Part shown: piece after piece, positions 1-64,000 of the stretch
How the letters are laid out: every line of letters starts with the position of its first letter
Position numbering within the stretch: the stretch's first letter is position 1
DNA from: Patescibacteria group bacterium
GTDB lineage: Bacteria; Patescibacteriota; Microgenomatia; UBA1400; PJMF01
DNA length: 64,000 bases
Reading direction: 5' to 3'
Assembly: GCA_040879165.1 (NCBI GenBank)
Contig: JBBDKV010000017.1
Location: 23,739 to 87,738, forward strand
The notes under the pieces: model-generated
The model's database searches: none
What the model saw: the letters and a program-made list of their open reading frames with translations, nothing else
What the model was told of the DNA's origin: nothing
Program-made: the position numbers and the translations under genes

Positions 1-1020
1 ACCAGGTGCAGCTAGTTCTGCACCAGTGCTAGAAAAACTAGCAAATTGGTCATTACTATCGGTAGCAGAGACGGCAATCACAGAATTATACGCAGCTGGA
101 TACAGTAAGGGACCGCCACTGGTATTGCCAGCAGCTGCCACCAGGTAAATTCCCTGAGCTTGGGCTTCTGCAAGTTTTGTTTTAAGTGCTGAGCTATCAT
201 AGGTAGTTCCTAGAGAAAAGTTCATCACCTGCACATCTTCAGCCATTGCCCAATCTATTCCATCAATGATATCGCTAATATAACCAGTGCCATCAGCCCC
301 CAATACTTTAACAGCTACGAGCGATGCCTGAGGAGCAGCACCTTGCCAACCGCCATTATCTACATCTGCTCCTACAGTACCTGCTACATGAGTGCCATGC
401 CCATGATCATCAAAAGGATCCGAGTCATTATTTGCAAAATCATACCCTCCCACGTACCGTCCACGCAAATCTGGGTGCGAGTAATCAATGCCGGTATCGA
501 CTATTGCTACTCTAACACCACTGGCTTGAGTTGTCGTCCAAACTGGTGGCACCTCAATTTTAGAAATACCCCAATCTACCTGATCAGCAGTAATAAAAAC
601 AGGGTAATCTACCTCAACAGACTCAACAAGTTGTTCAGACTCAAGTTGCGACATGACTTCGGACTCTGTCTCCTTAGCTATTTTGACAACAATCACGCTC
701 GAGCTGCTTTCGATCACTGAGCCGCCAGCCTGTCTTACCACTGCTTCTACACGAGCGATATCAGCGGGTGAATCAGGAATAATTAGCTTTCTCTGAAGAT
801 CAACTTTCTCAGCTATAAGGCTAGTTTCGACGACAGCTTGTTGACTAGGTTGCGAATTAGCAATAAAGACAGGAGGGGCAAGTGAGTCATCAGTTAAAGG
901 GATGGGGCGATTGTACAAAGCGAGTTGAGCCGTAGCTATGTAGAAAAGACCGCCCAAAAACAATGCAACTAAAAGACTTATCCCAACAGTATAGAGGTGA
1001 TTTGTAGTTATTCTAAACAC
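1..1020 (-). CDS. Subtilisin-like serine protease (peptidase S8), partial; C-terminus lies beyond the window start
   Basis: The reverse-strand translation contains the catalytic motifs VAIVDTGIDYSHPDL (Asp), HGHGTHVAG (His) and AAAGN. An N-terminal hydrophobic anchor follows a GTG start at 1020-1018, and an in-frame TAA lies just upstream. Confidence 0.8.
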   Translation of the reverse strand, partial: MFRITTNHLYTVGISLLVALFLGGLFYIATAQLALYNRPIPLTDDSLAPPVFIANSQPSQQAVVETSLIAEKVDLQRKLIIPDSPADIARVEAVVRQAGGSVIESSSSVIVVKIAKETESEVMSQLESEQLVESVEVDYPVFITADQVDWGISKIEVPPVWTTTQASGVRVAIVDTGIDYSHPDLRGRYVGGYDFANNDSDPFDDHGHGTHVAGTVGADVDNGGWQGAAPQASLVAVKVLGADGTGYISDIIDGIDWAMAEDVQVMNFSLGTTYDSSALKTKLAEAQAQGIYLVAAAGNTSGGPLLYPAAYNSVIAVSATDSNDQFASFSSTGAELAAPG

Positions 1021-1226
1021 GCTTTAAGCGTAGATTATTTTGCCCTATGTGACAAGCGTGTAATCAAGTGGTGGATCGAGTCGGTCAGGTACGGGAAAGT
1101 GCTATAATGTTGTTTGACTCGATTTTTGTGGGTGAGTTGATAACTACGGCATTAGTGCTCAGACTATCTTTGGAAAAGACTGCATATTGACAATTGTATC
1201 GTTTCGCAACAAAATGACCCATATAC

Positions 1227-1784
1227 ATGGATAAATCACCGTCACAAACAACACAGAATTCCCCGATAGCAGGTTCAACCCAGCAGCAGCCAAATCCAGC
1301 CATACCAGGTCCTAGCTCTTCTACCAACCAGCCCACACTCCACCAGAGCCCGAATAATTCATCCACCGCTTCTGCGGACCAGTCGTCTTCACCCATGAAA
1401 ATACAGCTTGAGAAGCCCATCAAGGGAGTGACTATACTTGTTGTCGAAGATGAGCAGGATTACCGCCAAATACTCACTGAGGTACTTGAATTAGAAGGAT
1501 TTACAGTCCTGCAGGCAGCTGATGGTCAGCAAGCGCTTGATCTAGCACAGAACAATGATATACAACTTGTTCTTCTCGACATGCTCATGCCAAAAATAGA
1601 TGGCGTGACCTTTTTATACCACCTGCGTAACACACTCCATAAAGAACATATTCCTGCACTGATTCTCACGAACTTCACCGAAGCTGCTTTTCCAGAAAAA
1701 GTGGCTGGTTTTATTATTAAGTCAAATACGAGCTTAGATGAAGTTGTGGCAAAAGTTAAAGAAGTCCTGCCGATTACTACTTAG
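1227..1784 (+). CDS. Stand-alone response regulator receiver (CheY-like) with a Pro/Gln/Ser-rich N-terminal extension
   Basis: ILVVEDEQDYRQIL...LVLLDMLMPKIDG matches a REC domain with the phospho-acceptor Asp. An internal Met at 1395 (MKIQLEK) is an alternative start. Confidence 0.75.
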   Translation: MDKSPSQTTQNSPIAGSTQQQPNPAIPGPSSSTNQPTLHQSPNNSSTASADQSSSPMKIQLEKPIKGVTILVVEDEQDYRQILTEVLELEGFTVLQAADGQQALDLAQNNDIQLVLLDMLMPKIDGVTFLYHLRNTLHKEHIPALILTNFTEAAFPEKVAGFIIKSNTSLDEVVAKVKEVLPITT

Positions 1785-1798
1785 CGCGGAGGCACTCT

Positions 1799-2941
1799 AT
1801 GAAGATTCAGCAAAAAAAGTGGACAGCAGCAAATGGCTGGCAAGATGTCATGGGAGACCAGTTAGCAGAACAAGCGCAGCTGGTTTTTTTATTTGGCGGG
1901 GTAAGTGCTCTTAAAGACCAAGAGCAATACAACGCAGTAAAAAACTGGTATCCTCACGCACAAGTAGTGAGTGTCTCAACTGCTGGTGAGATCATTGGGA
2001 CCCAGGTACTCGATGAGTCATTGGTTGTTACCGCCATAGCATTTGAGAAAACACAAATCCAAGCAGTGCAAGCCAAGATTTGGAATATGGACGAAAGTCT
2101 CTCAGTTGGCCATCAACTTGGTGAAGCCTTGCCGAAAGAAGGTCTCATTCATGTTCTTGTGTTTTCTGATGGTCTGCATATGAATGGCACAATGCTGGTA
2201 AATGGATTAGCAGAAAAACTTCCTCCTGAGGTTTCGGTGACTGGCGGATTAGCTGGTGATCAGGATAGATTTCAAGAAACACTCGTAGGTTTGAACTATG
2301 CTCCGCAACAAAATGTGGTGATTGCAATCGGGTTGTATGGCAATAACATTAAGGTTGGATATGGTTCGATGGGAGGCTGGGATCCGTTTGGTCCAGAACG
2401 ACTGGTAACAAAATCTAAAGCAAATGTTCTCTATGAACTCGATGGCCAGTTAGCTTTGGATTTGTATAAAAAATACTTGGGCGAGCAGGCGAAGAATTTG
2501 CCTGCATCGGGATTGCTCTTTCCTCTCAGCTTGAGAATTGGTGATCGCGAAGTAGGAATTGTTCGCACTATCCTGGCAGTAAATGATGAGGAGGGAAGTA
2601 TGACCTTTGCTGGAGACATTCCAGAAGGATCATATGCACGCTTGATGAAAGCCAACTTTGAACGGTTAGTAGATGGTGCGCAAGGAGCAGCAAGCATGAG
2701 TACTCAGTCGCTTCAGGGTACACGCTCAGAGCTAGCACTACTCATTAGCTGTGTTGGACGCAAACTGGTGCTTAAGCAGCGGGTTGAGGAAGAAGTAGAG
2801 GGCGTAGCGAGTATTTTAGGAGAACAGACCGTAATTACAGGTTTTTATTCGTATGGAGAGATTTGTCCTGTTGCTCCTACAGAAAAACAGTGCGATCTGC
2901 ATAATCAAACGATGACCATTACTACACTCACAGAACAATAA
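1799..2941 (+). CDS. FIST-domain sensory protein
   Basis: At 380 aa it has the size and architecture of FIST_N + FIST_C proteins. It lies between the REC and histidine-kinase genes on the same strand with short spacers. Confidence 0.5.
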   Translation: MKIQQKKWTAANGWQDVMGDQLAEQAQLVFLFGGVSALKDQEQYNAVKNWYPHAQVVSVSTAGEIIGTQVLDESLVVTAIAFEKTQIQAVQAKIWNMDESLSVGHQLGEALPKEGLIHVLVFSDGLHMNGTMLVNGLAEKLPPEVSVTGGLAGDQDRFQETLVGLNYAPQQNVVIAIGLYGNNIKVGYGSMGGWDPFGPERLVTKSKANVLYELDGQLALDLYKKYLGEQAKNLPASGLLFPLSLRIGDREVGIVRTILAVNDEEGSMTFAGDIPEGSYARLMKANFERLVDGAQGAASMSTQSLQGTRSELALLISCVGRKLVLKQRVEEEVEGVASILGEQTVITGFYSYGEICPVAPTEKQCDLHNQTMTITTLTEQ

Positions 2942-2956
2942 AAACTTCCGCCTTGC

Positions 2957-4438
2957 ATGAATAAATTATTACAACGACAGCTGAAAAAGGTCTATGGGAG
3001 AAACACCAATATCCCTAGTGAGATAGCACCCCTTTTACAGATCATTACTGATACCTACGACGGCTTTGATCAAGACCGTGAATTGACGATTCGCTCTCTT
3101 GAGCTCTCATCCCAAGAATTACTTGACGCAAATAGAAAACTAGGAGAGGAAACACAACGTCAGAAAGCAATTCTTGAAGCGCTTCGAGCAGCGACTTCAG
3201 TGCTCAAACCGAGCTCAGCTGAAAAAAAAGAGTGGCTTACTTCAGCGGATGAAGTGATCTATCTTGCGGAGTCGCTTACCCAATTAATCGAGGAACAAAA
3301 GCAGCACGAGCTGGAGTTGATCCACTCCAAAGTTCAGACCGAACAAGAAAAAGCAAAAGCTGAGGCTATTTTACTGTCGATCGGAGATGGGGTATTTGCA
3401 GTAGACCTAGATTTGAGAATTATGTTGATGAATCCCATAGCAGAACAACTATCAGGTTATTCCTTTGCCGAAGCTGAAGGAAGACCATATAACCAAATCT
3501 TCAGTTTTAAAACGGAGCACGATCCAGACGCACCCTATCCTAACTTTGTCCAGGATGTGATGAGTAGTGGTAAAATTCGAGCTCTGACCAACCACACCTT
3601 GCTTGTTAGAAAAGACAAAACGGAACTGTCAGTTTCTGATAGTGCGGCTCCTATTGTGAGTGAAAATGGCAAGATCATCGGCTGCATTGTCGTGGTGCGC
3701 GATGCGAGTCGTGAACGGGAGCTTGAGCGTGCTAAAGACGACTTCATCTCCATCACTGCCCACCAACTACGCACTCCGCTCGGAATTGTGCGCTGGCATG
3801 CTGAGATGCTCCTGCGGAATACTTTGCTCGATGCTGCTACCAGATCAAAGCTCAAACATGTTCATGCGAGCAACTTGCGCTTGATTGCTTTAGTGAATGA
3901 TTTACTTAATGTCTCACGGATTGATCAGGGGAGAGTACAGGATAATCCTCATTCTACCCATGTTTGTGAGGTCATCCGTGACGCATACTCAGAACTAGAG
4001 CCTTTAGCCCAACAGCTCAACGTCACGGTTAATCTACTGTTGAAAGATGGGTGTGACAAGGAAATATTTATTGATTCAAAACGTTTGGAGGAAGTAATCT
4101 TGAACTTACTCTCAAATGCGATCAAGTACAATGTTCCCGGAGGCAAGGTCGATGTCACTACTATGATGCAGGATGAGTTTATTGCGATTAGTTTCAGTGA
4201 TACGGGGATTGGTATCCCGCTGGAGGATCAAAAACGAATGTTTGATAAATTCCACCGTGCTAAAAATGCAACTCGCAATGATACTACAGGCACAGGCCTT
4301 GGCATGTATATTGTCAAATCATACGTTGATGCTTGGAGTGGTAAGATTGCCTTTCAGAGCACCGAAGGCAAAGGCTCCACCTTTGTGATTAGCATTCCTC
4401 TGTCCAGCACCCAATCTACTACACAGTTAGTTGAGTGA
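2957..4438 (+). CDS. PAS-domain sensor histidine kinase
   Basis: PAS-like segment DGVFAVDLDLRIMLMNPIAEQLSGY. HisKA H-box ITAHQLRTPL. HATPase_c N, G1 and G2 boxes (LLSNAIKYNVPGG, DTGIGIP, GTGLGMYIVK). Confidence 0.85.
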   Translation: MNKLLQRQLKKVYGRNTNIPSEIAPLLQIITDTYDGFDQDRELTIRSLELSSQELLDANRKLGEETQRQKAILEALRAATSVLKPSSAEKKEWLTSADEVIYLAESLTQLIEEQKQHELELIHSKVQTEQEKAKAEAILLSIGDGVFAVDLDLRIMLMNPIAEQLSGYSFAEAEGRPYNQIFSFKTEHDPDAPYPNFVQDVMSSGKIRALTNHTLLVRKDKTELSVSDSAAPIVSENGKIIGCIVVVRDASRERELERAKDDFISITAHQLRTPLGIVRWHAEMLLRNTLLDAATRSKLKHVHASNLRLIALVNDLLNVSRIDQGRVQDNPHSTHVCEVIRDAYSELEPLAQQLNVTVNLLLKDGCDKEIFIDSKRLEEVILNLLSNAIKYNVPGGKVDVTTMMQDEFIAISFSDTGIGIPLEDQKRMFDKFHRAKNATRNDTTGTGLGMYIVKSYVDAWSGKIAFQSTEGKGSTFVISIPLSSTQSTTQLVE

Positions 4439-4547
4439 TATACGCGACACTTTTTCAGCCATATTTGTGTGCATACTGATTTGGACTAGGCATCACTGTT
4501 CCTTCATGTGGTCAAATACGGGAGAGTGTTAGAATCCTACTCACTCG

Positions 4548-5204
4548 TTACTCTACTATCTCACCCTTCAACTTTTCAGCTTCAATATGAAAAAAATCAC
4601 TTAAGCTTTTCCTATCAAGAGAACCAATGATAATTGGATCGTCGAGGTGAGCATCTGCTTCAAATAATCTGCTAGCTAACTGGAGTGGGTCAACATGCCA
4701 ATCAAACTTCAATTTTGCTTTCATTCGCAGCTCCTCAGTTCCAAAACCATACTTTCGAATGATTGTGTACAGATCAAAATAATCTCGGCCTCTTGGTTTT
4801 TGAACAATAGTAAACAATTTGTTGGTGGCAATATCAATAACACTGTCAACAAGGAGACCATCTTTTTTCTCTGGATGCTCAATTTGTTCAAAAGGATAAT
4901 AGGTGAACTCTAGTTTGAGAACAGACTCATCCTTGAAACGAATAAAGTATAAATTTCGGTTAAAGCTATTTTGGTAGTCAAATGAAATAAATTCTAACTT
5001 CTTTTGTAGGCTTTTAATTATGACTGTAATGTCTTGCGCATCAAATTCTTCGTGACAGAAAAAATCAAGATCTTCTGAATAACGATGTTGCAAGTAATAG
5101 TGTGAAAGGGCTGTGCCACCACTAAAATAAAAGTGCTCTGCTAGACTCGTTTCTGAGATTAATTTGAGCACTAATTGTTGCTGCTCAGTTAGGATTGTGA
5201 CCAT
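4548..5204 (-). CDS. AbiEii-like nucleotidyltransferase (DUF1814), type IV toxin-antitoxin toxin-like
   Basis: FYFSGGTALSHYYLQHRYSEDLDFF matches the GGTAL...RxSxDLDF signature of AbiEii/DUF1814 nucleotidyltransferases. Confidence 0.7.
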   Translation of the reverse strand: MVTILTEQQQLVLKLISETSLAEHFYFSGGTALSHYYLQHRYSEDLDFFCHEEFDAQDITVIIKSLQKKLEFISFDYQNSFNRNLYFIRFKDESVLKLEFTYYPFEQIEHPEKKDGLLVDSVIDIATNKLFTIVQKPRGRDYFDLYTIIRKYGFGTEELRMKAKLKFDWHVDPLQLASRLFEADAHLDDPIIIGSLDRKSLSDFFHIEAEKLKGEIVE

Positions 5205-5497
5205 ACAATGCTCTTTAAGTAGTTCCGCTTGGCTGCATCAATGTCAAGTTTATCCCAATTAGCTTTTAATTTTTCTAATGAAAGCTTTGTGTTGTTGAGA
5301 CCAAAATTGATTTGCTGCTCCAATACAAATTGATCATACTTAGCAGAATTTTTCTTAAGTCGAGTAGTGTCAGTGTTCCAGTTGTACATAGTAGTATTAT
5401 ACTTGAAAATGGGCGCATTTAATAGGTTTGACCGGAAAAAGAAACTAATTTTGGGTTGATAAATCAAAGCATATTGTTTTTGAGCAAAAATCCTCAA
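5189..5497 (-). CDS. Hypothetical small protein, possible cognate antitoxin or partner of the AbiEii-like gene
   Basis: Its 3' end overlaps the start of the AbiEii-like gene by 16 nt on the same strand. No recognisable wHTH. Confidence 0.3.
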   Translation of the reverse strand: MRIFAQKQYALIYQPKISFFFRSNLLNAPIFKYNTTMYNWNTDTTRLKKNSAKYDQFVLEQQINFGLNNTKLSLEKLKANWDKLDIDAAKRNYLKSIVWSQS

Positions 5498-5523
5498 AAA
5501 CCTTTATTTATATGCATGGAAGC

Positions 5524-5883
5524 TCATTCAGAAATCTCTGCTATCGCTTCAATTTCAATCAATACTTTGGGATCACCCGGAAATTCTGGGAGAGCAGCTA
5601 CTCCAATAGTAGTTCTTGCTGGCAGATGTTTGCCAAAAAAATCCGCATAAAGCTCATTCATCTGAGGAAATAGCGATAAATCAGTCATAAACACCGTTGT
5701 CTTAACAACATTAACTTCAGTTAAGCCAGCAAGTTCTAAGACATTTCTTAAATTTTGGAAAATATTTTCAGTCTGAGATTGAAAGTCCTCAGGAATTACC
5801 TTGGTTTTTGAGTCTGATCCCACTTGACCAGATATAAAAACCATATTTCCAGTTTTGTAAAAAGGGCTGAGAGGTGCTTTCAT
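5524..5883 (-). CDS. ridA: RidA/YjgF family reactive intermediate deaminase
   Basis: 119 aa. ISGQVG...TTVFMTD...ARTTIGVAALP resembles the YjgF/RidA fold signature. Confidence 0.8.
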   Translation of the reverse strand: MKAPLSPFYKTGNMVFISGQVGSDSKTKVIPEDFQSQTENIFQNLRNVLELAGLTEVNVVKTTVFMTDLSLFPQMNELYADFFGKHLPARTTIGVAALPEFPGDPKVLIEIEAIAEISE

Positions 5884-6274
5884 ATGATTATTATAATGCA
5901 GTTTAAAAAAAATAGAACTGGTTGTTTAGACAAAGGGAAGAGCGTCTTGAATTTGGGGTAGCGTACACGAGTGTGTTAACACCTTGTTTGCGTGTTATAA
6001 CAATACTTGGTAGTAATTATAGATCGGACTTAACCAAAGTGAAGTGCAGTGTTTAGCTTAGTGAGCTTATTAACATAATTTTATAAATTTGAATAAGGAG
6101 AAAAATGCACGAAGATGAGCACAATTACGAACAACAAATTTTAGATGAGTACAAACGCAAGTTTCATGAAACACAAAAAATTATAAAGAGTCATCTAGGT
6201 AATTCAGGGTGGTGGGTGATAGGCAGCAATAGTAGACGAGGATTACTCGACATTGCCCCAATTTCAGGTGAAAT

Positions 6275-6875
6275 CAACTACCACCACCAGAGGTGGTGGT
6301 ATGCCTTCCGCCTCAAAGGCGCTACTTGTTACAGTGTATGTTGTTCGTGACTTAGCCCTTTTGCTCTTTTTGTTGCTGCCACTTTACATACTTTTTTATT
6401 TTATCTTCGTCCAGTCCTACAGTACTCACACAATACCCTCTGCTCCATAAGTGTTTTCCCCAGTATTGTTTGGTGAGATCTTTCCTGCTCCCAAACAACT
6501 TGATTGCTACTTTCCCTTTCAGATATCCCATTACCTCACTGACGGAGTACTTGGGTGGAATACTGATGATTAAGTGAACATGGTCGGGTTGAATGTTAAT
6601 TTCTTCGATCTCAACCTTGTTCTTTTGACCACACAATCGGTACAGCTGGTTTCTTACAAATACTTCTGACTTTCCTTCTAGTACTTTATACCTATATTTG
6701 GGACAAAATACTATGTGATATGTACAGTGCCAGATACTGTGCGATAATCGGTTATACTTTTTCATAGCTCCTCCTGGAACTCGCCTTTCAGGCGGAGCTA
6801 TTTTATTTTACTATACTCGTTGAACGTTAATGAGCGCTCACCGCCTGTAGGCGGTGGATATCTGAGGGATTATAT
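6275..6875 (-). mobile_element. IS200/IS605-family insertion sequence (tnpA only) with subterminal hairpins
   Basis: TnpA ORF flanked by perfect hairpins caccacc-aga-ggtggtg (6284-6301) and cgcc-tcaaa-ggcg on one side. The other side has gcctttcaggcgg (6783-6797) and accgcctgtaggcggtgg (6840-6858). Boundaries are approximate. Confidence 0.7.
6352..6765 (-). CDS. tnpA: IS200/IS605 family transposase TnpA (HUH Y1 transposase)
   Basis: 137 aa. WHCTYHIVFCPKYR followed by the HUH motif DHVHLIISIPP and a C-terminal Tyr-bearing helix (YVKWQ). Confidence 0.9.
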   Translation of the reverse strand: MKKYNRLSHSIWHCTYHIVFCPKYRYKVLEGKSEVFVRNQLYRLCGQKNKVEIEEINIQPDHVHLIISIPPKYSVSEVMGYLKGKVAIKLFGSRKDLTKQYWGKHLWSRGYCVSTVGLDEDKIKKYVKWQQQKEQKG

Positions 6876-6911
6876 AAGCCAGGAGGAATTTGGGCAGATA
6901 TAGACCTGCTA

Positions 6912-7430
6912 GTGGTTAATTCAAAAAAAGAAGCTTTTGACGAGTTAAGGAAAATGACAACCCCTCTGCCAATTGGCGGTGGTGTACTTACTACCTACTT
7001 ATCTATTGATGAAATTGACCCAGAAACAGAACTACCAAGCTCAGTAATAGCTGGTCTTAGTAGGCAACAAAATATACGTATTGATCCACAAATCTTCAAG
7101 ACGTTTTATGTAGAACAGATGGGTGAAAGATTTCCAACGGTATGTAGAGAAACTCTACTGGCATTATATTATCTTGGGGGAATAAGAGAAAAAGACATAC
7201 CAAGAATGAAAGAGTTAGAAGATTCGATCATGGCGCGTCCAACATGGACTACTCAAATTGACTCATATCGTTTGATAAAAGAGAAATGGGGAAATAAGGA
7301 CCGGCCTTTGATGGACAGAATAGGAAACGTAGTTGATAAATCAAGTTTATATAGGTTATTGAGAAGAAGAATGCCAAGAGTTACTGGAGCTATATTAGGA
7401 AAGTGTAAGAAAGTATTATATGGAAAGTAA
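6912..7430 (+). CDS. Hypothetical protein (GTG start), cargo of the integrative element
   Basis: 172-aa ORF with no recognised motif. It lies between the IS200 copy and the restriction-modification module. Confidence 0.4.
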   Translation: MVNSKKEAFDELRKMTTPLPIGGGVLTTYLSIDEIDPETELPSSVIAGLSRQQNIRIDPQIFKTFYVEQMGERFPTVCRETLLALYYLGGIREKDIPRMKELEDSIMARPTWTTQIDSYRLIKEKWGNKDRPLMDRIGNVVDKSSLYRLLRRRMPRVTGAILGKCKKVLYGK

Positions 7431-7565
7431 ATATTTTAATTGATATATCAATACGTGGGTAGAGTACGGGAGCTTGTTAGCAATCTTTTTTCATACTATA
7501 TTGAAGATCAAAATAATATGAACATCTCATACTAAACTAAACCCGAGCCAAGTAAGATACAGAAT

Positions 7566-8171
7566 TTACTTTTCCCAAACAATATGCCCATTCATATCAT
7601 TCTTTTCATAGACCTCAAGAATTTCAGTACAAAACCGCAGGAGGTTTTCATCACCCGATTGTTTAGCTATTTCATATAGCCGAATATACATCTTCTTGCC
7701 TGTTTCAGTTTGCTTGAAGTTTTTCTTCAAAAAATTATGTTGACTACAAAGCGTTTGTCCGTTTTGTAGTGTTGCTCCACCACCCAAGTCTTTGGGTTTA
7801 ATGTGGTCAGCATGAATTTCAACTCCTTCATTTCTACCTCTGCCACATATTACACACTTGTAGTCATCTCTCTCAAAAATTTGCTTTCTCAATGCTGGAG
7901 TAAAGTCTTCAAGCTCTCTGATTTGAATCATACTAGGGTCATATCTATAAATGCCCTTGTTCACTTTGATGAGGTATCCATTTTGGTGCAACTTTCTGAT
8001 TGCTCTATCAGGGTCTCGAAATATCTCACCAGTTCTTTCTAGCCATTCACCTGTAGCCCAGTCAACAATTTCAGGATGACTAATATCTCTCTTGGGATGT
8101 CCTTCAAAATACTCCATTATCAATCCACTTTGGCTGAGCTTTTCTTTTTTTATATCGTCGCTTTTTGACAT
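7566..8171 (-). CDS. HNH endonuclease, putative restriction endonuclease of a type II R-M system
   Basis: CVICGRGRNEGVEIHADHIKPKDLGG...NGQTLCSQHN is an HNH motif with flanking Cys pairs. The N-terminal region is wHTH-like. It lies 17 nt downstream of a C5-methyltransferase on the same strand. Confidence 0.65.
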   Translation of the reverse strand: MSKSDDIKKEKLSQSGLIMEYFEGHPKRDISHPEIVDWATGEWLERTGEIFRDPDRAIRKLHQNGYLIKVNKGIYRYDPSMIQIRELEDFTPALRKQIFERDDYKCVICGRGRNEGVEIHADHIKPKDLGGGATLQNGQTLCSQHNFLKKNFKQTETGKKMYIRLYEIAKQSGDENLLRFCTEILEVYEKNDMNGHIVWEK

Positions 8172-8187
8172 ATTACTTCTTCCTTTT

Positions 8188-9183
8188 TTATTTTAACACT
8201 TTGAGTAAAGATGCGATTTGTTTTGCAACTGCTTCAACCACAGGGACTGCAACAGAGTTCCCAAATTGCCTGTACATTTGTGTCCTAGAAACAGGCACTT
8301 TGAAATCCTTAGGAAATCCCATAATAGCCTTACATTCATTTACAGTGAGAAGTCTCAGCCCAGTTTCTCCATCTTTGACAAATGTTCCAGTAAGTCTTTG
8401 TATCTTGTGGTAAGTCGAAACAAGAGTTTTTACTTGTATCCTTGAACTTTTATCAATGATCTTTGGTCTACCATCATCTTTTTTGAACAGGTAGCTTTCT
8501 TGCAAGTGCTTCGATATGGAATATCCAGAAACGTCTTGCTCAAGAAAATCATTTATGTATGATTTTTCCACGCCACCTGTAGGGAAAGTGAAACTTCTCT
8601 CCTTGAGAAGGTCTTTTCTAAATCCAACAATGTAAATCCGCTTTCTAAATTGTGGCACTCCAAAATCAGAAGCATCTAAAACTTTAGTAAAAACTTTATA
8701 CCCAGCTTCATCTAAGGAGTCTAAAATAACTTGAAATGTTCTTCCACTATCGTGACTGACTAAACCTGGCACATTTTCTAATAAAAATGCTTTGTTTTTT
8801 TTATTCTCGATAATTCTCAGTACGTCATAAAATAGAGTACCCTGAGTAGCATGTAGAAACCCTTGTCTCTTGCCAATAGAACTGAATGGTTGACAGGGGA
8901 ATCCGCCTACTAATACATCAAAATCTGGAATTTCTTTCTCATCTATCTTTGTTATATCACCATGTGGAATCTCTCCAAAATTAGCCTCATAGGTTTTTTG
9001 ACTATGCTTGTCCCACTCTGAAGAAAAAACACATTCTCCCCCAGCATTTTCAAATGCAATTCTAGTGCCTCCAATCCCAGCAAATAAATCAATAAACTTA
9101 AAATCACCAACAGTTGATCTTTTATTCTGGTCTTCAAACAGACTAGGTGCACTCATTTTAGATAATTTTTTTGTGTTACTCAT
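8188..9183 (-). CDS. DNA (cytosine-5)-methyltransferase
   Basis: Motif I FIDLFAGIGG, motif IV GGFPCQPFS and motif VI ENVPGL, with target-recognition and C-terminal motifs present. Confidence 0.9.
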   Translation of the reverse strand: MSNTKKLSKMSAPSLFEDQNKRSTVGDFKFIDLFAGIGGTRIAFENAGGECVFSSEWDKHSQKTYEANFGEIPHGDITKIDEKEIPDFDVLVGGFPCQPFSSIGKRQGFLHATQGTLFYDVLRIIENKKNKAFLLENVPGLVSHDSGRTFQVILDSLDEAGYKVFTKVLDASDFGVPQFRKRIYIVGFRKDLLKERSFTFPTGGVEKSYINDFLEQDVSGYSISKHLQESYLFKKDDGRPKIIDKSSRIQVKTLVSTYHKIQRLTGTFVKDGETGLRLLTVNECKAIMGFPKDFKVPVSRTQMYRQFGNSVAVPVVEAVAKQIASLLKVLK

Positions 9184-9207
9184 ATCAAAGACTCGTTTTT
9201 GAAAAAA

Positions 9208-9408
9208 CTATGTTTCCAATTTTCGTTTATCTAAAAAGTTTTGCAAATCATCTTCCTTGACTCGCAGTTCTTGCTCCAATTTGTAGGCGGGCAGTTTTTT
9301 CGTTTTGATATAGCGGTAAATGGTCATCTTGCTCACTTTGAGAGCTTGGGCGACTTCTTCAATGGTGAGGAGCGTCTGTGTTTGCACTATATTGATAGTA
9401 TCACTCAT
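9208..9408 (-). CDS. Small HTH DNA-binding protein (AlpA/excisionase-like), possible controller of the R-M operon
   Basis: 66 aa. LTIEEVAQALKVSKMTIYRYIKTKKLP is a classic HTH. It sits directly upstream of the methyltransferase on the same strand. Confidence 0.6.
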   Translation of the reverse strand: MSDTINIVQTQTLLTIEEVAQALKVSKMTIYRYIKTKKLPAYKLEQELRVKEDDLQNFLDKRKLET

Positions 9409-9463
9409 TCACATTTGTTTACAAGGGTGATATAGTTTTTCTCAAGAATTATCAAATATAAGT

Positions 9464-10621
9464 ATGAAACAAAGTTTTTTCCATCAAGATTTTTTGAAAC
9501 ACGTTGATCTCAATCTTTTCAACCAGTATTTACTTTCCAAGAATCTAACTGAAATAAGTACTCCAGATAGTAAGGCTGACAAAGCTCAAGCAATGTCTGA
9601 CTATTTAGTCAGTTTGACCGATGCGGACGGCGATATTGTGGTCAATGATCTTATGGTAGTGAGAGATTTGTCATCAGACGGCGGTGTGATTGCCATTATG
9701 GAGCTATCGGAGGAAGCTACTTTCAAGCAAGCCCTCTCGGAGCTGACAAGTAACATCAATCGGGTGCTATATTGCTTACTATACAAACCAGATTTGATTG
9801 AACCAGCTCTCAAGTTGAAGCAAATCACAGCGACTGAAAACTTCCACGTTCGCAGGGTGACAAAAAGCGTTGAGGCTGACCAAGTATTAGCCAAGCTCCC
9901 TGAGTTCAAACTTGAGTTGACTGCTTTCTTGCAGAAAGAGGAAGCAAAAGGAGCGAACTGCCAGATAGATAGCTATCAATTCAAAGATAGAGTTTGCTTT
10001 TTTGCCTATCCAGAAGATCATCCCAAATCATTGAATCTTTATCAGAACGGGAAGCTCAATCCTACAGTAGTGCATCCTAGCTTTGAGTTGGTTTTTGTCT
10101 ACTATCCAGAAATGAAACAGCTAGAAATAGCAACCCGAATGAGAAGCAAAAAATTACAAACTCTGTTCAACCTTTTCAATCGTGCTGTGCTAGACGACTC
10201 TCAGCCAGTACCAAACAACCAAGACACACTCAACCTCGATGTGTTGCTTACTGATGGATTTAGCTTCATTTTTGACCCGAGCTACCAAGTTGATTCTATA
10301 TGCGTAACTCAGATTCGCCTTGACTACAAGTACAACCGCAAGAAACGGTTTATCACCCATGTTGATGAGGGTAACGGCATGGAACAAATCTTAGAGGAGT
10401 TAAAATATCGCAATTTACGAGGTGATAGTCTACAACACTATGTGGTTGCCCAAGCTACCATCAAATTGCGTTTCAAACAGTTTGGACGAAGCAATCGGGT
10501 CACCACACTCTTGACCGCACCAGACAAAATAAAGCTCAATGAAACAAATCCTCACCAACTCGCCAAGAAGTGCCTACAGGACTGGAAAATCATCAATGAG
10601 CCACTCACAGACGCTGAATAA
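9464..10621 (+). CDS. Hypothetical protein, 385 aa, no recognisable domain
   Basis: Long uninterrupted ORF with a plausible RBS. Its 3' end overlaps the start of the next ORF, indicating translational coupling. Confidence 0.5.
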   Translation: MKQSFFHQDFLKHVDLNLFNQYLLSKNLTEISTPDSKADKAQAMSDYLVSLTDADGDIVVNDLMVVRDLSSDGGVIAIMELSEEATFKQALSELTSNINRVLYCLLYKPDLIEPALKLKQITATENFHVRRVTKSVEADQVLAKLPEFKLELTAFLQKEEAKGANCQIDSYQFKDRVCFFAYPEDHPKSLNLYQNGKLNPTVVHPSFELVFVYYPEMKQLEIATRMRSKKLQTLFNLFNRAVLDDSQPVPNNQDTLNLDVLLTDGFSFIFDPSYQVDSICVTQIRLDYKYNRKKRFITHVDEGNGMEQILEELKYRNLRGDSLQHYVVAQATIKLRFKQFGRSNRVTTLLTAPDKIKLNETNPHQLAKKCLQDWKIINEPLTDAE

Positions 10622-11675
10622 GCTACTAGATGCAGGTATCAACATCAAGGACTTTCAAATAAGTGCTAAAGATTTAGACCAACAATTTAGGCAGGTTGGT
10701 AACATCTTACTCAATCTTGGCTGGTTTACCCAAGATTATGCCACTGGTTATCAATGCTCGCAGTGCGGTGCTGTTCATGAGGTGGTGGCTTTCAATGGCA
10801 AGTATTTTATTGGCTGTGATGTGGACGGAGATTCTGGTTTAGAGACACTGAGCAAAGATGATCTATTGATCTATCGTTTTTCAGCCACGAAGTTCTTTGA
10901 ATGGTTGCAACAATCTTTCTCCTTGCAGGGTAATGTTGAATCCACTGACGATAGGGTATTACTTGGTCAGGGAACGGTAAACGGCAAGCAACGTCTGTTT
11001 ATATTCAGCCATGAAAACTCACCCGAAGCAAGAAAAGTACTCTGTCAGAAATACCTTATCAGTCAGCCTTTGATTCTCTACCTCAGCACCATTCACGATA
11101 ATCACAATCAGGGATATGACATCAACTTGGCTCATTATCTAGTAGTGCAAGAAATGGGTTTGAGCATCGATACAAACTCAGCTTTGAGTGCGATTGCAGA
11201 TTCCATACCGCCGTTTGCAGGTGAGGCTCAGACAAACTCAAGCATTTATGCCATTGAATTGAAGCTTGTGGGTGACAAAATTGTGCTAGTTGGCACAGCT
11301 CTTGGTGGTTCGTATCCAGCGTTCAAAGCCAAGAAGAAAAGAAGCACTGCCATGTCTAGATTGTTGAGAACCCTGCTCAATTTGCATGAGAACGATAAGG
11401 AAACTACCTCTGTAATTTACAAACAAAGCGTGCTTGAGGCGAACTACATTGACCCACGAAAAAACAAGCTAAATGACCTTGCAGAAATTGATCTCAGTCA
11501 AGACAAGCGACCACTGAGTGAACTCTGCTCACTCTTACTACCATACTTACTCGCACACCGACACCACAAAGACGACGGCTTAGTGGTCGAGTTCAAACCC
11601 GCTTTGTCGCAAGAGAGCTGGAACAGACTCCCAGACTCAGAAAAACAGAAGATTCTAGCTTCAAAGGCTAATTAG
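10539..11675 (+). CDS. Hypothetical protein, about 360-378 aa, with an N-terminal CxxC motif
   Basis: Long ORF. CSQCGAVHE suggests a zinc-ribbon-like element. The likely true start is Met at 10592 (MSHSQTL), overlapping the upstream ORF by about 30 nt. Confidence 0.5.
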   Translation: MKQILTNSPRSAYRTGKSSMSHSQTLNKLLDAGINIKDFQISAKDLDQQFRQVGNILLNLGWFTQDYATGYQCSQCGAVHEVVAFNGKYFIGCDVDGDSGLETLSKDDLLIYRFSATKFFEWLQQSFSLQGNVESTDDRVLLGQGTVNGKQRLFIFSHENSPEARKVLCQKYLISQPLILYLSTIHDNHNQGYDINLAHYLVVQEMGLSIDTNSALSAIADSIPPFAGEAQTNSSIYAIELKLVGDKIVLVGTALGGSYPAFKAKKKRSTAMSRLLRTLLNLHENDKETTSVIYKQSVLEANYIDPRKNKLNDLAEIDLSQDKRPLSELCSLLLPYLLAHRHHKDDGLVVEFKPALSQESWNRLPDSEKQKILASKAN

Positions 11676-11837
11676 CCAAACCTCGTCAATCCTCAGTTTG
11701 TGCAATTACTTGCATTTAGCAACGTCCATCAGTTGTGTTTTTTAGTACTTTCTGCGTTTGCGTGCATTTAGCGTTTTGGATCAAAAACCTAGGTGACAAT
11801 CCTCTTGCGAACATAAAAATTAGCAATGAGGATAAGC

Positions 11838-12086
11838 ATGAAAGACGCACACAATTACTTCACTACTTACGATCTGAACCTGTCAGCCGTATTGGTTTCA
11901 CAAAACTTCATTTTAGAAGAAATAGAAAAACCTGAAAGCGGGAAAGCTCTTTTTTACTTCAAAAAAAGCGATGCTCTGCTAGAGACTATTGATCGCTACT
12001 GGAAAAACCAGCTCCAAATCTCCCCTCAAACCTTATTTACCAGTTTGAAATCCATCAAGAACCGCCTGTACAGCGGTTGGAAGTAA
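11838..12086 (+). CDS. Small DUF5659-like protein typical of CPR and phage mobile elements
   Basis: MKDAHNYFTTYDLNLSAVLVSQNFILEEIEK...ALFYFKK resembles the small DUF5659 family. Assignment from memory, not a search. Confidence 0.35.
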   Translation: MKDAHNYFTTYDLNLSAVLVSQNFILEEIEKPESGKALFYFKKSDALLETIDRYWKNQLQISPQTLFTSLKSIKNRLYSGWK

Positions 12087-12286
12087 AAGTCATGTTGAGT
12101 CGTGCCTCAGTGACAAAGTTCCAGCAAATCTACTTCCAAGAGTACGGCATCAATCTAGATGAGCAGACTGCCTACGAGCTGGCGAATAACCTCGCAAACC
12201 TGTACCGCAGTGTCTACCTGCCAGACACAAAAAATATAAGTCAAAAATATGAAACGAACACATCAACTCAGACGAATCAAAACTAA
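12077..12286 (+). CDS. Hypothetical small protein
   Basis: 69-aa ORF overlapping neighbours by a few nt in a compact same-strand array. Confidence 0.25.
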   Translation: MEVKVMLSRASVTKFQQIYFQEYGINLDEQTAYELANNLANLYRSVYLPDTKNISQKYETNTSTQTNQN

Positions 12287-12302
12287 GAAGTCTTACTCAT
12301 CT

Positions 12303-12668
12303 ATGGAGTTGGCTAACTTGCTTGGTGTTCATGTTCAAACAGTACGATCATGGGCAAGTAATGGTTTAGAACCCCTCAGCCCAAACGCTCACAGACCTTT
12401 GTTTTTAGGTCAGACAGTGAAGTCCTATCTTTCCAAACTGCAAGACGCTCGCAAAGTGAAGCTCCAAGTGGGTGAGTTCTACTGCCTACGGTGTCGAGTC
12501 GCCATCACGCCAGAGTTAGTGATTGAGGTTGATCGTCATGTCACCATCGGCAAGCACAAAGACTCGATTTTACTTACCGCCCACTGTCCACAGTGCAACT
12601 GCCCCGTCAATAAGTTTTCTAGCCGAATATCAACCAACCAGAAAGGAAAATATGCTCCTGACGCATAA
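12303..12668 (+). CDS. HTH (MerR/excisionase-like) protein with a C-terminal Cys4 zinc ribbon
   Basis: MELANLLGVHVQTVRSWASNG is an HTH. CLRC...CPQCNC gives four Cys. It lies upstream of the integrase genes. Confidence 0.5.
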   Translation: MELANLLGVHVQTVRSWASNGLEPLSPNAHRPLFLGQTVKSYLSKLQDARKVKLQVGEFYCLRCRVAITPELVIEVDRHVTIGKHKDSILLTAHCPQCNCPVNKFSSRISTNQKGKYAPDA

Positions 12669-12996
12669 ACGGTACGAAGTCCCTGGCGACTGGTATCAAC
12701 CCAAACAGCAACTCCTCACCAAGCCGAGTGTGATGTTGGCTGAGTACTACGAAACATCATCAAGCTCTGGTGATTGGAGTGGGTACTTCTTGCAGAAAAT
12801 CGGTCAAGCCTATCACCTGATTTTATTCACTCAGGAAAACCTTTATCCAGAGGATGGCTTTGAGTTGATGACAGGTGTGGTAATCCACACATTCAAATCC
12901 GAGCCAAACAAACCCGATGTTGCAAAGGTCATTATCTCAGTACTTGAACACTCTCGTAATCACTCACTTAGTAATAACGCAGAAATGAAAGGATAA
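12652..12996 (+). CDS. Hypothetical protein
   Basis: The ORF starts at ATG 12652, overlapping the stop of the previous gene. No motif recognised. Confidence 0.35.
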   Translation: MLLTHKRYEVPGDWYQPKQQLLTKPSVMLAEYYETSSSSGDWSGYFLQKIGQAYHLILFTQENLYPEDGFELMTGVVIHTFKSEPNKPDVAKVIISVLEHSRNHSLSNNAEMKG

Positions 12997-13148
12997 CTAT
13001 GTTGAATCACGCTCAATTATCGTTTTTAGCAGTAATACTCTGGGTTGGAATAACCTATCTGGCAACTGCCAAGAAAGAGTTTCCCTGGCATCTAGTAATT
13101 TTGGCAGTAATTATCACACTCGAATTACTCTCGAAATAGAAAGGCATT

Positions 13149-14264
13149 ATGTCAAAAACCAAAGACAAAAACGAACGCATCAAACGCAAGTATCTCAACT
13201 GGCTACAAGAGGCTGAGGGATTTTCAGAGAAGTCGATCACGGCGGTAGAAAAAGCTCTGTGGAAATATGAAGATTTTATCAAGGATTCAGACTACAGCAC
13301 GTTCAATCATAAGCAGGCTGAACAATTCAAGAAATATCTGACAACCAACAAAAATAAGGTCAGTAACAAAATCCTCTCACTGAGATCGCAATATCACATC
13401 CTCAGGCACGTTCGCAACTTCTTGACTTGGTTATCTGGACAGCTTGGCTATAAGTCCCGTATCTCAACCTACGATGTCCAGTACTTGCAACTGAGCAAAA
13501 AAGATCGGCGGGTTGCGACCTCTGCCTCACTTCCAAAGTATCCCACCCTTGAGCAGATCAAACAGCTTTGTAGCTTTTCAGTTCAAACTGAGCTTGACCA
13601 GCGAGATCGAGCGTTGATAGCCTTTACTGCTCTAACAGGCATGAGAGATCAAGCGATTGTTACCTTGCCACTTGGTTGTTTTGACCAAGAGAAAATGCTC
13701 GTGCAACAGCTCCCAAGCAAAGGTGTTCAAACCAAGTTCAGCAAGGACATTTATACTACTCTTTTTCAGGTAGATGAAACGCTGGCTGGCTACTTTTTGA
13801 AGTGGTACGCTTATTTGAAAACGGAGAAGCATTTTGGGCTGGAAGATCCGATATTTCCGAGTACAGAGGTAGGTTTTGTTAGTAAAAATCACCATGCCTT
13901 TACCCCTATTGGTATTAGTAAAGAGTTCTGGGCAGATACCAATCCGATGCGAAAGATTTTTCAGGAGCGAAGCAAGCAAGCGAACGTGCCTTACTACACC
14001 CCCCATAAGTTCAGGCACTTCATCATCAATGAGGCTCAGAAACACATCACGAGCATTGAACAGCTCAAGGCTCTCAGTCAGAACCTGGGTCATGAAAACA
14101 TAAGCACCACTTTTCATGGCTACGGAGCAATTGATACTTATCGAGTCAATGAGTTGGTCAGTTCTATTGATTTTTCAGGACTTCCCAAGAACCAAGCAGA
14201 AGAAGCTCAACTTGAAAGAATCGCTGATCTTGTCGCTAAAAAATTAGGAAGAAATGAGCTATAA
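13149..14264 (+). CDS. Tyrosine recombinase / phage-type integrase
   Basis: The C-terminal catalytic region has HKFRHF and LGHENISTTFHGYGAI, the R..H..R..Y signature. Confidence 0.85.
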   Translation: MSKTKDKNERIKRKYLNWLQEAEGFSEKSITAVEKALWKYEDFIKDSDYSTFNHKQAEQFKKYLTTNKNKVSNKILSLRSQYHILRHVRNFLTWLSGQLGYKSRISTYDVQYLQLSKKDRRVATSASLPKYPTLEQIKQLCSFSVQTELDQRDRALIAFTALTGMRDQAIVTLPLGCFDQEKMLVQQLPSKGVQTKFSKDIYTTLFQVDETLAGYFLKWYAYLKTEKHFGLEDPIFPSTEVGFVSKNHHAFTPIGISKEFWADTNPMRKIFQERSKQANVPYYTPHKFRHFIINEAQKHITSIEQLKALSQNLGHENISTTFHGYGAIDTYRVNELVSSIDFSGLPKNQAEEAQLERIADLVAKKLGRNEL

Positions 14265-14294
14265 TGTTAGTGTTGACCCAAGTTATAGTGGTGC

Positions 14295-16040
14295 ATGAAA
14301 AAAGGCAGTTCTGCCAACGTATGCACTATGTTGGGTCAACCAGGACTGTCTTTTTATATGAGAATAAGAAAAACACTTACTAGCCTCAAGCCAAGAAAAT
14401 CTGGTCACCCCAAGCAGAATCGGTACATTCTATATGCCCGTAAGTCTACTACCTCAGAAGACCGTCAAGTTGCTTCGATTGAGTCCCAGATCGAAGTGAT
14501 GAAAGAGGTAGCTCGTGAGCATGATTTGGAAGTTTCAGAGGTATTGAGTGAAGCAGGTTCAGGCTTCAAGATAGGTAGACAAGCGTTCAATGCCATGATC
14601 GAAAAGATCGAAAGCGGTGAAGCTGATGGCATCATTGTCTGGAAGCTCTCACGCTTATCTCGTAACCCTGATGATGCGGGCAAAATCATGGGCTTACTGC
14701 AACGAGGTGAAATCAAGCACATTCGCACCGCAGACCGCAACTGGTATCCAGAAGACAACGTGATGATGATGTATGTTGAGTTTGGTATGACCAACCAGTT
14801 TAGTCGTGATCTGAGTTCAGACACTCGCCGAGGATTAGTCAAAAAAGCTGAGCGTGGTTGGTTGCCGAACGCCATTCTCCCACTTGGCTATATGCACAGC
14901 CCATACAAAAAGTTAGGTGATGAAGAAATTATCATTGATAAAAGCCGTTTTGACTTGATTCAAGAGGGTTTGAAGCTGGTAGCTTCTGGACAGAAAACAC
15001 CTGTTGAAGCTCATGGCTATTTAGTTACTCAAGGTGTTGTGGGAAAAAGAAGTGAAGCATTACCTAAAAGCACTTGGTACAAGATGTTAGTTGAACCACT
15101 ATACGCAGGGACTTTTGAGTATCCAATAGGTAGTGGTCAGTTTTATGACTCCAAAGCACCCAGAGCCATAGAACCGACTGAGTACGATGCCATTCAAGTT
15201 GTTTTAGGTAGAAAAGATAAGCCTCGACCCAAGACTCACTTTTTGCCTTACACGGGTTTGATGAAGTGCGGTGAGTGTGGTTGCTCCATTACTGCTGAAA
15301 AGAAGCGGAAAGTGCAGAAAAATGGTAACGTGCATCACTATATCTACTATCACTGTACCAAGAAAAAAGGCGAGTGTGGTCAGCCGTGTACGCCTGTTGA
15401 TACACTTGAGAAGCAATATAAGTCCATTTTGAAACGTATCAAAATCCCCTTAGCCTTTCACGAATGGGCTATTGATGAGATCAAATATGACCAAGAAAAA
15501 GTCATCAGGGATCGTGACACCAGCCTACAACGAACTCGAACAAACTACGATGACTGCCTGAGTGAGATTGATAACTTGGTAAAGAAATACCTTGAGGGGA
15601 AAGTGCCAGAAGACTACTATGATCGCAACCTTGCCAAGCTCAATAAAAACAAAAAGACATTGGCGAAAATCTTGGAGGGTATAGACAAAGGTGTCGATGA
15701 AAACTTGGAAAAAATCGATAAAGACCTAGATTTTGCCGTAACAGCCAGAAGACGCTTCAACCAAGGCAACGACTCCAAACGTCGAGAGATCATTTCCTAT
15801 TTAGGCTCGAACCTCATCCTCAAAGACCATTCACTCGGCATTGAGCTGAGAAAACCGCTGGAATTGGTGGCAGAAATTGCAGAAGAAGTCAATGCTGTTG
15901 CAGAAAAGTTCGAACCTCTAGAAAATGCTGATAATTCGGCACAATTTAAGTTGTATTTGTCTGAAAATCCTGCAATGGGTGGTATACCGGACTTGAACCG
16001 GCGACCTCCGCTGCCACAGAGCGGCGCTCTAACCAACTGA
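14295..16040 (+). CDS. Large serine recombinase (resolvase domain + recombinase domain + zinc ribbon)
   Basis: YARKSTTSEDRQVASIESQ carries the catalytic Ser. GIIVWKLSRLSRN is also present. The CGECGC...YYHCTKKK zinc ribbon fits this family, as does the 581-aa length. The 3' end overlaps tRNA-His. Confidence 0.85.
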   Translation: MKKGSSANVCTMLGQPGLSFYMRIRKTLTSLKPRKSGHPKQNRYILYARKSTTSEDRQVASIESQIEVMKEVAREHDLEVSEVLSEAGSGFKIGRQAFNAMIEKIESGEADGIIVWKLSRLSRNPDDAGKIMGLLQRGEIKHIRTADRNWYPEDNVMMMYVEFGMTNQFSRDLSSDTRRGLVKKAERGWLPNAILPLGYMHSPYKKLGDEEIIIDKSRFDLIQEGLKLVASGQKTPVEAHGYLVTQGVVGKRSEALPKSTWYKMLVEPLYAGTFEYPIGSGQFYDSKAPRAIEPTEYDAIQVVLGRKDKPRPKTHFLPYTGLMKCGECGCSITAEKKRKVQKNGNVHHYIYYHCTKKKGECGQPCTPVDTLEKQYKSILKRIKIPLAFHEWAIDEIKYDQEKVIRDRDTSLQRTRTNYDDCLSEIDNLVKKYLEGKVPEDYYDRNLAKLNKNKKTLAKILEGIDKGVDENLEKIDKDLDFAVTARRRFNQGNDSKRREIISYLGSNLILKDHSLGIELRKPLELVAEIAEEVNAVAEKFEPLENADNSAQFKLYLSENPAMGGIPDLNRRPPLPQSGALTN

Positions 16041-16052
16041 GCTAATACCACC
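15977..16052 (-). tRNA. tRNA-His (GTG)
   Basis: Manual cloverleaf. G-1 plus acceptor GTGGTAT/ATACCAC with C73. D-arm GCTCAGTTGGTTAGAGC. Anticodon loop CTGTGGC. T-arm GCCGG-TTCAAGT-CCGGT. Confidence 0.85.
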
Positions 16053-16200
16053 ATTAGTGAATTACGTCTCACAATATATTCAAGAAGTGTTTATTATACT
16101 AGATTGGTTCCCAGATGTATATAAAATTTTTCTGTTACACGATCATTTTGAAAGCCACTAATTTCCAAGCATGCCACACAATTCTCATCCTTCGAAAGTC

Positions 16201-16953
16201 TTAGTAACCTGAAACTACACAAACACCACTGTTTAATGCTTCATCAAGTGGATTACTCACAACTTTGCCATCAATGGTATAGGTCGTATCCTGTTCTCCA
16301 CTGAAGAGATCTGCGCTCATGCTTGTTCCAACAGATTCTGCCATGGCTCCATCTCTATAAAACTGCGCTACAGTCACTCGCTCATTTTCAGAATACCGGC
16401 ATTCCATTTTGCCATTATTTGGCATTTGCTCAACATACAAGCACTTTCCGTCAACAATTCCAAAAATCTCTTTTTCCAACATATCACCTGTGAGTGGGTG
16501 TTCAAATGTAGTTTTGTAATCAGTGCAAGAATCTAGTTTATCAGCAAAAACCATTTGAGCGTCTTGTGCTTCGCTTAGAGCAACAGGTTCCTCTTGTTGT
16601 GCAGCTGTTCCAGTAGCCGTTTCGATCTCATTTTCACCAGATAGCTCAACTTCATTTGACAGTGCTGGTGTTTCTTCTGATTTGAATAAAGTTTGGCTGG
16701 CCAGATATGCTCCACCACCTACTAGTGCCACACCTACTAAAATTGCTGCAATAATTTTCCAAGTATTGCTTGAAGCAACAGCCGGACCTGCTGAAGACAA
16801 TTCTGGCACATCCTGCGTAGTAAGACTACTAAGTGCCTCCTCGGCATCTTGGTCTTGCCAACCATTGGCTACCAGCGATGATTTAATTTGCTCTCGACTC
16901 AAACCCTGTTGACTTTGTTCTTTAATGTATTCAAGTACTTGTTGATTCACCAT
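16201..16953 (-). CDS. Hypothetical membrane-anchored protein (single TM)
   Basis: 250 aa with a central hydrophobic helix (IIAAILVGVALVGGGAYL) and an acidic extracytoplasmic C-terminal domain. Confidence 0.45.
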   Translation of the reverse strand: MVNQQVLEYIKEQSQQGLSREQIKSSLVANGWQDQDAEEALSSLTTQDVPELSSAGPAVASSNTWKIIAAILVGVALVGGGAYLASQTLFKSEETPALSNEVELSGENEIETATGTAAQQEEPVALSEAQDAQMVFADKLDSCTDYKTTFEHPLTGDMLEKEIFGIVDGKCLYVEQMPNNGKMECRYSENERVTVAQFYRDGAMAESVGTSMSADLFSGEQDTTYTIDGKVVSNPLDEALNSGVCVVSGY

Positions 16954-16984
16954 ACGCTTTCAGTATAGTAAGTTTTTGAAATCT

Positions 16985-17051
16985 ACACCAGACTCGAAAC
17001 GGCAACCTTCCTGCTTAGCGGAACGCTCTAACCAACAGAGCTACTACCACC
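16985..17051 (-). pseudogene. Degenerate tRNA-like fragment resembling the 5' half of tRNA-His
   Basis: GGTGGTAGTAGCTCTGTTGGTTAGAGCG matches the tRNA-His acceptor and D-arm at 26 of 28 positions. The anticodon arm forms only 4 bp with an 8-nt loop, and no T-arm or acceptor closure is present. Confidence 0.3.
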
Positions 17052-17143
17052 AAGAATCCGTATTATACTAGAAATTTAGCGATTTTTATACCGAAACGTC
17101 CTAGTTTGTGCCTATTTTGAATAAAAATTGATATAATACCGCC

Positions 17144-18184
17144 ATGAATACTGACAACTCAACAAACGCACTAAAGAAACAGACGGCAAGTGGCACTGAG
17201 GCTCCGCTTGAAACACCACTTCGTGACGGTGCTCCAGAACAGCCAAACAAGCTTGAGACCGACATGATCGGAGTAATTGAGATCCAGTGGCAATTGGCTG
17301 AAGATATTCGACAACTGGCAATTGATTTGGGCGTGACAGATGCTGATGAGAGTCAGTTTTTCGAAGTGCCGCCAGATATTCGCCAGGCTGTTGAATTGCA
17401 GAGTGAGTTTGCAGAAAAACAGGAAGAGCTAAAAAACGCCACGTTAGAGTCAGATAGAATTCATATCCAAGAACAATTGGTCAGGCTGTACGTCGAGTTC
17501 TCCTATAACACTATTCTGTTGCTCAAAAAGAATTTTAACGCTCGGTTACGTCAACTAACTGCTACACCAGATAGCTCAGTTGATGGAGAATTAGAACAAG
17601 AACTCAGCAAGACGGATGCACTCATTACACTGCTGCATGAGAGTGGCACGCTGCTTGCCAAGTTAGAAGTGTTCAAGTTTGATACGGAAAATATTTTCAG
17701 AAAAGTTGATCTAGCTAGCTTGGAAATTTCGCCAGATTCTCAAGAGGAGTCAAGCGCCGCAGACAAGACTGTACAATCTACTGAGATCAGACTTAAAGAA
17801 TTGCTGTATGAGCTAAATCAGGTTTTGTACGTTCAGCTTGGGAAAAATACGGCAGATTTGCCAGACTTTGATCAATTGCAGGCTCGAGTGCTGCCTGATC
17901 AAATTGAAAAGCTCACAGAGATTAAGCCAGAAGTCATTGCTGAATTATTAGAACATCTTAGTAGCTATAAAGAGCAGTTGCTCAAGGAAATATACGAAGC
18001 CAATCGCCCTACATCGTACGAGAGTCAAGACACTGAGCTGACTGACCAACAAAACGAGATTCAAGCAGAGGTTGCAGACACATTTGAGTTACATCAAGAA
18101 GGGGAAAATACTAACGACACCAACGACGATCAGCAACGTTCTTTTTCGTTTCCCAAAAGCAATCAGAGAAATCAAGCGGCTTAA
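17144..18184 (+). CDS. Hypothetical acidic, coiled-coil-rich protein
   Basis: 346 aa, Glu/Asp/Gln-rich with repetitive heptad-like segments. Confidence 0.45.
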   Translation: MNTDNSTNALKKQTASGTEAPLETPLRDGAPEQPNKLETDMIGVIEIQWQLAEDIRQLAIDLGVTDADESQFFEVPPDIRQAVELQSEFAEKQEELKNATLESDRIHIQEQLVRLYVEFSYNTILLLKKNFNARLRQLTATPDSSVDGELEQELSKTDALITLLHESGTLLAKLEVFKFDTENIFRKVDLASLEISPDSQEESSAADKTVQSTEIRLKELLYELNQVLYVQLGKNTADLPDFDQLQARVLPDQIEKLTEIKPEVIAELLEHLSSYKEQLLKEIYEANRPTSYESQDTELTDQQNEIQAEVADTFELHQEGENTNDTNDDQQRSFSFPKSNQRNQAA

Positions 18185-18224
18185 TTTTTCTTAAATCATC
18201 AGCGATACTCGTGTGTCAAGCATC

Positions 18225-18300
18225 TGGTGCGCCAAGCTGGACTCGAACCAGCGACCTACTGCTTAGAAGGCAGTTGCTCTATCCACTGAGCTATTGGCGC
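18225..18300 (-). tRNA. tRNA-Arg (TCT)
   Basis: Acceptor GCGCCAA/TTGGCGC. D-arm GCTCAGTGGATAGAGC. Anticodon stem ACTGC/GCAGT with loop CTTCTAA. T-arm GCTGG-TTCGAGT-CCAGC. CCA encoded. Confidence 0.85.
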
Positions 18301-18490
18301 GCATTGAGTATGTTAACCAGCGAGCTCTCTGCCAAATGTCTTGCTTACCTATTCAGACATACGCACATCTACCACACCAGTCCAAGTATTATAACTCAAG
18401 CAGCAGCAAAAAACTCCCACGCACTCGCTCAGCACTGACTTGGCAAATTTACCGCTAGTTAGAGTTTGCATATCTTAGTAAGATGAGTAC

Positions 18491-19747
18491 ATGAAGATAT
18501 CCTATGTCACTGCTCACGAAATTCTTGATTCTAATGGTCGTCCTACGATTGAGGTAGAGGTTGGCCTGGATGATGGCACGACGGCGCTGGGGCAAGTTCC
18601 CTCAGGTGCTTCCACTGGCTCAAAGGAAGCTATCGAGCTGCGCGATCACGATGATAAGCGATACTTTGGTAAAGGGGTGCTCAAAGCAGTAGAGAATGTT
18701 GAAACACATATCTCACAAGCACTTGAAGGTCAGGATGCGAACGATCAGGCAGCAATTGACCAAATTCTGCTCGACCTAGATGGCACTGACAATAAAAGTC
18801 GCCTTGGTGCAAATGCCATGGTCGGTACTTCTATGGCCGTCTGTCGCGCTGCCGCACTCAGTACAAAAAACCCTCTCTATCAGTATCTTGGAGAAATTAC
18901 TGGCAACCAAACATTCTCCATGCCCGCACCGATGATCCTACTCATGGAAGGTGGCAAGCACGGCAACTGGGCGACTGATATCCAAGAATTTTGTGTGTTT
19001 CCGTTAACTGGGGCTTTTGCTTCTTTTCGTGAAACACTGCGTGCTGGTGCAGAAATTTTTCACACGCTTGGGCAAATTTTGGCCAACAAAAACTATGACG
19101 TGGGCGTTGGTTTTGAGGGAGCGTATGCTCCCAAACAACTTAGCTCAAATGCCGAGGCTTTTGACATCATAATGTCAGCCGTTGAGCAGAGTGGCTATAC
19201 GATGGGGCGACATTTTGTTTTTGCAATTGACATCGCAGCCAGCGAATTTTTCCATGATGGTACATATATTTTAGCAAGCGAGGATAATAAAGAAATGACT
19301 CCTGATGCCTGGGAGCGACAGGTGCTTGACTGGGCAAACCAGTATCCTATTTGGTCAATAGAGGATCCATTTGATGAGCAGGACTGGGCACATTGGTCCC
19401 ACTTTAATCAAACATTGAACAACACCAAGCAAGTGGTGGGTGATGATCTCGTCGTAACAAACGTAGCATTAATTCAGCAAGCCATTGAACAAAAAGCCAT
19501 GAACGCCACACTAATCAAGCTTAATCAAATTGGCACAGTTACAGAGACTTTGGCGGCTATCACACTTTCACAAAAAGCCGGATTTAATTCAGTAATTTCT
19601 CACCGCAGTGGCGAAACCAATGACAATTTTATTGCTGACTTGGCAGTTGGCACAGTGGCAAATCAATGCAAATTTGGCGGGCCTGATCGGGGAGAGCGGT
19701 TGGCAAAGTACAATCGGTTATTAAGAATTGAAAATGAGTTGAGGTAA
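18491..19747 (+). CDS. eno: Enolase (phosphopyruvate hydratase)
   Basis: N-terminal ISYVTAHEILDSNGRPTIEVEV and the conserved SHRSGETND motif. 418 aa. Confidence 0.95.
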   Translation: MKISYVTAHEILDSNGRPTIEVEVGLDDGTTALGQVPSGASTGSKEAIELRDHDDKRYFGKGVLKAVENVETHISQALEGQDANDQAAIDQILLDLDGTDNKSRLGANAMVGTSMAVCRAAALSTKNPLYQYLGEITGNQTFSMPAPMILLMEGGKHGNWATDIQEFCVFPLTGAFASFRETLRAGAEIFHTLGQILANKNYDVGVGFEGAYAPKQLSSNAEAFDIIMSAVEQSGYTMGRHFVFAIDIAASEFFHDGTYILASEDNKEMTPDAWERQVLDWANQYPIWSIEDPFDEQDWAHWSHFNQTLNNTKQVVGDDLVVTNVALIQQAIEQKAMNATLIKLNQIGTVTETLAAITLSQKAGFNSVISHRSGETNDNFIADLAVGTVANQCKFGGPDRGERLAKYNRLLRIENELR

Positions 19748-19778
19748 TACAGCTATGAATGAAGCATATCCAAATCAA

Positions 19779-20342
19779 CTACCCCCGAGAAACATAACTA
19801 CAAGTCTGTGTATCAATGACGACTAAATCGCCTGTTTTCACAAAAATTGGCACGGCAATTTTCATACCAGTTTCAAGCTCTGCTTCTTTGCGAGCTTGAC
19901 CAACCGTATTGCCCGCCGCTGCCTCCTCGGCGTGCTTGACTTTCAAACTGACTTTAGGAGGTAATGAAACGCCTATGGCTTTATCTTGGTAGAGCAATAC
20001 ATACACCTTACTATCACTAGTCAATAACTGCACTTGCTTACCAATCAGACTAACGGGCACACTAATTTGATCAAAGTTTCGCGGATCCATGAAAGTTGCT
20101 TCTGTGTCATCAGCGTAGAGGAACTGCAACTCGCGACTTACAACCTCAACTTCTTCAATCGGCTCGGTGGACTTGAACGTATATTCCTGCGTCGAGCCAG
20201 TTTCCGCGCTTCTGATTTTCGCCCGCATAAATGCCGAGCCCTTGCCAGGACTGACAAACTCAGTTTTGGTAACTTGATGGGGCACATTTTTGTGTAGAAT
20301 GTACTTTCCCTTGCGAATATTGCCTGCTTTGATGGTGGACAT
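19779..20342 (-). CDS. efp: Elongation factor P
   Basis: 187 aa. The KPGKG loop (SPGKGSAFMRAKIR) carries the modifiable Lys. Confidence 0.95.
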   Translation of the reverse strand: MSTIKAGNIRKGKYILHKNVPHQVTKTEFVSPGKGSAFMRAKIRSAETGSTQEYTFKSTEPIEEVEVVSRELQFLYADDTEATFMDPRNFDQISVPVSLIGKQVQLLTSDSKVYVLLYQDKAIGVSLPPKVSLKVKHAEEAAAGNTVGQARKEAELETGMKIAVPIFVKTGDLVVIDTQTCSYVSRG

Positions 20343-20372
20343 AGAGGTGAATTATAGCACTTCGCTTAATTT

Positions 20373-21134
20373 TCAGGCACAGCCTGATGCATTCACGCTA
20401 GATAAAAACTGAGTAGTAGAGAAACCAGTTTGTCTGGGTAGTGAAATGTACTCGCAATTACAAGCTTCGGCCCGCTCAAACATCTTGTCCTGATCTCGCG
20501 AACTCATATCATTGTTGCCAAAATAATACGTTGGCTTCAGTTTTTTTAATAACGAGGTATACCCACTGTCAGAGTAGGGAACTTTAGAAATTCTCATTAC
20601 TAAACCATCAAAACCAGATGCAAGAACCCACTGCCACCGCAACCAATCCTTGGCGAAAGGCTGGACAGATTTAAATTTTTTTGTCCTCCAGCCATCTTCC
20701 ATACCCAGAACAAGAATGTCGCATCGTTCGCGCGCCATTATAACATTTGCCCAATTGGCAGGAGTAAGCAAGCGATAGTGTCCGTGTACAAACCCAACTG
20801 TTTTTTGACTCTGCACATAAGTTTCAATTTTGGCACCAACCTCTTGCGAATGATGCACATGAGATTTTACACCATCGCCTGGAACATGCCAGGGAATTAA
20901 GTCGTTAATCGGAATATTCCGAGCAATCTCTTGATCGCAGAGAGCTGTTGAAAGCATGCGATAATAATCAAAACTTGTTGTTAATGCAATAGCTGATAGA
21001 CCGGCACAAAAAACCGCTCCACTGCGTTGGTCTCCAAATTGCTCTAGATATATCGATGCCGCACTTTTGACTTGATCGTCATACTCAGTCTGCCATGCTG
21101 CTCTTAAATACGCAGTATTTTCTTTATTCAGCAT
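20373..21134 (-). CDS. Cytidylyltransferase-like (HIGH-motif nucleotidyltransferase) protein with an N-terminal extension of about 110 aa
   Basis: GFVHGHYRLLTPANWANVIMARERCDILVLGMED aligns with the GxFDxxHxGH...D.LVV of the RfaE-II/TagD family. The downstream LASGFDGLVMRI and YSDSGYTSLL resemble the ISST region. Inference. Confidence 0.4.
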   Translation of the reverse strand: MLNKENTAYLRAAWQTEYDDQVKSAASIYLEQFGDQRSGAVFCAGLSAIALTTSFDYYRMLSTALCDQEIARNIPINDLIPWHVPGDGVKSHVHHSQEVGAKIETYVQSQKTVGFVHGHYRLLTPANWANVIMARERCDILVLGMEDGWRTKKFKSVQPFAKDWLRWQWVLASGFDGLVMRISKVPYSDSGYTSLLKKLKPTYYFGNNDMSSRDQDKMFERAEACNCEYISLPRQTGFSTTQFLSSVNASGCA

Positions 21135-21153
21135 GTTTTTTCAAATTAATATA

Positions 21154-22182
21154 TTAAATTGAAATTTCAAAAATCTCCTCACCCGTATAACTCACTACCT
21201 CACTCATTTTTCCGGAATCTGTCAATACCATCACCAGTCGATCAATCCCTAAGGCAATTCCAGCAGTTGGAGGCAAGCCTTTTTTCAGTGCTGATATAAA
21301 CTGCTCGTCAACGTCCCATGCTGGCAGCCCCTCAGCTTTACGCGCTTTGAGTTGCGCTTTGAGCCGCTTTTCCTGCTCATCAGCGTCGGTCAGCTCAGAG
21401 AACGCGTTGGCAATTTCCAGATTTCCAATATACAGCTCAAAGCGCTCCGCCAACCGCGGGTCGTCGGGCTTCAATCGTGCAAGCGCTGCCTGACTAGCTG
21501 GGTAATCATACAAAAAGGTTGGTCTTGTTTTGCCCAGTTCTGGCTCGACTTCATTGAGCATAATTTGATAAAAAATGTCATCGTAACTGGTGGTATCTGT
21601 AATGCGGTAGCCTTTTTCTTCAGCTCGCGCTCGCAGCTTTTTGACATCAAAAAATTCATCTTCAGTAATCCCAGCGTATCGCTCAAATGCCTCCAGCACA
21701 CTCAGTCGTTCCCACGGCGTACTCATGTCAAGAGTCAGGTCTTGATACCGCAACTTCTTGCCATGCTTGGAATCTACTGCCTGCCAGGCTTCCAGCACCA
21801 ACTTCTCACAGTCCACCATGAGGCCACGATAATCTGCCTCAGGTCGATACCACTCCATAATTGTAAACTCGGGATTGTGCAATCGTGTCACTGGCTCACA
21901 GTTACGAAAACTTTTACAAATCTGGAAAATTGGTCCACTGCCTGCAGCAAGCAGTTTTTTCATTTGAAACTCAGGACTAGGAGCTAAATACCCAACTTTC
22001 TCAAGCTCACCCAGCTGCCAGGTGGTTTCAAACAATAAAATACTCGGTTCGGGATCAGGATTAGCCAAAAAGAGCGGCGTATCCACTTCAAGAAAATCCT
22101 GCTGAATAAAAAACCAGCGGATTGATTGGATAATCTGCGCTCGCTTACGCAGTGTATTTATTTTGGGTGTATATTGAGTCAT
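21154..22182 (-). CDS. epmA: EF-P lysine-lysyltransferase EpmA (truncated class II LysRS paralogue)
   Basis: Class II aaRS catalytic motifs (FFIQQDFLEVDTP, ...FELYIGNLEIANAFSEL..., GIALGIDRL). 342 aa. It sits upstream of efp on the same strand. Confidence 0.8.
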   Translation of the reverse strand: MTQYTPKINTLRKRAQIIQSIRWFFIQQDFLEVDTPLFLANPDPEPSILLFETTWQLGELEKVGYLAPSPEFQMKKLLAAGSGPIFQICKSFRNCEPVTRLHNPEFTIMEWYRPEADYRGLMVDCEKLVLEAWQAVDSKHGKKLRYQDLTLDMSTPWERLSVLEAFERYAGITEDEFFDVKKLRARAEEKGYRITDTTSYDDIFYQIMLNEVEPELGKTRPTFLYDYPASQAALARLKPDDPRLAERFELYIGNLEIANAFSELTDADEQEKRLKAQLKARKAEGLPAWDVDEQFISALKKGLPPTAGIALGIDRLVMVLTDSGKMSEVVSYTGEEIFEISI

Positions 22183-22391
22183 GGGAAGTTGAACTCATTA
22201 CGAAACTTAAACTACTATTAATTTTGAATATATTTGATGCATTTTAGCAGTTTTTGGACGACGATAGTACCCCCATGAATACTTGCCACGCAGATGCTCA
22301 GCTTGGCGGGCGTAGCCACAGCTACTTGAGGAGGACAAAAATGCTATAAATGTTCAAATAGATTTGAAAGAAATGTGGTTTAAGTTTTGTA

Positions 22392-23129
22392 ATGAGTTCA
22401 GTATATAATGCCAGAATCATGACAGCACAGCCTACAATTAAACTGCAAGCCTATATTGCCCAACATGGCGTTACTTCACGCCGAAAAGCTGAAGAGCTAA
22501 TCGAAGCTGGCAAGGTCGTGGTCAATGGAGAGCGTGCCCATATTGGCCAGCGTATTGATCCAAATACAGCGGTGGTTTTGGTCGCAGGGGAACGGATCGG
22601 CAAGCCCATCAATGCCAAATACTTTCTTATTTACAAACCACGTGGCGTCATCTCCACCACTAGTGATGAGCTTGGGCGGCGCACAGTCTTAAGCCTCATC
22701 CCGCCGCAAGATGAGCGACTATATCCTGTTGGACGACTTGACCGTGACAGCGAAGGTCTGATGCTACTCACCAATGACGGTGATCTGGCACATAAGTACA
22801 CACACCCCTCCTTTGGAGTTGAAAAAACGTATCGGGTTACACCTGATAGACGCCTCAGTCGTGATGCCTATGAGCACTTGGAGCGCGGTGTCAAACTCAA
22901 AGATGGTTGGGCAAAACCAACCGCACTTGCTGAGCTACACAACGATGATTCTGGAGAGCTTGAGATAACCATGACTGAGGGGCGCAACCAAGAAATTCGC
23001 CGCATGCTCAGAAGGGTGGGGTATGAGGTTGCGCGACTCATCCGCGTCAGGTTGGGAGATTTTCACTTGTCAGATCTCAATGGTGCTGACTGGATCGAGC
23101 TGCAATCAAATGACGTGTCGAGTAATTAA
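22392..23129 (+). CDS. S4-domain pseudouridine synthase (RsuA/RluB family)
   Basis: S4 segment LQAYIAQHGVTSRRKAEELIEAGKVVVNG. Catalytic motif YPVGRLDRDSEGLMLLTNDG. Confidence 0.85.
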   Translation: MSSVYNARIMTAQPTIKLQAYIAQHGVTSRRKAEELIEAGKVVVNGERAHIGQRIDPNTAVVLVAGERIGKPINAKYFLIYKPRGVISTTSDELGRRTVLSLIPPQDERLYPVGRLDRDSEGLMLLTNDGDLAHKYTHPSFGVEKTYRVTPDRRLSRDAYEHLERGVKLKDGWAKPTALAELHNDDSGELEITMTEGRNQEIRRMLRRVGYEVARLIRVRLGDFHLSDLNGADWIELQSNDVSSN

Positions 23130-23138
23130 ATCAGAGTG

Positions 23139-24059
23139 TTAGTGTTTCTTTTTGAAAATAGAATTAGGTGTAATTGTGAGCACGTTGCGATGACTGACAA
23201 TTCCTTCTGCACCCAACAGCTGGAGCACATTTTTGCGTATCTGATGTTTCAATACCCAAGCATCCTGCGGAGAACTGGCCCAACCCGCCACCCAACACTT
23301 AACTGCTTCTTTCTCAATGTCCATGATCCAAAATTGTGGTTCTTCAACTTCCCAAAGCAGTGAACACTCCTGCACTGCCTGCTTGGCCAATCGCTCTACA
23401 ACATCAAAGTCTGCTTCTGGAATTGTCCAAAATTCTACATACGCCCAAATATTGGAATCGGTGAGCGTGTAATTCACGCACTCCTTAGTCAACATTAGCG
23501 AGTTGGGAATCACATACCGCCGCCAGTCCCAAATTTTAATTGTGGTGTGCGTACTACTGATGTCCTCGATCGTGCCATACTCATCATCGATCATCACCGT
23601 ATCTCCGGTGCGAAACTGACGAGATAGAGTCATCACTATTCCTGCAAAGACATTTTCTATGACAGGCTTGGCAGCGATTCCAATCATCACTGTTGCAACT
23701 GTTGCAATGATGGAAATAAACTGGGTGGGCAAGCTATTCCAATGAGGCAGTAATGTAAGAATAATTGCTACAATCACTAAAAATGAAATTGCTGATACCC
23801 GGATGACGCTAAAACGTTGGGCAATACCTTTTTTACCAGATTTAAGCGTCGATTCCTCAGTAATTTGAGTCAGATCAGTCTTGACAGCTTCTCCTGGCGA
23901 ACCTTCTTTAACTCGAGCGATTCTTTTTTTCTCGGAGTTATGAATAAAGCGCTTGAGCAGCAAGTACCCAAGAAAAAGGCTTCCCCAAACTACAATCACG
24001 TATAAGGTATATATTGGAAATGAGGAGAGAGCATTTGTAATATTTTGCAAAATGAACAT
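23139..24059 (-). CDS. Small-conductance mechanosensitive channel (MscS family)
   Basis: TM helices are followed by the MscS beta-domain signature FRTGDTVMIDDEYGTIEDISSTHTTIKIWDWRRYVIPNS. Confidence 0.8.
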   Translation of the reverse strand: MFILQNITNALSSFPIYTLYVIVVWGSLFLGYLLLKRFIHNSEKKRIARVKEGSPGEAVKTDLTQITEESTLKSGKKGIAQRFSVIRVSAISFLVIVAIILTLLPHWNSLPTQFISIIATVATVMIGIAAKPVIENVFAGIVMTLSRQFRTGDTVMIDDEYGTIEDISSTHTTIKIWDWRRYVIPNSLMLTKECVNYTLTDSNIWAYVEFWTIPEADFDVVERLAKQAVQECSLLWEVEEPQFWIMDIEKEAVKCWVAGWASSPQDAWVLKHQIRKNVLQLLGAEGIVSHRNVLTITPNSIFKKKH

Positions 24060-24115
24060 TGACTAGATAGTATAATCCCTACTCAGACATATACGCTACA
24101 ATCAATTATCAAGCT

Positions 24116-25762
24116 ATGACCCAAGAACAAGCACTAACCATTCTCAAAACTGGTGCCAATGTCTTTCTGACAGGTGAGCCTGGTAGTGGAAAAACGCACA
24201 CAGTGCTCGAGTATATTCAGTACTTACACCAACACGACTTGCGCGTAGCAGTCACTGCATCCACCGGCATTGCCGCCACACATTTAGCTGGCATGACCAT
24301 ACATTCTTGGAGTGGCATAGGCGTACGCAAATCCCTCACACTACGAGATAAAGTATTGCTACAAGAGAAAACACCACTGGTCACTCGAGCGCAAAAAACC
24401 AATGTTCTCATTATTGACGAAATATCTATGCTTGATGCCAGTGTGCTCAACACCGTGGACGAAGCACTACAAACTCTGCGTGATTCTGATGAACCCTTTG
24501 GTGGTCTACAGGTTATTTTTGTGGGCGACTTTTTTCAATTGCCCCCTGTGTCTCGCGATGAAGTAGTTGAGTTCGCCTACACAGCAACTTCCTGGAAAGC
24601 TGTTCAACCAGTCATTTGCTATCTGACTGAACAACATCGACACGAAGACTCGCAACTAGCTGACTTTCTGCGCGCCATTCGTAGTGGTCAGGAATATCTG
24701 GATGAACACTCCTTGCTCCATAGCCGAAGAATGGAGTTTGATATGTCAGAAACCATCACCCGCCTGTATTCCCACAATGCCGATGTTGATGGCGTTAACT
24801 CTGCCAAATTAGAAGCGATTGAAGAAGAACGTAAAGAGTTTACAATGACGAGCAAGGGACGAAAAAACATGATAGAACAGCTGCAAAAAGGCTGCCTCTC
24901 TCCCGCACTTTTGTCACTAAAAGTGGGTGCGCAAGTGATGTTCACCAAAAATAATTATGAATCAGGCTTCGTCAACGGTACTTTGGGAGAAGTAGTTGGT
25001 TTTAACGCCGAAGACCTCCCAATAATCAAAACCAAACAAGGTCAGCACATCACTGCAGAACCAATGGAGTGGCAGATTGAAGATAATGGCAAAGTACTGG
25101 CAAGCATTACCCAACTTCCTCTCAGACTTGCCTGGGCAATTACTGTACATAAGAGTCAAGGCATGACGCTAGATGCCGCAATCATCGATCTTTCCCGAGC
25201 CTTTGAATACGGACAGGGCTACGTTGCGCTCTCGCGCGTCCGATCAAGTGAGGGTTTGTACGTCATAGGATTTAATGAGCGATCGCTCCAAGTTCACCCA
25301 GATATCATCCAAGCAGATCAGAATTTTCAACAACTCTCTGAAAAGGCTGAGGATCGACTCAATGCCTATTCTGAGGATGCGCTCGTAAAAAAGCATCGCA
25401 ATTTTATTCTCAATCACGGCGGCTCACTCAAAAAAATTGCCATATCAGATAAAAAATCTGCGATAACCACTGTGGACAAAACCCTCGCATTATTTAATCA
25501 GGGTAAAAGCATTGCAGAGATCGCATCCGAGCGGGGCTTAAAAGAAAATACCATCATCAGTCATCTTGAAGAGTTAGTGTTTGGCGCCCAGCTGGAAAAA
25601 GAAAAAATCTTAGCTGAGATTCCATCTAAACTAGCCAAAAAACTACCGCGCATTCACAAAGTCCTGGCCAAGATGGAAGACAACCGGCTCGGACCAGTTT
25701 ATTATGCGCTCAAGGGGAAGTTTAGTTACGAGGAATTGCGGTTGGCAAGGATGGTGCGGTAG
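24116..25762 (+). CDS. PIF1/RecD-like ATP-dependent DNA helicase with a C-terminal HTH
   Basis: Walker A GEPGSGKTH, TASTGIAATHLAGMTIHSW, Walker B LIIDEISM and VHKSQGMT. The C-terminal HTH is KSIAEIASERGLKENTIISHL. Confidence 0.8.
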   Translation: MTQEQALTILKTGANVFLTGEPGSGKTHTVLEYIQYLHQHDLRVAVTASTGIAATHLAGMTIHSWSGIGVRKSLTLRDKVLLQEKTPLVTRAQKTNVLIIDEISMLDASVLNTVDEALQTLRDSDEPFGGLQVIFVGDFFQLPPVSRDEVVEFAYTATSWKAVQPVICYLTEQHRHEDSQLADFLRAIRSGQEYLDEHSLLHSRRMEFDMSETITRLYSHNADVDGVNSAKLEAIEEERKEFTMTSKGRKNMIEQLQKGCLSPALLSLKVGAQVMFTKNNYESGFVNGTLGEVVGFNAEDLPIIKTKQGQHITAEPMEWQIEDNGKVLASITQLPLRLAWAITVHKSQGMTLDAAIIDLSRAFEYGQGYVALSRVRSSEGLYVIGFNERSLQVHPDIIQADQNFQQLSEKAEDRLNAYSEDALVKKHRNFILNHGGSLKKIAISDKKSAITTVDKTLALFNQGKSIAEIASERGLKENTIISHLEELVFGAQLEKEKILAEIPSKLAKKLPRIHKVLAKMEDNRLGPVYYALKGKFSYEELRLARMVR

Positions 25763-25776
25763 AACAGACTTCCTTT

Positions 25777-26334
25777 CTATTCAGCTGTTTTCACCCCTTC
25801 TTTTCCTACCTGAATAATCTGCGTTAGCTCAATCAACTCATCCACCATCCGCTCAGCCCGCTCCAACACTTTCTCATCCTTTAGCTGCCCAGCATCATCA
25901 AACAACTCTTTAACAAAGGGAAAATGCAGATTTTTGCCCGAGACAATCATGCCAAAATTACTCAAAATAGGAAGCAGTGACTCCACCGCCCGCACACCAC
26001 CAAACTGACCGCTTGAAACGCTGGCTACGAGAACCGGCTTGTGTTTATAGGTAGCAAATTCTGTATCAAGGAGCGTCTTGAATTTACCTGGAAAACCATG
26101 ATTGTACTCGGGAAAAACGAGTACAAATGCATCAGCAGCCGTTGTTATGGCATGAAATTCTGGTATCTGTTGTTTTTCATCATACTCAATCTCAAAATCT
26201 CTCACATCAACCGAAACTGGAGACACGTTCGGATTTTTCTCAAGAATTGATTGCAGCAGTGCAGCTACTTTGGCGGATTGACGCTCAGGTCGCGAGGCGC
26301 CAAGGATAATTGGGATGTTGAGTGGAGTGGGCAT
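25777..26334 (-). CDS. NAD(P)H-dependent FMN reductase (flavodoxin-like fold)
   Basis: IPIILGASRPERQSAKVA at the N-terminus and FPEYNHGFPG motifs. 185 aa. Confidence 0.7.
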   Translation of the reverse strand: MPTPLNIPIILGASRPERQSAKVAALLQSILEKNPNVSPVSVDVRDFEIEYDEKQQIPEFHAITTAADAFVLVFPEYNHGFPGKFKTLLDTEFATYKHKPVLVASVSSGQFGGVRAVESLLPILSNFGMIVSGKNLHFPFVKELFDDAGQLKDEKVLERAERMVDELIELTQIIQVGKEGVKTAE

Positions 26335-26424
26335 GATAGATCGCTTTCTATTATGGTATTATACCAGCTACTTACTCGTGTTTTGTGAATCTTATTTGTA
26401 GGGATTGATTATAAGGAAGAAAAG

Positions 26425-28128
26425 ATGTTCGAAACATTTGGATTATACGGCAGCATCTCAATTATTGTCATTTTCTACATTCTTCCCTTTATACTTGCCG
26501 TACTCTTGCCTGCATGGCTGTTACCTCAACTAGTAGCTCGTTTCATTAATCGCCAAAAACTCCCCATTCCGTCACTTTTGCTATTTACTGTGAGTTTAGT
26601 GGTGCTTGCAATATTCGCAAACCTGTTCTGGGAATTTGCTCTCTTTAATAGAATTTATCACGAGTGGGATCGCACATTTTTGCCCTACACTTTTTTCTGG
26701 CATGAATCACCTAGCCTGTATGGATCAAGTTGGATTGCAACTCACTGGAAACAATGGCATCTTTATGCAATATGGCTTGTTCTGACTGAACTCATTTACA
26801 TAAGCGCTGCTTTTTTAGCGTATTTTAAAAGAAGTGGAGTGGAGAACACAAAGCTGTTTCGCAAGATTCTTGTAGCTTCGGTTATTGCACTCACTATTCT
26901 TTCAATTGTAATACCACAATTTATTTTTGCTGGAATGAAGTATTTATTTTCCGATACATACAATATTGACTACAAGCAGGTAGACGTTGCCTGTACGCCA
27001 TCAGCTAGTACCGAACCAAAAATTATCTACACCGGGACTCAAAATGAGTGGATTTCTGACATATCGGGTCAAAACTTACAACAAGCCTTCAAAAAGAATC
27101 TGCAATTAAACAGATCTCAGGACGTGCTCTCTCCCGATGGAACCATGGCTGTTATCATTTGGGAGAAAGATCTATGGATTCATTGTGTGCATAGTGACGG
27201 AGCATTTAAAATTGAGTTGCCAAAACCTGAGCAAGAAGTTGGTCACTATCAATCGGGAAGTTTTCCCTCATGGTCGCCAGATAGTCAGCAAATGGTGATA
27301 AATAACGCTGGTGATGTATTATTGGTCGATCTCACACATAAAACTACTGAAGTGCTCAAAGAAACAGTGGCAATTCGGGACAATAAGGTTGATATTACTG
27401 CCAAAGATCGCGATGTAATGATTCCTCCATTTGAATTTGGAGATGCTGATTGGAGCCCTAGCGGAACTATTTATTACACCTCATTTAATGGAGATGAAGT
27501 ACGTTTGCATGAATTGAATCCCAAAACAAATAAAAATGAGATTGTTCATCAAAGTCAAAACCTACTCGCCATTACTTCTGGGGATCCTACTGGCAACTGG
27601 CTACTGCTATCTGAACAGTCGTGGGCGACTCAGGGAGATATGAATAACTGGAAAAGTGAGAGCTACTTTTTCAACACTGCCTCAAAACAAGTGATTGAGA
27701 TTCCAGATGGAGACATATCTAATCCGGTTTGGTCACCATCTGGACAGTCTGTAGCGCAAAGCACCGGAAGTTGGATGCATTCACCCAAATTAGCAGCATT
27801 TCCAGCAACCATTTTGAATCTAGAAACACACCAGTCCACCTCCGTTACTGATATGGTTGGAATCGCTTTGGAAAATCAGAATATTAAAGTGGGAAACAAT
27901 ATTTTGGTTGTTGAAATCAAGGATTTCGTCGATGAGTCTAGAATTCTTTTGAAGATCGCCTTGCCAGGATCAGGAATTGATATTCCCCGACAGATTAATG
28001 CAATTCTAGATATGTCGACGAACGAACTCAGCATTCTGCAAGATTACCCCGCAGAGACATACGAGACTCACCAGAGCGATAGAAGCGATAGAGTTGTGCC
28101 ACTGAAGATCATAAATACTGCCTATTAA
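26425..28128 (+). CDS. Membrane protein with a C-terminal TolB/PD40-like beta-propeller domain
   Basis: The N-terminal 170 aa are multi-TM. Repeated WSPDS/WSPSG (PD40-like) motifs follow. Confidence 0.5.
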   Translation: MFETFGLYGSISIIVIFYILPFILAVLLPAWLLPQLVARFINRQKLPIPSLLLFTVSLVVLAIFANLFWEFALFNRIYHEWDRTFLPYTFFWHESPSLYGSSWIATHWKQWHLYAIWLVLTELIYISAAFLAYFKRSGVENTKLFRKILVASVIALTILSIVIPQFIFAGMKYLFSDTYNIDYKQVDVACTPSASTEPKIIYTGTQNEWISDISGQNLQQAFKKNLQLNRSQDVLSPDGTMAVIIWEKDLWIHCVHSDGAFKIELPKPEQEVGHYQSGSFPSWSPDSQQMVINNAGDVLLVDLTHKTTEVLKETVAIRDNKVDITAKDRDVMIPPFEFGDADWSPSGTIYYTSFNGDEVRLHELNPKTNKNEIVHQSQNLLAITSGDPTGNWLLLSEQSWATQGDMNNWKSESYFFNTASKQVIEIPDGDISNPVWSPSGQSVAQSTGSWMHSPKLAAFPATILNLETHQSTSVTDMVGIALENQNIKVGNNILVVEIKDFVDESRILLKIALPGSGIDIPRQINAILDMSTNELSILQDYPAETYETHQSDRSDRVVPLKIINTAY

Positions 28129-28249
28129 CTGAAATAGTTTGCTAACAGAATTATTCAAGTAGATTTGTTAAAAAATAAAGTTGCGAAGAAATATAGTTTA
28201 CACAATAGCACTTTGAAGTGATAATCTTCGAACATAATACTTACTTACT

Positions 28250-29305
28250 TTAAAAATAATTATTCACCGCAAAATGATACTGATCTAAAAACAACCTTTT
28301 TAGATGATACATATTATTAGTTTCATAAAAAATTATGAGCGCTTGCTTATATTCGTTTTCATTTATGCTTCTATATGAAAGTGGAAAGTGGTCATATGCT
28401 AAAAGTACGGCATTTGAAAGCATTCTGGCTGTTCGTTTATTGCCATCAGCAAATGGTTGAATATAAGTCATTAGAGCAGAGACAATCAGAGCCTTTTCAA
28501 GAGGATGAGCTGTCTTATTGACCAAATTAATCATCTTCTTAACCGCCTCTTTTAGCTCCCAAGCATGTGACAATGGTTTGTATGTGGTGCCAGTTATCCC
28601 CACTGCCTGTTTTCTAATACCACTTGTTATTGGCAAGTTTTTGGTTAACACACCATGAAGTTCCAGTACGTCCTTGGTTTGAAGTTTCTTAAAGCTCGTT
28701 CGATGCTCAATGAGTGTTTTACATGCATCTTTGTGATTTAAAATCATGTCTGCTTCTTCTCTGCTTTTACCTTTTGCCTCAATGCCTTGTTTAATCAGGC
28801 TCTCTGTTTCAAGCAAGCTATAGGTATTTCCTTCAATTTTCGAAGATTTCCAAGAAAGCTCAATCACATAACGCTCTAGCTCTCTCTCAAGAATAGTGGG
28901 GTCAAGTTTTTTCGTAGATTTGTCAAAAGAACGAAATGTTTTGTCCAAAGCACTTTGCTCTGGACTTTCTAGTAATCCTGGAAGCAATTCGAAAACTCCA
29001 GCATCAAACACGGTTTTAGCTAGCTTTCTATTATCAGGCTCTATAGAAAAATATTGCTTGAGATCAACATATGCAAGAAGTGGGTGTGTCGAAGCTGTAT
29101 TATATGCTGTACTTGGACCACTACCAATAGAAATGATGAGTCCTTTTTTAACCAAGTATTTGAGATCTCTTGCGAGGGTGGCTTTGGAAGATTGAAAAGC
29201 CTCCGGTAGCCTGGCTGAAAGCCTTTCTCTAGAAATACTCTTGGTCTTGGCAATAGTATTTACTATTTCTTTCTGCCTAGTGTTCAGTTTTATCGTCTCA
29301 TTCAT
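28250..29305 (-). CDS. Fic/DOC family protein with an N-terminal wHTH and a degenerate Fic motif
   Basis: The motif region reads QPFADGNKRTARML, against the canonical HPFx(D/E)GNGRxxR. The catalytic His is replaced by Gln, and the second Gly by Lys. Confidence 0.7.
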   Translation of the reverse strand: MNETIKLNTRQKEIVNTIAKTKSISRERLSARLPEAFQSSKATLARDLKYLVKKGLIISIGSGPSTAYNTASTHPLLAYVDLKQYFSIEPDNRKLAKTVFDAGVFELLPGLLESPEQSALDKTFRSFDKSTKKLDPTILERELERYVIELSWKSSKIEGNTYSLLETESLIKQGIEAKGKSREEADMILNHKDACKTLIEHRTSFKKLQTKDVLELHGVLTKNLPITSGIRKQAVGITGTTYKPLSHAWELKEAVKKMINLVNKTAHPLEKALIVSALMTYIQPFADGNKRTARMLSNAVLLAYDHFPLSYRSINENEYKQALIIFYETNNMYHLKRLFLDQYHFAVNNYF

Positions 29306-29424
29306 GAGCTCTTATCGTCTCATAATGAGTCGATTTTTACAATCAGTATCATTTCTTGAGGTTTGGCTATAGGAATTTGCGTGACAACTCCGGAGGTAAG
29401 AAGAAAGATGCTATTAATCACTCG

Positions 29425-29787
29425 CTATTTTCGCAAAATCTTCTCCATCGCCCTCCCATTTGCCAACTCATCAACCAGCTTGTCCAGATATCTGACCTGT
29501 TTGGTTAGGGGACTATCAATTTCTTCGATGCGATAACCACAGATTGTGCCCGTAATCTGCTCAGCATTGGGATGCAGTGTTGCTTTTTGGAAAAATTCCT
29601 CAAAAGTAGCGTCCGCATCAATCAGCTTTTGCTGTTGCTTTTCATCAAACCCAGTCAGCCACTCAATAACCTGATGCAATTCTTTTTTTGTTCTGCCTTT
29701 TCTCTCAACTTTTGTGACGTAGTGGGGATAGACTTCTGCAAAGGTCATTTTTGCCATGCGCTCGTCGTGTTTTGGGGTGGTTTTCAT
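29425..29787 (-). CDS. DUF2200-family protein
   Basis: 120 aa. MAKMTFAEVYPHYVTKVERKGRTKKELHQVIEWLTGF resembles DUF2200. From memory. Confidence 0.45.
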   Translation of the reverse strand: MKTTPKHDERMAKMTFAEVYPHYVTKVERKGRTKKELHQVIEWLTGFDEKQQQKLIDADATFEEFFQKATLHPNAEQITGTICGYRIEEIDSPLTKQVRYLDKLVDELANGRAMEKILRK

Positions 29788-29789
29788 AG

Positions 29790-30248
29790 TTATTTCTCCT
29801 CATGAAAATTAATCATCCAACAGACTCCAAACTTGTCTTTGAAACTGCCATAGTAGTCACCCCAGAACTGATCGGCCATCGGCATTTCTACTTCGCCACC
29901 CTCGGACAATGCTGCGAAAAGCCTGTCTGCTTCTGCTTTTGAATCAGGGTGAACCGAGATGTAATTATTGTTTCCCATAGTGACTGGTTTGCCCATGGAC
30001 TTAGTGACGTCATTCGCCATTAAGTACTGCCCATCACCAAGAGGTATTGAAACATGCATAATCAAGTCTTTTTCATCTTCTGCTACTTCGTTGTTCTCAT
30101 CATCGGCCGGCATCTCGCCAAAAGTCATTGTCGAATCCATTTTGACTCCAAATGCTTGTTCGTAAAATTCAAAGGCTTGTCGGGCATTTCCATTAAAGTT
30201 GAGATATGGGTTGAGCTTCATAGTTTCCTTTTTTGTGAGCACTACCAA
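29790..30248 (-). CDS. VOC (glyoxalase/bleomycin resistance/PhnB-like) family protein
   Basis: LNPYLNFNGNARQAFEFYEQAFG at the N-terminus is typical of PhnB-like VOC proteins. Confidence 0.6.
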   Translation of the reverse strand: MVVLTKKETMKLNPYLNFNGNARQAFEFYEQAFGVKMDSTMTFGEMPADDENNEVAEDEKDLIMHVSIPLGDGQYLMANDVTKSMGKPVTMGNNNYISVHPDSKAEADRLFAALSEGGEVEMPMADQFWGDYYGSFKDKFGVCWMINFHEEK

Positions 30249-30342
30249 GTAGCATTTTATACTTTGCCTTGAATTTTTTCTAGAGATACCTCATTTGTTA
30301 ATTCAGGCAAGATTTTACACAGCATCATATTTTGATCAGTGC

Positions 30343-31086
30343 CTACGTAATTTGTATCCTCCTTGTGGCGTGCTTAATAATCCACTGTGTGTTTGTATTG
30401 TCGGAAGTACGGTGTTTTTTAATGAATGCAACGGCGAGTGGCTTATTTACCTTCAGATAATCAGTCAAGTTGTTTGCTACAGATTTTTGGACAAATTTCA
30501 CATCATCTGCTAATAAGTTTGCGAGTATTGCAAAAACAGGTTCTGGCTCATCGATAAAAACATCAAGTTTTGTCGCCCAAGGTAGCTTTGGCCTACAACC
30601 TTCAGAAGCCAATCTGCGCAGATGAAAGTTTTTAGATTTTGACCATTTTTGCATGACTGTAATAGTCTTTTGAGGATACGTTTTTAGAAACGGTCGAATT
30701 GCATACTCACCAGTATTTCTTTTGGTTATTTCTTCAATAGCATGAATTGAGATCTCAAAATGCTCCAGTCCGTATGTTTCTACAAATTTTCCTATTGGCA
30801 GTATCCAGTAATACTGAGTGAACATGCCTGTTTCATTTGGATTTTCTTTCCCAAGTATTGAAGTTACAATCTGCAGTGCTTCAGGATAGGGTTGGGGTAA
30901 AAACTCCCTCAACCTTTTAGCATGTAGCTCCACTCTTTTAGAGTAACTGAGATCTTTGCACTCCTTTTTGATAGACTTGATGTAGGATTCGCTATCAAAT
31001 TCTTTGTAAACACTGGTAATTTTTTCAGCCAGTAATTTTGCAAGATTATCACCAAACCACTGAGTGACACTGTTGTCTTTTTCCAT
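30343..31086 (-). CDS. DNA alkylation repair (AlkC/AlkD-like HEAT-repeat) protein
   Basis: 247 aa, helical repeat composition. The motif assignment is tentative. Confidence 0.4.
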   Translation of the reverse strand: MEKDNSVTQWFGDNLAKLLAEKITSVYKEFDSESYIKSIKKECKDLSYSKRVELHAKRLREFLPQPYPEALQIVTSILGKENPNETGMFTQYYWILPIGKFVETYGLEHFEISIHAIEEITKRNTGEYAIRPFLKTYPQKTITVMQKWSKSKNFHLRRLASEGCRPKLPWATKLDVFIDEPEPVFAILANLLADDVKFVQKSVANNLTDYLKVNKPLAVAFIKKHRTSDNTNTQWIIKHATRRIQIT

Positions 31087-31145
31087 ATATTCACTTTTTT
31101 AAAATTATAGCAGTCCAACTTGCTTTGTTCAGCTCGTTTCGTTCC

Positions 31146-31676
31146 TTAAAGAGCCACTAATTTCTGAATGGTGTTCCAGTTTCTTGTAGTCAAATTTTTT
31201 CCAAAACGCTTTTCTAACACGTCCATTGCTTTTGGAGTCTTTGCTTTTGACAGGTCTAGCACACTTAAAATTATATTATTTTTGACAGCAATTATTTGGT
31301 AGGCCTTGTCTTCTGTAGCATACGGAACTTCTAGCTCAGCCTGAGGGGTTTCTTTTAACAAAGAAGCATAGAGCCTGTGATCTGTATGCATATTGATGTG
31401 CTTGAAGGGATTTTGTTCAACCAACTCAGCTATCTCCTGCTGTGTTCTCAAAATCACAGGTATTGGAAATCCAAATGATTTGGAAAGAAAATCTTCTAGC
31501 TTGTTTTCTAAATCCTGCAGGTCCGAGCGCTTTGTTTCAAAAACAATATTTCCTGAATTTAGCAATGTTCTGACGTCTTCGCAACCTAGTTCATTGAGTT
31601 TGTCACGAAGCTCCGCCATCGGCACCTTGTGATGCCCTCCTACATTTATGCCGCGCAAAAAGCCGAGTGCTGTCAT
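31146..31676 (-). CDS. DUF1697 family protein
   Basis: LGFLRGINVGGHHKVPMAELRDKL matches the DUF1697 N-terminal signature. Confidence 0.6.
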   Translation of the reverse strand: MTALGFLRGINVGGHHKVPMAELRDKLNELGCEDVRTLLNSGNIVFETKRSDLQDLENKLEDFLSKSFGFPIPVILRTQQEIAELVEQNPFKHINMHTDHRLYASLLKETPQAELEVPYATEDKAYQIIAVKNNIILSVLDLSKAKTPKAMDVLEKRFGKNLTTRNWNTIQKLVAL

Positions 31677-31679
31677 TTT

Positions 31680-31982
31680 CTATCCTTTTTTAGTATTTTT
31701 TTGAAAATCTAAATGTGCTTCTTGTAATTTCTTCTTAAAAATCGGCATAGATGATGGACCTATACCGTGCATATCAAGAATCTCTTTTTCTGTGTAATTT
31801 GAAAGGTGTTTGATGGTTTTTATTTCTGCGTGCTCCAAAGCCCGCCGCACTGGTGAACCCAACTCCGCCCAAATACTTTCTTTGGTCTTTTCTTTCTCAC
31901 AAGCAGGACATGTCAAGCAATCGCTTGATTTGTAAAATATGTGTCCTTTTGGGCAGGTTTTCTTTCGAGGTGTTTTTTTCAT
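31680..31982 (-). CDS. Hypothetical zinc-ribbon protein
   Basis: CPKGH...CLTCPAC gives a Cys4-type arrangement. 100 aa. Confidence 0.35.
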   Translation of the reverse strand: MKKTPRKKTCPKGHIFYKSSDCLTCPACEKEKTKESIWAELGSPVRRALEHAEIKTIKHLSNYTEKEILDMHGIGPSSMPIFKKKLQEAHLDFQKNTKKG

Positions 31983-31984
31983 AG

Positions 31985-32326
31985 TTATTCTTTTACTTGT
32001 TTTAGCAAATCGGTGAGCGCTGATTCATCTATGTCTTGAGTGTCTTCTATGATAACAAATCGAATAAACTTTCCTTTTCCTTGTAAGAGCTTCTTTGGAT
32101 CATCGAGAGAACTGCCATTATAAAATCCAAGTTGAATGTAGTCTGACTCTGTGTGAATGTATGCTCTAGGTTTTTCCTCAAATATCCAACATCCTTGTCC
32201 CCATTTAACAGATTTTTCAAAATGAGGAGCGATTTTTTTAATCAAGCTTTCAAGTGCACTGATTAACTTTTTATTATCCTCAGATTGATCGTTTTTCCAG
32301 TCGGAAAAGGATTCATAGGCTTTCAT
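31985..32326 (-). CDS. DUF1801 (YdhG-like) domain protein
   Basis: 113 aa. SVKWGQGCWIFEEKPRAYIH resembles DUF1801. Confidence 0.5.
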   Translation of the reverse strand: MKAYESFSDWKNDQSEDNKKLISALESLIKKIAPHFEKSVKWGQGCWIFEEKPRAYIHTESDYIQLGFYNGSSLDDPKKLLQGKGKFIRFVIIEDTQDIDESALTDLLKQVKE

Positions 32327-32344
32327 TTTTTGCGTTTTTTAAAA

Positions 32345-33535
32345 TTATTTCTTAGTTATATCATAATCCGGCAGGTCGATATTGTCTCTCAAAGAACGAT
32401 CAATAACCACCTGCCTGAGAGGAGAAAATGACAAAGACTGCATTATAATGTTTCTAGCTTTTTGACCAAAGGTAGTTTTGGGTGCAAAAAAACCTCCAAA
32501 TATTTCTGCTCCTTTTTGTTTTTCCTTGATAAAATCTCGTAATCTTTTTTCATAATTTTCAAATGCTTTTTGGTGATCACCATTTGCGGCTTTTAGTTCT
32601 CCAGCCAAAACATAAGCCTGAGTCATTGCCAAACCTGTTCCTTCACCCGCAAGCAGTGAGGCGCAGCTGGCGGCATCACCAATTAAGGCAACACGACCTT
32701 TTGTCCAGCAATCGAGGTGAATTTGGCTAACACTATCAAAATAAATATCCTCAACTTCATTCATTCGTTCTAATATTTTTGGAGTTTCCCAACTCATGTC
32801 TCCAAAAACTTGTAAAAGAGCTTCTTTTTCTTCCGTTTCCGTTTCGGGTTCTTTTTCAGCAAGTTCTGAGCGAAATACAAATATAAAAAGTGTATTACCG
32901 TTTCTCATAGAAAAACGAGAAACTGACTTTTTGACCGGTGCATGCATGATGTACGTCAGTTCATTTCGTGGCTTGTAGTTAGGGAGCTCAAAGGCAGCAA
33001 CACGATATCCTAAGTGTTTTTCAAATTTTTCTTCCGGACCAAAGACGATTTTTCTTATTTCCGAATGTAAACCGTCTGCGCCAATTACCAAGTCAAACCT
33101 CTCTTTTGAACCATCTGAAAGTTTCGCGATAACACCGCTATCGTCCTGAGTAATTCCCACAATAGAAGTATCAAATCGTGTATCTACATCACTACACGCA
33201 TGATAAATAGTGGCAGCCAAATCGCTTCTGGCAATCGAAAGAAACCGATTGTTTATTGATTTTGCTATGGTGCTCATATCAACTCCGGCCTTCGTTTCCC
33301 CTTTGTCATTTACTATTTGTAGCTGACGAAACATATAAACCTTCTTTTTCAATTAATGTAAAATCCCCATTTTCTCGGCAATATCATACCCAACACCCCA
33401 AAAATCAATAATGTAACCGCCTGTACGCAATTCAGGAGCCTTTTCAAATAAGACAGGCTGATATCCATATTTTTTTAACCAATATGCAAGTGTTGGACCG
33501 GCAACACCAGCTCCGTTTATAGCTATTTTTCTCAT
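32345..33535 (-). pseudogene. FAD-dependent monooxygenase (UbiH/salicylate-hydroxylase-like) interrupted by an in-frame TAA
   Basis: The 60-aa N-terminal ORF has the FAD-binding GxGxxG (IAINGAGVAGPTLAYWL). The 335-aa ORF carries the remaining domain (DGLHSEIR, GDAASCASLLAGEGTGLA). Both are in the same frame, separated by one TAA at 33353-33355. Confidence 0.65.
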
Positions 33536-33538
33536 AGT

Positions 33539-34099
33539 TTATTTTCTTAAATTTCTAATGGCATCAACAAGCTCTGGTAACCCATTGGTAAACGCGTGAG
33601 AGTCGCCATTAAGCGCATGTAACTTTGCTTGAGGAAGTGCTTTTTTGTACACATGTGCGTGATTAAACGGGACAATCGGATCATCTTGGCAATGGAATAA
33701 TTGCATCGACGGTATCTCGGGAAGCTTTTCTGCGAAATTCTTTGCCAGTTTGTATTCCTCAACATTCCAGTCTTCCTCGCCCCAGTAGGGAGCAGCAATT
33801 AAAAAGAGACCGGCAATTTTGATGTCAGAATTACGCTCGGAAAGATATTTTAGAAGAGAAGAACCTCCCAAAGAATGTCCGATGAGTACGCACTCGTCAT
33901 TGCCTCGTTCTCTAAATGCTTTACTCAGCAGGGATTGCCACATCTCGTCTGTAGGTGCTTCTGGATCTTCCAGTATTGGATAGTGTATCTCAAATTCTTC
34001 TCCCAGCTCGGCACGCAAATACGCAACGAGGTCATAGCTTCCTTTTCCTGGGCCGTCTTGTGCACCAGCGCTGTGAGCAAATATAATGTGTTTTTTCAT
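33539..34099 (-). CDS. Alpha/beta hydrolase (YdeN/RBBP9-like serine hydrolase)
   Basis: 186 aa with GHSLGG nucleophile elbow. Confidence 0.6.
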   Translation of the reverse strand: MKKHIIFAHSAGAQDGPGKGSYDLVAYLRAELGEEFEIHYPILEDPEAPTDEMWQSLLSKAFRERGNDECVLIGHSLGGSSLLKYLSERNSDIKIAGLFLIAAPYWGEEDWNVEEYKLAKNFAEKLPEIPSMQLFHCQDDPIVPFNHAHVYKKALPQAKLHALNGDSHAFTNGLPELVDAIRNLRK

Positions 34100-34117
34100 A
34101 TTATTTTCCTAGATTTT

Positions 34118-34636
34118 TCATGGCTTCCAATAGTGTGGCATGGATATACTGCATTTCTTCGCTGGGCTCCCATGATGCATCGTCATCACCTTCATCCGTG
34201 TTCCATTCAGCTTCACCTTCGGTCTGGGGTTATGTTTGAACACCCACCAAAGGTTATTCCACGGGTCAGTAAAGCGAGAAAACACATCTCCATAAAAATC
34301 AGTGGGCTCGGTAACAATCTTTGCTCCCAATTTTTTAGCTCGCTTAAGCGTGCCGTCGACATCATCGACATATACCCTTAGCAAACTAGGCGTGAATGGC
34401 CTTCCTGGCTTAGTATCGCCCACCATTACGATTGAGTCTCCGATTGCAAGTTCTGAATGGATGAGTAATCCATCATTGTCAACTGTATGGGCTGCGGGGT
34501 CTTCGGTGGCACCAAATACTTCCTGCAAAAATTCTATCAGTTTAGAAGCGTCTTTGGTGATAATGAACGAGTTAGCGGTATTATGACCTTTTGGTATGTT
34601 TGGTTTTTTCATACTATTTTCCATTGTAAGCTTCAT
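34118..34636 (-). CDS. VOC family protein
   Basis: VOC-like core (FIITKDASKLIEFLQEVFGA...HSELAIGDSIVMVGD). The C-terminal tail may reflect a frameshift. Confidence 0.45.
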   Translation of the reverse strand: MKLTMENSMKKPNIPKGHNTANSFIITKDASKLIEFLQEVFGATEDPAAHTVDNDGLLIHSELAIGDSIVMVGDTKPGRPFTPSLLRVYVDDVDGTLKRAKKLGAKIVTEPTDFYGDVFSRFTDPWNNLWWVFKHNPRPKVKLNGTRMKVMTMHHGSPAKKCSISMPHYWKP

Positions 34637-35528
34637 TTAACTTAACAATATCAAACTTCTTCATCTTAATAAACGCTTCTGTTACTCTATCAATTTTTTC
34701 TTGATCACCACACGTCATCATTTCATTCATTATAGATGGAACGATTTGCCACGACACCCCGTATTTATCTTTCAACCATCCACATTGTTCAGATTCAGGA
34801 GCTGCAGAAAGCTTCTCCCAGTAGTAATCAATCTCTTCTTGAGTGTCGCAATGTACAACTAGAGAAATACCTTCATCGAAAGCAAATTTGTGCATATCAC
34901 TACTTGCGTCGGTTGCAGTAAACCGCTGACTTTCCAAAGTAAAATCAGTAAACATAATCGACCCTTCCTTACCACCCTCTGCTTCAGCACCCGCCGGATA
35001 ACGAGCAACAATCCCTCGCTTCGAATTCTTAAATACTGAGAGATAAAAATCGGTTGCCTCTTCTGCCTTGTCACAACCTTCTGTTACAAAGAGGAAAGAA
35101 GGAATGACAGCTGGACGATCTTCGCCATCAGGGTCGGTTAAAATAAGTTGCCACGATACTCCATACTTATCTTGAATCCAGCCATACTTCTTACTGAATG
35201 GATACTCACCAAGTTCCATTGCTACCATTCCGCCATCACTAAGTTTTTTCCAAATCTCATCTAACTCTTCTTCGGCATTATCCATTTTAGATGGATCAAA
35301 ATTAACCATAAATGAAATGGATGGGTTTGGCTTGAAATCAGGCCCTGCACTAATGGCCATAAAGTCTTGACCCATGACATTGAAAGTCATGATTTCACAG
35401 TCACCGGAAGGAGTGTTGTTTAAAATGGTACTACTGCTTACTTTTGAATTTGGAAAGACAGAAGCGTAAAATTCCGCGGCTTCTTTTGCTTGTGTATCAA
35501 ACCAAATATGGGGGATTATTTTTTGCAT
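34614..35528 (-). CDS. Tandem PhnB-like VOC-domain protein (3-demethylubiquinone-9 3-methyltransferase-like fold)
   Basis: Two repeats each start with the PhnB-like signature (IIPHIWFDTQAKEAAEFYASVF and the second-half equivalent). Confidence 0.55.
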   Translation of the reverse strand: MQKIIPHIWFDTQAKEAAEFYASVFPNSKVSSSTILNNTPSGDCEIMTFNVMGQDFMAISAGPDFKPNPSISFMVNFDPSKMDNAEEELDEIWKKLSDGGMVAMELGEYPFSKKYGWIQDKYGVSWQLILTDPDGEDRPAVIPSFLFVTEGCDKAEEATDFYLSVFKNSKRGIVARYPAGAEAEGGKEGSIMFTDFTLESQRFTATDASSDMHKFAFDEGISLVVHCDTQEEIDYYWEKLSAAPESEQCGWLKDKYGVSWQIVPSIMNEMMTCGDQEKIDRVTEAFIKMKKFDIVKLNEAYNGK

Positions 35529-35546
35529 GTTTTTATTCTTAGTGAT

Positions 35547-36044
35547 TTATAATTTTAGTAACTCCTCAAGCTGCGTAAGACCGGTATCAAATCCTTCCTT
35601 CATTCCCATCTTCACCAAGGTTTCAAGATCTGCCGCGCTCTTGAGCGTTAGAACGACTTTGAGATTAGTCACATCACCGTCCTGAGTAAAAAGTACCTCC
35701 CATTCTGTAGATGGCATATCACTTTTAATATTCCAATATTCATCAGCAAACGAGTCAGAGCACGTAAATGAATCTTGCGGATCGATCGTGTGAAACTCAT
35801 TTACACAATAATGGGCGACTTCTTCAGGACCAGACATTACATATCGCCACTGACCGCCTGGTTGAAAGTCAAAGCTATGAGTAATGGCCTTGTAGGGCAG
35901 GGGTCCCCACCACTTATCCAGTAATTCGGCGGTGGTGTAGTACTTCCAGACCTTGCTCTTTGGTGCATTAAAACTGCGCTCCGCGATGAGCTGGTTTTTT
36001 GCTGCATCTTCTGTGTACTTTGTTTTCATACAAACTTTCATCAT
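35547..36044 (-). CDS. SRPBCC domain protein (AHSA1-like)
   Basis: SFNAPKSKVWKYYTTAELLDKWWGP is typical of the AHSA1/SRPBCC family, often paired with ArsR. Confidence 0.6.
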   Translation of the reverse strand: MMKVCMKTKYTEDAAKNQLIAERSFNAPKSKVWKYYTTAELLDKWWGPLPYKAITHSFDFQPGGQWRYVMSGPEEVAHYCVNEFHTIDPQDSFTCSDSFADEYWNIKSDMPSTEWEVLFTQDGDVTNLKVVLTLKSAADLETLVKMGMKEGFDTGLTQLEELLKL

Positions 36045-36050
36045 TACTTA

Positions 36051-36368
36051 TTACTTTTCAAGTAACGCATCCAGGGCATCAAATCGAGCAGACCAAGCAG
36101 TTTTCATCTGCCGCACCCACTCCTCAAGCTCGTCAAATGCGCGTGCGTTGAGCGTGTACAACCGCCTGCGCGCCTGCCGCTCCATCTGTATCACCCGTGC
36201 CTCTCTCAAAATTTTCAGATGCTGGGAAATAGCTGCGGGAGAAATTTCAAATTGATTGGAAATGTCAGTGGCGGACATCTGACCACGGTCTGCCAGCAAC
36301 TCAACGATCTTTCTGCGTCGTGGTTCCGCTAAGGAGGAGAAAAGCAAGTTTGAAGAGTTTTGAAGCAT
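36051..36368 (-). CDS. ArsR/SmtB family transcriptional regulator
   Basis: RRRKIVELLADRGQMSATDISNQFEISPAAISQHLKILREARVI is an HTH_5 domain. Confidence 0.8.
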   Translation of the reverse strand: MLQNSSNLLFSSLAEPRRRKIVELLADRGQMSATDISNQFEISPAAISQHLKILREARVIQMERQARRRLYTLNARAFDELEEWVRQMKTAWSARFDALDALLEK

Positions 36369-36556
36369 GACTGCATGTTACTGGAAGATGATATTTAAGT
36401 CAATGCTTAAATAAGACACATATGCGAAATTAGAGCAGTAGTCAATTTTTATGAAGATATTAAGAAATGAATGAGTGTAGGTACTCACTTCAAATCAATT
36501 TCACCTATTGGATCAAAACGGTACTAGATTAATGTTGAAGCCTCCTAATTTTGATA

Positions 36557-37021
36557 TTAGGCATATGGCTGATTTCTACCAATTTCAAAATATGTTTCAC
36601 AAAAATCTGATGATTTTTCTACAAACTTGAGCGAATCACTTACATAATCAATCACATTATTTGGGAGATCGCTAATGTTAAACCACTTCAATTCAGAACA
36701 TTTTCCTGGTTCATTATTGCGGATTTTTCCCTTCCAGTTACTGATTTCAAAATAAAAATCCAGCGTTTCTCTATCAATAGAAAATCTATCAAACACGCCA
36801 ACAAAATTTAGACTGTCTTCTGAAATAGTAATACCAAGTTCTTCCCAAGCCTCTCTGACAGCAGCATTTCTGACCGATTCATGAACTTCTTTATGACCCG
36901 CCGGAAGACCAAATTGACCATCTCTATGTCTCGTATTCTGGCGTTTCAAAAACAACACTTTATTATCTCTACGAAAAATGAGGAAAACAACCACATGTAG
37001 TTTAAAAGAGTGCTCAGTCAT
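36557..37021 (-). CDS. NUDIX hydrolase
   Basis: Nudix box GLPAGHKEVHESVRNAAVREAWEELGI (GX5EX7REUXEEXGU). Confidence 0.8.
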   Translation of the reverse strand: MTEHSFKLHVVVFLIFRRDNKVLFLKRQNTRHRDGQFGLPAGHKEVHESVRNAAVREAWEELGITISEDSLNFVGVFDRFSIDRETLDFYFEISNWKGKIRNNEPGKCSELKWFNISDLPNNVIDYVSDSLKFVEKSSDFCETYFEIGRNQPYA

Positions 37022-37023
37022 AG

Positions 37024-37686
37024 TTAGAATTTAGCAAATTTTTGCATCAAAATGCGTGACACACTTGTTGTTAGAATGTCTCTATCTAAAACTCCAATCT
37101 GGGAAAGCAAATGTCTCGTGTCATTCTTTGCTTTGTCAACATTTATGTCATCTACTAATTGCTCCACCTCAATGACTGTACCAAAGTCGGGTATTTCATC
37201 AAAAACTATCGTGTACTCTCCCAACTCATAAGTCTGCCTATCTTTGAGAATTGAAAAGAAGCATTTGAATCCAATAATTTCAAGTATTTGGCAGATAGAT
37301 TCCCATGACTGAATACTACTCTCAATTTCTCTCCAGGAACTATGATCATTTTGCCTTGTTAACACTTTGGTGTTAATATTACTTTCCACACCAGAAGATT
37401 TGGTAATTCTCCTCACTCGTAATCCGTACGAACCAACTTTATTCATGGCAATTTCATCAAAAGATCTCACATTCTGTGGGCAGAAATGAGCGTCTTCAAT
37501 TCTTTGATCTAAGATTCGCTCAGCACCCAGTTGTTCCAAGTTTTCAATAACCGTTGTTAAGACGTCTCGAGAAATTAGAGCCCTGGTTTCAACTTCTATG
37601 GGGGCTACCAACTTTTCAGTTGTGCTTAAAGAGTGTTCTTTATTTTTCATAATCTTATCATCCATATTTAGCGTGTTGTATACCAC
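37024..37686 (-). CDS. CYTH-domain protein (class IV adenylyl cyclase/triphosphatase-like)
   Basis: N-terminal IEVETRA follows the ExExK-like pattern. GLRVRR is present. C-terminal FGTVIEVEQ resembles the CyaB/CYTH signature. Confidence 0.55.
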   Translation of the reverse strand: MVYNTLNMDDKIMKNKEHSLSTTEKLVAPIEVETRALISRDVLTTVIENLEQLGAERILDQRIEDAHFCPQNVRSFDEIAMNKVGSYGLRVRRITKSSGVESNINTKVLTRQNDHSSWREIESSIQSWESICQILEIIGFKCFFSILKDRQTYELGEYTIVFDEIPDFGTVIEVEQLVDDINVDKAKNDTRHLLSQIGVLDRDILTTSVSRILMQKFAKF

Positions 37687-38462
37687 TTTTTTGCAGGGAT
37701 TGTAAAAGTTACCTTGGCCTTGCTTGTTTCTCTAGACTCACTACCAATGATTTGAGCAGTTCTTTTCTTTGTTGATTCAAGAATAGCATTGAAGCGATCA
37801 TCATCTAAATTAATCGGAATGTCTGCTAGGTGTGCCGCACCATAATCTTGGTTTAGTTGTTTGTTTAAATCATCGGGCTTAGGCTTAGTTCTAACAGCAA
37901 TTTCTACTTGAGGAGCCTGTCTGGTTTTAGGCAAAAAATCAAATGGCCCAAATCCTACAAGCCAAGCCTCAGAGTCTTTACTAATTCGTAATCTCAACTC
38001 TAGTATAACAAACTCTCCAAATAATCGCTCTGCAGTAATTTTGACAATCTTTTTTTCGAATAATGACCGAATAGTGTCGCAAAGCTGTTCAACAGTATGG
38101 ATCTCTGGAAATATAAGACTTAAGTTTTGACACTTTGGGTTATCAATTGATGCTTGAAGCAGAGACGGTAAGTCATTGCTGTTCTCTCGAACAACCTCTG
38201 AGTCCCACCCAAGTTTATCTGCTTGTGCAGCAACGATTTGAGCGAATACACAGCCATTTTGACCTCTTATGTGCCAATGCCTCTGCACGTCCTTAACGAG
38301 TTGGTCATTGCTCCAGAGCTCGTGCGGATAACAAATCGTACCTTTTTTTATGAAATATGCTTCATAATCAATTCGAGCGGGAAACCTCAAGCCATTTATT
38401 TCAGTAGATTGTGAAATGGTATTGTTTATTTTAACTACACGTTCTTTACTCATATCAAACAT
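37668..38462 (-). CDS. Hypothetical protein, 264 aa, first gene of the unknown-CYTH-Nudix operon
   Basis: Overlaps the CYTH gene start by 19 nt. There is possible faint YqcI/YcgG-like similarity (GCVFAQ), not supported further. Confidence 0.4.
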   Translation of the reverse strand: MFDMSKERVVKINNTISQSTEINGLRFPARIDYEAYFIKKGTICYPHELWSNDQLVKDVQRHWHIRGQNGCVFAQIVAAQADKLGWDSEVVRENSNDLPSLLQASIDNPKCQNLSLIFPEIHTVEQLCDTIRSLFEKKIVKITAERLFGEFVILELRLRISKDSEAWLVGFGPFDFLPKTRQAPQVEIAVRTKPKPDDLNKQLNQDYGAAHLADIPINLDDDRFNAILESTKKRTAQIIGSESRETSKAKVTFTIPAKKWYTTR

Positions 38463-38493
38463 GATTAATAATTAGTACTATAGTTTATATTTT

Positions 38494-38540
38494 GATTTAG
38501 TCAACATCTCTTTGATATATTAGAAATTATTGGTAAAATC
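38494..38540 (+). promoter_or_regulatory. Putative sigma70-like promoter in the divergent intergenic region
   Basis: TTGATT-18nt-TATATT, and an extended -10-like TGGTAAAAT just upstream of ATG 38549. Confidence 0.25.
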
Positions 38541-38548
38541 TAGATATC

Positions 38549-39115
38549 ATGAAAAATATCGAAGTTAGAACACAACTGGGTGGCAAGTTCTCCAGAGAAG
38601 ATGATGGGATATTTGTATTAAAGAAGCAACTGAAAAGTTTGGGAGTTGCAGTCACTTTTCCAGAGGGGGACAATATAATTGGTGATCACAATGGTATCCC
38701 AGTCACCTTTAACCCAAATGAGAAAGATTTCTATCAAGTTGAACTTGAATATTTAGCCTCTATTCGAGATAGCTCACTTCATATTGTTTATAACAATAAA
38801 CCAGATGTGTCTGGATATATCGGGGAGAGCGCAAGTCTCGAGATGCTGTATGCCATTGCACATAACAAACCTATCATTATCATGTACAGTCCTATAGTTC
38901 TATCCAATACAGTTTGGGATGAGGTCAGAGAGCCTATTAGCAGAAATCAAAATGAGTTTTTTCAGATACGATTCGATCTTTTAACTCCTGAAGAAGTGCT
39001 ATCAATAATCGATAGGGCTGCTCAAAGCACCCCAAAATATAAACTAACCTCTGAGGAATCTGAAAAAGTATTTCCGCTTATATTAAAGTTAATGAGGCAG
39101 TACAGAAATAGATAG
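38549..39115 (+). CDS. Nucleoside 2-deoxyribosyltransferase-like (Rossmannoid NDT/SLOG/TIR-class) protein
   Basis: GYIGESASLEMLYAIAHNKPIIIM resembles the GTAxEiGyAxAxgKPvi core of the NDT family. Inference. Confidence 0.35.
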   Translation: MKNIEVRTQLGGKFSREDDGIFVLKKQLKSLGVAVTFPEGDNIIGDHNGIPVTFNPNEKDFYQVELEYLASIRDSSLHIVYNNKPDVSGYIGESASLEMLYAIAHNKPIIIMYSPIVLSNTVWDEVREPISRNQNEFFQIRFDLLTPEEVLSIIDRAAQSTPKYKLTSEESEKVFPLILKLMRQYRNR

Positions 39116-39211
39116 GTGCAGTATGAGCACAAAACCAGATAAAAAAATTATTCAGCAAAGAGTTGATCCGCGCCACACATTCATACAAAAAAATCCAGCT
39201 TCGCGGGATTT

Positions 39212-39238
39212 TTCTGTATGAGCGGGTGAAGGGAGTCT
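39212..39238 (-). repeat. Partial direct copy of the tRNA-Gly 3' end (about 25 nt with a 3-nt indel)
   Basis: tttttctg(tat)gagcgggtgaagggagtc here versus tttttctgagcgggtgaagggagtc at the genuine tRNA 3' end (39363-39386). Confidence 0.6.
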
Positions 39239-39334
39239 ACGACTCACTCGTTTCACTCGTTCGCATGCATTAGCCAGCCCCGCTGGAGCGGGGTTGGCGG
39301 CAGAACCAAAGAGTTGATCCATGCCACCACCTCA

Positions 39335-39367
39335 GAAAAATATTGACCCTGTCGGGTCATTATTTTT
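39335..39367 (-). terminator. Rho-independent terminator downstream of tRNA-Gly
   Basis: Hairpin gaccc-tgtc-gggtc flanked by an A-run and a T-run, reading on the minus strand. Confidence 0.5.
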
Positions 39368-39370
39368 CTG

Positions 39371-39442
39371 AGCGGGTGAAGGGAGTCGAACCCTCGTCAC
39401 CAGTTTGGAAAACTGGAGCTCTGACCGTTGAGCTACACCCGC
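39371..39442 (-). tRNA. tRNA-Gly (TCC)
   Basis: Acceptor GCGGGTG/CACCCGC. D-arm GCTCAACGGTCAGAGC. Anticodon stem CCAGT/ACTGG with loop TTTCCAA. T-arm GAGGG-TTCGACT-CCCTT. Confidence 0.85.
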
Positions 39443-39551
39443 GCAATTCATTTGTTTGTTAAATAACTAGAACACTCTGTATTGTACTGCCAATTGGTAT
39501 TCTGGGCAAATGCTTGTGCACGTTGAGCTTTGAATCAAAAAAACAGCTCTG

Positions 39552-40811
39552 CTATGCTGGCACCTTCGCCTGCAGATCTGCCTTACGACTCGCTCGCAGT
39601 GACACACCAAACGCAACCAAAAACAGCACAAGGCCCAGAATGAACACACCTGGAATACTATACGTCGCCACCACACCAGCCATCAGTGGACCGCCGATTT
39701 GCCCAAGCGACATGTACGAAGCGTTGATTCCCAGCAAACCACCTTGCTCTTTGGAACTTGCACGTTCAGAAATCATCCCTGAAATAATCGTCAAAATTGG
39801 TCCACTAAACATCATGTACACAAACAAAAATGCCACAAACATTGAAAAATTGCTTATAAACCCAAGCGCTCCAATCAGCGCAGCAGCACCCAGCTCTGCT
39901 CCGAGAATGATGTGTTCGTGATTGGTAATTTTCCTAAGCAGCACTCGAATACCCACTGCCTGCATCAGCAAATTCACCAGCCCCGAAGCCGCAAACAACA
40001 AGCCAATCTCGCGAGGACTCAACATCAGCACATCGACTGTATACGATTGAAATCCAATAAAAAACGCATTTTGCGCCAGCGAAATTATCAGCACCGTCAA
40101 CATCAGCATGCCCATCACTGGTCGCTTCAGTACACCCACAAATGCTTTAAAGTCAAAAAATGGCTCATCACCCCGCACCTTTTTATTCTTATCATCCAGC
40201 GTTTCCTCCAGGAAAAAGTAGCCAAAAATAGTTGCAGTCAGTGCCAAGCCAGCTGCAAACCAGAAGGGAAACGTAATATTGATTTCACTCAATAACCCAC
40301 CAATTGCTGGTCCAATCAAAAAACCAAAACCAAACGACGCTCCAAGTAGACCAAACGCCTTCGCCCGCTCCTTACCCTCCACTCGATCAGCGATCACAGC
40401 CTGAGCCACCGACATATTCCCCCCAGTGATACCATCGAGAATTCGCGCTAGAAAAAGCATTAGCACCGAAGTGGCTGAAGCAAAAAAGGCCAATGACAAA
40501 CTGGTACCCAACAAACTAAGCAGGAGCAATGGTCGCCGTCCATAAATATCCGATAACCTTCCGATAATGGGAGTTGCCAAAAACTGAAACAACGAAAACG
40601 AGGCAAACAAAAAACTCAAGCCAAGTGGATCAATGCCAAATCGACTTGCATATGGGTAGAGCAGGGGAATGATAGTGCCATATGATAGCGCATTGATCAA
40701 CATCAATACCGCTAAGAACACCAAAGTTCGCTTATGTGAATCTGTTTGATCAGGAGGCAATGCCGAACGAGCAGTAAGGATTCTGGAGAAAAACATATAG
40801 CTTGCTCTCAA
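39552..40811 (-). CDS. MFS transporter (drug/H+ antiporter-like)
   Basis: Twelve predicted TM segments. MFS motif A GRLSDIYGRRPLLL. Confidence 0.85.
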   Translation of the reverse strand: MRASYMFFSRILTARSALPPDQTDSHKRTLVFLAVLMLINALSYGTIIPLLYPYASRFGIDPLGLSFLFASFSLFQFLATPIIGRLSDIYGRRPLLLLSLLGTSLSLAFFASATSVLMLFLARILDGITGGNMSVAQAVIADRVEGKERAKAFGLLGASFGFGFLIGPAIGGLLSEINITFPFWFAAGLALTATIFGYFFLEETLDDKNKKVRGDEPFFDFKAFVGVLKRPVMGMLMLTVLIISLAQNAFFIGFQSYTVDVLMLSPREIGLLFAASGLVNLLMQAVGIRVLLRKITNHEHIILGAELGAAALIGALGFISNFSMFVAFLFVYMMFSGPILTIISGMISERASSKEQGGLLGINASYMSLGQIGGPLMAGVVATYSIPGVFILGLVLFLVAFGVSLRASRKADLQAKVPA

Positions 40812-40977
40812 AACTCATAACTATGTCAGCGATTACATTCACTAACAAACAAAAACTGCACTGAACAAGTGGGTGTTCGGCTTGAGGAAAGTATTATACC
40901 TTACTAGGCACTACTAATGCTATAATTGTCTCTGTAGAAATCTAGATCCAAAATAGTCAAATTTTGGCAGACTTCTT

Positions 40978-41061
40978 GGCCCGGTGGCGGAATTGGTAGA
41001 CGCGTCAGACTTAAAATCTGATGATGGCAACATTGTGTGGGTTCGAGTCCCACCCGGGCCA
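40978..41061 (+). tRNA. tRNA-Leu (TAA), class II with a long variable arm
   Basis: Acceptor GGCCCGG/CCGGGCC. D-loop GAATTGGTAGA. Anticodon stem TCAGA/TCTGA with loop CTTAAAA. T-arm GTGGG-TTCGAGT-CCCAC. Confidence 0.85.
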
Positions 41062-41086
41062 CAATTGAGTTATAATACAGAACGAA

Positions 41087-41153
41087 TCAGGGAGTAGCTC
41101 AGATGGTAGGTGCGCCCCGCTTAGCGGGGTGAGGTCACTACCTGCGACCCTGA
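41087..41153 (+). pseudogene. Degenerate tRNA-Pro-like copy
   Basis: The 5' half (GGGAGTAGCTCAGATGGTAG-GTGCGC) is near-identical to tRNA-Pro, with a 1-nt deletion in the D-stem. The anticodon region is replaced by a tight CCCCGC-TTA-GCGGGG hairpin, with no T-arm or acceptor closure. Confidence 0.4.
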
Positions 41154-41179
41154 TACAATATATTCGGCGTATGTATAGC

Positions 41180-41252
41180 CGGGGAGTAGCTCAGATGGTA
41201 GAGTGCGCGCTTTGGGAGCGTGAGGTCGCAGGTTCGAGCCCTGTCTCCCCGA
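41180..41252 (+). tRNA. tRNA-Pro (TGG)
   Basis: Acceptor CGGGGAG/CTCCCCG. D-arm GCTCAGATGGTAGAGT. Anticodon stem CGCGC/GCGTG with loop TTTGGGA. T-arm GCAGG-TTCGAGC-CCTGT. Confidence 0.85.
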
Positions 41253-41281
41253 CATAGTAAGCAACGCGAGTAAAAAGGGGA

Positions 41282-41323
41282 GAACAAGGCGAGAAGTTTA
41301 CCCCGCAAAGCGGGGAGTCCTGT
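41282..41323 (+). repeat. GAGAAGTTTACCCC + CCCCGC-AAA-GCGGGG hairpin + partial copy of the tRNA-Pro 3' end (cctgtctccccga)
   Basis: A 13-nt exact repeat of tRNA-Pro 41240-41252 lies at 41310-41322. It is preceded by a perfect GC-rich hairpin and a leader also found downstream of tRNA-Gln. Confidence 0.6.
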
Positions 41324-41351
41324 CTCCCCGATAAGTAGTTAGGAGTTCAAA

Positions 41352-41669
41352 ATGAATGAAGAGCCAAAATTTAGTAAATTTGATAGTTTAAGAGATGCGA
41401 TGAAAAGCAAGGCTGAAATGAAAGCAAGCGGCCTTGAAGCCCAAGAAGAATTAAGAGAACAAATAGAAACAGGCGAATATTTCCAAGCCCTAAGACTCCA
41501 GCGTGGCTTATCAACAACAGAACTCGCAAATAAAATTAGAGAAGTTGAAAAAGTTGAAGTAGACCCATATCAAATTACTTTATTAGAAGGTGGCGGACTG
41601 CAAAATAGAAAACTGTATTCAAAACTGTGTAAGTTGTTGGAAAAATACTTTTCAACTCATAATCAGTAG
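41352..41669 (+). CDS. XRE-like HTH protein
   Basis: QALRLQRGLSTTELANKIRE is a Cro/C1-type HTH. 105 aa. Confidence 0.45.
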   Translation: MNEEPKFSKFDSLRDAMKSKAEMKASGLEAQEELREQIETGEYFQALRLQRGLSTTELANKIREVEKVEVDPYQITLLEGGGLQNRKLYSKLCKLLEKYFSTHNQ

Positions 41670-41686
41670 TAAATATTCTCTTATCC

Positions 41687-43504
41687 TTACAACCGCTGCT
41701 TCTCCCACAACTGAGCAAATGCTCCCGCTTGATTGATCAACTGCTTGAAGCTTCCTCGTTCAATAATTTTGCCCTCGTGCATCACCACAATTTCGTCCAT
41801 TTCTTTGATCGTAGATAATCGATGAGCAATTACCACCGCAGTTACCCGCTGGAAAAACTGATGCAGCGATGCTTGAATTTTCCTCTCAGAATCAACATCA
41901 AGATGCGAGGTTGCCTCATCCATCAACAACAGATCTGGCTGACGATAGAGAGCACGGGCAATCCCCAGCCGCTGCTTCTCTCCACCAGACAGCTTAACGC
42001 CCTTTTCGCCAATTACCGTATGCATTCCCTCAGGCAGTCGCTCGACCACCTCCTGCAGATGCGCGTTCTGAATCGACTTTAATATTCGTTCCTCGTCTGG
42101 TTTTTCCTGAGGCTGCGCACCAATTAAAATATTTTCTCTCAGTGTCAGATTGAATAATTCCGTATCCTGCAACACCACCGACAGGTGGTTGATATAGTCT
42201 TGGCGTGAAATATTTGTCAGTGAAATGTCATCGATCAAAATTTCTCCTTCATAATCCTCATACAAATCAAGCAATAGACTAAACAGGGTCGACTTTCCCG
42301 CTCCAGACAACCCAACGATACCAATTTTTTGACCACGATTGATGGTAAGATTAAAATTAAGTAGCACCTTTTTCTGGCCATATGAAAACGTCACATTCTT
42401 AAACTCAATCTTCTTCCAATTTTCAGGTACAACTTGCTGCTGAGAAACTCGTGTGCCTTCGATTGTCGGCAGAGTAAGCAAAATCTCCTTTAACCGATAG
42501 AACTGCAATTTATTTATCACCAACTCATGAGCCACATCGGCCAGCTCAAACACAGCCTCTTCCACTTTGCCAAAATATCCTACAAACAGAACTAGGATTG
42601 CAGCCGAAAACTCACCCTGTAAAATTTGATACACAATGTAACTAATCATGCCTACTTCAAAAATGAAGTAAAAGACACTCAAGGCGCCGTTTCGATACTG
42701 AAAAAGCGCAACTCTTTTTTGAATTGCTCCGTAAGTCTGATTAGTGTAGGAATTCAGGCTACTCAAAATTGCCCGATGAATACTCAGTGATTTCACCGTT
42801 TTAATATTATTAAGCGCCTCATAACTAAAGCCTTCTAAATCTTCTTGATATTGATTCACCACATACGCTTGATGGGCGGCTCGCTTTGTAAGAATAGAGG
42901 AGAGGATGAAGTAGACCACCATAAAGATAAACATTGTGATAGCCAAATGTAGATCAAGTGCCAAGAAAATAAGAAAGATACTTATTGAGTTTAGACATGC
43001 TTCAATGATGACATTGAAAAATATTCTGATCGTACCATCAAGCGCTCGACTACCATGATCAATTCGCTTTATTTTATTGCCAATTTTCTCTTTTTCTTGC
43101 CAGGAAATATCCAAACTGAAAATATGTCGAAACGCCTGCAATCGAGTATCTAGTGCCACCCGTTCACTTACTTGATATCCAAGCCACTTAGCAGACTGAT
43201 GAGCCACTGAGTGATACATCACAGCTACCAACCAACCCACCAGCAACCAGATTGCTTCCTGCGTTTTATCGGCTGCAGAAATAGCAGTGGCATCCGTCAG
43301 CAACACCACCAATCTGCTTAAAGCAAAGGTGGGGTATAGATTAACGACATCACTACTGAGTCGTAAAAAAGCACCCAACAAGAACTTGGCCTTGTACGGC
43401 TGAATCAATTTGATCAAATCAGTAACAAATTCGAGAACCGAATACTGAATGGTGCTAGTAGAAAATGACTTATTTGGCACCAGGGTATTGTACAGGAAAG
43501 TCAA
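41687..43504 (-). CDS. ABC transporter, fused permease/ATP-binding exporter (MsbA-like)
   Basis: An N-terminal six-TM domain. Walker A GLSGAGKST, signature LSGGEKQRL and Walker B LLLMDEATSHLD. Confidence 0.9.
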   Translation of the reverse strand: MTFLYNTLVPNKSFSTSTIQYSVLEFVTDLIKLIQPYKAKFLLGAFLRLSSDVVNLYPTFALSRLVVLLTDATAISAADKTQEAIWLLVGWLVAVMYHSVAHQSAKWLGYQVSERVALDTRLQAFRHIFSLDISWQEKEKIGNKIKRIDHGSRALDGTIRIFFNVIIEACLNSISIFLIFLALDLHLAITMFIFMVVYFILSSILTKRAAHQAYVVNQYQEDLEGFSYEALNNIKTVKSLSIHRAILSSLNSYTNQTYGAIQKRVALFQYRNGALSVFYFIFEVGMISYIVYQILQGEFSAAILVLFVGYFGKVEEAVFELADVAHELVINKLQFYRLKEILLTLPTIEGTRVSQQQVVPENWKKIEFKNVTFSYGQKKVLLNFNLTINRGQKIGIVGLSGAGKSTLFSLLLDLYEDYEGEILIDDISLTNISRQDYINHLSVVLQDTELFNLTLRENILIGAQPQEKPDEERILKSIQNAHLQEVVERLPEGMHTVIGEKGVKLSGGEKQRLGIARALYRQPDLLLMDEATSHLDVDSERKIQASLHQFFQRVTAVVIAHRLSTIKEMDEIVVMHEGKIIERGSFKQLINQAGAFAQLWEKQRL

Positions 43505-43676
43505 GAGTCTGTTATGACTAAAAACAAATACAGCTAGTGTAAGATTGCAGCAAATCCTATTGTCACCAAAATCTGATACGGTACTATCAATACAGCGTTA
43601 TCACTTGATCTAAGAGTTCAAAGACAATGTCTCGGTTAATCTTGCCATTTCTTCAACTCCCAGCTATAACTAAACC

Positions 43677-44324
43677 ATGGAAAATACGCAATCTCCTGTA
43701 GAAACTCCCGCAGAAACTACACCGCCTAAAAAACGAATTAGTTGGTACTGGTATCTCATCGGAGGCGTACTTATTGCTGCGTTGGCTAGTGCTTATTTTA
43801 ACCAACACGACCCTGCCCCCACACAGCCGCCAGAGGAGTATGCTCAAACCATACGTTGGGACGAGTGGAAGAGCAGTGATCCTGAGGACAACCAGTTGGA
43901 GCTCACAGATGAGCTTGTCACTGAGATGCTTGAGACCGAGTATGAACAAGTGGCATTTTTACAGTACCAGCCAGATGAAGAATTTCCTGGGGAAGAAGTT
44001 TCTCCCTTGGGGATAGCGTTGGTGAATATTGAAGAAGAACGAACACTAGCTCAGATCACTGTTGACGGCTTGGAGTTTGTGCCACAAGAATATCGCTACG
44101 CTGCTTGGATGCTTAATCCCGAAACAGAAAACTACCGCTTGCTCGGTCCGCTAGTTCCAGTTGCGGATCAAATGGGCGAGCGCCCAGCTTGGGAGTTATT
44201 GTATGGTGTAACAGAAGCATGGCCGGCAGAAGCCACTATCATTGTCACTCAAGAAACCTCTGGCGAGGCGCCAATTGAACCAACAATGCCACCGTTACTC
44301 GCCGGACAGCTTGATTCTCTCTAG
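43677..44324 (+). CDS. Hypothetical acidic, Pro/Glu-rich membrane-anchored protein
   Basis: An N-terminal TM helix (ISWYWYLIGGVLIAALASAYF) followed by an acidic low-complexity domain. Confidence 0.45.
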   Translation: MENTQSPVETPAETTPPKKRISWYWYLIGGVLIAALASAYFNQHDPAPTQPPEEYAQTIRWDEWKSSDPEDNQLELTDELVTEMLETEYEQVAFLQYQPDEEFPGEEVSPLGIALVNIEEERTLAQITVDGLEFVPQEYRYAAWMLNPETENYRLLGPLVPVADQMGERPAWELLYGVTEAWPAEATIIVTQETSGEAPIEPTMPPLLAGQLDSL

Positions 44325-44330
44325 GATACA

Positions 44331-45131
44331 GTGAAAAACTTTCAAACATATATTCTCTGGTGGTATTCGCAGTACGGACGGACACATCTTCCTTGGCGCC
44401 AGACTACCGATCCATATCGAATACTCGTGTCAGAATTAATGCTTCAACAAACGCAGGTGGATCGAGTTATCCCCAAGTACAATGCATTTCTCAAACAATT
44501 TCCAACTGTTCAGGTGCTTGCTACCGCACGCCTCGGTGCAGTTCTGACTGCTTGGCAAGGACTTGGTTACAATCGTCGGGCGAAATACTTGCATCAATTA
44601 GCACAAACCGTAACTCGGGATGCTTCTGGCATATTTCCAAAATCTGAGACGGAATTACTGAATTTGCCTGGTGTTGGATCCTACACTGCCTCTGCAATCA
44701 CTGCCTTTGCATATAATCAACCTACAGTTGTTATTGAAACCAATATACGAGCAGTCTATATTTATCACTTTTTTCCAGAAAAGTCCCAGGTTAAAGACGA
44801 TGAGTTGCTTCTTCTCATTAGCGATTCATTGTACAAAAAAAATCCTCGTCTTTGGTATTCCGCTTTGATGGATTACGGAACTCAGCTTAAAAAAATATTT
44901 CCAAATCCCAACAGAAACAGCAGGCAATACGCTAGGCAAAGCACTTTTCAAGGATCATTACGTCAAACGAGGGGAGAGATTATTCGCATGCTTTCTGTCC
45001 ATTCCAATCTTTCTGAAACAAAACTGTTACAACAACTCACTTCCAATCCAGAGCATCACGCCAAAGCCTTGGAAAGTTTGATCAAAGAGCAGCTAGTTCT
45101 CAGAGAAAAAACCACTATTCGTTTGGCTTAA
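44331..45131 (+). CDS. HhH-GPD DNA glycosylase (MutY/Nth-like adenine glycosylase)
   Basis: WYSQYGRTHLPWRQTTDPYRILVSELMLQQTQV and the HhH LLNLPGVGSYTASAI with a downstream Asp. No clear 4Fe-4S Cys cluster seen. Confidence 0.7.
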   Translation: MKNFQTYILWWYSQYGRTHLPWRQTTDPYRILVSELMLQQTQVDRVIPKYNAFLKQFPTVQVLATARLGAVLTAWQGLGYNRRAKYLHQLAQTVTRDASGIFPKSETELLNLPGVGSYTASAITAFAYNQPTVVIETNIRAVYIYHFFPEKSQVKDDELLLLISDSLYKKNPRLWYSALMDYGTQLKKIFPNPNRNSRQYARQSTFQGSLRQTRGEIIRMLSVHSNLSETKLLQQLTSNPEHHAKALESLIKEQLVLREKTTIRLA

Positions 45132-45177
45132 TTACCCAAACCTTTCACAATACAAAATTTACTGGTACAGTACTTCC

Positions 45178-46338
45178 ATGTCATCACTTGCTCAAACGCT
45201 TAGACCAAAAACACTTGATGAAGTTATTGGCCAATCTCACCTCATAAGCCAGGGAAAACCACTCCGCGCAGCTCTTGAAAAAGATCATATTTTCTCTATT
45301 ATTTTTTGGGGACCACCTGGAGTTGGAAAGACCACACTAGCACGAATTATTGCCAATCATCTTGATCGAGATTTCTACGAAGTTTCAGCAGTCAGCGCTG
45401 GAAAAAAACGGCTTCAAGAAATTGTCCTTGAAGCGCAACAGCTACTCTCCCCAAAAGCTCCAGTATTATTTGTCGATGAAATTCATCGCTTTAATAAAGC
45501 GCAGCAAGACTACCTACTTCCTTATGTTGAAGATGGCACAATCATTCTGATAGGAGCAACCACTGAGAACCCAAGTTTTGAGGTCATCTCAGCTTTACTT
45601 TCTCGTACAAAAGTATTTACTCTTAAACCACTTTCCTCATCTGAATTATTACTTTTGTTAAAAAAAGTAGTCAAGCATCTGAGCATTACTCCACCACTTA
45701 CTTCAGATACCAAAGAATGGCTCATCAATTTTTCTGCTGGTGATGCTCGCAAGCTTCTCAACTTAATTGAGCAAACAAAAATTCTTTTTGATGAAGTATC
45801 ACTTGAGAACTTAAAGAAAACGCTTCAAAGTTCAGCAATTAAGTACGATAAGGATGGGGAAGAACATTACGATACAATAAGTGCTTTTATCAAGTCCATG
45901 CGCGCCAGCAACGTCGATGCGTCACTCTATTATTTGGCTCGAATGGTGCACGCAGGAGAGGACCCTACATTTATCGCTCGACGAATGGTGATCTTTGCCA
46001 GCGAAGACATTGGTTTGGCTGCACCGACGGCACTGGTGGTTGCCAATGCAGTGTTTGATGCAGTAACAAAGATTGGCTATCCCGAAGCCCAGATCAATCT
46101 CGCTCATGGTGTGGCATACTTGGCCAGCTGTAAAAAGAATCGTTCAGCCTATGACGCTTATTTTTCAGCACTAGCAGATGTTGAAAAATTTGGCAATCTA
46201 CCCATTCCCCTCAATCTGAGAAATGCGCCCACAGCTTTGATGAAAGAGTTGGGATATGGCAAGAATTACGAGATGTATCCAGACACCAAAAAATCCCTAC
46301 TACCTGACAAGCTTGCAAAGAAAAACTACTTCAAGTAG
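45178..46338 (+). CDS. rarA: Replication-associated recombination protein A (RarA/MgsA AAA+ ATPase)
   Basis: Walker A GPPGVGKTT and Walker B LFVDEIHRFNK. C-terminal MgsA-type domain (ARRMVIFASEDIGLA). Confidence 0.85.
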   Translation: MSSLAQTLRPKTLDEVIGQSHLISQGKPLRAALEKDHIFSIIFWGPPGVGKTTLARIIANHLDRDFYEVSAVSAGKKRLQEIVLEAQQLLSPKAPVLFVDEIHRFNKAQQDYLLPYVEDGTIILIGATTENPSFEVISALLSRTKVFTLKPLSSSELLLLLKKVVKHLSITPPLTSDTKEWLINFSAGDARKLLNLIEQTKILFDEVSLENLKKTLQSSAIKYDKDGEEHYDTISAFIKSMRASNVDASLYYLARMVHAGEDPTFIARRMVIFASEDIGLAAPTALVVANAVFDAVTKIGYPEAQINLAHGVAYLASCKKNRSAYDAYFSALADVEKFGNLPIPLNLRNAPTALMKELGYGKNYEMYPDTKKSLLPDKLAKKNYFK

Positions 46339-46378
46339 CCCTACACTCTATGCAAGAATTGGTGTGTACACTTGTAAC

Positions 46379-47836
46379 ATGCCAACTCCTCAAGAAGTAC
46401 TGAAGCATTTTTGGCAGTACGACCATTTCCGCTCAGGACAGCTGAAAATTATTGAAGCAGCGCTCAACGGTCGCGACGTACTCGCACTACTACCAACTGG
46501 TGGTGGTAAATCTATTTGTTATCAAGTACCCGCAGTGTTGCTACCTGGTCTCACAATTGTAATCTCCCCACTTATTTCCCTGATGCAGGATCAAGTACAA
46601 AACTTGCTCTCAAGGGGCATTCCTGCAACATACCTAGCAAGCTCAGTTGACAAGCAAGAAATGTCATCACGCATGATCAAGTTACGAAACGGTGAGTATA
46701 CATTAGTCTATTTGTCGCCAGAACGTCTCAAACAAGATGCTATCCAAGCAGTATTTAAAACCCTCACAATTAGTCTGATCGTGATTGATGAAGCGCACTG
46801 TATTAGTCAGTGGGGGCATAGCTTTCGCCCGCCGTACCGAGCCATTGCTGCCAGAGTGAAGCTGATACGACCTGATACACCAATTATGGCACTGACAGCC
46901 ACAGCCACTCCTCAGACGGCACTTGATCTCATTGCCACCCTGCGACTTCAGGATCCGTATACTGAAAAATTGAGCTTTTTTCGGGACATTGCTATCCATG
47001 TCTGGAGAGCTAACCACGTAATGCACAAAGACCTGCAGTTATTGTTGTTACTGAAGCAACTAGGCAATCAACCAACAATTATCTATGCATCAACCAGGGA
47101 AAATGTCGAACTCGTAGCTCATTGGCTAAACTCCTTAAAAACTTTCCTAAAACTTTCATCAGTTGGGAAATACCATGCTGGTATGGGAGCAGATGATCGA
47201 GAAGCTGAGCAGCGTGCTTTTCTAGAAAATACAACCAAGATTATGGTTGCCACTTCTGCCTTCGGAATGGGAATAGATAAACCAGATATTACTACAGTCA
47301 TACACTATCAACTACCAGGCTCAATTGAGCAGTTTTATCAAGAAATTGGCAGAGCAGGAAGAGGCGGACAGCACTCTCAATCTCACTTATTGCTGGCTCC
47401 AAACGATTTGACAATTCAACAAGCAATGGCAACCACTCATGATAGCAAGCAAACAACTCGAAATTCGCACAAACTGCGTAGTCTGATCAATTTTACGACT
47501 CAAAACTGCTGTAGAATGCAAGGTTTATGCGCTTATTTTGGCGAACAATTAGAAACACGATGCAGCTTTTGTGACCGCTGTGATCCCAGCTTTCACTTTT
47601 ATAATCAAGATACAGATCACCTTTCCCAGCAACTTTCCCATTGGCGAACCATACTGGCAAAACACCATAACTATCATCCAGCTTCTATTCTCAACGATGC
47701 GCAGCTTCAACTAATCTCCCTACTGAAACCTACTAGTGTGCAAGAGTTTAAAAGCATCTCTCTTTTTGGCAAGCTTTGGATTGATAGATGGGGTAAAAGA
47801 TTACTTTCACAATCGTGGTACAATACTCAACATTGA
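46379..47836 (+). CDS. recQ: ATP-dependent DNA helicase RecQ
   Basis: FRSGQ at the N-terminus, Walker A PTGGGKS, DEAH box VIDEAHCISQWGHSFRP. Zn-binding Cys cluster and an HRDC-like C-terminus. Start at ATG 46379. Confidence 0.85.
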   Translation: MPTPQEVLKHFWQYDHFRSGQLKIIEAALNGRDVLALLPTGGGKSICYQVPAVLLPGLTIVISPLISLMQDQVQNLLSRGIPATYLASSVDKQEMSSRMIKLRNGEYTLVYLSPERLKQDAIQAVFKTLTISLIVIDEAHCISQWGHSFRPPYRAIAARVKLIRPDTPIMALTATATPQTALDLIATLRLQDPYTEKLSFFRDIAIHVWRANHVMHKDLQLLLLLKQLGNQPTIIYASTRENVELVAHWLNSLKTFLKLSSVGKYHAGMGADDREAEQRAFLENTTKIMVATSAFGMGIDKPDITTVIHYQLPGSIEQFYQEIGRAGRGGQHSQSHLLLAPNDLTIQQAMATTHDSKQTTRNSHKLRSLINFTTQNCCRMQGLCAYFGEQLETRCSFCDRCDPSFHFYNQDTDHLSQQLSHWRTILAKHHNYHPASILNDAQLQLISLLKPTSVQEFKSISLFGKLWIDRWGKRLLSQSWYNTQH

Positions 47837-47855
47837 CAACTTAACTGAGGATTTC

Positions 47856-48182
47856 ATGACAGTACAAGAACTCATTCAACAATATCAAGAAATTGCAAAC
47901 ACGCTTAATAAAACCTGGCCATTGGACAAGCAGCAACGAGTATTTGCCCGCACACTCAAACTCACAGAAGAAATGGGCGAACTAGCTGATGAAATTCTGA
48001 CAAGCATGAAACTACAACGGAATAGCAAAGTAAGCAACTTTACGCAAGAAAAGCTTGAAGATGAGTTTGCTGACGTATTTGCTTGTGTTGTCTTGATGGG
48101 AATTGAGCTCGATATTGATGTCGTGAAAGTGATGGAACGAAAAATCGCATCAACTAGACTTCGTTTAGAAGAAGAAAAATAA
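47856..48182 (+). CDS. MazG-like nucleotide pyrophosphohydrolase domain protein
   Basis: EEMGELADEIL...EDEFADVFACVV has the EExxE...E/D motifs of the MazG fold. Confidence 0.55.
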   Translation: MTVQELIQQYQEIANTLNKTWPLDKQQRVFARTLKLTEEMGELADEILTSMKLQRNSKVSNFTQEKLEDEFADVFACVVLMGIELDIDVVKVMERKIASTRLRLEEEK

Positions 48183-48190
48183 TTTTGTTT

Positions 48191-48772
48191 CTACAACCCT
48201 GGCACGCAGTCTTGCCACAAACCAAGACTCTGATCACGAGCAGCAGCTTGGGCAGCAAGTAAGCGATCTTCATATTTTTTATCTGGCGGATAGGTAATTT
48301 GTGTAGCGAAGCCTTGCTGCACCAACCATTCATTGACCAGTGTTTCATCTACCCAAACGTAGCGAAGCAATCTACCATAGCGATCCCGATTACTGCGATC
48401 ACGCTCCAGTCGCACAACCACACCCTCGACCCATTGACGATTTGCCTCACTTGATTCAGCAGCGTAACATTCCGCGTTACTTGCGCTACGAGAGTTTAAT
48501 TCTGGCGTATCAATTCCGATATACCGCACTCTCTCACCAGAATCCAACTCAACTGTATCGCCATCAATCACTCGCACTACTAAGGCTGACTCAGCTGCAC
48601 GATCTTCATTCAAATCCACAGCAGGTGCTGGCAACTCAGCTGCGCTCTCTAACTGATCGCGAGCCTGTCCAAACAACTCAGGAAATTCAATCAATGCGCC
48701 CCAAGTTAAAAACCAGACGATACCTGTTAAAACCGATAATTGAAAAAAACTTAGCAACTGCTTTCTACTCAT
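48191..48772 (-). CDS. Thermonuclease (SNase-like) with an N-terminal TM anchor
   Basis: VIDGDTVELDSGERVRYIGIDTPE matches the SNase active-site region. Confidence 0.8.
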   Translation of the reverse strand: MSRKQLLSFFQLSVLTGIVWFLTWGALIEFPELFGQARDQLESAAELPAPAVDLNEDRAAESALVVRVIDGDTVELDSGERVRYIGIDTPELNSRSASNAECYAAESSEANRQWVEGVVVRLERDRSNRDRYGRLLRYVWVDETLVNEWLVQQGFATQITYPPDKKYEDRLLAAQAAARDQSLGLWQDCVPGL

Positions 48773-48780
48773 GTCAGCAG

Positions 48781-50592
48781 TTATAACACCTTCTTCTGGT
48801 ACAAGTCACCATCCTCAAAGCCACGCTTGCGGTAGTATTCTCGAGTACCAATTGCAGAAATAACTGCTAAGCTATCAAAGCCCGCAGCTCTACTCAAGAC
48901 TTCGGCTTCTTGTAATAAACGGGTACCAAATCCAGCATGCTGAGATTTACCCAATGCTGATTTTCCTAGTTGCGCCAACTTGCCATAGACGTGAACTTCT
49001 CGGATAATAGCCGTGTTTTCAAGCTCAGTAACGAAACCAGGCTCAGTTGGCAAACTTAATCGCAAAAATGCCACCAACTTGTCGTCTTCAGTCACAAATT
49101 CTAGGAATTTCTCAGTGCTTGAACTTGTTTGGTAGTCATAGCATCTTAGTGAAACTTGTCCTGGATTCACAACCAGATCTCTTACCTCACGAGCGCGGAT
49201 GTCTCGAGAAGTAAAGCCCTTTTTAGCCAGTGACTGCTCAGCAATTTGACGAAAATTAGTCAGCTTATTGCCTTCCACAATATCAGTGGATGGAATATCG
49301 CGAATCACTCGGGTCAAACGACAATATTCTGGAGTCACCTCAAAAGCGTGCTCCAACACCGAAAGTAATTCCTCATAGGTATAGGTCTGCCACTTGCCCT
49401 CTTTGTGATACTGCATCAATTCAGCAGTACCAATCAAGGAACAAGGGTACACCTTCAACTCGTCAGGCCTGAAGTCTGGATCTGAAAATAGTAGCTGGTA
49501 ATCTTTCTTATCAGCTTCCACACTGGAGCCGTACAAGTTAGCCATCCAGTGAGCGTGAATTTTAAAACCGGCTTGACGCAGCAGCTTGATTGCTCGACGA
49601 GAAGACGCAACATCGTGACCGCGTTTATTTTTCTCAAGCACGCTATCCTGCAAACTCTGCAAACCTATTTGTGTTTTCGTGCAGCCTAAACGACGAATAC
49701 GCAACACTTCAGCCTTAGAAATATTATCTGGCCTCGTCTCAATCACGAGCCCAACACAACGAACATTCGCCGACTCATTCAAATCCTGCTGTGCTTTCAA
49801 CTCTGACCACTCAGCCTGTTGATACAAATGAAAACCACCCGTAATTTCTGGTGCGACATAGAGTTCAGAAACCGTATGATTGTAGGTTTTATCAATTTTG
49901 ACTCCATTGATTTGATGTTGCTGGAAGGCCTTTTTATTCTCCATCGGATCGTTACTCATGCTAATAGTTTTATTTTTTTTCAGTGCTGCGCGCATTTCGT
50001 CATACCGTATCAATACCTGAGAGCGCTCATCACGCTTGCCAAAGTCATTCAGTGCACGAAAACATTCCTCGATAAACCAAATCTGATACGCTTCCGGATA
50101 ATACGACCAAGTACCACCCAGCACGATAATTTCCACTTTATCAACATCATGACCAATGTTTTGCAACGCTTGCAATCGATTGTAAGTCTGCAAATAGGGA
50201 TCAAAATAATTTCGCTCGGCACGCTGCGCGCCGGGCTCATCCGCCAAATAACTCTTGGGCATCCGAATATCATTCGGACAAAAAATACATTTGCCTGGGC
50301 AGGGAAACGGTTTAGTGAGCACTGTCACTGGTGCCACACCAGACATCGTTCTCATTGGCTTCATCTTAATTCTATCCAACAGATCTGAGCCCAAATCCGC
50401 GCGTTTTTTTTCAGTCAATCCACGATACACAGAAACCAGCTGGTTTTTGGTGAAAAACGAGCCATCAGCTTTGGGAAACTGCTTTAATAACTGAAAATAA
50501 CGTCTTTTCTTGAACGGCTGCTCAACTGCTAAAACCTTTAGCATCGCTAGTCCCTGTGCCGCATCCTGATTAGATAGCTTGGTATATATCAT
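48781..50592 (-). CDS. Elp3-like radical SAM / GNAT acetyltransferase (tRNA wobble-uridine modification family)
   Basis: CPGKCIFCPN radical-SAM cysteine motif. C-terminal GNAT fold (GFGTRLLQEAEVLSRAAGF...YYRKRGF). 603 aa. Confidence 0.7.
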   Translation of the reverse strand: MIYTKLSNQDAAQGLAMLKVLAVEQPFKKRRYFQLLKQFPKADGSFFTKNQLVSVYRGLTEKKRADLGSDLLDRIKMKPMRTMSGVAPVTVLTKPFPCPGKCIFCPNDIRMPKSYLADEPGAQRAERNYFDPYLQTYNRLQALQNIGHDVDKVEIIVLGGTWSYYPEAYQIWFIEECFRALNDFGKRDERSQVLIRYDEMRAALKKNKTISMSNDPMENKKAFQQHQINGVKIDKTYNHTVSELYVAPEITGGFHLYQQAEWSELKAQQDLNESANVRCVGLVIETRPDNISKAEVLRIRRLGCTKTQIGLQSLQDSVLEKNKRGHDVASSRRAIKLLRQAGFKIHAHWMANLYGSSVEADKKDYQLLFSDPDFRPDELKVYPCSLIGTAELMQYHKEGKWQTYTYEELLSVLEHAFEVTPEYCRLTRVIRDIPSTDIVEGNKLTNFRQIAEQSLAKKGFTSRDIRAREVRDLVVNPGQVSLRCYDYQTSSSTEKFLEFVTEDDKLVAFLRLSLPTEPGFVTELENTAIIREVHVYGKLAQLGKSALGKSQHAGFGTRLLQEAEVLSRAAGFDSLAVISAIGTREYYRKRGFEDGDLYQKKVL

Positions 50593-50717
50593 GCAACTAT
50601 ATTATACGCTGCCTGGCAAGAAAAAATCGGGTACAATAGTGGGTAACAAAGCTCACCAATTTTCAGTTCCATATCTGGCACTTTTCGCCAGAAAAGTGCC
50701 AGCAATCTGCAAAAACC

Positions 50718-51488
50718 ATGAAAACGGCAACCGCTATCAAACTCAACCAGCTCAATCAGCACTTCTATAAAAAAGTGGCTGAACACTTCCACACTTCACG
50801 CCAATTTTATTGGCATGGCTGGCGACAGCTGTTGCCGCACATTAAAAACAATCTCAATTCCAAGACTCAACTAAAAGTGCTCGATGTGGGATGCGGTAAC
50901 GGCAGATTTGGCAAGTTTCTTTTTGACACATTGCCCGAACAAGACATCATCTATCACGGTATCGACTTTAATCAGTCGCTACTCGAACACGCACAACAAA
51001 ATCTCAAAAAAACTACACTAACGTTTGAACTGCATCAGCTTGATCTGGTTGAAAAACTTATTTCAGACACACTTTTCTCTACAAAAGTGAAAAAATACGA
51101 CCTCATTGTGTTGTTTGGTGTCCTGCATCACATTCCTAGCTACCAGCTGCGCAAACAACTTGTCCAGAATCTTTCAGCACAAGTAGCTGAGACAGGAATA
51201 CTCTGCTGCACACTCTGGAGATTTATCAATCCTGACAATGAAAAGAGCACCGCCACAGTTGACTCGTCCCAGGTAAATATAGACCAAAACGAACTAGAGC
51301 CACATGATTATTTTATACCTTGGAAGCGGGGAGTGCCTGCCATTCGCTACTGTCATTTTACTCCTGATTTTGAAGAGCGTCGACTCATTACGGCTTCTGG
51401 ATTAAAGCTGAGGGCAACCTTTGAAGCAGACGGTAAAGAGAGTAAAGGCAATCGCTACTTAATCTTGCAAAATGACAACGAAAGATAG
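50718..51488 (+). CDS. Class I SAM-dependent methyltransferase
   Basis: Motif I VLDVGCGNGRFG. Confidence 0.75.
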   Translation: MKTATAIKLNQLNQHFYKKVAEHFHTSRQFYWHGWRQLLPHIKNNLNSKTQLKVLDVGCGNGRFGKFLFDTLPEQDIIYHGIDFNQSLLEHAQQNLKKTTLTFELHQLDLVEKLISDTLFSTKVKKYDLIVLFGVLHHIPSYQLRKQLVQNLSAQVAETGILCCTLWRFINPDNEKSTATVDSSQVNIDQNELEPHDYFIPWKRGVPAIRYCHFTPDFEERRLITASGLKLRATFEADGKESKGNRYLILQNDNER

Positions 51489-51503
51489 CGTATAATCACC
51501 CAA

Positions 51504-53051
51504 ATGCAGTTATTTTTAGCACTTCTACTCATTATTCTATCTTTGACTGGTATTGTTGATGCTAGTTACATAACCTACCAAGATCTTACCAATCAAATTC
51601 CACCATGCAGCGAAGAATTTCAATGTGAAAAAGTCTTAACAAGTGAGTATGCTGCCATCGGACCGATTCCGGTATCCGGCTTGGGTATAGTCTATTACCT
51701 AGCTGCTTTTATCTTGGCAATCTTTCATTACTTACAGCTTGATCTCAAAAAATTGCCACTCCTGCGCCAGCTACCATATCCAGTCCGAGCACTTGACGGC
51801 TTGTTAGTGGTAACGGCCACTGGCTTTCTTTTCTCGATCTACCTGGTCGTATTGATGGCATTCATTATACAAGGCTGGTGTTTATACTGCCTGATTTCTG
51901 CGGGCATTTCCACTGCTCTGTTTATCATCACACAACTGTATAACTGGCTATATAGCTCTCATTCCAGTTTTCCAATCAAGGACTGTTGGTATCGACTGAG
52001 CCATTGGGGCTACAAAACACTCAGTAAACCATTACTTTTTTTACTCAATCCAGACCGCGTTCACCACGCCGTTCTAGCACTTTCTCCCCACCTCTCCGCA
52101 CAAGGAGTGTTCAAACAAAAACTGCGTTGGTTCTATCATTTTAAGCACCCAAGCCTTCAGCAATCGCTGGCAGGCATTCCTTTTGCTAATCCAGTAGGCT
52201 TACCTGCGGGGTATGACTACAATGGCGACCTAACTGACCTGACCCCCGAACTGGGATATGGCTGGCACACCGTGGGAACTGTTACGTTTCAACCTTATCA
52301 GGGAAATAAGCCACCCTTTTATACTCGATTACCTCAGAGTGAGGGCTTAATCGTCAATAAAGGGCTCAAGAATGACGGTGCAAAAGCAATAGCTCAAAAA
52401 TTAGCTGGCAAGCCCTTCAAAATCCCCACTGGCATTAGCATCGCCAGCACCAATACATCATTTCAAAGCACCAAAGAACAAATACTCGATATTCTCCAAA
52501 GCTTTATTATTTTTGAAACTTCCTCCGTACAACACAGCTATTATGAATTAAACATCAGCTGCCCCAATGTTTTTGGCGGCGAGCCATTTACCACGCCTCA
52601 GCGACTAGAGTCTCTCTTATCAGCACTAGACAAACTCTATCTTTCCAAGCCCACTTTTATAAAAATGCCAATTGATCAATCCACCCAAGAAACTGAAGCT
52701 CTACTTAAAACCATTACAAACCACCAGGTTGCAGGTGTCATTTTCGGCAACTTAACCAAGGATAAAAACAATGCAGCAATTACCCAGCAGGAGCGAAAAA
52801 TCTGGGCAAATAGTGCAGGCAACGTCAGTGGCAAAGCAACTTTTGAACGCTCCAATCAATTGCTTTCCCTAGCTAAAAAAACACTGCCTCCTGGAATGGT
52901 CATTATCGGCACTGGAGGAATTTTTACCCCAGCAGATGCAGACAGAAAAATATCACTCGGAGCTGATTTAGTGCAACTGATCACGGGCAGCATCTTTGAA
53001 GGACCGCAGTTAGTCGCTCAGATCAATTTGTCGCTAGCCGCTAAAAACTAG
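51504..53051 (+). CDS. pyrD: VKOR-domain / dihydroorotate dehydrogenase (quinone-type architecture) fusion protein
   Basis: VKOR hallmarks occupy the N-terminal 150 aa: loop Cys pair [11 protein letters not shown] and TM Cxx[18 protein letters not shown] domain follows ([44 protein letters not shown]). Confidence 0.75.
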
Positions 53052-53572
53052 ACTAATGACTCAACAAACGCGCCTAAGAAGTAGGCTACAAATGCAGCAA
53101 TCGCTCCAATGCTCAACATTTCAAAACCATACTTTAACCAATTGCCTGGAGTCACCAATACCCGCAGACTACCCACTAAAAAGAGGGCGCACCCCGTTGC
53201 TAATACTGATAACGGAAACTGCCAAGTTGCGGAAACTTGATTACCAGTAAGTTGAATCACGTATGGCAATAAAGGTAGTGAGCCGGCGAGCATAAAACTC
53301 ACAAAAGTAATGACGCTCGTTTCCATTGAGCGAATTTTTGGTGACATAGTACCAGATTTTTTGAGACGTTCAGCTGAGCGCTCTCCCAGATAATCACCAA
53401 CCGCCATACTCATCGCGTCAGCCACCATGCTAGCAATTCCTAAAATAATGATAACGCGCGCACTCAAACCAGCGCCAACCGCACCAGCCACTACCGCGAA
53501 GGTCGTAATAATACCATCATTAGCACCAAGCACCATGGCCTTGACTTTTTTTGCTGAAAGCAGTTGAAACAT
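53048..53572 (-). CDS. VIT1/CCC1 family iron/manganese transporter
   Basis: [15 protein letters not shown] signature. 174 aa with a multi-TM C-terminus. Confidence 0.7.
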
Positions 53573-53738
53573 GTAATTATACTACCATGTACGCAAGTAA
53601 TTTTTATCATGAAAGTGTCTGCTATACAGAAATTGCTACATTTTCCAGGCACTTCAAAAAATACTGTTTTCTGTGTACAATATCAGTTCTGTATCTCGAG
53701 AAATAGCACATCGCTCTCTCAAGCAAGCAGCCCACATT

Positions 53739-53809
53739 CTGCCCCGTCGTCCAATGGCAGGACAGCGGCCTTTGAAGCCGTTAATCTAGGTTCGAATCCT
53801 AGCGGGGCA
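53739..53809 (+). tRNA. tRNA-Gln (TTG)
   Basis: U1-A72 acceptor TGCCCCG/CGGGGCA. D-arm GTCC-AATGGCA-GGAC. Anticodon stem GCGGC/GCCGT with loop CTTTGAA. T-arm CTAGG-TTCGAAT-CCTAG. Confidence 0.8.
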
Positions 53810-53926
53810 TCATACAGAATAACTGGCTCAAGCCAGTTTTTCTGTATTTGTCCCCAGATAGAGGCGGGGCTGTTGCGCCGTCGAGATGCGCAGCATCCCG
53901 AGTAGTGCTGGGAGCGAAGCGAACAG

Positions 53927-54022
53927 TGAATCCTAGCGGGGCATCAGTGAACGCAGTGAACTGAGATTTCGCGTAGGATGAGAAGTTTACCCCACTATGG
54001 CGGGGAATCCTAGCGGAGCATC
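53927..54022 (+). repeat. Two partial direct copies of the tRNA-Gln 3' end, the second preceded by GAGAAGTTTACCCC + a CCCCAC-TATG-GCGGGG hairpin
   Basis: gaatcctagcggggcatca (53927-53945) and aatcctagcggagcatca (54005-54022) repeat tRNA 53791-53809. The leader gagaagtttacccc (53979-53992) is identical to the one at 41282-41295. Confidence 0.6.
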
Positions 54023-54032
54023 AGATAATAAA

Positions 54033-54058
54033 AACCAGCTTGGACTGGTTTTTTTGTA
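54033..54058 (+). terminator. Rho-independent terminator-like hairpin
   Basis: ccagcttggactgg followed by ttttttt. Confidence 0.5.
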
Positions 54059-54105
54059 TTGGCACATCTGGTAATTGGACTGTAACTTTTGTGTTAGTAT
54101 GAAAT

Positions 54106-54525
54106 ATGGCTTTTTTGTCTGATAAAACGTGGGAAAGACACGCTAATCCTTGGAGTGGCTGGACAAGAGTAGTATCGATGCCACTTCTCATGTTGGGATT
54201 ATACTTTCAAAATATTTGGATACTGATTGGCGTTGTCTTATGGACAATAATAAATCCCATGCTATTTCCAAAACCCAAGAGTACACAAAATTGGATGAGT
54301 AAAGGAGTGCTTGGAGAAAAATTGTATTACAAGGATGGAAAAAAGTTAAAAAATGACTTGCCTTCACTACTTAATTTAGTCAATGTACCTGTGTTTTTAC
54401 TTTTTCTCTACTTTGGATGGCAACAGCAGCTTGCACCAATGATTCTTTCTGGACTACTGACATCGGTTATAAAATTTTGGTTCATTGACAGAATGGTTCT
54501 TTTCTATGACCAACATCACTCATGA
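54106..54525 (+). CDS. Hypothetical small membrane protein (about four TM)
   Basis: 139 aa, hydrophobic segments. Confidence 0.4.
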   Translation: MAFLSDKTWERHANPWSGWTRVVSMPLLMLGLYFQNIWILIGVVLWTIINPMLFPKPKSTQNWMSKGVLGEKLYYKDGKKLKNDLPSLLNLVNVPVFLLFLYFGWQQQLAPMILSGLLTSVIKFWFIDRMVLFYDQHHS

Positions 54526-54607
54526 TCCTGATGCGCATGCACTTACTTCCACCAGGTGCTTGATTTCTCCTGACCAATAGAGGTATCCTTGTGTAGAACT
54601 AAAAAAC

Positions 54608-54925
54608 ATGGAGGCTTTTATGAACCACAAATTAATTGCAATTAGTCTAATTTTTGTTTGTTTTGTTGCCGCCTTCGCTTACTGGGATAGCGTCTTTACT
54701 GTTTTTATGCCAGAAAAGGGAGTAGAGCAAACAGAATCAACTGAGCTGCAAGTTGAAGCCTCGCTCTGTGCTGCTACCCCAGATAGTGAGTGTTGCCTAG
54801 AATCCGAATCAACTGTTCTTGAGAATGGCTACATGCTCGCTGATGCTGGTAATTGCCCTGAAGGACACACCTCAAACCAACTCCGCTGCACAGAAAGCTT
54901 GGTGTGGTGTGAGCCTGCTATATAG
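54608..54925 (+). CDS. Small secreted or membrane-anchored Cys-rich protein
   Basis: An N-terminal hydrophobic signal/anchor. Seven Cys in the C-terminal 55 aa (CAATPDSECCLE...NCPEGH...LRCTESLVWC). Confidence 0.4.
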   Translation: MEAFMNHKLIAISLIFVCFVAAFAYWDSVFTVFMPEKGVEQTESTELQVEASLCAATPDSECCLESESTVLENGYMLADAGNCPEGHTSNQLRCTESLVWCEPAI

Positions 54926-55070
54926 ATTTCAACCAATAGTGGGATAGATCCTTGATACAGGTTGGGAGTTGTAACCAACCCTACATCCTTCTAACAAAGT
55001 GACATATCCAGCTAGCTGGACAGCATGGATTTTGCTAGACTGAGTAAAGTTTTTACTATTTCTGCCCACA

Positions 55071-56372
55071 ATGTCTAATCCTCACCAACAACAGTCGCAA
55101 CATCCAGGTCAAACACAAACAAACCAACATCCAATAGGTCATCATGCGCCCAGACCAGACGCCCCACATCCTCAGCAGCAACATCCATACACCCACAGCA
55201 GTCATACGTATCATGTAACTGAAGAAGTCAATGCAAAAAAAGAATCTGCTTTCTTTGCGTTTTTTGAACACCACCGGGTATTGATTCCCTTGATTGCTTT
55301 ACTCGCTATAGTGGTCAGTATTTTTTTCGCGATGCAGTACTCTCAAACCATAGGCTCTCAGGTGACGCGCTGGCTTGGTTTTACGCCCAATACACAATCC
55401 AGTGAAGTAGGTGTCAATCAAGAGTTTTCATTTCCCGATACGGGCATTATTTTTTCAAGCAATCAACTGACACTAGTGTACTCATCGGTCGATCAAAATA
55501 TTACAGAAGTTTTCAGCCCGTCTTTTACTCAACTGAGTAACCAATCAAGTATTCAGAGCAACCCCACAAAGACTCACTTTTTACTAAGCGATTATCAACT
55601 CAATACACTCGAACTATACGATTCTCAGTCTGGAAATGCGATAAAAATATCAGATCAATTAAAAAACCTCTACACAAATTTTCAAATACTCGACTCACAA
55701 ATCCACCAGCGCGAAGAGGCGATCGTTGCGCTCGCTCTCATTAAAATAGAAGAATTGAATGTACCCATCACACTTCTAGTCGAATACAATGCACAAACCA
55801 AGCAACTCAAAGACGCACGCTTAAATACTGGTGAAAATCCAAAAATAATCTGGATACATCCCACTAATAATGCGGTCTACCTCACTTCTTACATTTCAAA
55901 TACGGTGGAGCTTCTTACCACAGTAGATCAAAGACAGCGTCAAACTAACACCAGACTACCATACACTTTTTTGGGCAAATCATCTCCGCAAGGATTGCAA
56001 ATAGTTGAGGATGGTCAGAATCTTACTATCACCCAGATCTTCAATCCCACCCAAACACAATCCAGCCTGGCTATTGACCAAAGTGCAGGCAAAATACTAG
56101 AAACTATCTGGCATCAAGATGGCAATCGCGTATCAGTATTACTGGAGCAGGGTAGGTCAAAAAAAATCTTGACGTTCTCACTAAGTGGGCAGCTCAATTG
56201 TGAATCTGCTAATCTGGATTTTATTGATTATGTGGTTGCGCAACATACCAATCAAGTAGCACTACTGTTTGAAGAAAATAGAACTCAATTATTAGATCTC
56301 GCTACTTGTCAAAATAATTCTTTATTCTCATATAGTGACCTGCCGATTACTAAACTTCTGGGATGGTATTAG
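55071..56372 (+). CDS. Hypothetical membrane-anchored protein with a His/Gln-rich N-terminal low-complexity region
   Basis: 433 aa. The N-terminal 50 aa are QQSQHPGQTQTNQHPIGHHAPRP..., followed by one TM and an extracytoplasmic domain. Confidence 0.45.
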   Translation: MSNPHQQQSQHPGQTQTNQHPIGHHAPRPDAPHPQQQHPYTHSSHTYHVTEEVNAKKESAFFAFFEHHRVLIPLIALLAIVVSIFFAMQYSQTIGSQVTRWLGFTPNTQSSEVGVNQEFSFPDTGIIFSSNQLTLVYSSVDQNITEVFSPSFTQLSNQSSIQSNPTKTHFLLSDYQLNTLELYDSQSGNAIKISDQLKNLYTNFQILDSQIHQREEAIVALALIKIEELNVPITLLVEYNAQTKQLKDARLNTGENPKIIWIHPTNNAVYLTSYISNTVELLTTVDQRQRQTNTRLPYTFLGKSSPQGLQIVEDGQNLTITQIFNPTQTQSSLAIDQSAGKILETIWHQDGNRVSVLLEQGRSKKILTFSLSGQLNCESANLDFIDYVVAQHTNQVALLFEENRTQLLDLATCQNNSLFSYSDLPITKLLGWY

Positions 56373-56440
56373 TACGTACTGGTGAAACTGTAGAGAAAGT
56401 CGTACTTGCAAAGCAAAATGTATTTTGAAATACTGACTGT

Positions 56441-57394
56441 ATGAATACTGATGATAGTTTGCCGACTGATAGTGATCTAGAGGACAGCTCCTTCCAACCA
56501 CAACACAGTCGAACAACCTTTTTTAAGAAAAAATTGCTACTACTCTTACTGCTGTTTGTCGGAATAGGTGCTGTAGTGGCAGGTTATTCTTGGTATCAAA
56601 ATCAACAACCTACCGCCATTGATGAAACAGTGTTTCAGGATGCTCAAGGAGTAATAGCCACAGTTGGTGAGGAGCAGATTTTCCAATCAGATCTGGAACA
56701 AATAATTCCACTTCTTCCAGCTTCAGAAAATACGCAAGAACAAGGTCTGGAAGTATTGGTTAATCATTCGATTATTTTACAGGCGGCTCAAGAAGAAGGA
56801 GTAATCGGTATTCCTAGCGAATTGTTTAACAAGCCATATAAAAATCAGAGTGCTCGTTTTGAGTTTGTTGATCAAGTTCGGCAAACTATTGAATCCAATT
56901 TTTCAGTTATTCAAGGCTCAGTAGTATCTATTTATTTCTTAAACGAGTCTCCTGGTATCATTGGTTATGAGGCGGGAAGAGAATTTGCTCAACAAAAAAT
57001 TAACGCCATACATCAGCAAGTAACAAATGGTGAAATAACTATGCAACAAGCTGGGCAGATGATAGCAGCAGATGCAGAATTAGAACGAGTTGATTCGGCA
57101 TTTCGCAGCAATGCTTACTTCGAGTTTAGCGCTGGGCCAGATGAAGGAATCGTTATTGACCCGGATCTTGACCCAGCCATTCGAGCGCTTGACCCAGGAG
57201 AAGTAAGCAGTGTGTTGGTAGGTAAGGGCATGGACTTATCTGATTGGTCTCCAACTAGTGATGTCCAAGTAGAAGTGGTAGATGCTATGTTTATGTTTGC
57301 TCAAGTTGATAAAAAGGAAACAAACTTAGAGTATAATTCTTTTGACGAATGGCTCGAAGCCAAGCGAATGGCATATCAAGTAAGTTATGAATAA
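56441..57394 (+). CDS. Hypothetical membrane-anchored protein
   Basis: 317 aa, one N-terminal TM (LLLLLLLFVGIGAVVAG). Overlaps the next ORF by 8 nt. Confidence 0.45.
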   Translation: MNTDDSLPTDSDLEDSSFQPQHSRTTFFKKKLLLLLLLFVGIGAVVAGYSWYQNQQPTAIDETVFQDAQGVIATVGEEQIFQSDLEQIIPLLPASENTQEQGLEVLVNHSIILQAAQEEGVIGIPSELFNKPYKNQSARFEFVDQVRQTIESNFSVIQGSVVSIYFLNESPGIIGYEAGREFAQQKINAIHQQVTNGEITMQQAGQMIAADAELERVDSAFRSNAYFEFSAGPDEGIVIDPDLDPAIRALDPGEVSSVLVGKGMDLSDWSPTSDVQVEVVDAMFMFAQVDKKETNLEYNSFDEWLEAKRMAYQVSYE

Positions 57395-60300
57395 AATTCA
57401 TCGCATAGTACTAGCAGTTTTATTGATATTTTCAGGTTTGTTCCTGAACAATTCAGTTAGTAACGCTGCAGAAACCGCTCCAAATGTGAATGGTCGAGTG
57501 CGCCATGTTGACGGTATTACACCAATAACTAGTTTTGGTAACGCGAATATTTGGCTCGATTGGGAAGTGCTTGATAATTTGCAGGACACCGCAGCGCAGC
57601 GCAAAGAGCAAAATCCAGATGGCAGGCGTTTTGTCCGCACCTCTAGTGATGGTAGCTATACCTTTCCACACTACAATCCAACAGATGGTGAAAATAAAAG
57701 TATTTGGGAAACAGCTTCTGACTCATATACCTCAAAAAATTTGAATGAGCTGCTTGATCTTGCCAGAAATCAGAGTGATCGCTACAAAAGAATGCGGTAT
57801 GAATACCAAGCTTCCCACTGGTATAAATACGGGTGCCACCAAAATTCCCACATGCTTTCAGTTGTCACGCCAAATTCAGTATCAGGTCAAGGCGTTTTTA
57901 TCGCCTCTGATGGTGTGCCTAGCTCCACAAACCACTACACGACTGACCTTCCTCAGAGCTACCAATTTGATATGCCCAATGGCTCAAACAGCTTGGAATT
58001 TAATTTTAAGTGGTTGCCTACAGGGCAAACGCCAGTCTGTCCCGAAACACTGCCAGTACGATGCAACCCTCAAGTTCGAGACGCTGAGGGCAATATCCAA
58101 GCTACCATTTCCTGGAATCATCCTGCATACTCCACAGCAGCCTCAGGTGAAGAAAACGACGTCACTCAGTTTTTAGTTCGAGTTCATAACACAGCACTTA
58201 CCTGGGCAAATGATTTAAATTATCTTGTTGACCCAATGTATTCCGGCGGAGATACCAATCTACTCAATGGCAATAATCGCAATATCATGGTTAGAAGCAA
58301 TCTCACCAGCATTCCACTCTTCGTTACTCCAGGTCAAGAATATAATTGGTCAGTTCAACCTGGCAAAAGAGATTGGCCCGCACCACATGGTAGCCTTTGG
58401 AACAATGCCCCATACCAATCACCAAATAATTGTTTTGGAGTAGCGATACGGTGTAATGAGCCAACTACCGATCCAGACTCAGATTCTGAAGGAGAAACGT
58501 CGCAAGGCGAAATGCACACCCTTTCTTGTGCTAATTACGAAGGCGGTCAATCCAGTGCAATTAATTATCATCACCGCATTAACATCGATGCAGACAGCAC
58601 ATTCCTTGATACTTTTACAACAGGACAATTAGTTTTAGAATTTTCGGCTCCATCAGACAGTCAGTTAGCAGGAGTAATAGATGGTTTCTTCGGCAATCAA
58701 GTACTGTCTCAATCCACAGTAAATGGAAATACGGTAACGCGAGTTTCTCTTATAAACCTAGGACGTGAAGACTTTAAACAATCTTGGAGAGAGTGGTCAG
58801 TTGCTTCAATTCAGATTCCTGACACCCATCAATTTAGCAATGGTCAGACGATCAGCGACCTTGATACTCAATTACTCGCAGCGGGCATTGATTCAGTATT
58901 GCAAAATACTCGAGTAATTTTTCTCAACAATAGTCAAAACTCGGAAGGGGTTTTTGTTCATGCTCGACCATTAGAAATGGCGTGTCAAACATCAACGGGC
59001 GGCGTTCCAGCTGCATGTCCTGATCCAAATAGCTACAGTATTACACTAGACAATCCAACTCAAGTTGTTGATCGTGATAACCCGAATTTTTTGGTGAATT
59101 GGAATAGCTCACCCAGTCAATTATCAGGTGTCACAAACTACGAGGCACTACTTTTTAATAACCAACAAACCAACATTGATCAAGCATATGCGTCTCCGAA
59201 TGCACTTATAAAAAAGACTCCTGATGAATCAACGAAACAGGCATTATTTAGCATTGATGACATTAATGATCTCAATGATCATGAAATTGGCGTAGCAATT
59301 CGTCCTCTGGCTGGCGCACAAACTTGCCCCTGGACAAGAAACACCCTCACATTACAAGAGGAAGTTGATGTGAATTTTAGAGTCAAAGAGCCTGACACAG
59401 CCTGCATACCAACTGACTCACACCAACTGATATCAAACGGCCTACTTGGCAATTCCACAATCAATGGTGAACCAATAGCTGACAATCCAATGACACTAAA
59501 TTTTGACTACAATAGCAACAACAATAGGATTACTACCAATTTTATTAATACCGACTACTCATGCGCCAGCATGTGTAGCCGCACAAATTGCAATCCTTTG
59601 ATTGATTCTGACGAGCAAGAAATTGACATCCTTGTTCACACAGGTCAAATCTACTCAAGTTGGTGGCAGACTAGAGGCGGGCTTGTGTTCGCCCAACAAC
59701 AAATTAGGTCCAATCTTCCATTACTCAGCGAAGTCCTAAATCCACGTTGTAATGATCTAGAAAGCTGTGTTCCATTTATTATTCGCACTGATCGATTTAG
59801 CCCGACGCAAAGAAGAGAAGTCAATCGAACAGCTGGTATTCTTATGACTGATGGAGAGTTGCAAAATACGGCACTTGACGGCTCAAGTGTAAAGGGATGG
59901 GCAACTCAACGCCAACGAAATCAGTATGCAGAGGGTGCAAGCGCCCATATCGAATCTAACTATAGATATTCTGATTTTAGAACCTTGGTCAGTCCTCCTA
60001 ATGCTACAGCAAAAGCTTCCATATCATCTAGTGACATCACTTCACAGCAGGTTTCGCACTGGTCGGGTGAAGTTGAAATTCCAAACCCAATTCAAATTGA
60101 ACCAGGTGGTCAGCATATAGTATTTGTTGACGGTAACTTGTCAATCAACGCAGTTTCAGAAGGTCAAAAAATGATTACTGTGCCAAATGGATCTTTCTTA
60201 GCATTTATTGTCAATGGCAACATTACCTTCAATGGACTAGTTGGAAGTAGTGATTTTGAGAGTGAGGATCCCTTAGTAGAAGGAATATTTATGGCTGAGG

Positions 60301-60539
60301 AGAGCATAGTTATTAATTCTCTAGGAGCAGGTAATGATCTTAAATTCATCGGTGCCGGCAGCTTTATTGGATGGACTAATGTCAGTATGAACCGCAATTA
60401 CAATGACGTTGATAAGCCCGAAGAAGAACAATTCAATGATCTCTACGCTACAGAACTTTTTATACACCGTCCTGATTTGGTCATCAGTACCCCTGAAATT
60501 CTGAGGGAAGCGTCAGTAACTTGGCAAGAAGTCAATTAA
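57387..60539 (+). CDS. Large secreted or cell-surface protein (1050 aa), function unknown
   Basis: An N-terminal signal peptide (IVLAVLLIFSGLFLNNSVSNAAE). Asn/Ser/Thr-rich with many Cys pairs. No recognised catalytic motif. Confidence 0.5.
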   Translation: MNKIHRIVLAVLLIFSGLFLNNSVSNAAETAPNVNGRVRHVDGITPITSFGNANIWLDWEVLDNLQDTAAQRKEQNPDGRRFVRTSSDGSYTFPHYNPTDGENKSIWETASDSYTSKNLNELLDLARNQSDRYKRMRYEYQASHWYKYGCHQNSHMLSVVTPNSVSGQGVFIASDGVPSSTNHYTTDLPQSYQFDMPNGSNSLEFNFKWLPTGQTPVCPETLPVRCNPQVRDAEGNIQATISWNHPAYSTAASGEENDVTQFLVRVHNTALTWANDLNYLVDPMYSGGDTNLLNGNNRNIMVRSNLTSIPLFVTPGQEYNWSVQPGKRDWPAPHGSLWNNAPYQSPNNCFGVAIRCNEPTTDPDSDSEGETSQGEMHTLSCANYEGGQSSAINYHHRINIDADSTFLDTFTTGQLVLEFSAPSDSQLAGVIDGFFGNQVLSQSTVNGNTVTRVSLINLGREDFKQSWREWSVASIQIPDTHQFSNGQTISDLDTQLLAAGIDSVLQNTRVIFLNNSQNSEGVFVHARPLEMACQTSTGGVPAACPDPNSYSITLDNPTQVVDRDNPNFLVNWNSSPSQLSGVTNYEALLFNNQQTNIDQAYASPNALIKKTPDESTKQALFSIDDINDLNDHEIGVAIRPLAGAQTCPWTRNTLTLQEEVDVNFRVKEPDTACIPTDSHQLISNGLLGNSTINGEPIADNPMTLNFDYNSNNNRITTNFINTDYSCASMCSRTNCNPLIDSDEQEIDILVHTGQIYSSWWQTRGGLVFAQQQIRSNLPLLSEVLNPRCNDLESCVPFIIRTDRFSPTQRREVNRTAGILMTDGELQNTALDGSSVKGWATQRQRNQYAEGASAHIESNYRYSDFRTLVSPPNATAKASISSSDITSQQVSHWSGEVEIPNPIQIEPGGQHIVFVDGNLSINAVSEGQKMITVPNGSFLAFIVNGNITFNGLVGSSDFESEDPLVEGIFMAEESIVINSLGAGNDLKFIGAGSFIGWTNVSMNRNYNDVDKPEEEQFNDLYATELFIHRPDLVISTPEILREASVTWQEVN

Positions 60540-60729
60540 CGTATTCTTTTTTTTCAAAACAAGATTGGAAGCATGCTGCTATGCAGAGCATGAGTGGTGG
60601 ATCTATTGCAATAAAATTCCGTGCGCATTTTGACTAAAGATCAAGCTGATTACACATGCAAAAAGAGCGTATATGCAACAAAGATTAAGAAGTAACGCCT
60701 GAGCTAGAATTCGTTGAAGTAACGACAGC

Positions 60730-61989
60730 CTATCTTGCCACAATTCTTAAGATTGCGTCATCTCCCCGCCTGACAGAACCTCGACCATCTCGATTGCTGG
60801 TACCAATATATATCGCGCCATCAGGACCTACCTCCACCACACGCACTCGTCCCACATCGACTTGTGGCATTTGTTCATGAGCAACCACTTGGGTGGGATC
60901 ATCAAGGTCAAAAACTACTCGATATAAGCCCGTGCCACGCAGACCCCCAAACAAAAAACTACCTCTCAGCTCTGGAATCAAATCAGCATCATAAAATGCA
61001 GCCGTAGCTGGCGCTACAGCCGGTGTATAGACTAGCAAACCCGTTTCCATACCTTCACCAGTCTGTTCGTGCGAGATCACTGGCCACCCATAGTTGCTAC
61101 CAGGTTGAATCAAATTAACCTCATCACCACCAGCAGGACCGTCAAAGACGCTTGGTCCATGTTCAGTAGAGTAGAGCTCATTTGTCAGAGGGTGCCATGC
61201 CAAACCTTGGGGATTGCGGTGACCAAAGCTATAGATCTCTGAAGCAGGAAAAGGGTTGTCATCCGGAATACTCCCATCCAAATTGAGTCTAATGATTTTG
61301 CCTGCCAGAGTATCCATATTTTGTGCTAAGTCACGTTCTAGAGCATCACCAACTGTTATAAACAGCTTTTCATCTGGACTGATCGCCAACTCACAGCCTG
61401 CATGATTGCGAGCAGAGGGCAGTTTATCAATGATTTCGTCAACAACTTCCACACTTGAGCCTTGGTCACGCGCAGCAATCACTTTATTGAAAATACCAGT
61501 TGGAGATTGATAGCCATAGCAAATATAGAGCAACTGATTTTGTTCATAATCAGGATGCGCGACCATGCCCATCATGCCAATTTCGCCATTACTCTGAACT
61601 TCATCCACCACCAGTAGTGGCGACTCTGTAAGTACACCTGCCACTACCTCACGAACTCTACCCGGTCGTTCAGTAATCAACATTCGCTCCGACCCAGTAA
61701 AAACAATACTCCAAGGAACCTCTAGACCTTCAACAACTGTTTCAATCTCTAAGTCTATATTTTCAGCAGAAATAAATGATTGTCGATAATCCTCAGCGCT
61801 GGTTGCCGCCATCTTGTCCTGATCGTCCTGGGCAGATTTTGACGAAGAGAGCTGTTCAGCCAATCGAGTGCTTCCGGGAATACTCACAGGCTCAGGTCGG
61901 TACAATGCCAAGTAATCAATTAACCAAACACCAAGCACTCCCGCAAGACAAAGCGTGGTACCGATAATGGCTTTTTTTGTGACTGTCAT
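60730..61989 (-). CDS. PQQ-dependent sugar dehydrogenase (soluble glucose/sorbosone dehydrogenase-like beta-propeller), membrane-anchored
   Basis: HRNPQGLAWHP and GSNYGWP motifs typical of the YliI/sGDH family. N-terminal TM. Confidence 0.7.
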   Translation of the reverse strand: MTVTKKAIIGTTLCLAGVLGVWLIDYLALYRPEPVSIPGSTRLAEQLSSSKSAQDDQDKMAATSAEDYRQSFISAENIDLEIETVVEGLEVPWSIVFTGSERMLITERPGRVREVVAGVLTESPLLVVDEVQSNGEIGMMGMVAHPDYEQNQLLYICYGYQSPTGIFNKVIAARDQGSSVEVVDEIIDKLPSARNHAGCELAISPDEKLFITVGDALERDLAQNMDTLAGKIIRLNLDGSIPDDNPFPASEIYSFGHRNPQGLAWHPLTNELYSTEHGPSVFDGPAGGDEVNLIQPGSNYGWPVISHEQTGEGMETGLLVYTPAVAPATAAFYDADLIPELRGSFLFGGLRGTGLYRVVFDLDDPTQVVAHEQMPQVDVGRVRVVEVGPDGAIYIGTSNRDGRGSVRRGDDAILRIVAR

Positions 61990-62027
61990 AGCAGGAGAAT
62001 AGCACAGGCTGCAGGCCTGTAAAAGTG

Positions 62028-62528
62028 TTAATCAGATATTTTTTCGATGAAAAAATTATTAATTGCCGTACGTACTGCACCTAACACATCCCCCTGAGGC
62101 TGAGTTGAATCTAGTACCTTTTCGTCAAGTCGCCAATTGCCAGACATACCAACAGCCTCTGAGTGTGTCAGTGAGCCATCGCTGCCTTCAGTAATTTGAT
62201 ACCGTATAATGTAGGGAACGTAAAAATCAGCATGTTGCGCCTCTTTCACCCGTACTATCTTCGCCTGTTGTCGCTCACCATCGACCATAATCAACCACGT
62301 CTGATTTTCTTGAGGAACGTCAGGTAAGCGCTTCATTTCAATTGCTTCAGAATCTTTTGGAGAGCTTAGAGTCTCATGCGTTTTTCCTGGTGACTTAGGT
62401 AAAAGTTTACGAAGTTTATTACTAATCACAGCACCAGCACCACCTAAAAACAAAGCCCCAGTCAAGCGGAAAAATTGCCTCCGCCCAATCTTCTCATCTC
62501 CTAAATCATTTGCCGTTTCCACCGCCAT
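62028..62528 (-). CDS. Hypothetical protein with an N-terminal TM/signal segment
   Basis: 166-aa ORF. RRQFFRLTGALFLGG is Tat-like but weak. Confidence 0.35.
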   Translation of the reverse strand: MAVETANDLGDEKIGRRQFFRLTGALFLGGAGAVISNKLRKLLPKSPGKTHETLSSPKDSEAIEMKRLPDVPQENQTWLIMVDGERQQAKIVRVKEAQHADFYVPYIIRYQITEGSDGSLTHSEAVGMSGNWRLDEKVLDSTQPQGDVLGAVRTAINNFFIEKISD

Positions 62529-62587
62529 ACATTCTTTTTTTTCTGTTTATATCGTACCATTTCTCAGTCACGACAAAAAGTATCGCT

Positions 62588-63040
62588 CTACATTTGACCT
62601 AACCACAACCACGCTACGTACACACTCCCAACAATCGCTGCAACAGCTAGGCACTGCCAAAAAATTTGATAGGCAAAGTAGATCGAGTGATTTTGAAAAA
62701 TACTATAACCAAGAAGCGATTCAGGAGCATCAAGTTTTTTCTCCGCAAACTGCTGATTGAACCAATACTGCGTTTCACCAAGACTGCGCACAACCCAAAA
62801 TACCGAAAAAATAAGCCAAAATAACAGCCAGTCAGACAGCAAGAGACTACTCAAGCTAGCCAAAACCCAGAAAACACTGAACACAAGCGCATCGCCCCAA
62901 ACAAACGAGCCGAGCGGAAACAACCAGCGAGTCAAACCAAATGCAGTACGCTTAGTTTTGACTTGTTGCCAAGCAATGAGAAAAATAAACAGGTTCAATA
63001 GTAAAATAAAATATAAAAAAGTGTGCTGAATATACGTCAT
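62588..63040 (-). CDS. Hypothetical integral membrane protein
   Basis: 150 aa, four hydrophobic helices rich in Trp/Phe. Confidence 0.4.
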   Translation of the reverse strand: MTYIQHTFLYFILLLNLFIFLIAWQQVKTKRTAFGLTRWLFPLGSFVWGDALVFSVFWVLASLSSLLLSDWLLFWLIFSVFWVVRSLGETQYWFNQQFAEKKLDAPESLLGYSIFQNHSIYFAYQIFWQCLAVAAIVGSVYVAWLWLGQM

Positions 63041-63210
63041 GACTGTTTGTCGTTTTCAATTACAGCAGGTGTCCTAATTCTGCACCTCAGGCATAGTATA
63101 CGCCACATCATATGTTTTTCACAATCCAGCATGCCATTTCCTACTTTGTGCAAGGATAGATAAATACCAAGTTGTTAGCAGACAATTGATCACTTATACT
63201 ATACATACCT

Positions 63211-63924
63211 ATGTTATCGATTGTCATACCCGCCTTCAATGAAGAAAAAAACGTATCAAAATGTCTTGATGCATTGTGCAGACAATCAACAGATCAAAAA
63301 TTTGAAGTAATCTTAGTGGATAATAACTCAACAGACAATACAGTTGGGATGGCAAAAGAATTTAGCGAAAAACTTAATTTAAAAATAGTCAAACAAGAAA
63401 AAAAGGGGAGAAGTCCAGCAAGAAAAAAAGGCTTTGATGTTGCCCGAGGGGAAATTATTTTTTCTACTGATGCTGATATCGTTGTCCCGTATAACTGGAT
63501 TCATGAGATGGTATCTTGTTTTGAAGATGAAAACATAGTTGCAGTAACAGGCAGGTGTTATATAGATGACTGCAACTGGCTTACCAACAAAATATTTAAT
63601 ACTTTCCATCCTCTTGCAATGCATCTTTACCGAGTGTTTTTTGGACATTATTGGCTTAATGGATTTAGTTTTGCCGTTCGAGCTTCGGTATATACTAAAT
63701 CAGGAGGTTTTGATTCTGAACTAAATGTACAAGAGGATGTTGATTTAGCTATTAAGCTGAGCAAATTAGGAAAAATTGAGTTTTTGGGAAAAGCGCCGGT
63801 TCACTTCTCAGGGAGGCGATTCAATCAACATGGATTACTTAAAGGACTTTGGCCATACCTCAAATCTTTTAGATTTTATCGACAGGGAAATAAAGCTGAG
63901 GCGTACCTTAGCGATGTGCGCTAA
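63211..63924 (+). CDS. Family 2 glycosyltransferase
   Basis: LSIVIPAFNEEKNV...ILVDNNSTDNT and the DAD (STDADIVVP) motif. Confidence 0.8.
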   Translation: MLSIVIPAFNEEKNVSKCLDALCRQSTDQKFEVILVDNNSTDNTVGMAKEFSEKLNLKIVKQEKKGRSPARKKGFDVARGEIIFSTDADIVVPYNWIHEMVSCFEDENIVAVTGRCYIDDCNWLTNKIFNTFHPLAMHLYRVFFGHYWLNGFSFAVRASVYTKSGGFDSELNVQEDVDLAIKLSKLGKIEFLGKAPVHFSGRRFNQHGLLKGLWPYLKSFRFYRQGNKAEAYLSDVR

Positions 63925-64000
63925 AATTTTCGTGTAGTTGTGGAGCGGGAGACGCAAATTATTTTGAACTCCAGCTTGAGCCGCCCCAGGCGTATTTTAA

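What the first reader, a model, noticed from the sequence alone, without database searches (positions are those of the whole stretch)
19779..22182. epmA, then a cytidylyltransferase-like gene, then efp in one operon, with no epmB in the neighbourhood
EF-P has the lysine-type KPGKG loop and EpmA is present. The gene wedged between them encodes a HIGH-motif nucleotidyltransferase-like protein with an unusual N-terminal extension of about 110 aa, not the lysine 2,3-aminomutase EpmB. This could be an alternative or additional EF-P modification activity, or an unrelated passenger.
Basis: inference. Interest (0 to 1): 0.5.

Follow-up and report, generated by a model that had tools for sequence, protein, structure and literature searches.

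The report
Orphan gene inserted between epmA and efp
In this ultra-small (Patescibacteria) bacterium an uncharacterised nucleotidyltransferase-like gene sits between the EF-P lysine ligase gene epmA and efp, but every relative examined has epmA directly next to efp and keeps this gene elsewhere, so it is most likely a passenger and not a new EF-P modification enzyme.

Summary
The three minus-strand genes are real. epmA (21154-22182) scores above the curated EpmA cut-off. efp (19779-20342) has Lys34 in an SPGKG loop. Between them lies a 253-aa gene, X (20373-21134).

X is a confident two-domain protein. An N-terminal helical domain of about 105 aa has no detectable relatives. The C-terminal Rossmann domain is closest to HldC, TagD and PanC.

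The X family is very small and seems confined to Patescibacteria-like metagenome sequences. In seven independent contexts it never sits beside epmA or efp.

Thirteen CPR-type epmA loci were compared, counting the window; twelve are relatives. Ten relatives have efp directly after epmA. An eleventh (79% identical EpmA) shows efp starting before its contig ends. The twelfth has an unrelated insert. None carries X.

efp keeps its own conserved extended -10 box, so "one operon" is not shown.

No epmB lies in the 64 kb window or near any CPR-type epmA. The nearest non-CPR relatives have epmA-efp-epmB. EpmA keeps the beta-lysine gate alanine. Whether epmB lies elsewhere in the genome could not be tested.

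Verdict: a lineage-specific passenger insertion; modest interest.

The parts
21154..22182 (-). epmA, the EF-P lysine aminoacylase (342 aa). It is a class II LysRS-like catalytic core without an anticodon-binding domain. Ala310 aligns with the E. coli A298 beta-lysine gate.
   Evidence: TIGR00462 358 bits (cut-off 287) and PF00152. Ala at the gate position in this and every CPR-type EpmA compared. The role of the gate is taken from bioRxiv 10.64898/2026.07.07.736966.
20373..21134 (-). X, a 253-aa orphan protein. It has an N-terminal helical domain (~1-105, with a PWHVP linker motif) and a C-terminal HUP/cytidylyltransferase-like Rossmann domain. The signature is remodelled: HGHYR..TPAN replaces GxFDxxHxGH, while K155, R166 and the C-terminal GFSTT are retained.
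19779..20342 (-). efp, elongation factor P (187 aa). It is lysine-type, with K34 in the loop VSPGKGSAF.
   Evidence: TIGR00038 202 bits (cut-off 186) and three EF-P Pfam domains. The loop alignment with E. coli and CPR EF-Ps is.
20351..20359 (-). Extended -10 promoter-like element TGcTATAAT, 8 nt upstream of the efp ATG. It predicts a leaderless or near-leaderless efp transcript that is independent of epmA and X.
   Evidence: Read directly from the sequence. The same TGnTATAAT lies 8-9 nt before efp in L007, L008 and L035, which lack X. The consensus scanner did not call it because there is no -35 match. Function is inferred.
22183..22391 (.). Divergent intergenic region between epmA (-) and the pseudouridine synthase gene (+). 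It is the presumed promoter region of epmA, and possibly of X.
   Evidence: Gene layout. The same divergent pseudouridine synthase / epmA arrangement occurs in L007, L008 and L010. No promoter has been verified.
18491..19747 (+). Enolase, convergent with efp. It is a synteny anchor: the ancestral layout is rluB-like <- | epmA -> efp -> | <- eno.
   Evidence: TIGR01060 512 bits. The same convergent enolase follows efp in L010.
22392..23129 (+). RluB/RluF-like pseudouridine synthase, divergent from epmA. It is a synteny anchor.
   Evidence: PF00849 plus S4 and TIGR00093. The position is conserved in L007, L008 and L010.

Best explanation
epmA-efp is the two-gene EF-P lysylation module that is conserved in Patescibacteria. 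In the lineage of this MAG, an unrelated orphan gene (X) was inserted into the short epmA-efp spacer. The insertion lies upstream of efp's own promoter.

X encodes a divergent member of the cytidylyltransferase-like (HldC / RfaE-domain-II / TagD) nucleotidyltransferase superfamily, fused to a family-specific N-terminal helical domain. It most likely binds an NTP and transfers the NMP to a phosphorylated small-molecule acceptor, or forms an adenylate. This chemistry is inferred from the fold and from the retained phosphate-binding residues. X has no dedicated role in EF-P modification.

EpmA is predicted to ligate (R)-beta-lysine to EF-P Lys34 as in E. coli. The source of beta-lysine is unresolved: it could be an epmB outside the window, or uptake from outside.
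For: Shown:
- Gene identities.
- K155, R166 and the C-terminal GFSTT motif are conserved.
- X is a very small family. It has 16 proteins among 5.8 billion clusters. A profile search of 1.84 billion representatives gave 11 hits at E<1e-30 and 44 at E<1e-10.
- Seven independent X contexts have no epmA or efp and share no neighbour: L001/2, L003, L004/5, L092, L093, L101/2 and L103-6.
- EpmA relatives at 64, 56, 50, 50 and 45-43% identity have efp 26-194 bp (approximate) downstream of epmA, without X. The 79% relative (L007) shows efp starting about 57 bp after epmA, just before its contig ends.
- None of the 80 GTDB epmA loci contains X.
- The flanking anchors (pseudouridine synthase, enolase) are conserved around epmA-efp in relatives. 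The difference is therefore an 0.8 kb insertion.
- X has lower GC3 than both neighbours.
- The TGnTATAAT box before efp is conserved with and without X.
- Another CPR lineage (L037) has a different, unrelated 198-aa ORF at the same junction. The spacer therefore tolerates insertions.
Against: X is tightly packed with its neighbours (19 nt and 30 nt gaps), is co-directional, and no terminator was predicted between the genes. It is therefore probably co-transcribed with epmA, and co-expression could be functional.

No epmB lies in 64 kb, so something must supply EpmA's substrate.

The X contexts come from relatives that are only 37-50% identical. No close relative carrying X was found for comparison of the junction.

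X's substrate is unknown and its HxGH motif is altered, so its activity is inferred, not shown.
Confidence: 0.8

Rival explanations
1. X is a lineage-specific accessory enzyme of EF-P modification. It could activate or alter the acyl donor used by EpmA in the absence of EpmB. Alternatively it could further decorate lysyl-EF-P, by nucleotidylylation or by PanC-like adenylate-mediated ligation.
Against: X homologues are never next to epmA or efp in seven other contexts. The X family is very small, whereas CPR-type EpmA is common and works without X. All 12 other CPR-type loci lack X, and 0 of 80 GTDB loci have it. A HUP-fold enzyme cannot perform 2,3-aminomutase chemistry (established knowledge). 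efp has its own promoter.
Confidence: 0.06
2. X is a catalytically inactive nucleotide-binding protein, a pseudoenzyme or sensor, and not a transferase. It would still be unrelated to EF-P.
For: Both histidines of the catalytic HxGH motif are replaced by T124 and N127, and the preceding FD by YR. No curated family model recognises X.
Against: The replacement residues are themselves invariant or nearly so in the family, together with a new H117-G-H119-x-R121 motif. That pattern indicates selection on a remodelled site, not decay. The phosphate-binding K155 and the GFSTT motif are retained. T-x-x-N at this position has a working precedent: the TIGN signature of TrpRS is equivalent to HIGH (PMC10201369). 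From my own knowledge, PPAT uses TxGH.
Confidence: 0.12
3. The gene order is an assembly or binning artefact, a chimeric join inside the MAG contig.
For: The window comes from a metagenome-assembled genome. X has lower GC3 than its neighbours.
Against: A separate Logan assembly of run SRR27977663 reproduces window 20599-23002 at 100% identity over 2404 bp. That span covers the epmA-X junction and 178 codons of X. The reading frames are intact and the spacers are short on both sides.
Confidence: 0.02

Closest known systems
HldC / HldE (RfaE) domain II, D-glycero-beta-D-manno-heptose 1-phosphate adenylyltransferase
   Different: X scores 19 bits against a cut-off of 181.5. HxGH is replaced by TPAN, FD by YR, and the KGxxRP arginine-proline is lost. 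X carries an extra ~105-aa N-terminal helical domain. Patescibacteria are not known to make LPS heptose (own knowledge). Sequence identity is 14-17%.
Glycerol-3-phosphate cytidylyltransferase TagD and the CCT/ECT cytidylyltransferases (PF01467)
   Different: X has no PF01467 hit at E<=0.1, an altered HxGH, and an added N-terminal domain.
Pantothenate synthetase PanC (N-terminal domain)
   Different: PanC has HxGH and a C-terminal lid domain. X has neither, and has no Pantoate_ligase Pfam hit.
E. coli EpmA-EpmB-(EpmC) / EF-P beta-lysylation pathway
   Same: EpmA is above the equivalog cut-off. Ala is present at the A298 gate. EF-P has Lys34 in a PGKG loop.
   Different: epmB is absent from the 64 kb window and from the flanks of all 13 CPR-type loci. 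It lies within 10 kb of epmA in 35 of 71 other GTDB loci. epmA and efp are adjacent and co-directional here.
epmA-efp-epmB operon of the nearest non-CPR relatives (L097/L098 named Chloroflexota; L100 taxon unknown)
   Same: These are the closest non-CPR relatives found, with EpmA about 48-52% identical. They share the epmA -> efp order and strand.
   Different: They carry epmB (Radical_SAM, with LAM_C in L097/L098) immediately after efp. In the window's lineage efp is followed by a convergent enolase, and X sits between epmA and efp.

Membership tests
EpmA (EF-P--(R)-beta-lysine ligase, TIGR00462) | Scores above the curated equivalog cut-off | tested here: met
   358.3 bits against 286.9; NF006828 318 bits against 264
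EpmA (EF-P--(R)-beta-lysine ligase, TIGR00462) | Class II LysRS-type catalytic core without an anticodon-binding domain | tested here: met
   342 aa; PF00152 covers residues 9-332. The LysRS models match only their C-terminal ~320 positions and score below cut-off
EpmA (EF-P--(R)-beta-lysine ligase, TIGR00462) | Alanine at the backbone-selectivity gate (E. coli A298; Gly gives alpha-lysine preference) | tested here: met
   Ala310 in the window and Ala in all 16 EpmAs aligned. The role of the gate is from bioRxiv 10.64898/2026.07.07.736966
EpmA (EF-P--(R)-beta-lysine ligase, TIGR00462) | Ligates beta-lysine to EF-P Lys34 | not testable with these tools
   Needs biochemistry or mass spectrometry
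EF-P, lysine type (TIGR00038) | Three EF-P domains, score above cut-off, and Lys at the tip of the domain I loop | tested here: met
   201.9 bits against 185.8; PF08207, PF01132 and PF09285; loop VSPGK34GSAF aligned to E. coli VKPGK34GQAF
Complete EpmAB(C) pathway | A KamA-family lysine 2,3-aminomutase (EpmB) encoded in the genome | tested here: inconclusive
   None in the 64 kb window, by tblastn at E<=1e-5 and by an EpmB HMM at E<=10 with a positive control. The rest of the 113.6 kb contig and of the MAG could not be reached. A search with a Chloroflexota EpmB gave no CPR-named hit among the best 120
Cytidylyltransferase-like superfamily (PF01467 CTP_transf_like; HUP nucleotidyltransferases) | Rossmann-like HUP fold of the nucleotidyltransferase type | tested here: met
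Cytidylyltransferase-like superfamily (PF01467 CTP_transf_like; HUP nucleotidyltransferases) | Significant match to the family model | tested here: not met
   No Pfam family at E<=0.1 and no PDB sequence at E<=1. Homology shows only at profile level: hhalign 99.7% to canonical relatives that do hit PF01467
Cytidylyltransferase-like superfamily (PF01467 CTP_transf_like; HUP nucleotidyltransferases) | N-terminal (H/T)xGH signature after strand 1 | tested here: not met
   The aligned position reads T124-P-A-N127. The H117-G-H119 tripeptide lies seven residues upstream of the motif position and is not the motif
Cytidylyltransferase-like superfamily (PF01467 CTP_transf_like; HUP nucleotidyltransferases) | C-terminal ISTT-type phosphate-binding motif | tested here: met
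   G237-F-S-T-T241 aligns with the STT of canonical relatives. The threonine is invariant and the flanking glycine and serine nearly invariant in the family
HldE domain II / HldC (TIGR02199) | Equivalog-domain score; KGxxRP motif | tested here: not met
   19 bits against a cut-off of 181.5. X reads K155-S-V-Q-P where canonical relatives have KGxxRP
Pantothenate synthetase PanC | Pantoate_ligase model match, HxGH motif and C-terminal lid domain | tested here: not met
   No PF02569 hit for X. X has no domain after the Rossmann fold

The most novel reading that the evidence does not exclude
In this Patescibacteria lineage EF-P Lys34 is modified without a canonical EpmB, and X takes part. X would be a remodelled HUP-fold adenylate- or nucleotidyl-forming enzyme with a private N-terminal domain. 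It would either provide or alter EpmA's acyl donor, or add a second group to lysyl-EF-P. That would be a new branch of EF-P modification chemistry.

A weaker, separate version does not involve X: CPR bacteria in general run EpmA without EpmB, on scavenged beta-lysine or on alpha-lysine. That version is considerably more likely (my estimate about 0.3), but these tools could not test it.
Probability: 0.06. Interest if true: 0.6.

Novelty: new variant of a known kind. Interest (0 to 1): 0.25.

Why it matters
The headline idea, a new EF-P modification enzyme wedged into an epmA-efp operon, is probably wrong. That is a useful negative: adjacency in a single compact CPR genome is weak evidence of function.

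Two smaller points remain.
- X defines an undescribed subfamily of the cytidylyltransferase superfamily, seen so far only in Patescibacteria-like sequences. It has TPAN in place of HxGH, a new HGHxR motif and an added helical domain. Its substrate is unknown.
- CPR-type epmA-efp modules consistently lack the epmB that follows efp in their nearest non-CPR relatives, yet they keep the beta-lysine gate alanine. If whole-genome searches confirm that epmB is missing, these symbionts would have to import beta-lysine or lysylate EF-P differently. That would be a concrete, testable dependency on the host.

Tried and rejected
- My first Python pass took the wrong record from a multi-record FASTA, so its "EpmB_Ec" hits are spurious. 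This was fixed.
- The exact-sequence look-up of X (P0001) found no record. The window's EpmA was found only on a 2.4 kb Logan contig. The rest of the 113.6 kb contig could therefore not be fetched.
- Fold search against afdb50 was unavailable.
- The X profile found no PDB sequence at E<=1.
- PADLOC gave no match. PHROGs gave only weak HldE-like matches. I ran these because several X loci lie beside restriction-modification, Shedu-like, BrnT, AbiEii or GIY-YIG genes, so I considered a defence role. I dropped the idea for lack of any model match or consistent partner.
- There was no X homologue in GenBank phages or IMG/VR contigs, so X is not visibly phage-borne.
- The genes immediately upstream of X in L101 and L103 were tested as possible conserved partners or EpmA fragments. 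They are unrelated to each other and to EpmA.
- The metagenome scan for X returned only 5 loci.
- I searched for a CPR EpmB using a Chloroflexota EpmB as query, then cluster names and one context look-up. These produced only non-CPR epmA-efp-epmB operons and no CPR evidence either way.
- Literature searches for EpmA, EpmB or aminomutase in Patescibacteria found nothing relevant.
- The sigma-70 scan of the locus was at background level, 6 sites against 4.9 expected.
Full report
**Observation**

The stated span holds three co-directional minus-strand ORFs:
- 21154-22182 (342 aa)
- 20373-21134 (253 aa, here called X)
- 19779-20342 (187 aa)

The gaps are 19 and 30 nt. The window matches a Patescibacteria MAG contig of 113,573 bp.

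The first ORF is EpmA. It scores 358 bits on TIGR00462 against a cut-off of 287, and has only a class II catalytic core. The last ORF is EF-P: TIGR00038 at 202 bits against 186, with all three EF-P domains. Its loop reads VSPGK34GSAF. It is therefore lysine-type, but not literally KPGKG.

An independent Logan assembly reproduces window 20599-23002 at 100% identity, including the epmA-X junction. An assembly artefact is therefore unlikely.

**What X is**

X has no Pfam hit. Its only curated match is weak: RfaE domain II at E=1e-3, 19 bits against a cut-off of 181.5.

With an alignment of 15 homologues, AlphaFold2 gives a confident model (pLDDT 90, pTM 0.88). Residues 1 to about 105 are helical and match nothing. 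Residues about 105-250 form a Rossmann domain. Its best structural matches are:
- then Fom1 cytidylyltransferase, FAD synthetase, ECT/CCT, ATP sulfurylase, NMNAT and PPAT

No PDB sequence matches the family profile even at E<=1.

A full scan of 1.84 billion cluster representatives found 11 hits at E<1e-30 and 44 at E<1e-10. It then trails into proteins of about 165 aa and about 500 aa. The 165-aa proteins I aligned hit PF01467. The 500-aa ones match only in their C-terminal part; I take them to be HldE-like, but did not check.

Profile-profile alignment of the X family to the canonical ~165-aa relatives is unambiguous (hhalign 99.7%, E=1e-25) and ungapped across the signature. Canonical VGxxxGxFDxxHxGH corresponds to X's VGFVHGHYRLLTPAN. 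The true HxGH position is T124-P-A-N127, and the FD is Y120-R121.

These replacement residues are invariant or nearly so within the family. So are K155, R166 and the C-terminal GFSTT, which aligns to the canonical STT. The T..N pattern has a working precedent: the TIGN signature of TrpRS is equivalent to HIGH (PMC10201369).

I therefore read X as a remodelled but probably still active nucleotidyl- or adenylyl-transferase of unknown substrate. The activity is inferred, not shown.

**Is X linked to EF-P?**

Viewed from X, no. Homologues at 37-50% identity were recovered in seven independent contexts:

| Loci | Neighbours of X |
|---|---|
| L001/L002 | PEMT/ICMT-family gene, a large PD40-repeat protein, an S8 peptidase |
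| L003 | restriction-modification and Shedu-like genes |
| L004/L005 | BrnT, a PNPOx-like gene, pyrimidine biosynthesis genes |
| L092 | unrelated ORFs, read from translations only (no domain search) |
| L093 | small hypothetical genes |
| L101/L102 | a 216-aa unknown gene, GIY-YIG |
| L103-L106 | an unknown gene, an alpha/beta hydrolase |

None contains epmA or efp, and no neighbour recurs.

Viewed from EpmA, also no. The closest relatives share the layout pseudouridine synthase <- | epmA -> efp -> | <- enolase, with efp directly after epmA and no X.
- L007 has an EpmA 79% identical. Its contig ends 90 bp into efp, so only the N-terminus of EF-P is seen.
- L008 (64%) shows complete epmA and efp; the contig ends just after efp.
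- L010 (56%) also shows the convergent enolase.

A scan of one genome per GTDB species returned 80 epmA loci, and none contains X. Thirteen CPR-type loci were compared, counting the window. Ten have efp 26-194 bp (approximate) downstream on the same strand, and L007 is the truncated case above. The remaining two are the window and L037 (Amesbacteria). L037 carries a different, unrelated 198-aa ORF at the same junction.

X also has lower GC3 (0.36) than epmA (0.45) and efp (0.47). The simplest reading is a lineage-specific 0.8 kb insertion into a spacer that tolerates insertions.

**Operon claim**

Immediately upstream of efp lies TGcTATAAT (20359-20351), 8 nt before the ATG. The same extended -10 element sits 8-9 nt before efp in L007, L008 and L035, which lack X.

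efp therefore probably has its own promoter and a leaderless transcript, and X was inserted upstream of it. X may be co-transcribed with epmA: the gap is 19 nt and no terminator is predicted. A single three-gene operon is not demonstrated.

**epmB**

No EpmB/KamA homologue lies in the 64 kb window. Searches used tblastn with E. coli EpmB and an HMM of about 50 EpmBs at E<=10 with a positive control. The only radical SAM gene is a bacterial Elp3.

None of the 13 CPR-type loci has epmB in the fetched flanks (up to 10 kb each side where the contig allows). It is present in 35 of 71 other GTDB loci (Fisher p=5e-4).

The nearest non-CPR EpmA relatives carry epmA-efp-epmB operons. These are L097 and L098 (named Chloroflexota, EpmA about 52% identical) and L100 (48% identical, taxon unknown).

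All CPR-type EpmAs nevertheless keep alanine at the E. coli A298 gate, which favours (R)-beta-lysine over alpha-lysine.

I could not test whether epmB lies elsewhere in these genomes. A search seeded with a Chloroflexota EpmB showed no CPR-named hit among its best 120, which is inconclusive. The held literature says nothing about EpmA or EpmB in Patescibacteria.

**Mechanism and rivals**

| Explanation | Confidence |
|---|---|
| Conserved epmA-efp module with X as an inserted passenger. EpmA lysylates EF-P Lys34; X is an unrelated small-molecule nucleotidyltransferase. | 0.8 |
| X is a catalytically dead nucleotide-binding protein. This concerns only X's own function. | 0.12 |
| X takes part in EF-P modification. 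| 0.06 |
| Assembly artefact. | 0.02 |

**Comparison and novelty**

EpmA and EF-P are ordinary members of known families.

X is homologous to the cytidylyltransferase-like superfamily but fails two of its defining tests, the family model and the HxGH motif. It passes two others, the fold and the C-terminal motif. I file it as a new variant (subfamily) of a known kind, not as HldC, TagD or PanC.

The finding as posed deserves modest interest. The residual value lies in the orphan subfamily and in the CPR-wide absence of a linked epmB.

Noticed in passing
window 20351-20359 (-); L007 ~2775-2783; L008 ~2799-2807; L035 ~11010-11018: An extended -10 element (TGnTATAAT) lies 8-9 nt upstream of the efp start codon. 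It is conserved in the window and three relatives and has no Shine-Dalgarno sequence. This suggests a leaderless efp mRNA with its own promoter in this CPR clade.
   Followed up: partly
L097 10001-12830, L098 5483-8311, L100 6418-9125, compared with the 13 CPR-type loci (window, L007-L016, L022, L024, L035, L037): The nearest non-CPR EpmA relatives have an epmA-efp-epmB operon. All CPR-type loci have epmA-efp with no epmB within the fetched flanks, yet keep the beta-lysine gate alanine. CPR bacteria may lack EpmB altogether or encode it at a distance.
   Followed up: partly
L037 10900-11496 (+): In a Candidatus Amesbacteria genome a different 198-aa ORF sits between epmA and efp. It has no Pfam match and is unrelated to X. 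It is a second, independent insertion at the same junction.
   Followed up: partly
window 48781-50592 (-): A full-length bacterial Elp3 homologue (radical SAM/GNAT tRNA U34 modification enzyme; TIGR01211 480 bits against a 350 cut-off). From my own knowledge Elp3 is uncommon in bacteria. It is the only radical SAM gene in the window.
   Followed up: partly
window 13149-16051: A tyrosine recombinase (13149-14264) is followed by a large serine recombinase (14295-16040). The 3' end of the serine recombinase overlaps tRNA-His (15977-16051, minus strand). Two Pfam-less ORFs (16201-16953, 17144-18184) and tRNA-Arg (18225-18300) follow. This may be an integrated element just upstream of the enolase/efp region.
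   Followed up: no
window 28250-29305 (-): A Fic/DOC-domain protein with an N-terminal DeoR-type HTH, lying inside a lower-GC block (26-38 kb, GC 0.38-0.41).
   Followed up: no
window 24116-25762 (+): A PIF1-like helicase with a C-terminal HTH_40 domain, two genes away from epmA.
   Followed up: no
L012, L013 (GTDB records CAYMVN010000004.1, CAZBFT010000029.1): These records are titled "uncultured Pseudomonadales" but carry the CPR-type epmA->efp arrangement. The L012 EF-P is 65% identical to the window's, and EpmA is 50% (L012) and 45% (L013) identical. The bins are probably taxonomically mislabelled.
   Followed up: no
L003 1-4781; L004 1378-1560 and 7793-8464; L101 3553-3942: X homologues often lie beside mobile or defence-type genes: a Shedu SduA_C gene, a ResIII/restriction endonuclease plus methyltransferase, a BrnT toxin, AbiEii and GIY-YIG. 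X itself matches no PADLOC model.
   Followed up: partly

What the first reader, a model, noticed from the sequence alone, without database searches (positions are those of the whole stretch)
36557..39115. Nucleotide-centric cluster: unknown-CYTH-Nudix operon with a divergently transcribed deoxyribosyltransferase-like gene, at the tRNA-Gly end of an accessory island
The CYTH (triphosphate tunnel) and Nudix genes have overlapping or 2-nt-spaced frames with an unknown 264-aa protein. An NDT/SLOG/TIR-class Rossmannoid protein is encoded divergently from a shared promoter region. These domain classes recur in nucleotide-signal-based conflict systems, and the locus lies in a mobile or accessory context.
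Basis: inference. Interest (0 to 1): 0.55.

Follow-up and report, generated by a model that had tools for sequence, protein, structure and literature searches.

The report
Heme-enzyme-like nucleotide-processing gene cassette
The "unknown" gene in this candidate-phylum bacterium belongs to a large unannotated family that resembles heme enzymes which add oxygen to nitrogen atoms; it travels, and is sometimes fused, with a triphosphate-cleaving enzyme and a base-releasing enzyme, which points to an undescribed pathway for making or handling a chemically modified DNA/RNA base.

Summary

Y, CYTH and the NDT-like gene are adjacent in 15 of 19 informative loci from Patescibacteria and Actinomycetota, and three distinct proteins are Y::CYTH fusions. 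A fourth unannotated gene, F4, usually joins them but is absent from the window. The Nudix is a lineage-specific add-on. Other Y loci pair it with MOSC plus kinases, with Ham1, or with a DHH phosphoesterase.

Best reading (inferred): a pathway that N-oxygenates a purine nucleotide, removes the phosphates and releases the base, with pool-sanitising partners. The defence or signalling reading is not supported but not excluded. The "tRNA island" claim is only partly supported.

The parts
37668..38462 (-). Y: a 264-aa protein (261 aa from the NCBI start at 38453). It belongs to an unannotated family with a YqcI/YcgG-like fold and is a putative heme-thiolate N-oxygenase. Key residues are W63, C71 (motif G-C-V-F-A), R181, K193 and H211.
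37024..37686 (-). CYTH / triphosphate-tunnel metalloenzyme. It is 220 aa from the GTG start, and probably 208 aa starting near 37650.
   Evidence: Pfam CYTH 3.4e-10 and NCBIfam cyaB 58.4 bits against a 57.95 cut-off. The ExEx[K/R] motif, the tunnel Lys and Arg, and the C-terminal Glu are invariant in the cassette clade. The closest solved proteins are archaeal CYTH, Y. pestis class IV adenylate cyclase and Saci_0718 TTM.
36557..37021 (-). MutT-like Nudix hydrolase, 154 aa; a lineage-specific third gene of the operon.
   Evidence: Pfam NUDIX 9.9e-21. The Nudix box GHKEVHESVRNAAVREAWEELGI is intact. The best solved relatives are MutT proteins. It occupies the same position only in L041 and is absent from L002.
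38549..39115 (+). NDT/MilB/Rcl/TIR-class Rossmann-like protein, 188 aa; a putative N-glycosidase or transglycosylase. It has an invariant GGK loop and an invariant Glu98 in a G-x-x-G-x-S-A-x-x-E motif.
38463..38548 (.). 86-bp divergent intergenic region with back-to-back promoter-like sites.
   Evidence: Minus strand: TTGACT-16-TATAGT at 38504-38477. Plus strand: TTGATA-16-TAAAAT (with TG) at 38512-38539. Both match 10 of 12 positions. These are consensus matches only.
39370..39442 (-). tRNA-Gly(TCC) flanking the cluster (context).
   Evidence: ARAGORN; Rfam tRNA, 71.7 bits.
39156..39237 (.). Att-like scar. It is a partial direct duplicate of the tRNA-Gly 3' end: 39219-39237 copies 39369-39387, and 39156-39189 resembles 39307-39340 (context).
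   Evidence: the repeat finder families D2 and D4; sequence. It lies between the 188-aa gene and the tRNA and does not enclose the cluster.

Best explanation
The window carries a variant of a conserved, undescribed nucleotide-processing cassette. Its core is Y (a YqcI/YcgG-like, probably heme-thiolate enzyme), a CYTH triphosphate-tunnel enzyme and an NDT/MilB-like N-glycosidase.

Proposed mechanism:
1. Y N-oxygenates the amidine- or guanidine-like exocyclic nitrogen of a purine nucleotide, guanine or adenine. Characterised YqcI/YcgG enzymes do the same to arginine-type guanidines.
2. CYTH removes the tri- or pyrophosphate.
3. The NDT/MilB-like enzyme cleaves or exchanges the N-glycosidic bond and releases or transfers the modified base.
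4. The MutT-like Nudix of the window keeps the modified (d)NTP out of the nucleic-acid precursor pool or reverses the modification. Ham1, HIT, MOSC and the possible glycosylase F4 would do this in other genomes.

The same parts could run as a detoxification route for such bases rather than a biosynthetic one.

Shown: the gene content, the conserved linkage and fusions, the folds, and the conserved motifs.
Inferred: heme binding, the substrate, the order of steps and the direction of the pathway.
For: Linkage:
- Y, CYTH and the NDT-like gene are adjacent and co-directional in L010-L017, L031, L033, L034 and L007. In the window, L041 and L002 the NDT-like gene is flipped.
- Three distinct proteins are Y::CYTH fusions: P0012, P0013 (= L007) and L014.
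- The three genes' distance matrices correlate, r = 0.85-0.95, p <= 2e-4.

Y as a heme-thiolate N-oxygenase:
- AglA ligates heme through Cys44 and holds the propionates with Arg and Lys residues.
- The ChmN heme ligand Cys47 lies in P-C-T-F-A. Y has G-C-V-F-A.
- In every family member that covers those columns, C71 (138/138), W63 (138/138) and R181 (140/140) are present, and F73 is in 137/139. H211 (131/141) and D214 (115/140) are not universal, which argues against a Cys-His-Asp triad.

Catalytic competence of the partners:
- The CYTH and NDT-like signatures are invariant.
- MilB, a nucleotide N-glycosidase, is the top structural hit for the 188-aa protein.

N-oxygenated purine theme:
- MOSC domains neighbour Y in three independent loci (L005, L009, L042). 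In L005 and L009 they are fused to an MGMT-type DNA-binding domain. MOSC proteins YcbX and YiiM reduce 6-N-hydroxylaminopurine (PMC3831636, PMC5818509).
- A Ham1 gene sits next to Y in L004. From established knowledge, Ham1/ITPase clears hydroxylaminopurine nucleotides.
- The window Nudix is MutT-like.
- Guanylate kinase, adenylate kinase, NDK, an AAA_28 kinase and HIT also recur.
Against: - The link to YqcI/YcgG rests on fold plus a 4-residue motif. Pfam PF08892 matches none of the 145 members scanned, and the family profile finds nothing in PDB sequences.
- Foldseek support is weak: E 0.039, TM 0.34-0.37.
- No residue-level structural superposition could be made.
- From general knowledge, Patescibacteria usually lack heme synthesis and are often anaerobic, which sits awkwardly with an O2- and heme-dependent enzyme.
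- No redox partner (ferredoxin or reductase) is encoded in the cassette.
- No substrate evidence exists.
- The kinase partners are mixed (guanylate, adenylate, NDK), so the identity of the base is open.
- F4's resemblance to MUG/TDG is not significant: PDB profile E 1.3, and HH probability 9-28% over motif A only.
- The MOSC and Ham1 associations come from few loci.
Confidence: 0.4

Rival explanations
1. Nucleotide salvage or house-cleaning operon in which Y is not a heme oxygenase. Y would use its invariant Cys in some other way, for example as a nucleophile on a base, alongside CYTH, an NDT-type base-exchange enzyme, Nudix and kinases. This would fit CPR bacteria, which depend on scavenged nucleotides.
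For: - The neighbours are dominated by ordinary nucleotide-metabolism enzymes: guanylate kinase, adenylate kinase, NDK, an AAA_28 kinase, HIT, Ham1 and Nudix.
- NDTs are classical salvage enzymes.
- Y has no sequence-level membership in PF08892.
- From general knowledge, heme is unexpected in Patescibacteria.
Against: - The only meaningful fold relative is a heme-thiolate enzyme.
- The Cys lies in the same C-x-F-A context as a proven heme ligand.
- No second universally conserved nucleophile or acid-base pair exists; H211 and D214 are replaceable.
- The cassette also occurs in free-living Actinomycetota with full nucleotide synthesis, such as Actinomadura terrae. A special salvage route is not obviously needed there.
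- Its patchy distribution and varied flanks are not those of core metabolism.
Confidence: 0.25
2. Nucleotide second-messenger module, either anti-phage/conflict or sensory. Y would be a heme-based sensor or regulator of a class IV (CYTH) nucleotide cyclase. The NDT/TIR-like protein would make or respond to a nucleotide signal, and the Nudix would degrade it.
For: - CYTH just reaches the NCBIfam class IV adenylate cyclase cut-off, 58.4 against 57.95 bits, and resembles Y. pestis class IV cyclase.
- The fusion order, Y at the N-terminus and CYTH at the C-terminus, is the usual sensor-cyclase order.
- The 188-aa fold also matches TIR NADases and ThsB.
- One Chloroflexota locus (L001) lies among transposases, an nSTAND NTPase and a large helicase.
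- The cluster has lower GC and sits next to a tRNA.
Against: - PADLOC finds no system; the only hit is a generic Nudix model.
- There are no phage copies.
- No effector (nuclease, pore or protease) or cyclic-nucleotide receptor domain appears in any of about 38 loci.
- Y also occurs without CYTH, always beside other nucleotide phosphohydrolases or kinases: DHH in 17 of 17 Chloroflexota loci, and MOSC plus a kinase in 3 loci.
- From general knowledge, many proteins annotated as CyaB-like CYTH are triphosphatases, not cyclases.
Confidence: 0.15
3. Chance juxtaposition of unrelated small genes with no joint function.
For: Nudix and the flanking genes vary between relatives. The outer flanks of the cassette are unrelated across genomes.
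Against: The same three families are adjacent in 15 non-redundant loci across two phyla, with conserved order, 0-20-nt spacings and three distinct gene fusions.
Confidence: 0.03

Closest known systems
YqcI/YcgG family heme-dependent guanidine N-oxygenases (AglA, GntA, ChmN, DcsA; Pfam PF08892 / IPR014988)
   Same: - Both have an absolutely conserved N-terminal Cys in a C-x-F-A context, as at the proven ChmN heme ligand.
- Both have conserved Arg and Lys residues that could hold heme propionates, as in AglA.
- The sizes are similar: about 245-265 aa against 243 aa.
   Different: - There is no detectable sequence membership: PF08892 is not hit by any of 145 members, and identity to AglA is 9-11%.
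- The residue before the Cys is Gly, not Pro.
- The genomic partners are nucleotide enzymes (CYTH, NDT-like, kinases, MOSC, DHH), not NRPS, SznF or arginine-pathway genes.
- The family occurs in Patescibacteria and Chloroflexota as well as in Actinomycetota.
- Heme binding and substrate are untested.
MilA/MilB-type logic of nucleoside-antibiotic pathways (modify an NMP, then an NDT-family hydrolase frees the modified base); also Rcl/DNPH1 and LOG
   Same: The 188-aa protein's top structural hit is MilB (CMP / hydroxymethyl-CMP hydrolase), followed by NDTs and Rcl. It has a conserved Glu in the equivalent G-x-x-G-x-S-A-x-x-E position and a glycine-rich N-terminal loop. It is encoded next to a putative base-modifying enzyme.
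   Different: There is no profile-level membership in PF05014. It has a C-terminal helical extension of about 50 aa. The modifying enzyme is heme-enzyme-like, not a thymidylate-synthase-like hydroxymethylase. A CYTH enzyme is interposed and sometimes fused.
CYTH/TTM enzymes (class IV adenylate cyclase CyaB, inorganic or thiamine triphosphatases)
   Same: It has a Pfam CYTH match, a borderline TIGR00318 match, and conserved tunnel acidic and basic residues.
   Different: The signature is E-x-E-x-R rather than E-x-E-x-K. The window subclade carries an insertion. Fusion or operonic coupling of CYTH to a YcgG-like protein was not found in the searchable literature.
Systems that handle N-hydroxylated base analogues (MOSC proteins YcbX/YiiM, Ham1/ITPase, MutT-type Nudix)
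   Same: MOSC, Ham1 and MutT-like Nudix genes recur beside Y in different lineages. MOSC enzymes reduce 6-N-hydroxylaminopurine (PMC3831636, PMC5818509).
   Different: In E. coli these are scattered detoxification genes with no dedicated N-oxygenase. Here they are alternative partners of a putative N-oxygenase. The window itself has only the Nudix.
Nucleotide-signalling anti-phage systems (Thoeris, CBASS, Pycsar; TIR/SLOG/Nudix-containing conflict systems)
   Same: They share domain classes: a TIR/NDT-like fold, Nudix and a possible cyclase.
   Different: There is no PADLOC system match, no effector or sensor genes, and no presence in phage contigs. The partners are metabolic.

Membership tests
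YqcI/YcgG (PF08892) heme-dependent guanidine N-oxygenases | Sequence match to the family profile (PF08892) at or near the gathering score | tested here: not met
   The window protein has no hit at E <= 1. None of 145 diverse family members hits PF08892 at E <= 1. The family profile finds no AglA sequence in the PDB at E <= 10.
YqcI/YcgG (PF08892) heme-dependent guanidine N-oxygenases | AglA-type alpha/beta 'sandwich' fold | tested here: met
   [not shown]
YqcI/YcgG (PF08892) heme-dependent guanidine N-oxygenases | Absolutely conserved N-terminal Cys (the axial heme ligand) in a P-C-x-F-A type context | tested here: met
   C71 is present in 138/138 members, F73 in 137/139 and A74 in 125/139; C-x-F-[AGS] occurs in 136/138. 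ChmN has A-P-F-P-C47-T-F-A-V, and C47A loses heme. The residue before the Cys is Gly here, not Pro. Equivalence in 3D could not be checked.
YqcI/YcgG (PF08892) heme-dependent guanidine N-oxygenases | Basic residues that bind the heme propionates (AglA Arg166, Lys196, Arg200) | tested here: inconclusive
   R181 is present in 140/140 members, K193 in 118/140 and R191 in 112/140. No residue-level superposition on AglA was available.
YqcI/YcgG (PF08892) heme-dependent guanidine N-oxygenases | Heme binding and N-oxygenation activity | not testable with these tools
   This needs protein expression, UV-vis and CO-difference spectra, and LC-MS assays.
CYTH / triphosphate tunnel metalloenzymes | Pfam CYTH match plus the N-terminal ExExK-type motif and tunnel basic and acidic residues | tested here: met
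   PF01928, 40.5 bits against a 23.2 cut-off. E-x-E-x-R, K, E, R and E are invariant in 15 cassette CYTH proteins.
Class IV adenylate cyclase (CyaB, TIGR00318) | Equivalog score above the cut-off; cyclase activity | tested here: inconclusive
   58.4 bits against a 57.95 cut-off. The closest solved relatives include both cyclases and triphosphatases. Activity is not testable here.
Nudix hydrolases (MutT-like) | Pfam NUDIX match and an intact Nudix box GX5EX7REUXEEXGU | tested here: met
   PF00293, 74.6 bits. The box is GHKEVHESVRNAAVREAWEELGI. The best PDB relatives are MutT proteins. No NCBIfam equivalog cut-off is reached.
Nucleoside 2-deoxyribosyltransferase / MilB / Rcl superfamily | Profile match (PF05014 or related) | tested here: not met
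   No Pfam, NCBIfam or PADLOC hit for the 188-aa protein or for P0033.
Nucleoside 2-deoxyribosyltransferase / MilB / Rcl superfamily | Rossmann-like NDT fold with a catalytic Glu after the central strand | tested here: met
   [not shown]
TIR-domain NADases (Thoeris ThsB, SARM1) | TIR profile match and association with a defence partner such as ThsA | tested here: not met
   [not shown]
Known anti-phage defence systems (PADLOC-DB 2.0) | Hits to the system's component models | tested here: not met
   Only the Nudix matches a generic candidate model, PDC-S07 at 1.8e-11. The other three proteins have no hit.
tRNA-integrated genomic island | An integrase, flanking direct repeats of the tRNA 3' end that enclose the cargo, and a compositional shift | tested here: inconclusive
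   No integrase or transposase was found in 23-43 kb. A 19-nt copy of the tRNA-Gly 3' end exists, but it is only 150 bp away and does not enclose the cluster. GC is 0.37-0.39 against 0.44-0.46 in the flanks.
UDG superfamily (MUG/TDG-like), for cassette partner F4, which is not in the window | Significant profile or fold match, with motif A (G-x-N-P) and motif B | tested here: inconclusive
   The PDB profile hits D. radiodurans MUG at E 1.3. HH comparison with E. coli Mug gives probability 8.9% and then 27.7%, over 36-40 columns covering motif A only. No Pfam domain is recorded for any of the 120 listed homologues (127 found).

The most novel reading that the evidence does not exclude
Y is the founding member of a nucleotide-directed branch of the YqcI/YcgG heme-thiolate N-oxygenases. 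On this reading the cassette is the first genetically defined route to an N-hydroxylated purine base or nucleotide, either 6-N-hydroxylaminopurine-like or N2-hydroxyguanine-like. The Nudix, Ham1, MOSC and a possible DNA glycosylase would serve as producer self-protection. In episymbiotic Patescibacteria, such a mutagenic antimetabolite could be used against hosts or competitors. I am not aware of any known biosynthetic genes for bacterial 6-HAP production, which PMC6739109 discusses for Staphylococcus epidermidis.
Probability: 0.2. Interest if true: 0.85.

Novelty: new variant of a known kind. Interest (0 to 1): 0.6.

Why it matters
Two sizeable protein families with no annotation at all form a conserved cassette with CYTH and an NDT-like enzyme across Patescibacteria and Actinomycetota. 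These are Y (at least 751 clusters at 50% identity) and F4 (127 homologues found).

If Y is a heme-thiolate N-oxygenase acting on nucleotides, three things follow:
- A recently recognised enzyme class would extend from arginine-type natural-product chemistry to nucleobases.
- N-hydroxylated purines would have a biosynthetic origin. Cells already maintain dedicated detoxifiers for them (MOSC, Ham1).
- Heme-dependent oxidative chemistry would be placed in candidate-phylum bacteria, which are thought to lack it.

The hypothesis can be tested directly with a few recombinant proteins. A cultured organism, Actinomadura terrae, carries the cassette.

Tried and rejected
1. Pfam, NCBIfam and PADLOC scans of Y and the 188-aa protein found nothing. 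A Pfam scan of 145 Y members found no recurrent family.
2. The Y profile against PDB sequences found no AglA or other meaningful hit.
3. The afdb50 fold library was unavailable. Foldseek against the PDB supports AglA only weakly.
4. I looked for a sequence bridge to YqcI/YcgG through L028 (Staphylococcus). That locus is a stop-interrupted N-terminal remnant of the Y family joined to DUF1958-like sequence, not a YcgG member.
5. The AglA paper's supplements hold no sequences. The bridge finally came from a ChmN mutagenesis primer.
6. F4 as a MUG/TDG-like glycosylase remains a lead and is not claimed. No F4 homologue was found in plasmids or in the window.
7. No Y relative was found in phage contigs.
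8. No riboswitch lies upstream of the cassette in 15 loci or in the window.
9. The DUF488 literature says nothing about its function.
10. A Cys-His-Asp triad for Y is disfavoured, because H211 and D214 are replaceable.
11. A tRNA-bounded island enclosing the cluster is not supported.
12. I suspected F1 and F4 might be related because both gave faint DHH hits. F1 has true DHH motifs and F4 has none, so I dropped the idea.
Full report
**Observation.**
- Nudix, 36557-37021(-)
- CYTH, 37024-37686(-)
- a 264-aa unknown, 37668-38462(-)
- a divergent 188-aa ORF, 38549-39115(+)

tRNA-Gly(TCC) follows at 39370-39442(-). Exact matches in the public protein collection identify the source as a 113.6-kb contig of a Patescibacteria-group MAG, where both unknowns are annotated "hypothetical protein". 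Nudix and CYTH are confirmed by Pfam. CYTH just reaches NCBIfam's class IV adenylate cyclase cut-off. The CYTH stop and the Nudix start are 2 nt apart. The unknown/CYTH overlap depends on a GTG start; by comparison with the closest relative, CYTH probably starts 12 codons later. The 86-bp spacer between the divergent genes holds back-to-back promoter-like sites.

**The 188-aa protein.** No profile library recognises it, and sequence search finds only four close relatives. An AlphaFold2 model (pLDDT 86) matches:

Across 15 non-redundant homologues, a Q-x-G-G-K loop and a Glu in a G-x-x-G-x-S-A-x-x-E motif are invariant. That is where NDT, MilB and Rcl carry their catalytic Glu; the correspondence is my inference from motif position.

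**The 264-aa protein (Y).** It has no Pfam, NCBIfam or PADLOC match. An exhaustive profile search finds 751 cluster representatives, 529 of them at E <= 1e-10. None of 145 diverse members has a recurrent Pfam family.

Y has G-C71-V-F73-A74. Among 145 diverse members:
- C71 is present in 138/138, W63 in 138/138 and R181 in 140/140
- F73 is present in 137/139
- H211 (131/141) and D214 (115/140) can be replaced

This pattern fits a thiolate heme ligand plus a propionate-binding Arg better than a Cys-His-Asp triad. I could not obtain a residue-level superposition, so heme binding remains an inference. I put it at about 0.6.

**Conserved context.** I recovered 42 related loci from genomes and metagenomes and analysed them with iterated local HMMs.

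Non-Chloroflexota loci number 21 including the window, of which 19 are long enough to judge:
- In 15, Y is adjacent to a specific CYTH clade and to the 188-like protein. The usual order is Y, CYTH, NDT-like, co-directional with 0-20-nt gaps. These come from Patescibacteria (WWE3, Dojkabacteria and others) and from Actinomycetota (Actinomadura terrae, Pseudonocardiaceae).
- Three distinct proteins are Y::CYTH fusions: P0012, P0013 (= L007) and L014.
- The distance matrices of the three proteins correlate, r = 0.85-0.95 and p <= 2e-4. Shared phylogeny contributes to that.
- A fourth gene, F4 (about 280 aa), accompanies the cassette in 13 loci. Its family is equally unannotated: 127 homologues, all "hypothetical". 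F4 is absent from the window and its two closest relatives.
- F4 has motifs reminiscent of MUG/TDG glycosylases (G-N-P-A-P-x-S, H-R-F-W-K-V), but the statistics are weak: PDB profile E 1.3, HH probability 9-28%. I do not claim it.

The window-type subclade (window, L041 at 79% identity, L002 at 65%) has the NDT-like gene flipped to the divergent position. The Nudix follows CYTH only in the window and L041. In L002 a tRNA-Asp occupies that place. The Nudix is therefore a recent addition, not core.

**Other architectures of Y.**
- Three loci lack CYTH and the NDT-like gene. They pair Y with a nucleotide kinase and a MOSC-domain protein. In L005 and L009 the MOSC domain is fused to an MGMT-type DNA-binding domain, and L009 also has a Nudix.
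- L004 has Y, the NDT-like gene and F4 together with Ham1 and guanylate kinase.
- L012 has a guanylate kinase inserted between Y and CYTH.
- Actinobacterial loci have a divergent HIT gene.
- L002 has an NDK-domain protein, and L041 and L042 have adenylate kinases.
- In 17 Chloroflexota loci, Y is always followed by a protein with canonical DHH phosphoesterase motifs, and in 16 of them by DUF488.
- Outer flanks are unrelated housekeeping or mobile genes.
- No copy was found in phage contigs. No riboswitch was found. No paper describing the association was found.

**Mechanism.**
Shown:
- a self-contained module in which a YcgG-like protein is physically and evolutionarily coupled to enzymes that cleave nucleotide phosphoanhydrides (CYTH, DHH, Nudix, Ham1, HIT), re-phosphorylate nucleotides (kinases) and cleave or exchange N-glycosidic bonds (NDT/MilB-like)
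- intact catalytic signatures in CYTH, Nudix and the NDT-like protein

Inferred:
- Y is a heme-thiolate N-oxygenase.
- Its substrate is the amidine- or guanidine-like exocyclic nitrogen of a purine nucleotide.
- CYTH then strips the phosphates, and the MilB-like enzyme frees or transfers the modified base. This parallels the modify-then-deglycosylate logic of MilA/MilB.
- MutT-like Nudix, Ham1, HIT, MOSC and possibly F4 limit incorporation of the product into nucleic acids or reverse the modification.

The recurrence of MOSC supports the N-oxygenated-purine theme, because MOSC proteins YcbX and YiiM reduce 6-N-hydroxylaminopurine (PMC3831636, PMC5818509). So does Ham1, a hydroxylaminopurine-nucleotide sanitiser according to established knowledge. 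Both associations rest on few loci. The direction of the pathway, production or detoxification, is open.

Counter-arguments are the lack of sequence-level family membership, the weak Foldseek score, the absence of a redox partner in the cassette, and the expectation that Patescibacteria lack heme.

**Rivals.**
(a) An ordinary salvage or house-cleaning operon with a non-heme Y (0.25).
In its favour are the borderline CyaB score, the fusion order and the TIR-like fold. Against it are the absence of any PADLOC system, effector or receptor, the absence from phages, and the existence of CYTH-less architectures.
(c) Chance (0.03).

**Island claim.** The cluster ends a roughly 10-kb co-directional run of accessory stress and genotoxin-type genes: Fic, DUF2200, several glyoxalase/PhnB-like proteins, an AlkD-like DNA-alkylation repair protein, DUF1697, DUF1801, a split FAD monooxygenase, a serine hydrolase, AHSA1 and ArsR. 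GC is somewhat lower there, and the flanks of the cassette differ between close relatives. No integrase or transposase is present. The only repeat of the tRNA-Gly 3' end lies 150 bp from the tRNA and does not enclose the cluster. The context is accessory, but an island is not demonstrated.

The real finding is a conserved, unannotated cassette built around a remote YqcI/YcgG-like enzyme. Its components belong to known superfamilies and its logic has precedents, so I rate it a new variant of a known kind. The substrate class (nucleotides) and the coupling to CYTH appear undescribed. Interest 0.6.

Noticed in passing
window 39156-39237 and 39307-39387: There is a partial tandem-like duplication, about 150 bp apart, of the tRNA-Gly 3' end and its downstream segment: 19 nt identical (TGAGCGGGTGAAGGGAGTC) plus a second 34-nt repeat at 76% identity. 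It looks like an att-type scar of a past integration or excision. It does not enclose the gene cluster.
   Followed up: partly
window 32345-33535 (-): An FAD_binding_3 monooxygenase is split into a 60-aa N-terminal ORF (33353-33535) and a 335-aa ORF (32345-33352). This is probably a frameshift or pseudogene.
   Followed up: no
window 28250-36368 (-): A co-directional run of accessory genes: Fic, DUF2200, four glyoxalase/PhnB-like proteins, an AlkD-like DNA_alkylation repair protein (30343-31086), DUF1697, DUF1801, Ser_hydrolase, AHSA1/SRPBCC and an ArsR regulator. It contains no mobility genes. This is an unusual concentration of xenobiotic and genotoxin-resistance-type genes for a small CPR genome.
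   Followed up: partly
L028 5990-6130 (Staphylococcus americanisciuri NZ_JANUXY010000005): A stop-interrupted remnant of the Y family N-terminus (WHSKGQNGCVFAQ; HH probability 97.8% over 68 columns) is joined to DUF1958-like sequence. It appears to be a pseudogene, and it shows the family once reached Staphylococcus.
   Followed up: partly
L010-L017, L031, L004, L007 (e.g. L010 8021-8869): F4 is a conserved protein of about 280 aa that follows the NDT-like gene in most cassettes. It has 127 homologues, all 'hypothetical', and none has a Pfam domain. Its invariant G-N-P, H-R-x-W and S-x-P-S...W-x-G-V-x-G motifs resemble MUG/TDG uracil-DNA glycosylases, but the match is not statistically significant.
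   Followed up: partly
L001, L008, L018-L027, L035-L039: In Chloroflexota (Dehalococcoidia, Tepidiformaceae) the Y homologue is always followed, convergently, by a protein of about 245 aa with canonical DHH phosphoesterase motifs. In 16 of the 17 loci a DUF488 protein follows that. This is a second conserved architecture, with no CYTH or NDT-like gene.
   Followed up: partly
L005 6372-8888 (= L006): Two Y paralogues (277 and 295 aa) flank an AAA_28 kinase gene and are followed by a MOSC + MGMT-type DNA-binding fusion. A RelA/SpoT protein and a dCTP-deaminase-like gene lie nearby.
   Followed up: no
L016 5532-5660: An ALIL pseudoknot, the frameshift element of IS3-family transposases (Rfam, 65.3 bits), lies just upstream of Y. 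An IS element has inserted between the HIT/F6 genes and the cassette.
   Followed up: no
window 40978-41253: tRNA-Leu(TAA) and tRNA-Pro(TGG) lie just beyond an MFS transporter gene (39552-40811), so three tRNA genes sit within 2 kb of the cluster's right edge.
   Followed up: no

What the first reader, a model, noticed from the sequence alone, without database searches (positions are those of the whole stretch)
41087..41153. Degenerate tRNA-Pro-like sequence between tRNA-Leu and tRNA-Pro, with its anticodon region replaced by a CCCCGC-TTA-GCGGGG hairpin
The 5' acceptor and D-arm are almost identical to the genuine tRNA-Pro 90 bp downstream. The middle is the same GC hairpin class seen in the att-like modules, and no T-arm follows. 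It looks like a recombination scar that fused a tRNA 5' half to the repeat module.
Basis: seen in the sequence. Interest (0 to 1): 0.5.

Follow-up and report, generated by a model that had tools for sequence, protein, structure and literature searches.

The report
Dead tRNA-Pro copy with hairpin insert
This is a non-functional, remodelled copy of the neighbouring proline tRNA gene whose anticodon was replaced by a small GC hairpin, and that hairpin belongs to a conserved element, absent from Rfam, that sits in tRNA-gene fragments next to tRNA genes in Patescibacteria.

Summary
Window 41088-41153 copies tRNA-Pro(UGG), which lies 92 nt downstream: 20/20 identical bases in the acceptor 5' strand and D arm, plus GTGAGGTC after the anticodon stem. 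The inner anticodon stem and loop are replaced by CCCCGC-TTA-GCGGGG, and no T arm remains. ARAGORN (even at 80% thresholds) and the Rfam tRNA model (E up to 10) do not call it, so it is not a suppressor tRNA.

It starts 26 nt after tRNA-Leu, exactly where a syntenic relative has its real tRNA-Pro.

The hairpin is not a junction. tRNA-derived sequence continues on both sides of it, so it replaces the anticodon loop inside a near full-length copy.

Two other 5' pseudo-tRNAs show the same kind of replacement: pseudo-His in this window and pseudo-Ser in a metagenome contig.

The hairpin class (CCGC-N2-4-GCGG) belongs to a conserved ~75-nt element. I found it in 17 distinct loci, downstream of Pro, Gly, Glu, Ser and Val tRNA genes. 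In the 11 loci where the cognate tRNA could be read it sits in the T loop of a partial tRNA copy, right after TTC in 10 of them, and is followed by a copy of the tRNA's 3' end (usually from position 57). One of its stems shows compensatory changes, and Rfam has no match.

Best reading: a pseudogene made by local duplication and then colonised by the hairpin element. How the element moves or acts is unresolved.

The parts
40978..41061 (+). tRNA-Leu(UAA), the upstream anchor. In relatives tRNA-Pro follows it after 23-38 nt.
   Evidence: ARAGORN; Rfam 65 bits. Synteny: L047, L050, L062, L075.
41065..41078 (+). Promoter-like TTGAGTTATAATAC (-10 TATAAT), just upstream of the pseudo-tRNA. The identical 14-mer lies upstream of tRNA-Arg (18386-18399, - strand).
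   Evidence: The simple sigma-70 scan did not call it because there is no -35. Inference only.
41088..41153 (+). Pseudo-tRNA-Pro. It has an acceptor 5' strand (CAGGGAG, G2->A), a D arm, the outer anticodon stem, a hairpin replacing the anticodon loop, a variable loop, a degenerate T region, and CCCTG+A.
   Evidence: Not called by ARAGORN or Rfam.
41113..41131 (+). 8-bp stem with a TTA triloop: CGC-CCCGC-TTA-GCGGG-GTG. The core CCCCGC-TTA-GCGGGG is 41115-41129. It replaces GC-TTTGGGA-GC of the real gene, so the UGG anticodon is gone.
41140..41149 (+). ACCTGCGACC, an exact reverse complement of tRNA-Pro GGTCGCAGGT (41224-41233). It helps turn the pseudo-tRNA into a long rod-like quasi-palindrome (ATCAGGG...CCCTGAT, 41086-41155).
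   Evidence: I7; fold -32.7 kcal/mol, z=-3.1.
41151..41159 (+). TGATACAAT, an extended -10-like motif 20 nt upstream of the real tRNA-Pro. It overlaps the 3' end of the pseudo-tRNA.
   Evidence: Read from the sequence. Relatives have TGCTAAAAT or ATGATAAAAT at similar distances. Inference.
41180..41252 (+). Functional tRNA-Pro(UGG). An identical sequence occurs in the relative whose ABC protein is 81% identical (L051).
   Evidence: ARAGORN; Rfam 62.5 bits; L051.
41283..41331 (+). Degenerate downstream module: ...GAGAAGTTTA, then the hairpin CCCCGC-AAA-GCGGGG (41301-41315), then a copy of tRNA-Pro positions 57-73, GAGTCCTGTCTCCCCGA (41315-41331). The copy carries the T59 variant typical of relatives, not the C59 of the window's own tRNA.
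   Evidence: Full-length orthologous modules: L043, L045, L062.

Best explanation
Window 41088-41153 is a tRNA-Pro(UGG) pseudogene. It is a recent local duplicate of the gene (92-nt period). It occupies the slot right after tRNA-Leu where relatives keep their working tRNA-Pro, while the working copy now sits 92 nt downstream with its own -10-like motif.

The copy cannot decode:
- The 11 nt holding the inner anticodon stem and the UGG loop were replaced by a 13-nt palindrome, giving an 8-bp stem with a 3-nt loop.
- The T-stem 5' strand and T loop are scrambled.
- The acceptor 3' strand is lost.

The palindrome is this lineage's form of a small GC hairpin (core CCGC-N2-4-GCGG). That hairpin belongs to a conserved ~75-nt structured element of Patescibacteria, which is found inserted in the loops of redundant partial tRNA-gene copies beside functional tRNA genes.

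Shown:
- The identity blocks and the loss of tRNA features.
- The position relative to tRNA-Leu.
- The recurrence of the hairpin at tRNA fragments.
- The existence, conservation and one covarying stem of the element family.

Inferred:
- The order of events: duplication or recombination at the tRNA gene, then capture of the hairpin in the anticodon loop of the dispensable copy, then drift or template-switch remodelling into a rod-like quasi-palindrome.
- That the product has no function.
For: 1. Not a tRNA. ARAGORN at default and 80% thresholds and the Rfam tRNA model at E<=10 give no call. The anticodon loop is 3 nt and there is no GTTCRA T loop.

2. Copy of the neighbour. 20/20 identical bases at offset 92, plus GTGAGGTC. 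Copy and gene share the lineage-specific D loop GATGG-TAG, where relatives have GATGGCTAG. The duplication is therefore younger than the split from L047, L048 and L062.

3. Ancestral slot. There are 26 nt between tRNA-Leu and the pseudo-tRNA, and 26 nt between tRNA-Leu and the real tRNA-Pro in syntenic L047. The gap is 23-38 nt in L062, L075 and L050. The window's real tRNA-Pro is 118 nt away.

4. The hairpin class is tRNA-linked. CCCCGCNNNGCGGGG is found 2 times against 0.01 expected. All 5 CCCC[N3-12]GGGG sites in the window lie beside tRNA genes or fragments.

5. The same replacement recurs:
   - pseudo-tRNA-His 16985-17052(-) has TTCCGC-TAA-GCAGGAA in place of its anticodon loop and has also lost its acceptor 3' strand;
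   - L070 2061-2130 is a pseudo-tRNA-Ser with TCCCGCCAAGGCGGGA replacing the anticodon-stem 5' strand, plus a second GC hairpin in the D loop.

6. Link to the element family. The L070 and L051 hairpins contain CCGCCAAG(CG), which is the element's conserved 5' block. Model R1 aligns the window's CCCCGC-tcca-GCGGGG (downstream of tRNA-Gly) as the collapsed P1 stem of the element, E=2.7e-4.

7. The family is real.
   - 17 distinct loci score 52-94 bits.
   - The P2 hairpin has compensatory changes at 4 of 5 pairs, 95% of cells are paired, and 0/500 shuffles reach the covariation score.
   - In the 11 loci with a readable cognate tRNA the element lies 3' of TTC in a T-arm copy in 10, the exception being after AATCC in L070.
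   - It is followed by an exact copy of 8-19 nt of the cognate tRNA's 3' end, starting at position 57 in most loci, and this copy tracks lineage-specific tRNA-Pro variants.

8. Recombinases act at tRNA genes in this window. A large serine recombinase overlaps tRNA-His, and a tyrosine integrase and an island of defence genes lie beside it.
Against: - No relative closer than 81% protein identity covers the interval, so neither decay nor conservation of the pseudo-tRNA could be observed directly.
- Divergence is very uneven: 5' part 21/22 identical, T region scrambled. Simple neutral decay does not predict this.
- The acceptor region keeps pairing through a G2A/C71U-like double change, or a shifted 7-bp stem ATCAGGG/CCCTGAT. 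The whole segment folds better than shuffles (z=-3.1). It has promoter-like motifs on both sides. All of these would also fit a selected structured RNA.
- The same hairpin replacement in three independent pseudo-tRNAs hints at a specific process or function that I cannot name.
- The element's covariance model does not hit the pseudo-tRNA itself.
- No recombinase or transposase lies next to tRNA-Pro.
- The interval is missing from the two independent Logan contigs of the same run.
Confidence: 0.6

Rival explanations
1. The segment is a selected, transcribed structured RNA or DNA element derived from tRNA-Pro, not junk. Candidates are an anticodon-less tRNA-like decoy or regulator, or a long-hairpin leader or processing element for the tRNA-Leu/tRNA-Pro transcript.
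For: - Rod-like fold of -32.7 kcal/mol, z=-3.1, with 0/200 shuffles as stable.
- A terminal 7-bp stem ATCAGGG/CCCTGAT is maintained, and the 10-nt inverted copy adds pairing.
- A TATAAT-containing 14-mer lies upstream, shared with the tRNA-Arg leader.
- The same architecture (intact 5' part, GC hairpin instead of the anticodon) recurs at tRNA-His and at L070 tRNA-Ser.
Against: - No conservation data exist.
- Pseudo-His cannot form an acceptor stem and pseudo-Ser diverges after position 43, so the three copies share no common overall fold.
- No Rfam family matches.
- Most of the z-score comes from the GC hairpin alone.
- Relatives with a plain tRNA-Leu/tRNA-Pro pair do without it.
Confidence: 0.15
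2. It is a hybrid attachment site (attL-like) left by a site-specific recombinase. The recombinase would have integrated a small circular element carrying its own tRNA-Pro copy, with the palindromic hairpin as the crossover site. The host 5' part was joined to element sequence, and the element-borne tRNA-Pro now does the work, as in tRNA-dependent lysogeny.
For: - The two hairpins (41115-41130 and 41300-41315) flank the real tRNA-Pro as 94% matching repeats 169 nt apart (I1).
- The downstream tail keeps the ancestral T59, while the working gene has C59.
- A serine recombinase and a tyrosine integrase are in the window, at tRNA-His.
- At tRNA-His a 1-kb ORF-bearing segment separates the pseudo-copy from the real gene, and the promoter is duplicated too.
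- There are precedents for elements that break a host tRNA and supply a replacement (PMC10865867) and for a 5' tRNA fragment upstream of an intact gene (PMC3293823).
Against: - tRNA-identical sequence lies on both sides of the hairpin in pseudo-Pro and pseudo-Ser, so the hairpin is not the boundary between host and foreign DNA.
- The 'element' would be only about 92-185 nt, with no cargo.
- Pseudo-copy and real copy share a derived D-loop deletion.
- A 15-bp palindrome with a 3-nt centre is not a typical serine- or tyrosine-recombinase core (own knowledge).
- No recombinase lies beside tRNA-Pro.
Confidence: 0.15
3. It is an unusual functional tRNA, for example an ochre suppressor reading UAA through a GCUUAGC loop (anticodon UUA), perhaps lacking a T arm.
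For: If the two inner pairs open, a 7-nt loop GCTTAGC with TTA in the centre can be drawn on a 6-bp stem. The acceptor 5' strand and the D-arm 5' part are intact.
Against: - There is no call from ARAGORN at 80% thresholds, in mitochondrial mode, or with introns allowed, and none from Rfam tRNA at E<=10.
- Position 33 would be C rather than U, and 32/38 and 33/37 would pair.
- The D-stem 3' strand has a deletion, there is no T arm, and two of seven acceptor pairs are broken.
- The predicted fold is a rod, not a cloverleaf.
- Neighbouring ORFs match complete Pfam families (ABC_tran, MFS_1, HhH-GPD, MgsA_C) under the standard table-11 stops.
Confidence: 0.01
4. It is an assembly artefact: a chimeric join of strain variants in the MAG at the tRNA-Leu/tRNA-Pro repeat.
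For: Logan contigs of the same run end exactly at the tRNA-Leu 3' end (L087) and start exactly at the tRNA-Pro 5' end (L001). This leaves the 116-nt interval uncovered and suggests a branch or a coverage drop there.
Against: - A mis-join cannot invent a novel sequence that combines a tRNA-Pro 5' part with a family-specific hairpin.
- Comparable pseudo-tRNAs exist at tRNA-His in the same contig and in an unrelated JGI contig.
- Short bubble unitigs or poor coverage of a GC hairpin would explain the breaks equally well.
Confidence: 0.05

Closest known systems
tRNA-gene fragments and duplicated tRNA 3' ends at integration sites of integrase-bearing elements (att sites in tRNA genes; decayed integrated elements flanked by att repeats)
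   Same: Partial copies of a tRNA gene lie beside the intact cognate gene. The 3' copies usually start inside the T loop at position 57 and run towards the 3' end. Recombinase genes and an island abut tRNA-His in the same window.
   Different: The finding is a 5'-side copy with tRNA identity on both sides of an internal hairpin. Only 26 nt separate it from the real gene. The 3' copies are interrupted by a conserved ~75-nt structured insert rather than following an element body, and no integrase is adjacent.
tRNA-dependent lysogeny (Guerrero-Bustamante and Hatfull 2024, PMC10865867)
   Same: Integration destroys the host tRNA gene, and a second copy of the same isotype supplies the function. 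The result is a dead copy next to a live one.
   Different: That system involves a full prophage with a tyrosine integrase and a ~10-bp common core. Here there is no prophage or integrase at tRNA-Pro, and the two copies share derived characters.
Archaeal tRNA-Thr 5' fragment upstream of an intact gene, with a recombinase-bearing insert between them (Sugahara et al. 2012, PMC3293823)
   Same: A 5' tRNA fragment lies upstream of the intact cognate gene. The window's pseudo-His / 1-kb ORF / tRNA-His arrangement looks very similar.
   Different: That case is archaeal and tied to intron gain. It has no GC hairpin replacing the anticodon loop, and the pseudo-Pro case has no intervening cargo.
Small palindromic mobile repeats: REP/BIME with RAYT transposases, IS200/IS605-derived palindrome-associated elements, Rickettsia palindromic elements (own knowledge)
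   Same: They are short GC-rich hairpin units, present in several copies and able to sit inside genes. For the ~75-nt element: insertion 3' of a short fixed motif (TTC), a hairpin at the right end, and no target duplication.
   Different: No Y1/HUH transposase, RAYT or TnpB was found in the sequence examined. The copies are restricted to tRNA-derived sequence. The two ends are not similar hairpins. The hairpin stem tolerates G-U pairs on the tRNA-sense strand only.
TnpB omega-RNA and type V CRISPR RNAs (scaffold, terminal hairpin, 16-20-nt 3' guide; T-rich motif 5' of the target) (own knowledge)
   Same: This concerns the downstream modules, not the pseudo-tRNA. The modules have a conserved scaffold with a covarying terminal hairpin. 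One or two nt later comes a stretch of 8-19 nt identical to the tRNA gene sequence, which in the tRNA lies directly 3' of TTC. That stretch co-varies with the tRNA across lineages.
   Different: No associated nuclease gene was found. The scaffold is only ~75 nt. Several tails are decayed (L080, L086). There is no Rfam match. A self-targeting guide would need an inactive or homing-only effector. None of this was tested beyond sequence geometry.
Group I introns in anticodon loops of Patescibacteria tRNA genes (Nakagawa et al. 2026, PMC13011429)
   Same: An insertion in the anticodon loop of a tRNA gene in the same phylum, which makes standard tools miss the gene.
   Different: Those introns are self-splicing group I ribozymes inserted at position 35/36 within an intact anticodon loop. 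Here 13 nt replace 11 nt, the anticodon is deleted, no Intron_gpI match exists, and the T arm is gone.

Membership tests
Functional tRNA (including suppressor) | Cloverleaf recognised by tRNA predictors or covariance models | tested here: not met
   ARAGORN at default, 80% thresholds, mitochondrial mode and with introns allowed gives no call. At 60% there is only a spurious tRNA-Tyr, flagged as a pseudogene at 50%. Rfam RF00005 gives no hit at E<=10.
Functional tRNA (including suppressor) | 7-nt anticodon loop with U33, on a 5-bp stem | tested here: not met
   The stem is 8 bp with a TTA triloop. If opened to GCTTAGC, position 33 is C and 32/38 and 33/37 are complementary.
Functional tRNA (including suppressor) | T arm with GTTCRANYC loop and a 7-bp acceptor stem | tested here: not met
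   ACTACCTGCGA replaces GCAGGTTCGAG. The acceptor has 5 pairs plus 2 mismatches, or a shifted 7-bp stem that uses flanking bases.
tRNA pseudogene or duplicate of the adjacent gene | Significant sequence identity to a cognate functional tRNA gene, together with loss of essential tRNA features | tested here: met
   20/20 plus 8/8 identical blocks at a constant 92/91-nt offset; blastn-short E=3e-6; shared derived D loop.
att-site scar of an integrase-mediated insertion in a tRNA gene | The identity block ends at the crossover point, with foreign DNA beyond it | tested here: not met
   tRNA identity resumes 3' of the hairpin (GTGAGGTC; CGA-CCCTG). The same holds in L070 (CTAATCCTG).
att-site scar of an integrase-mediated insertion in a tRNA gene | A recombinase gene and element body between or beside the repeats | tested here: inconclusive
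   None lies at tRNA-Pro; the neighbours are MFS, a 105-aa ORF and an ABC transporter. A large serine recombinase, a tyrosine integrase and an island do lie at tRNA-His, 25 kb away.
Conserved ~75-nt tRNA-linked element of Patescibacteria (defined here; model R1) | Match to the covariance model (P1 GCCA.GCG/CGC.TGGC, then TAAT, then the P2 hairpin) | tested here: not met
   With filters off, no hit overlaps 41087-41153. The only significant window hit is the tRNA-Gly module at 39261-39307(-), E=2.7e-4.
Conserved ~75-nt tRNA-linked element of Patescibacteria (defined here; model R1) | GC mini-hairpin with a CCGC...GCGG core located inside tRNA-derived sequence | tested here: met
   41115-41129 has the same 6+6-nt stem as 41301-41315 and 39278-39293. 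The latter aligns as the element's collapsed P1. The L051 and L070 hairpins carry the element's CCGCCAAG block.
Intrinsic (Rho-independent) terminator | GC hairpin followed directly by a T run | tested here: not met
   The hairpin is followed by GAGGTCAC, and no terminator-like site is called on the + strand. True terminators with A and T tracts follow tRNA genes in relatives.
Group I intron in a tRNA anticodon loop | A self-splicing ribozyme of hundreds of nt matching Intron_gpI, inserted in an otherwise intact tRNA | tested here: not met
   The replacement is 13 nt. There is no Rfam intron hit at gathering score or at E<=10. The anticodon and T arm are missing.
IS200/IS605-type palindrome-associated element or TnpB guide RNA (considered for the downstream modules) | An associated TnpA(Y1) or TnpB gene, or a match to known omega-RNA families | tested here: inconclusive
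   No Rfam match. By ORF length and the first 60 residues (no Pfam run), ORFs flanking the metagenome loci look like ordinary chromosomal genes, plus a Fic-like protein and a serine-recombinase fragment. Only 30 of 58 large window ORFs were scanned with Pfam. The geometry fits: insertion 3' of TTC, a terminal hairpin, and a flank of 8-19 nt matching the tRNA.

The most novel reading that the evidence does not exclude
The hairpin and the tRNA fragments may be visible parts of an uncharacterised RNA-guided or hairpin-directed system of Patescibacteria.

A conserved ~75-nt structured RNA (stems P1 and P2) is encoded some 70-85 nt downstream of tRNA genes. It ends in a stretch identical to the neighbouring tRNA gene's 3' end (8-19 nt, usually from position 57), and in the tRNA that stretch lies directly 3' of TTC. 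This is the geometry of a TnpB or type V guide RNA: scaffold, terminal hairpin, 3' guide, T-rich adjacent motif.

tRNA genes would then be the programmed targets, for homing or insertion of the element or for control of tRNA genes. Pseudo-tRNAs whose anticodon or D loops carry collapsed copies of the element, like the one in this finding, would be by-products or decoys of that system.
Probability: 0.12. Interest if true: 0.85.

Novelty: new variant of a known kind. Interest (0 to 1): 0.5.

Why it matters
On its own, a dead tRNA copy is ordinary. It matters for annotation: it should not be called a tRNA or a suppressor.

What is unusual is the context it exposes. Patescibacteria have very small genomes, yet their tRNA genes are repeatedly flanked by partial copies of themselves. 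Those copies carry a conserved structured insert of ~75 nt, or its collapsed GC hairpin, in the D, anticodon or T loop. Rfam has no such family.

The element's tail tracks the sequence of the neighbouring tRNA across lineages. That pattern needs either ongoing sequence exchange or selection for matching.

If the element is mobile, it is a tRNA-loop-specific parasite that persists in reduced genomes. If it is an RNA gene, it may be a new tRNA-directed guide or regulator. Either way it gives a concrete, searchable motif for studying how tRNA loci are remodelled in this phylum.

Tried and rejected
- **Suppressor or odd tRNA.** ARAGORN in relaxed, mitochondrial and intron modes and Rfam at E<=10 were all negative.
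- **Terminator.** No T run follows the hairpin.
- **Known RNA family for the pseudo-tRNA or the modules.** Rfam at gathering score on the window and on 10 loci, and at E<=10 on two regions, returned only tRNAs.
- **Phage origin of the window.** BLAST against phages matched only tRNA genes. The genes are chromosomal Patescibacteria genes.
- **Metagenome scan for the pseudo-tRNA hairpin with its flanks.** No hits.
- **Viral-contig scans.** The module motif gave two chance hits in coding sequence. Two patterns of the 75-nt element gave none.
- **Idea that each module is a full-length decayed tRNA copy.** Local alignment of tRNA positions 1-56 against the region upstream of the insert is no better than shuffles. 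Only the last ~8-10 nt (T-stem 5' strand plus TTC) resemble the cognate tRNA: 5-8 of 10 in the nine loci where the junction could be placed, mean 5.5 over all eleven, against 4.4 for other isotypes.
- **Weak model hits at 10734 and 22267.** Both lie in coding sequence and were dropped.
- **Closer relatives.** The 81% relative's contig starts exactly at tRNA-Pro and the 74% relative's contig ends inside it. The state of the tRNA-Leu/tRNA-Pro spacer in the nearest relatives is therefore unknown.
Full report
**1.

The sequence at 41088-41153 reads CAGGGAGTAGCTCAGATGGTAG-GTG-CGC-CCCGC-TTA-GCGGG-GTG-AGGTC-ACTACCTGCGA-CCCTG-A. The genuine tRNA-Pro(UGG) lies at 41180-41252 (ARAGORN; Rfam 62.5 bits).

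- **Identity.** Twenty consecutive bases (41090-41109) are identical to 41182-41201, offset 92 nt. GTGAGGTC recurs at offset 91. Searching the window with the tRNA gives E=3e-6 for the 20-mer.
- **Hairpin.** CCCCGC-TTA-GCGGGG sits at 41115-41129. The pattern CCCCGCNNNGCGGGG occurs twice in 64 kb, against 0.01 expected from shuffles.
- **What was replaced.** Relative to the real gene (CGC-GC-TTTGGGA-GC-GTG), 11 nt of inner stem and loop were replaced by 13 nt. The UGG anticodon is gone and the stem has 8 pairs with a 3-nt loop.
- **Not a tRNA.** There is no call from ARAGORN at default or 80% thresholds, in mitochondrial mode, or with introns allowed. At 60% it offers only a meaningless 'tRNA-Tyr', which it flags as a pseudogene at 50%. 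The Rfam tRNA model gives nothing at E<=10.

**2. The copy is more than a 5' half**

- MAFFT aligns CGA-CCCTG (41145-41152) to the T-loop/T-stem 3' strand CGAGCCCTG of the real gene and leaves an 8-nt gap for the acceptor 3' strand. The segment looks like positions 1-65 of the tRNA, with a scrambled T-stem 5' strand.
- ACCTGCGACC (41140-41149) is the exact reverse complement of tRNA-Pro GGTCGCAGGT.
- The terminal stem ATCAGGG/CCCTGAT and a GGTAG/CTACC pairing add to this, so RNAfold gives a rod-like fold: -32.7 kcal/mol, z=-3.1.
- The hairpin is flanked on both sides by tRNA-identical sequence, so it is an internal replacement and not a breakpoint.

**3. Source and synteny**

- The window is chromosomal DNA of a Patescibacteria MAG. 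Its neighbours include an ABC transporter, an MFS transporter, endonuclease III and MgsA. Exact protein matches are named 'Patescibacteria group bacterium' and come from a 113,573-bp contig.
- The representative-genome collection held only relatives at <=48% identity. Relatives were therefore reached through protein look-ups.
- Syntenic loci L047, L050, L062 and L075 carry tRNA-Gly, MFS, tRNA-Leu(UAA) and tRNA-Pro(UGG) in the same order, with tRNA-Pro 23-38 nt after tRNA-Leu.
- In L047 the gap is 26 nt. In the window the pseudo-tRNA also starts 26 nt after tRNA-Leu, whereas the working gene is 118 nt away. The pseudo-tRNA therefore occupies the ancestral tRNA-Pro slot.
- Pseudo-copy and working copy share the D loop GATGG-TAG, where relatives have GATGGCTAG. 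The duplication happened within this lineage.
- The nearest relatives could not settle the state of the spacer. The 81% relative's contig starts exactly at tRNA-Pro and the 74% relative's contig ends inside it.
- Two Logan contigs of the window's own run also stop at the tRNA-Leu 3' end and start at the tRNA-Pro 5' end. The interval rests on the MAG assembly, and the population may be heterogeneous here.

**4. The hairpin class is tied to tRNA-derived sequence**

CCCC[N3-12]GGGG occurs five times in the window, always beside a tRNA gene or fragment: in the pseudo-tRNA, downstream of tRNA-Pro, downstream of tRNA-Gly, and twice downstream of tRNA-Gln.

Four of the six tRNA genes have partial copies nearby:

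| tRNA | Partial copy |
|---|---|
| Pro | 5' copy (the finding), and a 3' tail at 41315-41331 |
| Gly | 3' tail at 39220-39237 |
| Gln | 3' tails at 53928-53946 and 54005-54023 |
| His | 5' copy at 16985-17052(-) |

The His copy has TTCCGC-TAA-GCAGGAA instead of its anticodon loop. It keeps a decayed T arm, has lost its acceptor 3' strand, and carries its own copy of the promoter. An unrelated JGI contig (L070) has a pseudo-tRNA-Ser 137 nt upstream of the real gene: positions 1-14, a GC hairpin, positions 15-27, TCCCGCCAAGGCGGGA in place of the anticodon-stem 5' strand, then CTAATCCTG. Three independent 5' pseudo-tRNAs therefore share a GC hairpin at the anticodon position.

**5. The downstream 'att-like modules' are a conserved element**

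In relatives, the region after tRNA-Gly (L047, L048, L050) and after tRNA-Pro (L043) aligns over ~85 nt. A metagenome scan with two conserved blocks returned 33 stretches of DNA. Sixteen of them (13 distinct sequences after removing duplicates) are genuine AT-rich loci with the same architecture, and the rest are chance hits in GC-rich coding sequence.

The architecture, in order:

1. a tRNA gene (Pro UGG/GGG, Gly UCC/CCC, Glu, Ser or Val);
2. a terminator with A and T tracts;
3. about 30 nt of spacer;
4. the T-stem 5' strand plus TTC;
5. the insert TGCCGCCAAGCGA, ~28 variable nt, ACGAAGCGCGTGGCTAAT;
6. a hairpin such as ACCC-GGA-GGGT;
7. one or two nt;
8. a copy of the tRNA's 3' end, starting at position 57 in most loci (8-19 nt exact).

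Supporting results:

- **Structure.** RNAalifold proposes P1 (GCCA.GCG/CGC.TGGC, with one compensatory change, in L043) and the terminal hairpin P2.
- **Family size.** A covariance model scores 17 distinct loci at 52-94 bits.
- **Covariation.** On that alignment 95% of cells pair, P2 has double changes at 4 of 5 pairs, and no shuffle of 500 reaches the covariation score. P1 is nearly invariant. Part of that is ascertainment, because the search pattern fixed those blocks.
- **True insertion.** The junction is 3' of TTC in 10 of the 11 loci where it could be read. In L076 it lies after the second TTC of the T loop, and both flanks shift accordingly. The insert therefore really sits inside a copy of the tRNA's T arm.
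- **Tails track the tRNA.** The tails follow lineage-specific tRNA-Pro variants: C59/U67 in L075, U69 in L059 and L079, U67 in L080.
- **Not known elsewhere.** Rfam has no match at gathering score or at E<=10, and IMG/VR contigs have none.
- **Tandem units** occur in L045.

**6. How the window's hairpin connects to that element**

- The model's only significant hit in the window is the tRNA-Gly module (39261-39307, - strand, E=2.7e-4). There GCCAA-CCCCGC-tcca-GCGGGG-CTGGC aligns as P1 with its long loop collapsed.
- The hairpins of L051 (CCCCGCCAAGCGG) and L070 (CCCGCCAAGGCGGG) contain the element's 5' block CCGCCAAG(CG).
- The window's Pro-down and second Gln modules share GAGAAGTTTACCCC immediately 5' of the hairpin and tail. 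Otherwise they are truncated and diverged, and in L051 the tail is gone.
- In this lineage the element is therefore decaying, and its GC mini-hairpin is what remains, including inside the pseudo-tRNA.
- The model does not match the pseudo-tRNA itself. The link rests on the identical 6+6-nt stem and on the recurrence at tRNA fragments.

**7. Recombination machinery nearby**

- ORF 14295-16040 is a large serine recombinase (Resolvase plus Zn_ribbon_recom). Its last 64 nt overlap tRNA-His on the opposite strand.
- ORF 13149-14264 is a tyrosine integrase.
- An AbiEii toxin, an HNH endonuclease and a C5 methylase lie in the low-GC stretch at 4.5-10 kb.
- An island therefore abuts tRNA-His, and the pseudo-His copy lies just beyond it.
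- Nothing comparable lies at tRNA-Pro.

**8. Interpretation**

- **Best-supported reading (0.6).** A recent local duplicate of tRNA-Pro has become a pseudogene in the ancestral slot. Its anticodon loop was replaced by the family's GC hairpin, and its 3' part was remodelled into a quasi-palindrome. The duplication mechanism (unequal exchange, or integration of a small tRNA-bearing circle) and the way the hairpin enters loops are inferred, not shown.
- **Rivals.** A selected structured RNA or decoy (0.15); a hybrid att site with the hairpin as crossover (0.15), weakened because tRNA identity spans the hairpin; an assembly artefact (0.05); a suppressor tRNA (0.01).
- **Precedents.** Integrative elements that break a host tRNA while supplying a replacement (PMC10865867), and an archaeal 5' tRNA fragment upstream of an intact gene (PMC3293823). 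Group I introns in Patescibacteria anticodon loops (PMC13011429) are a different thing.

**9. Novelty and the most novel reading not excluded**

- The pseudo-tRNA is a new variant of a known kind.
- The conserved T-loop insert, with its tRNA-matched tail, is to my knowledge undescribed and is absent from Rfam 15.
- Its geometry resembles a TnpB or type V guide RNA: scaffold, covarying terminal hairpin, then 8-19 nt identical to the sequence that lies 3' of TTC in the tRNA gene. It equally resembles the right end of an IS200/IS605-type mini-element inserted 3' of TTC.
- No partner protein was found, several tails are decayed, and only about a third of the tRNA genes seen carry the element.
- I give the guide-RNA reading about 0.12.

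Noticed in passing
window 4500-16051: Genomic island abutting tRNA-His. It has low GC (37.5% at 4-10 kb) and carries an AbiEii toxin (4548-5204), an HNH endonuclease (7566-8171), a C5 DNA methylase (8188-9183), a tyrosine integrase (13149-14264) and a large serine recombinase (14295-16040). The last 64 nt of the recombinase gene overlap tRNA-His (15977-16051, - strand) antisense. The far boundary of the island was not located.
   Followed up: partly
window 16985-17052 (- strand): Pseudo-tRNA-His, 1 kb upstream of the real tRNA-His, with a 250-aa ORF of no Pfam family (16201-16953) between them. 25 of its first 27 nt match the real gene. The anticodon loop is replaced by TTCCGC-TAA-GCAGGAA, the T arm is decayed and the acceptor 3' strand is lost. 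The promoter motif ctagtataata is duplicated too.
   Followed up: partly
window 53812-54040: tRNA-Gln is followed by a terminator, then two tandem modules, each ending in a copy of the tRNA's last 19 nt (53928-53946, 100% identical; 54005-54023, 95%), then a second terminator. The second module shares GAGAAGTTTACCCC with the tRNA-Pro module.
   Followed up: partly
window 39156-39390 (- strand): Downstream of tRNA-Gly the block 'tRNA 3' end + terminator + ~34-nt flank' is duplicated with a ~150-nt period (39210-39237/39360-39387 and 39156-39189/39307-39340). The element with a collapsed P1 lies between the two copies.
   Followed up: partly
window 41065-41078 (+) and 18386-18399 (-): An identical 14-mer, TTGAGTTATAATAC (promoter-like), lies upstream of the pseudo-tRNA-Pro and about 85 nt upstream of tRNA-Arg. 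The long tRNA-Arg leader was not analysed.
   Followed up: no
window 18225-18300 (- strand): tRNA-Arg(UCU) encodes its 3' CCA. The other five tRNA genes in the window do not.
   Followed up: no
L087 1-60 and L001 1-74 (window 41064 and 41180): Independent Logan contigs of run SRR27977663 end exactly at the tRNA-Leu 3' end and begin exactly at the tRNA-Pro 5' end. The same happens in the 81% relative (L051 starts at tRNA-Pro). This suggests a graph branch, meaning strain heterogeneity in the tRNA-Leu/tRNA-Pro spacer, or a coverage drop at the GC hairpin.
   Followed up: partly
L070 2061-2130: Pseudo-tRNA-Ser upstream of the real tRNA-Ser(GCU), with two GC hairpin insertions: CCTGCCTGCCGGTAGGCAGG between positions 14 and 15, and TCCCGCCAAGGCGGGA in the anticodon arm. 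The same locus also has the 75-nt element downstream of the real gene.
   Followed up: partly
L045 8900-9033 (- strand): Two element units in tandem. A short one has P1 capped by an AAA loop (GCAAGTGC-AAA-GCACCTGC) and its own P2. It is followed directly by a full-length unit and a tRNA-Pro-like tail, GAGTCTTGTCACCCCGA.
   Followed up: no
L058 2680-2800, L064 4931-5006, L083 895-970 (- strands): A long variant of the element, with about 50 extra nt (GCTCGCTAAGAGAACGAAGTTATCA...CTATGGGGTAT) between GCTAAC and the P2 hairpin. It is inserted after AATCC rather than TTC.
   Followed up: no
L057 7060-7130 and L058 2870-2930 (-): In two loci (L057, L058; no tRNA is called upstream in L064 or L083 either) the element is preceded not by a recognisable tRNA but by a ~55-nt conserved unit with a -10-like motif. 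The unit has a T-arm-like hairpin (ATGGG...GGTTCCAGA...CCCRT), an acceptor-like 3' strand and a terminator. Neither ARAGORN nor Rfam calls it.
   Followed up: no
window 41088-41331 versus L062, L079, L080, L059, L075: The distance from the start of the tRNA-Pro slot to the start of the tail is 227 nt in the window. In canonical loci (tRNA + terminator + element) it is 213-226 nt. The working tRNA-Pro copy therefore seems to occupy the space where the terminator and the 5' part of the element would be. This was derived by hand from the coordinates.
   Followed up: no
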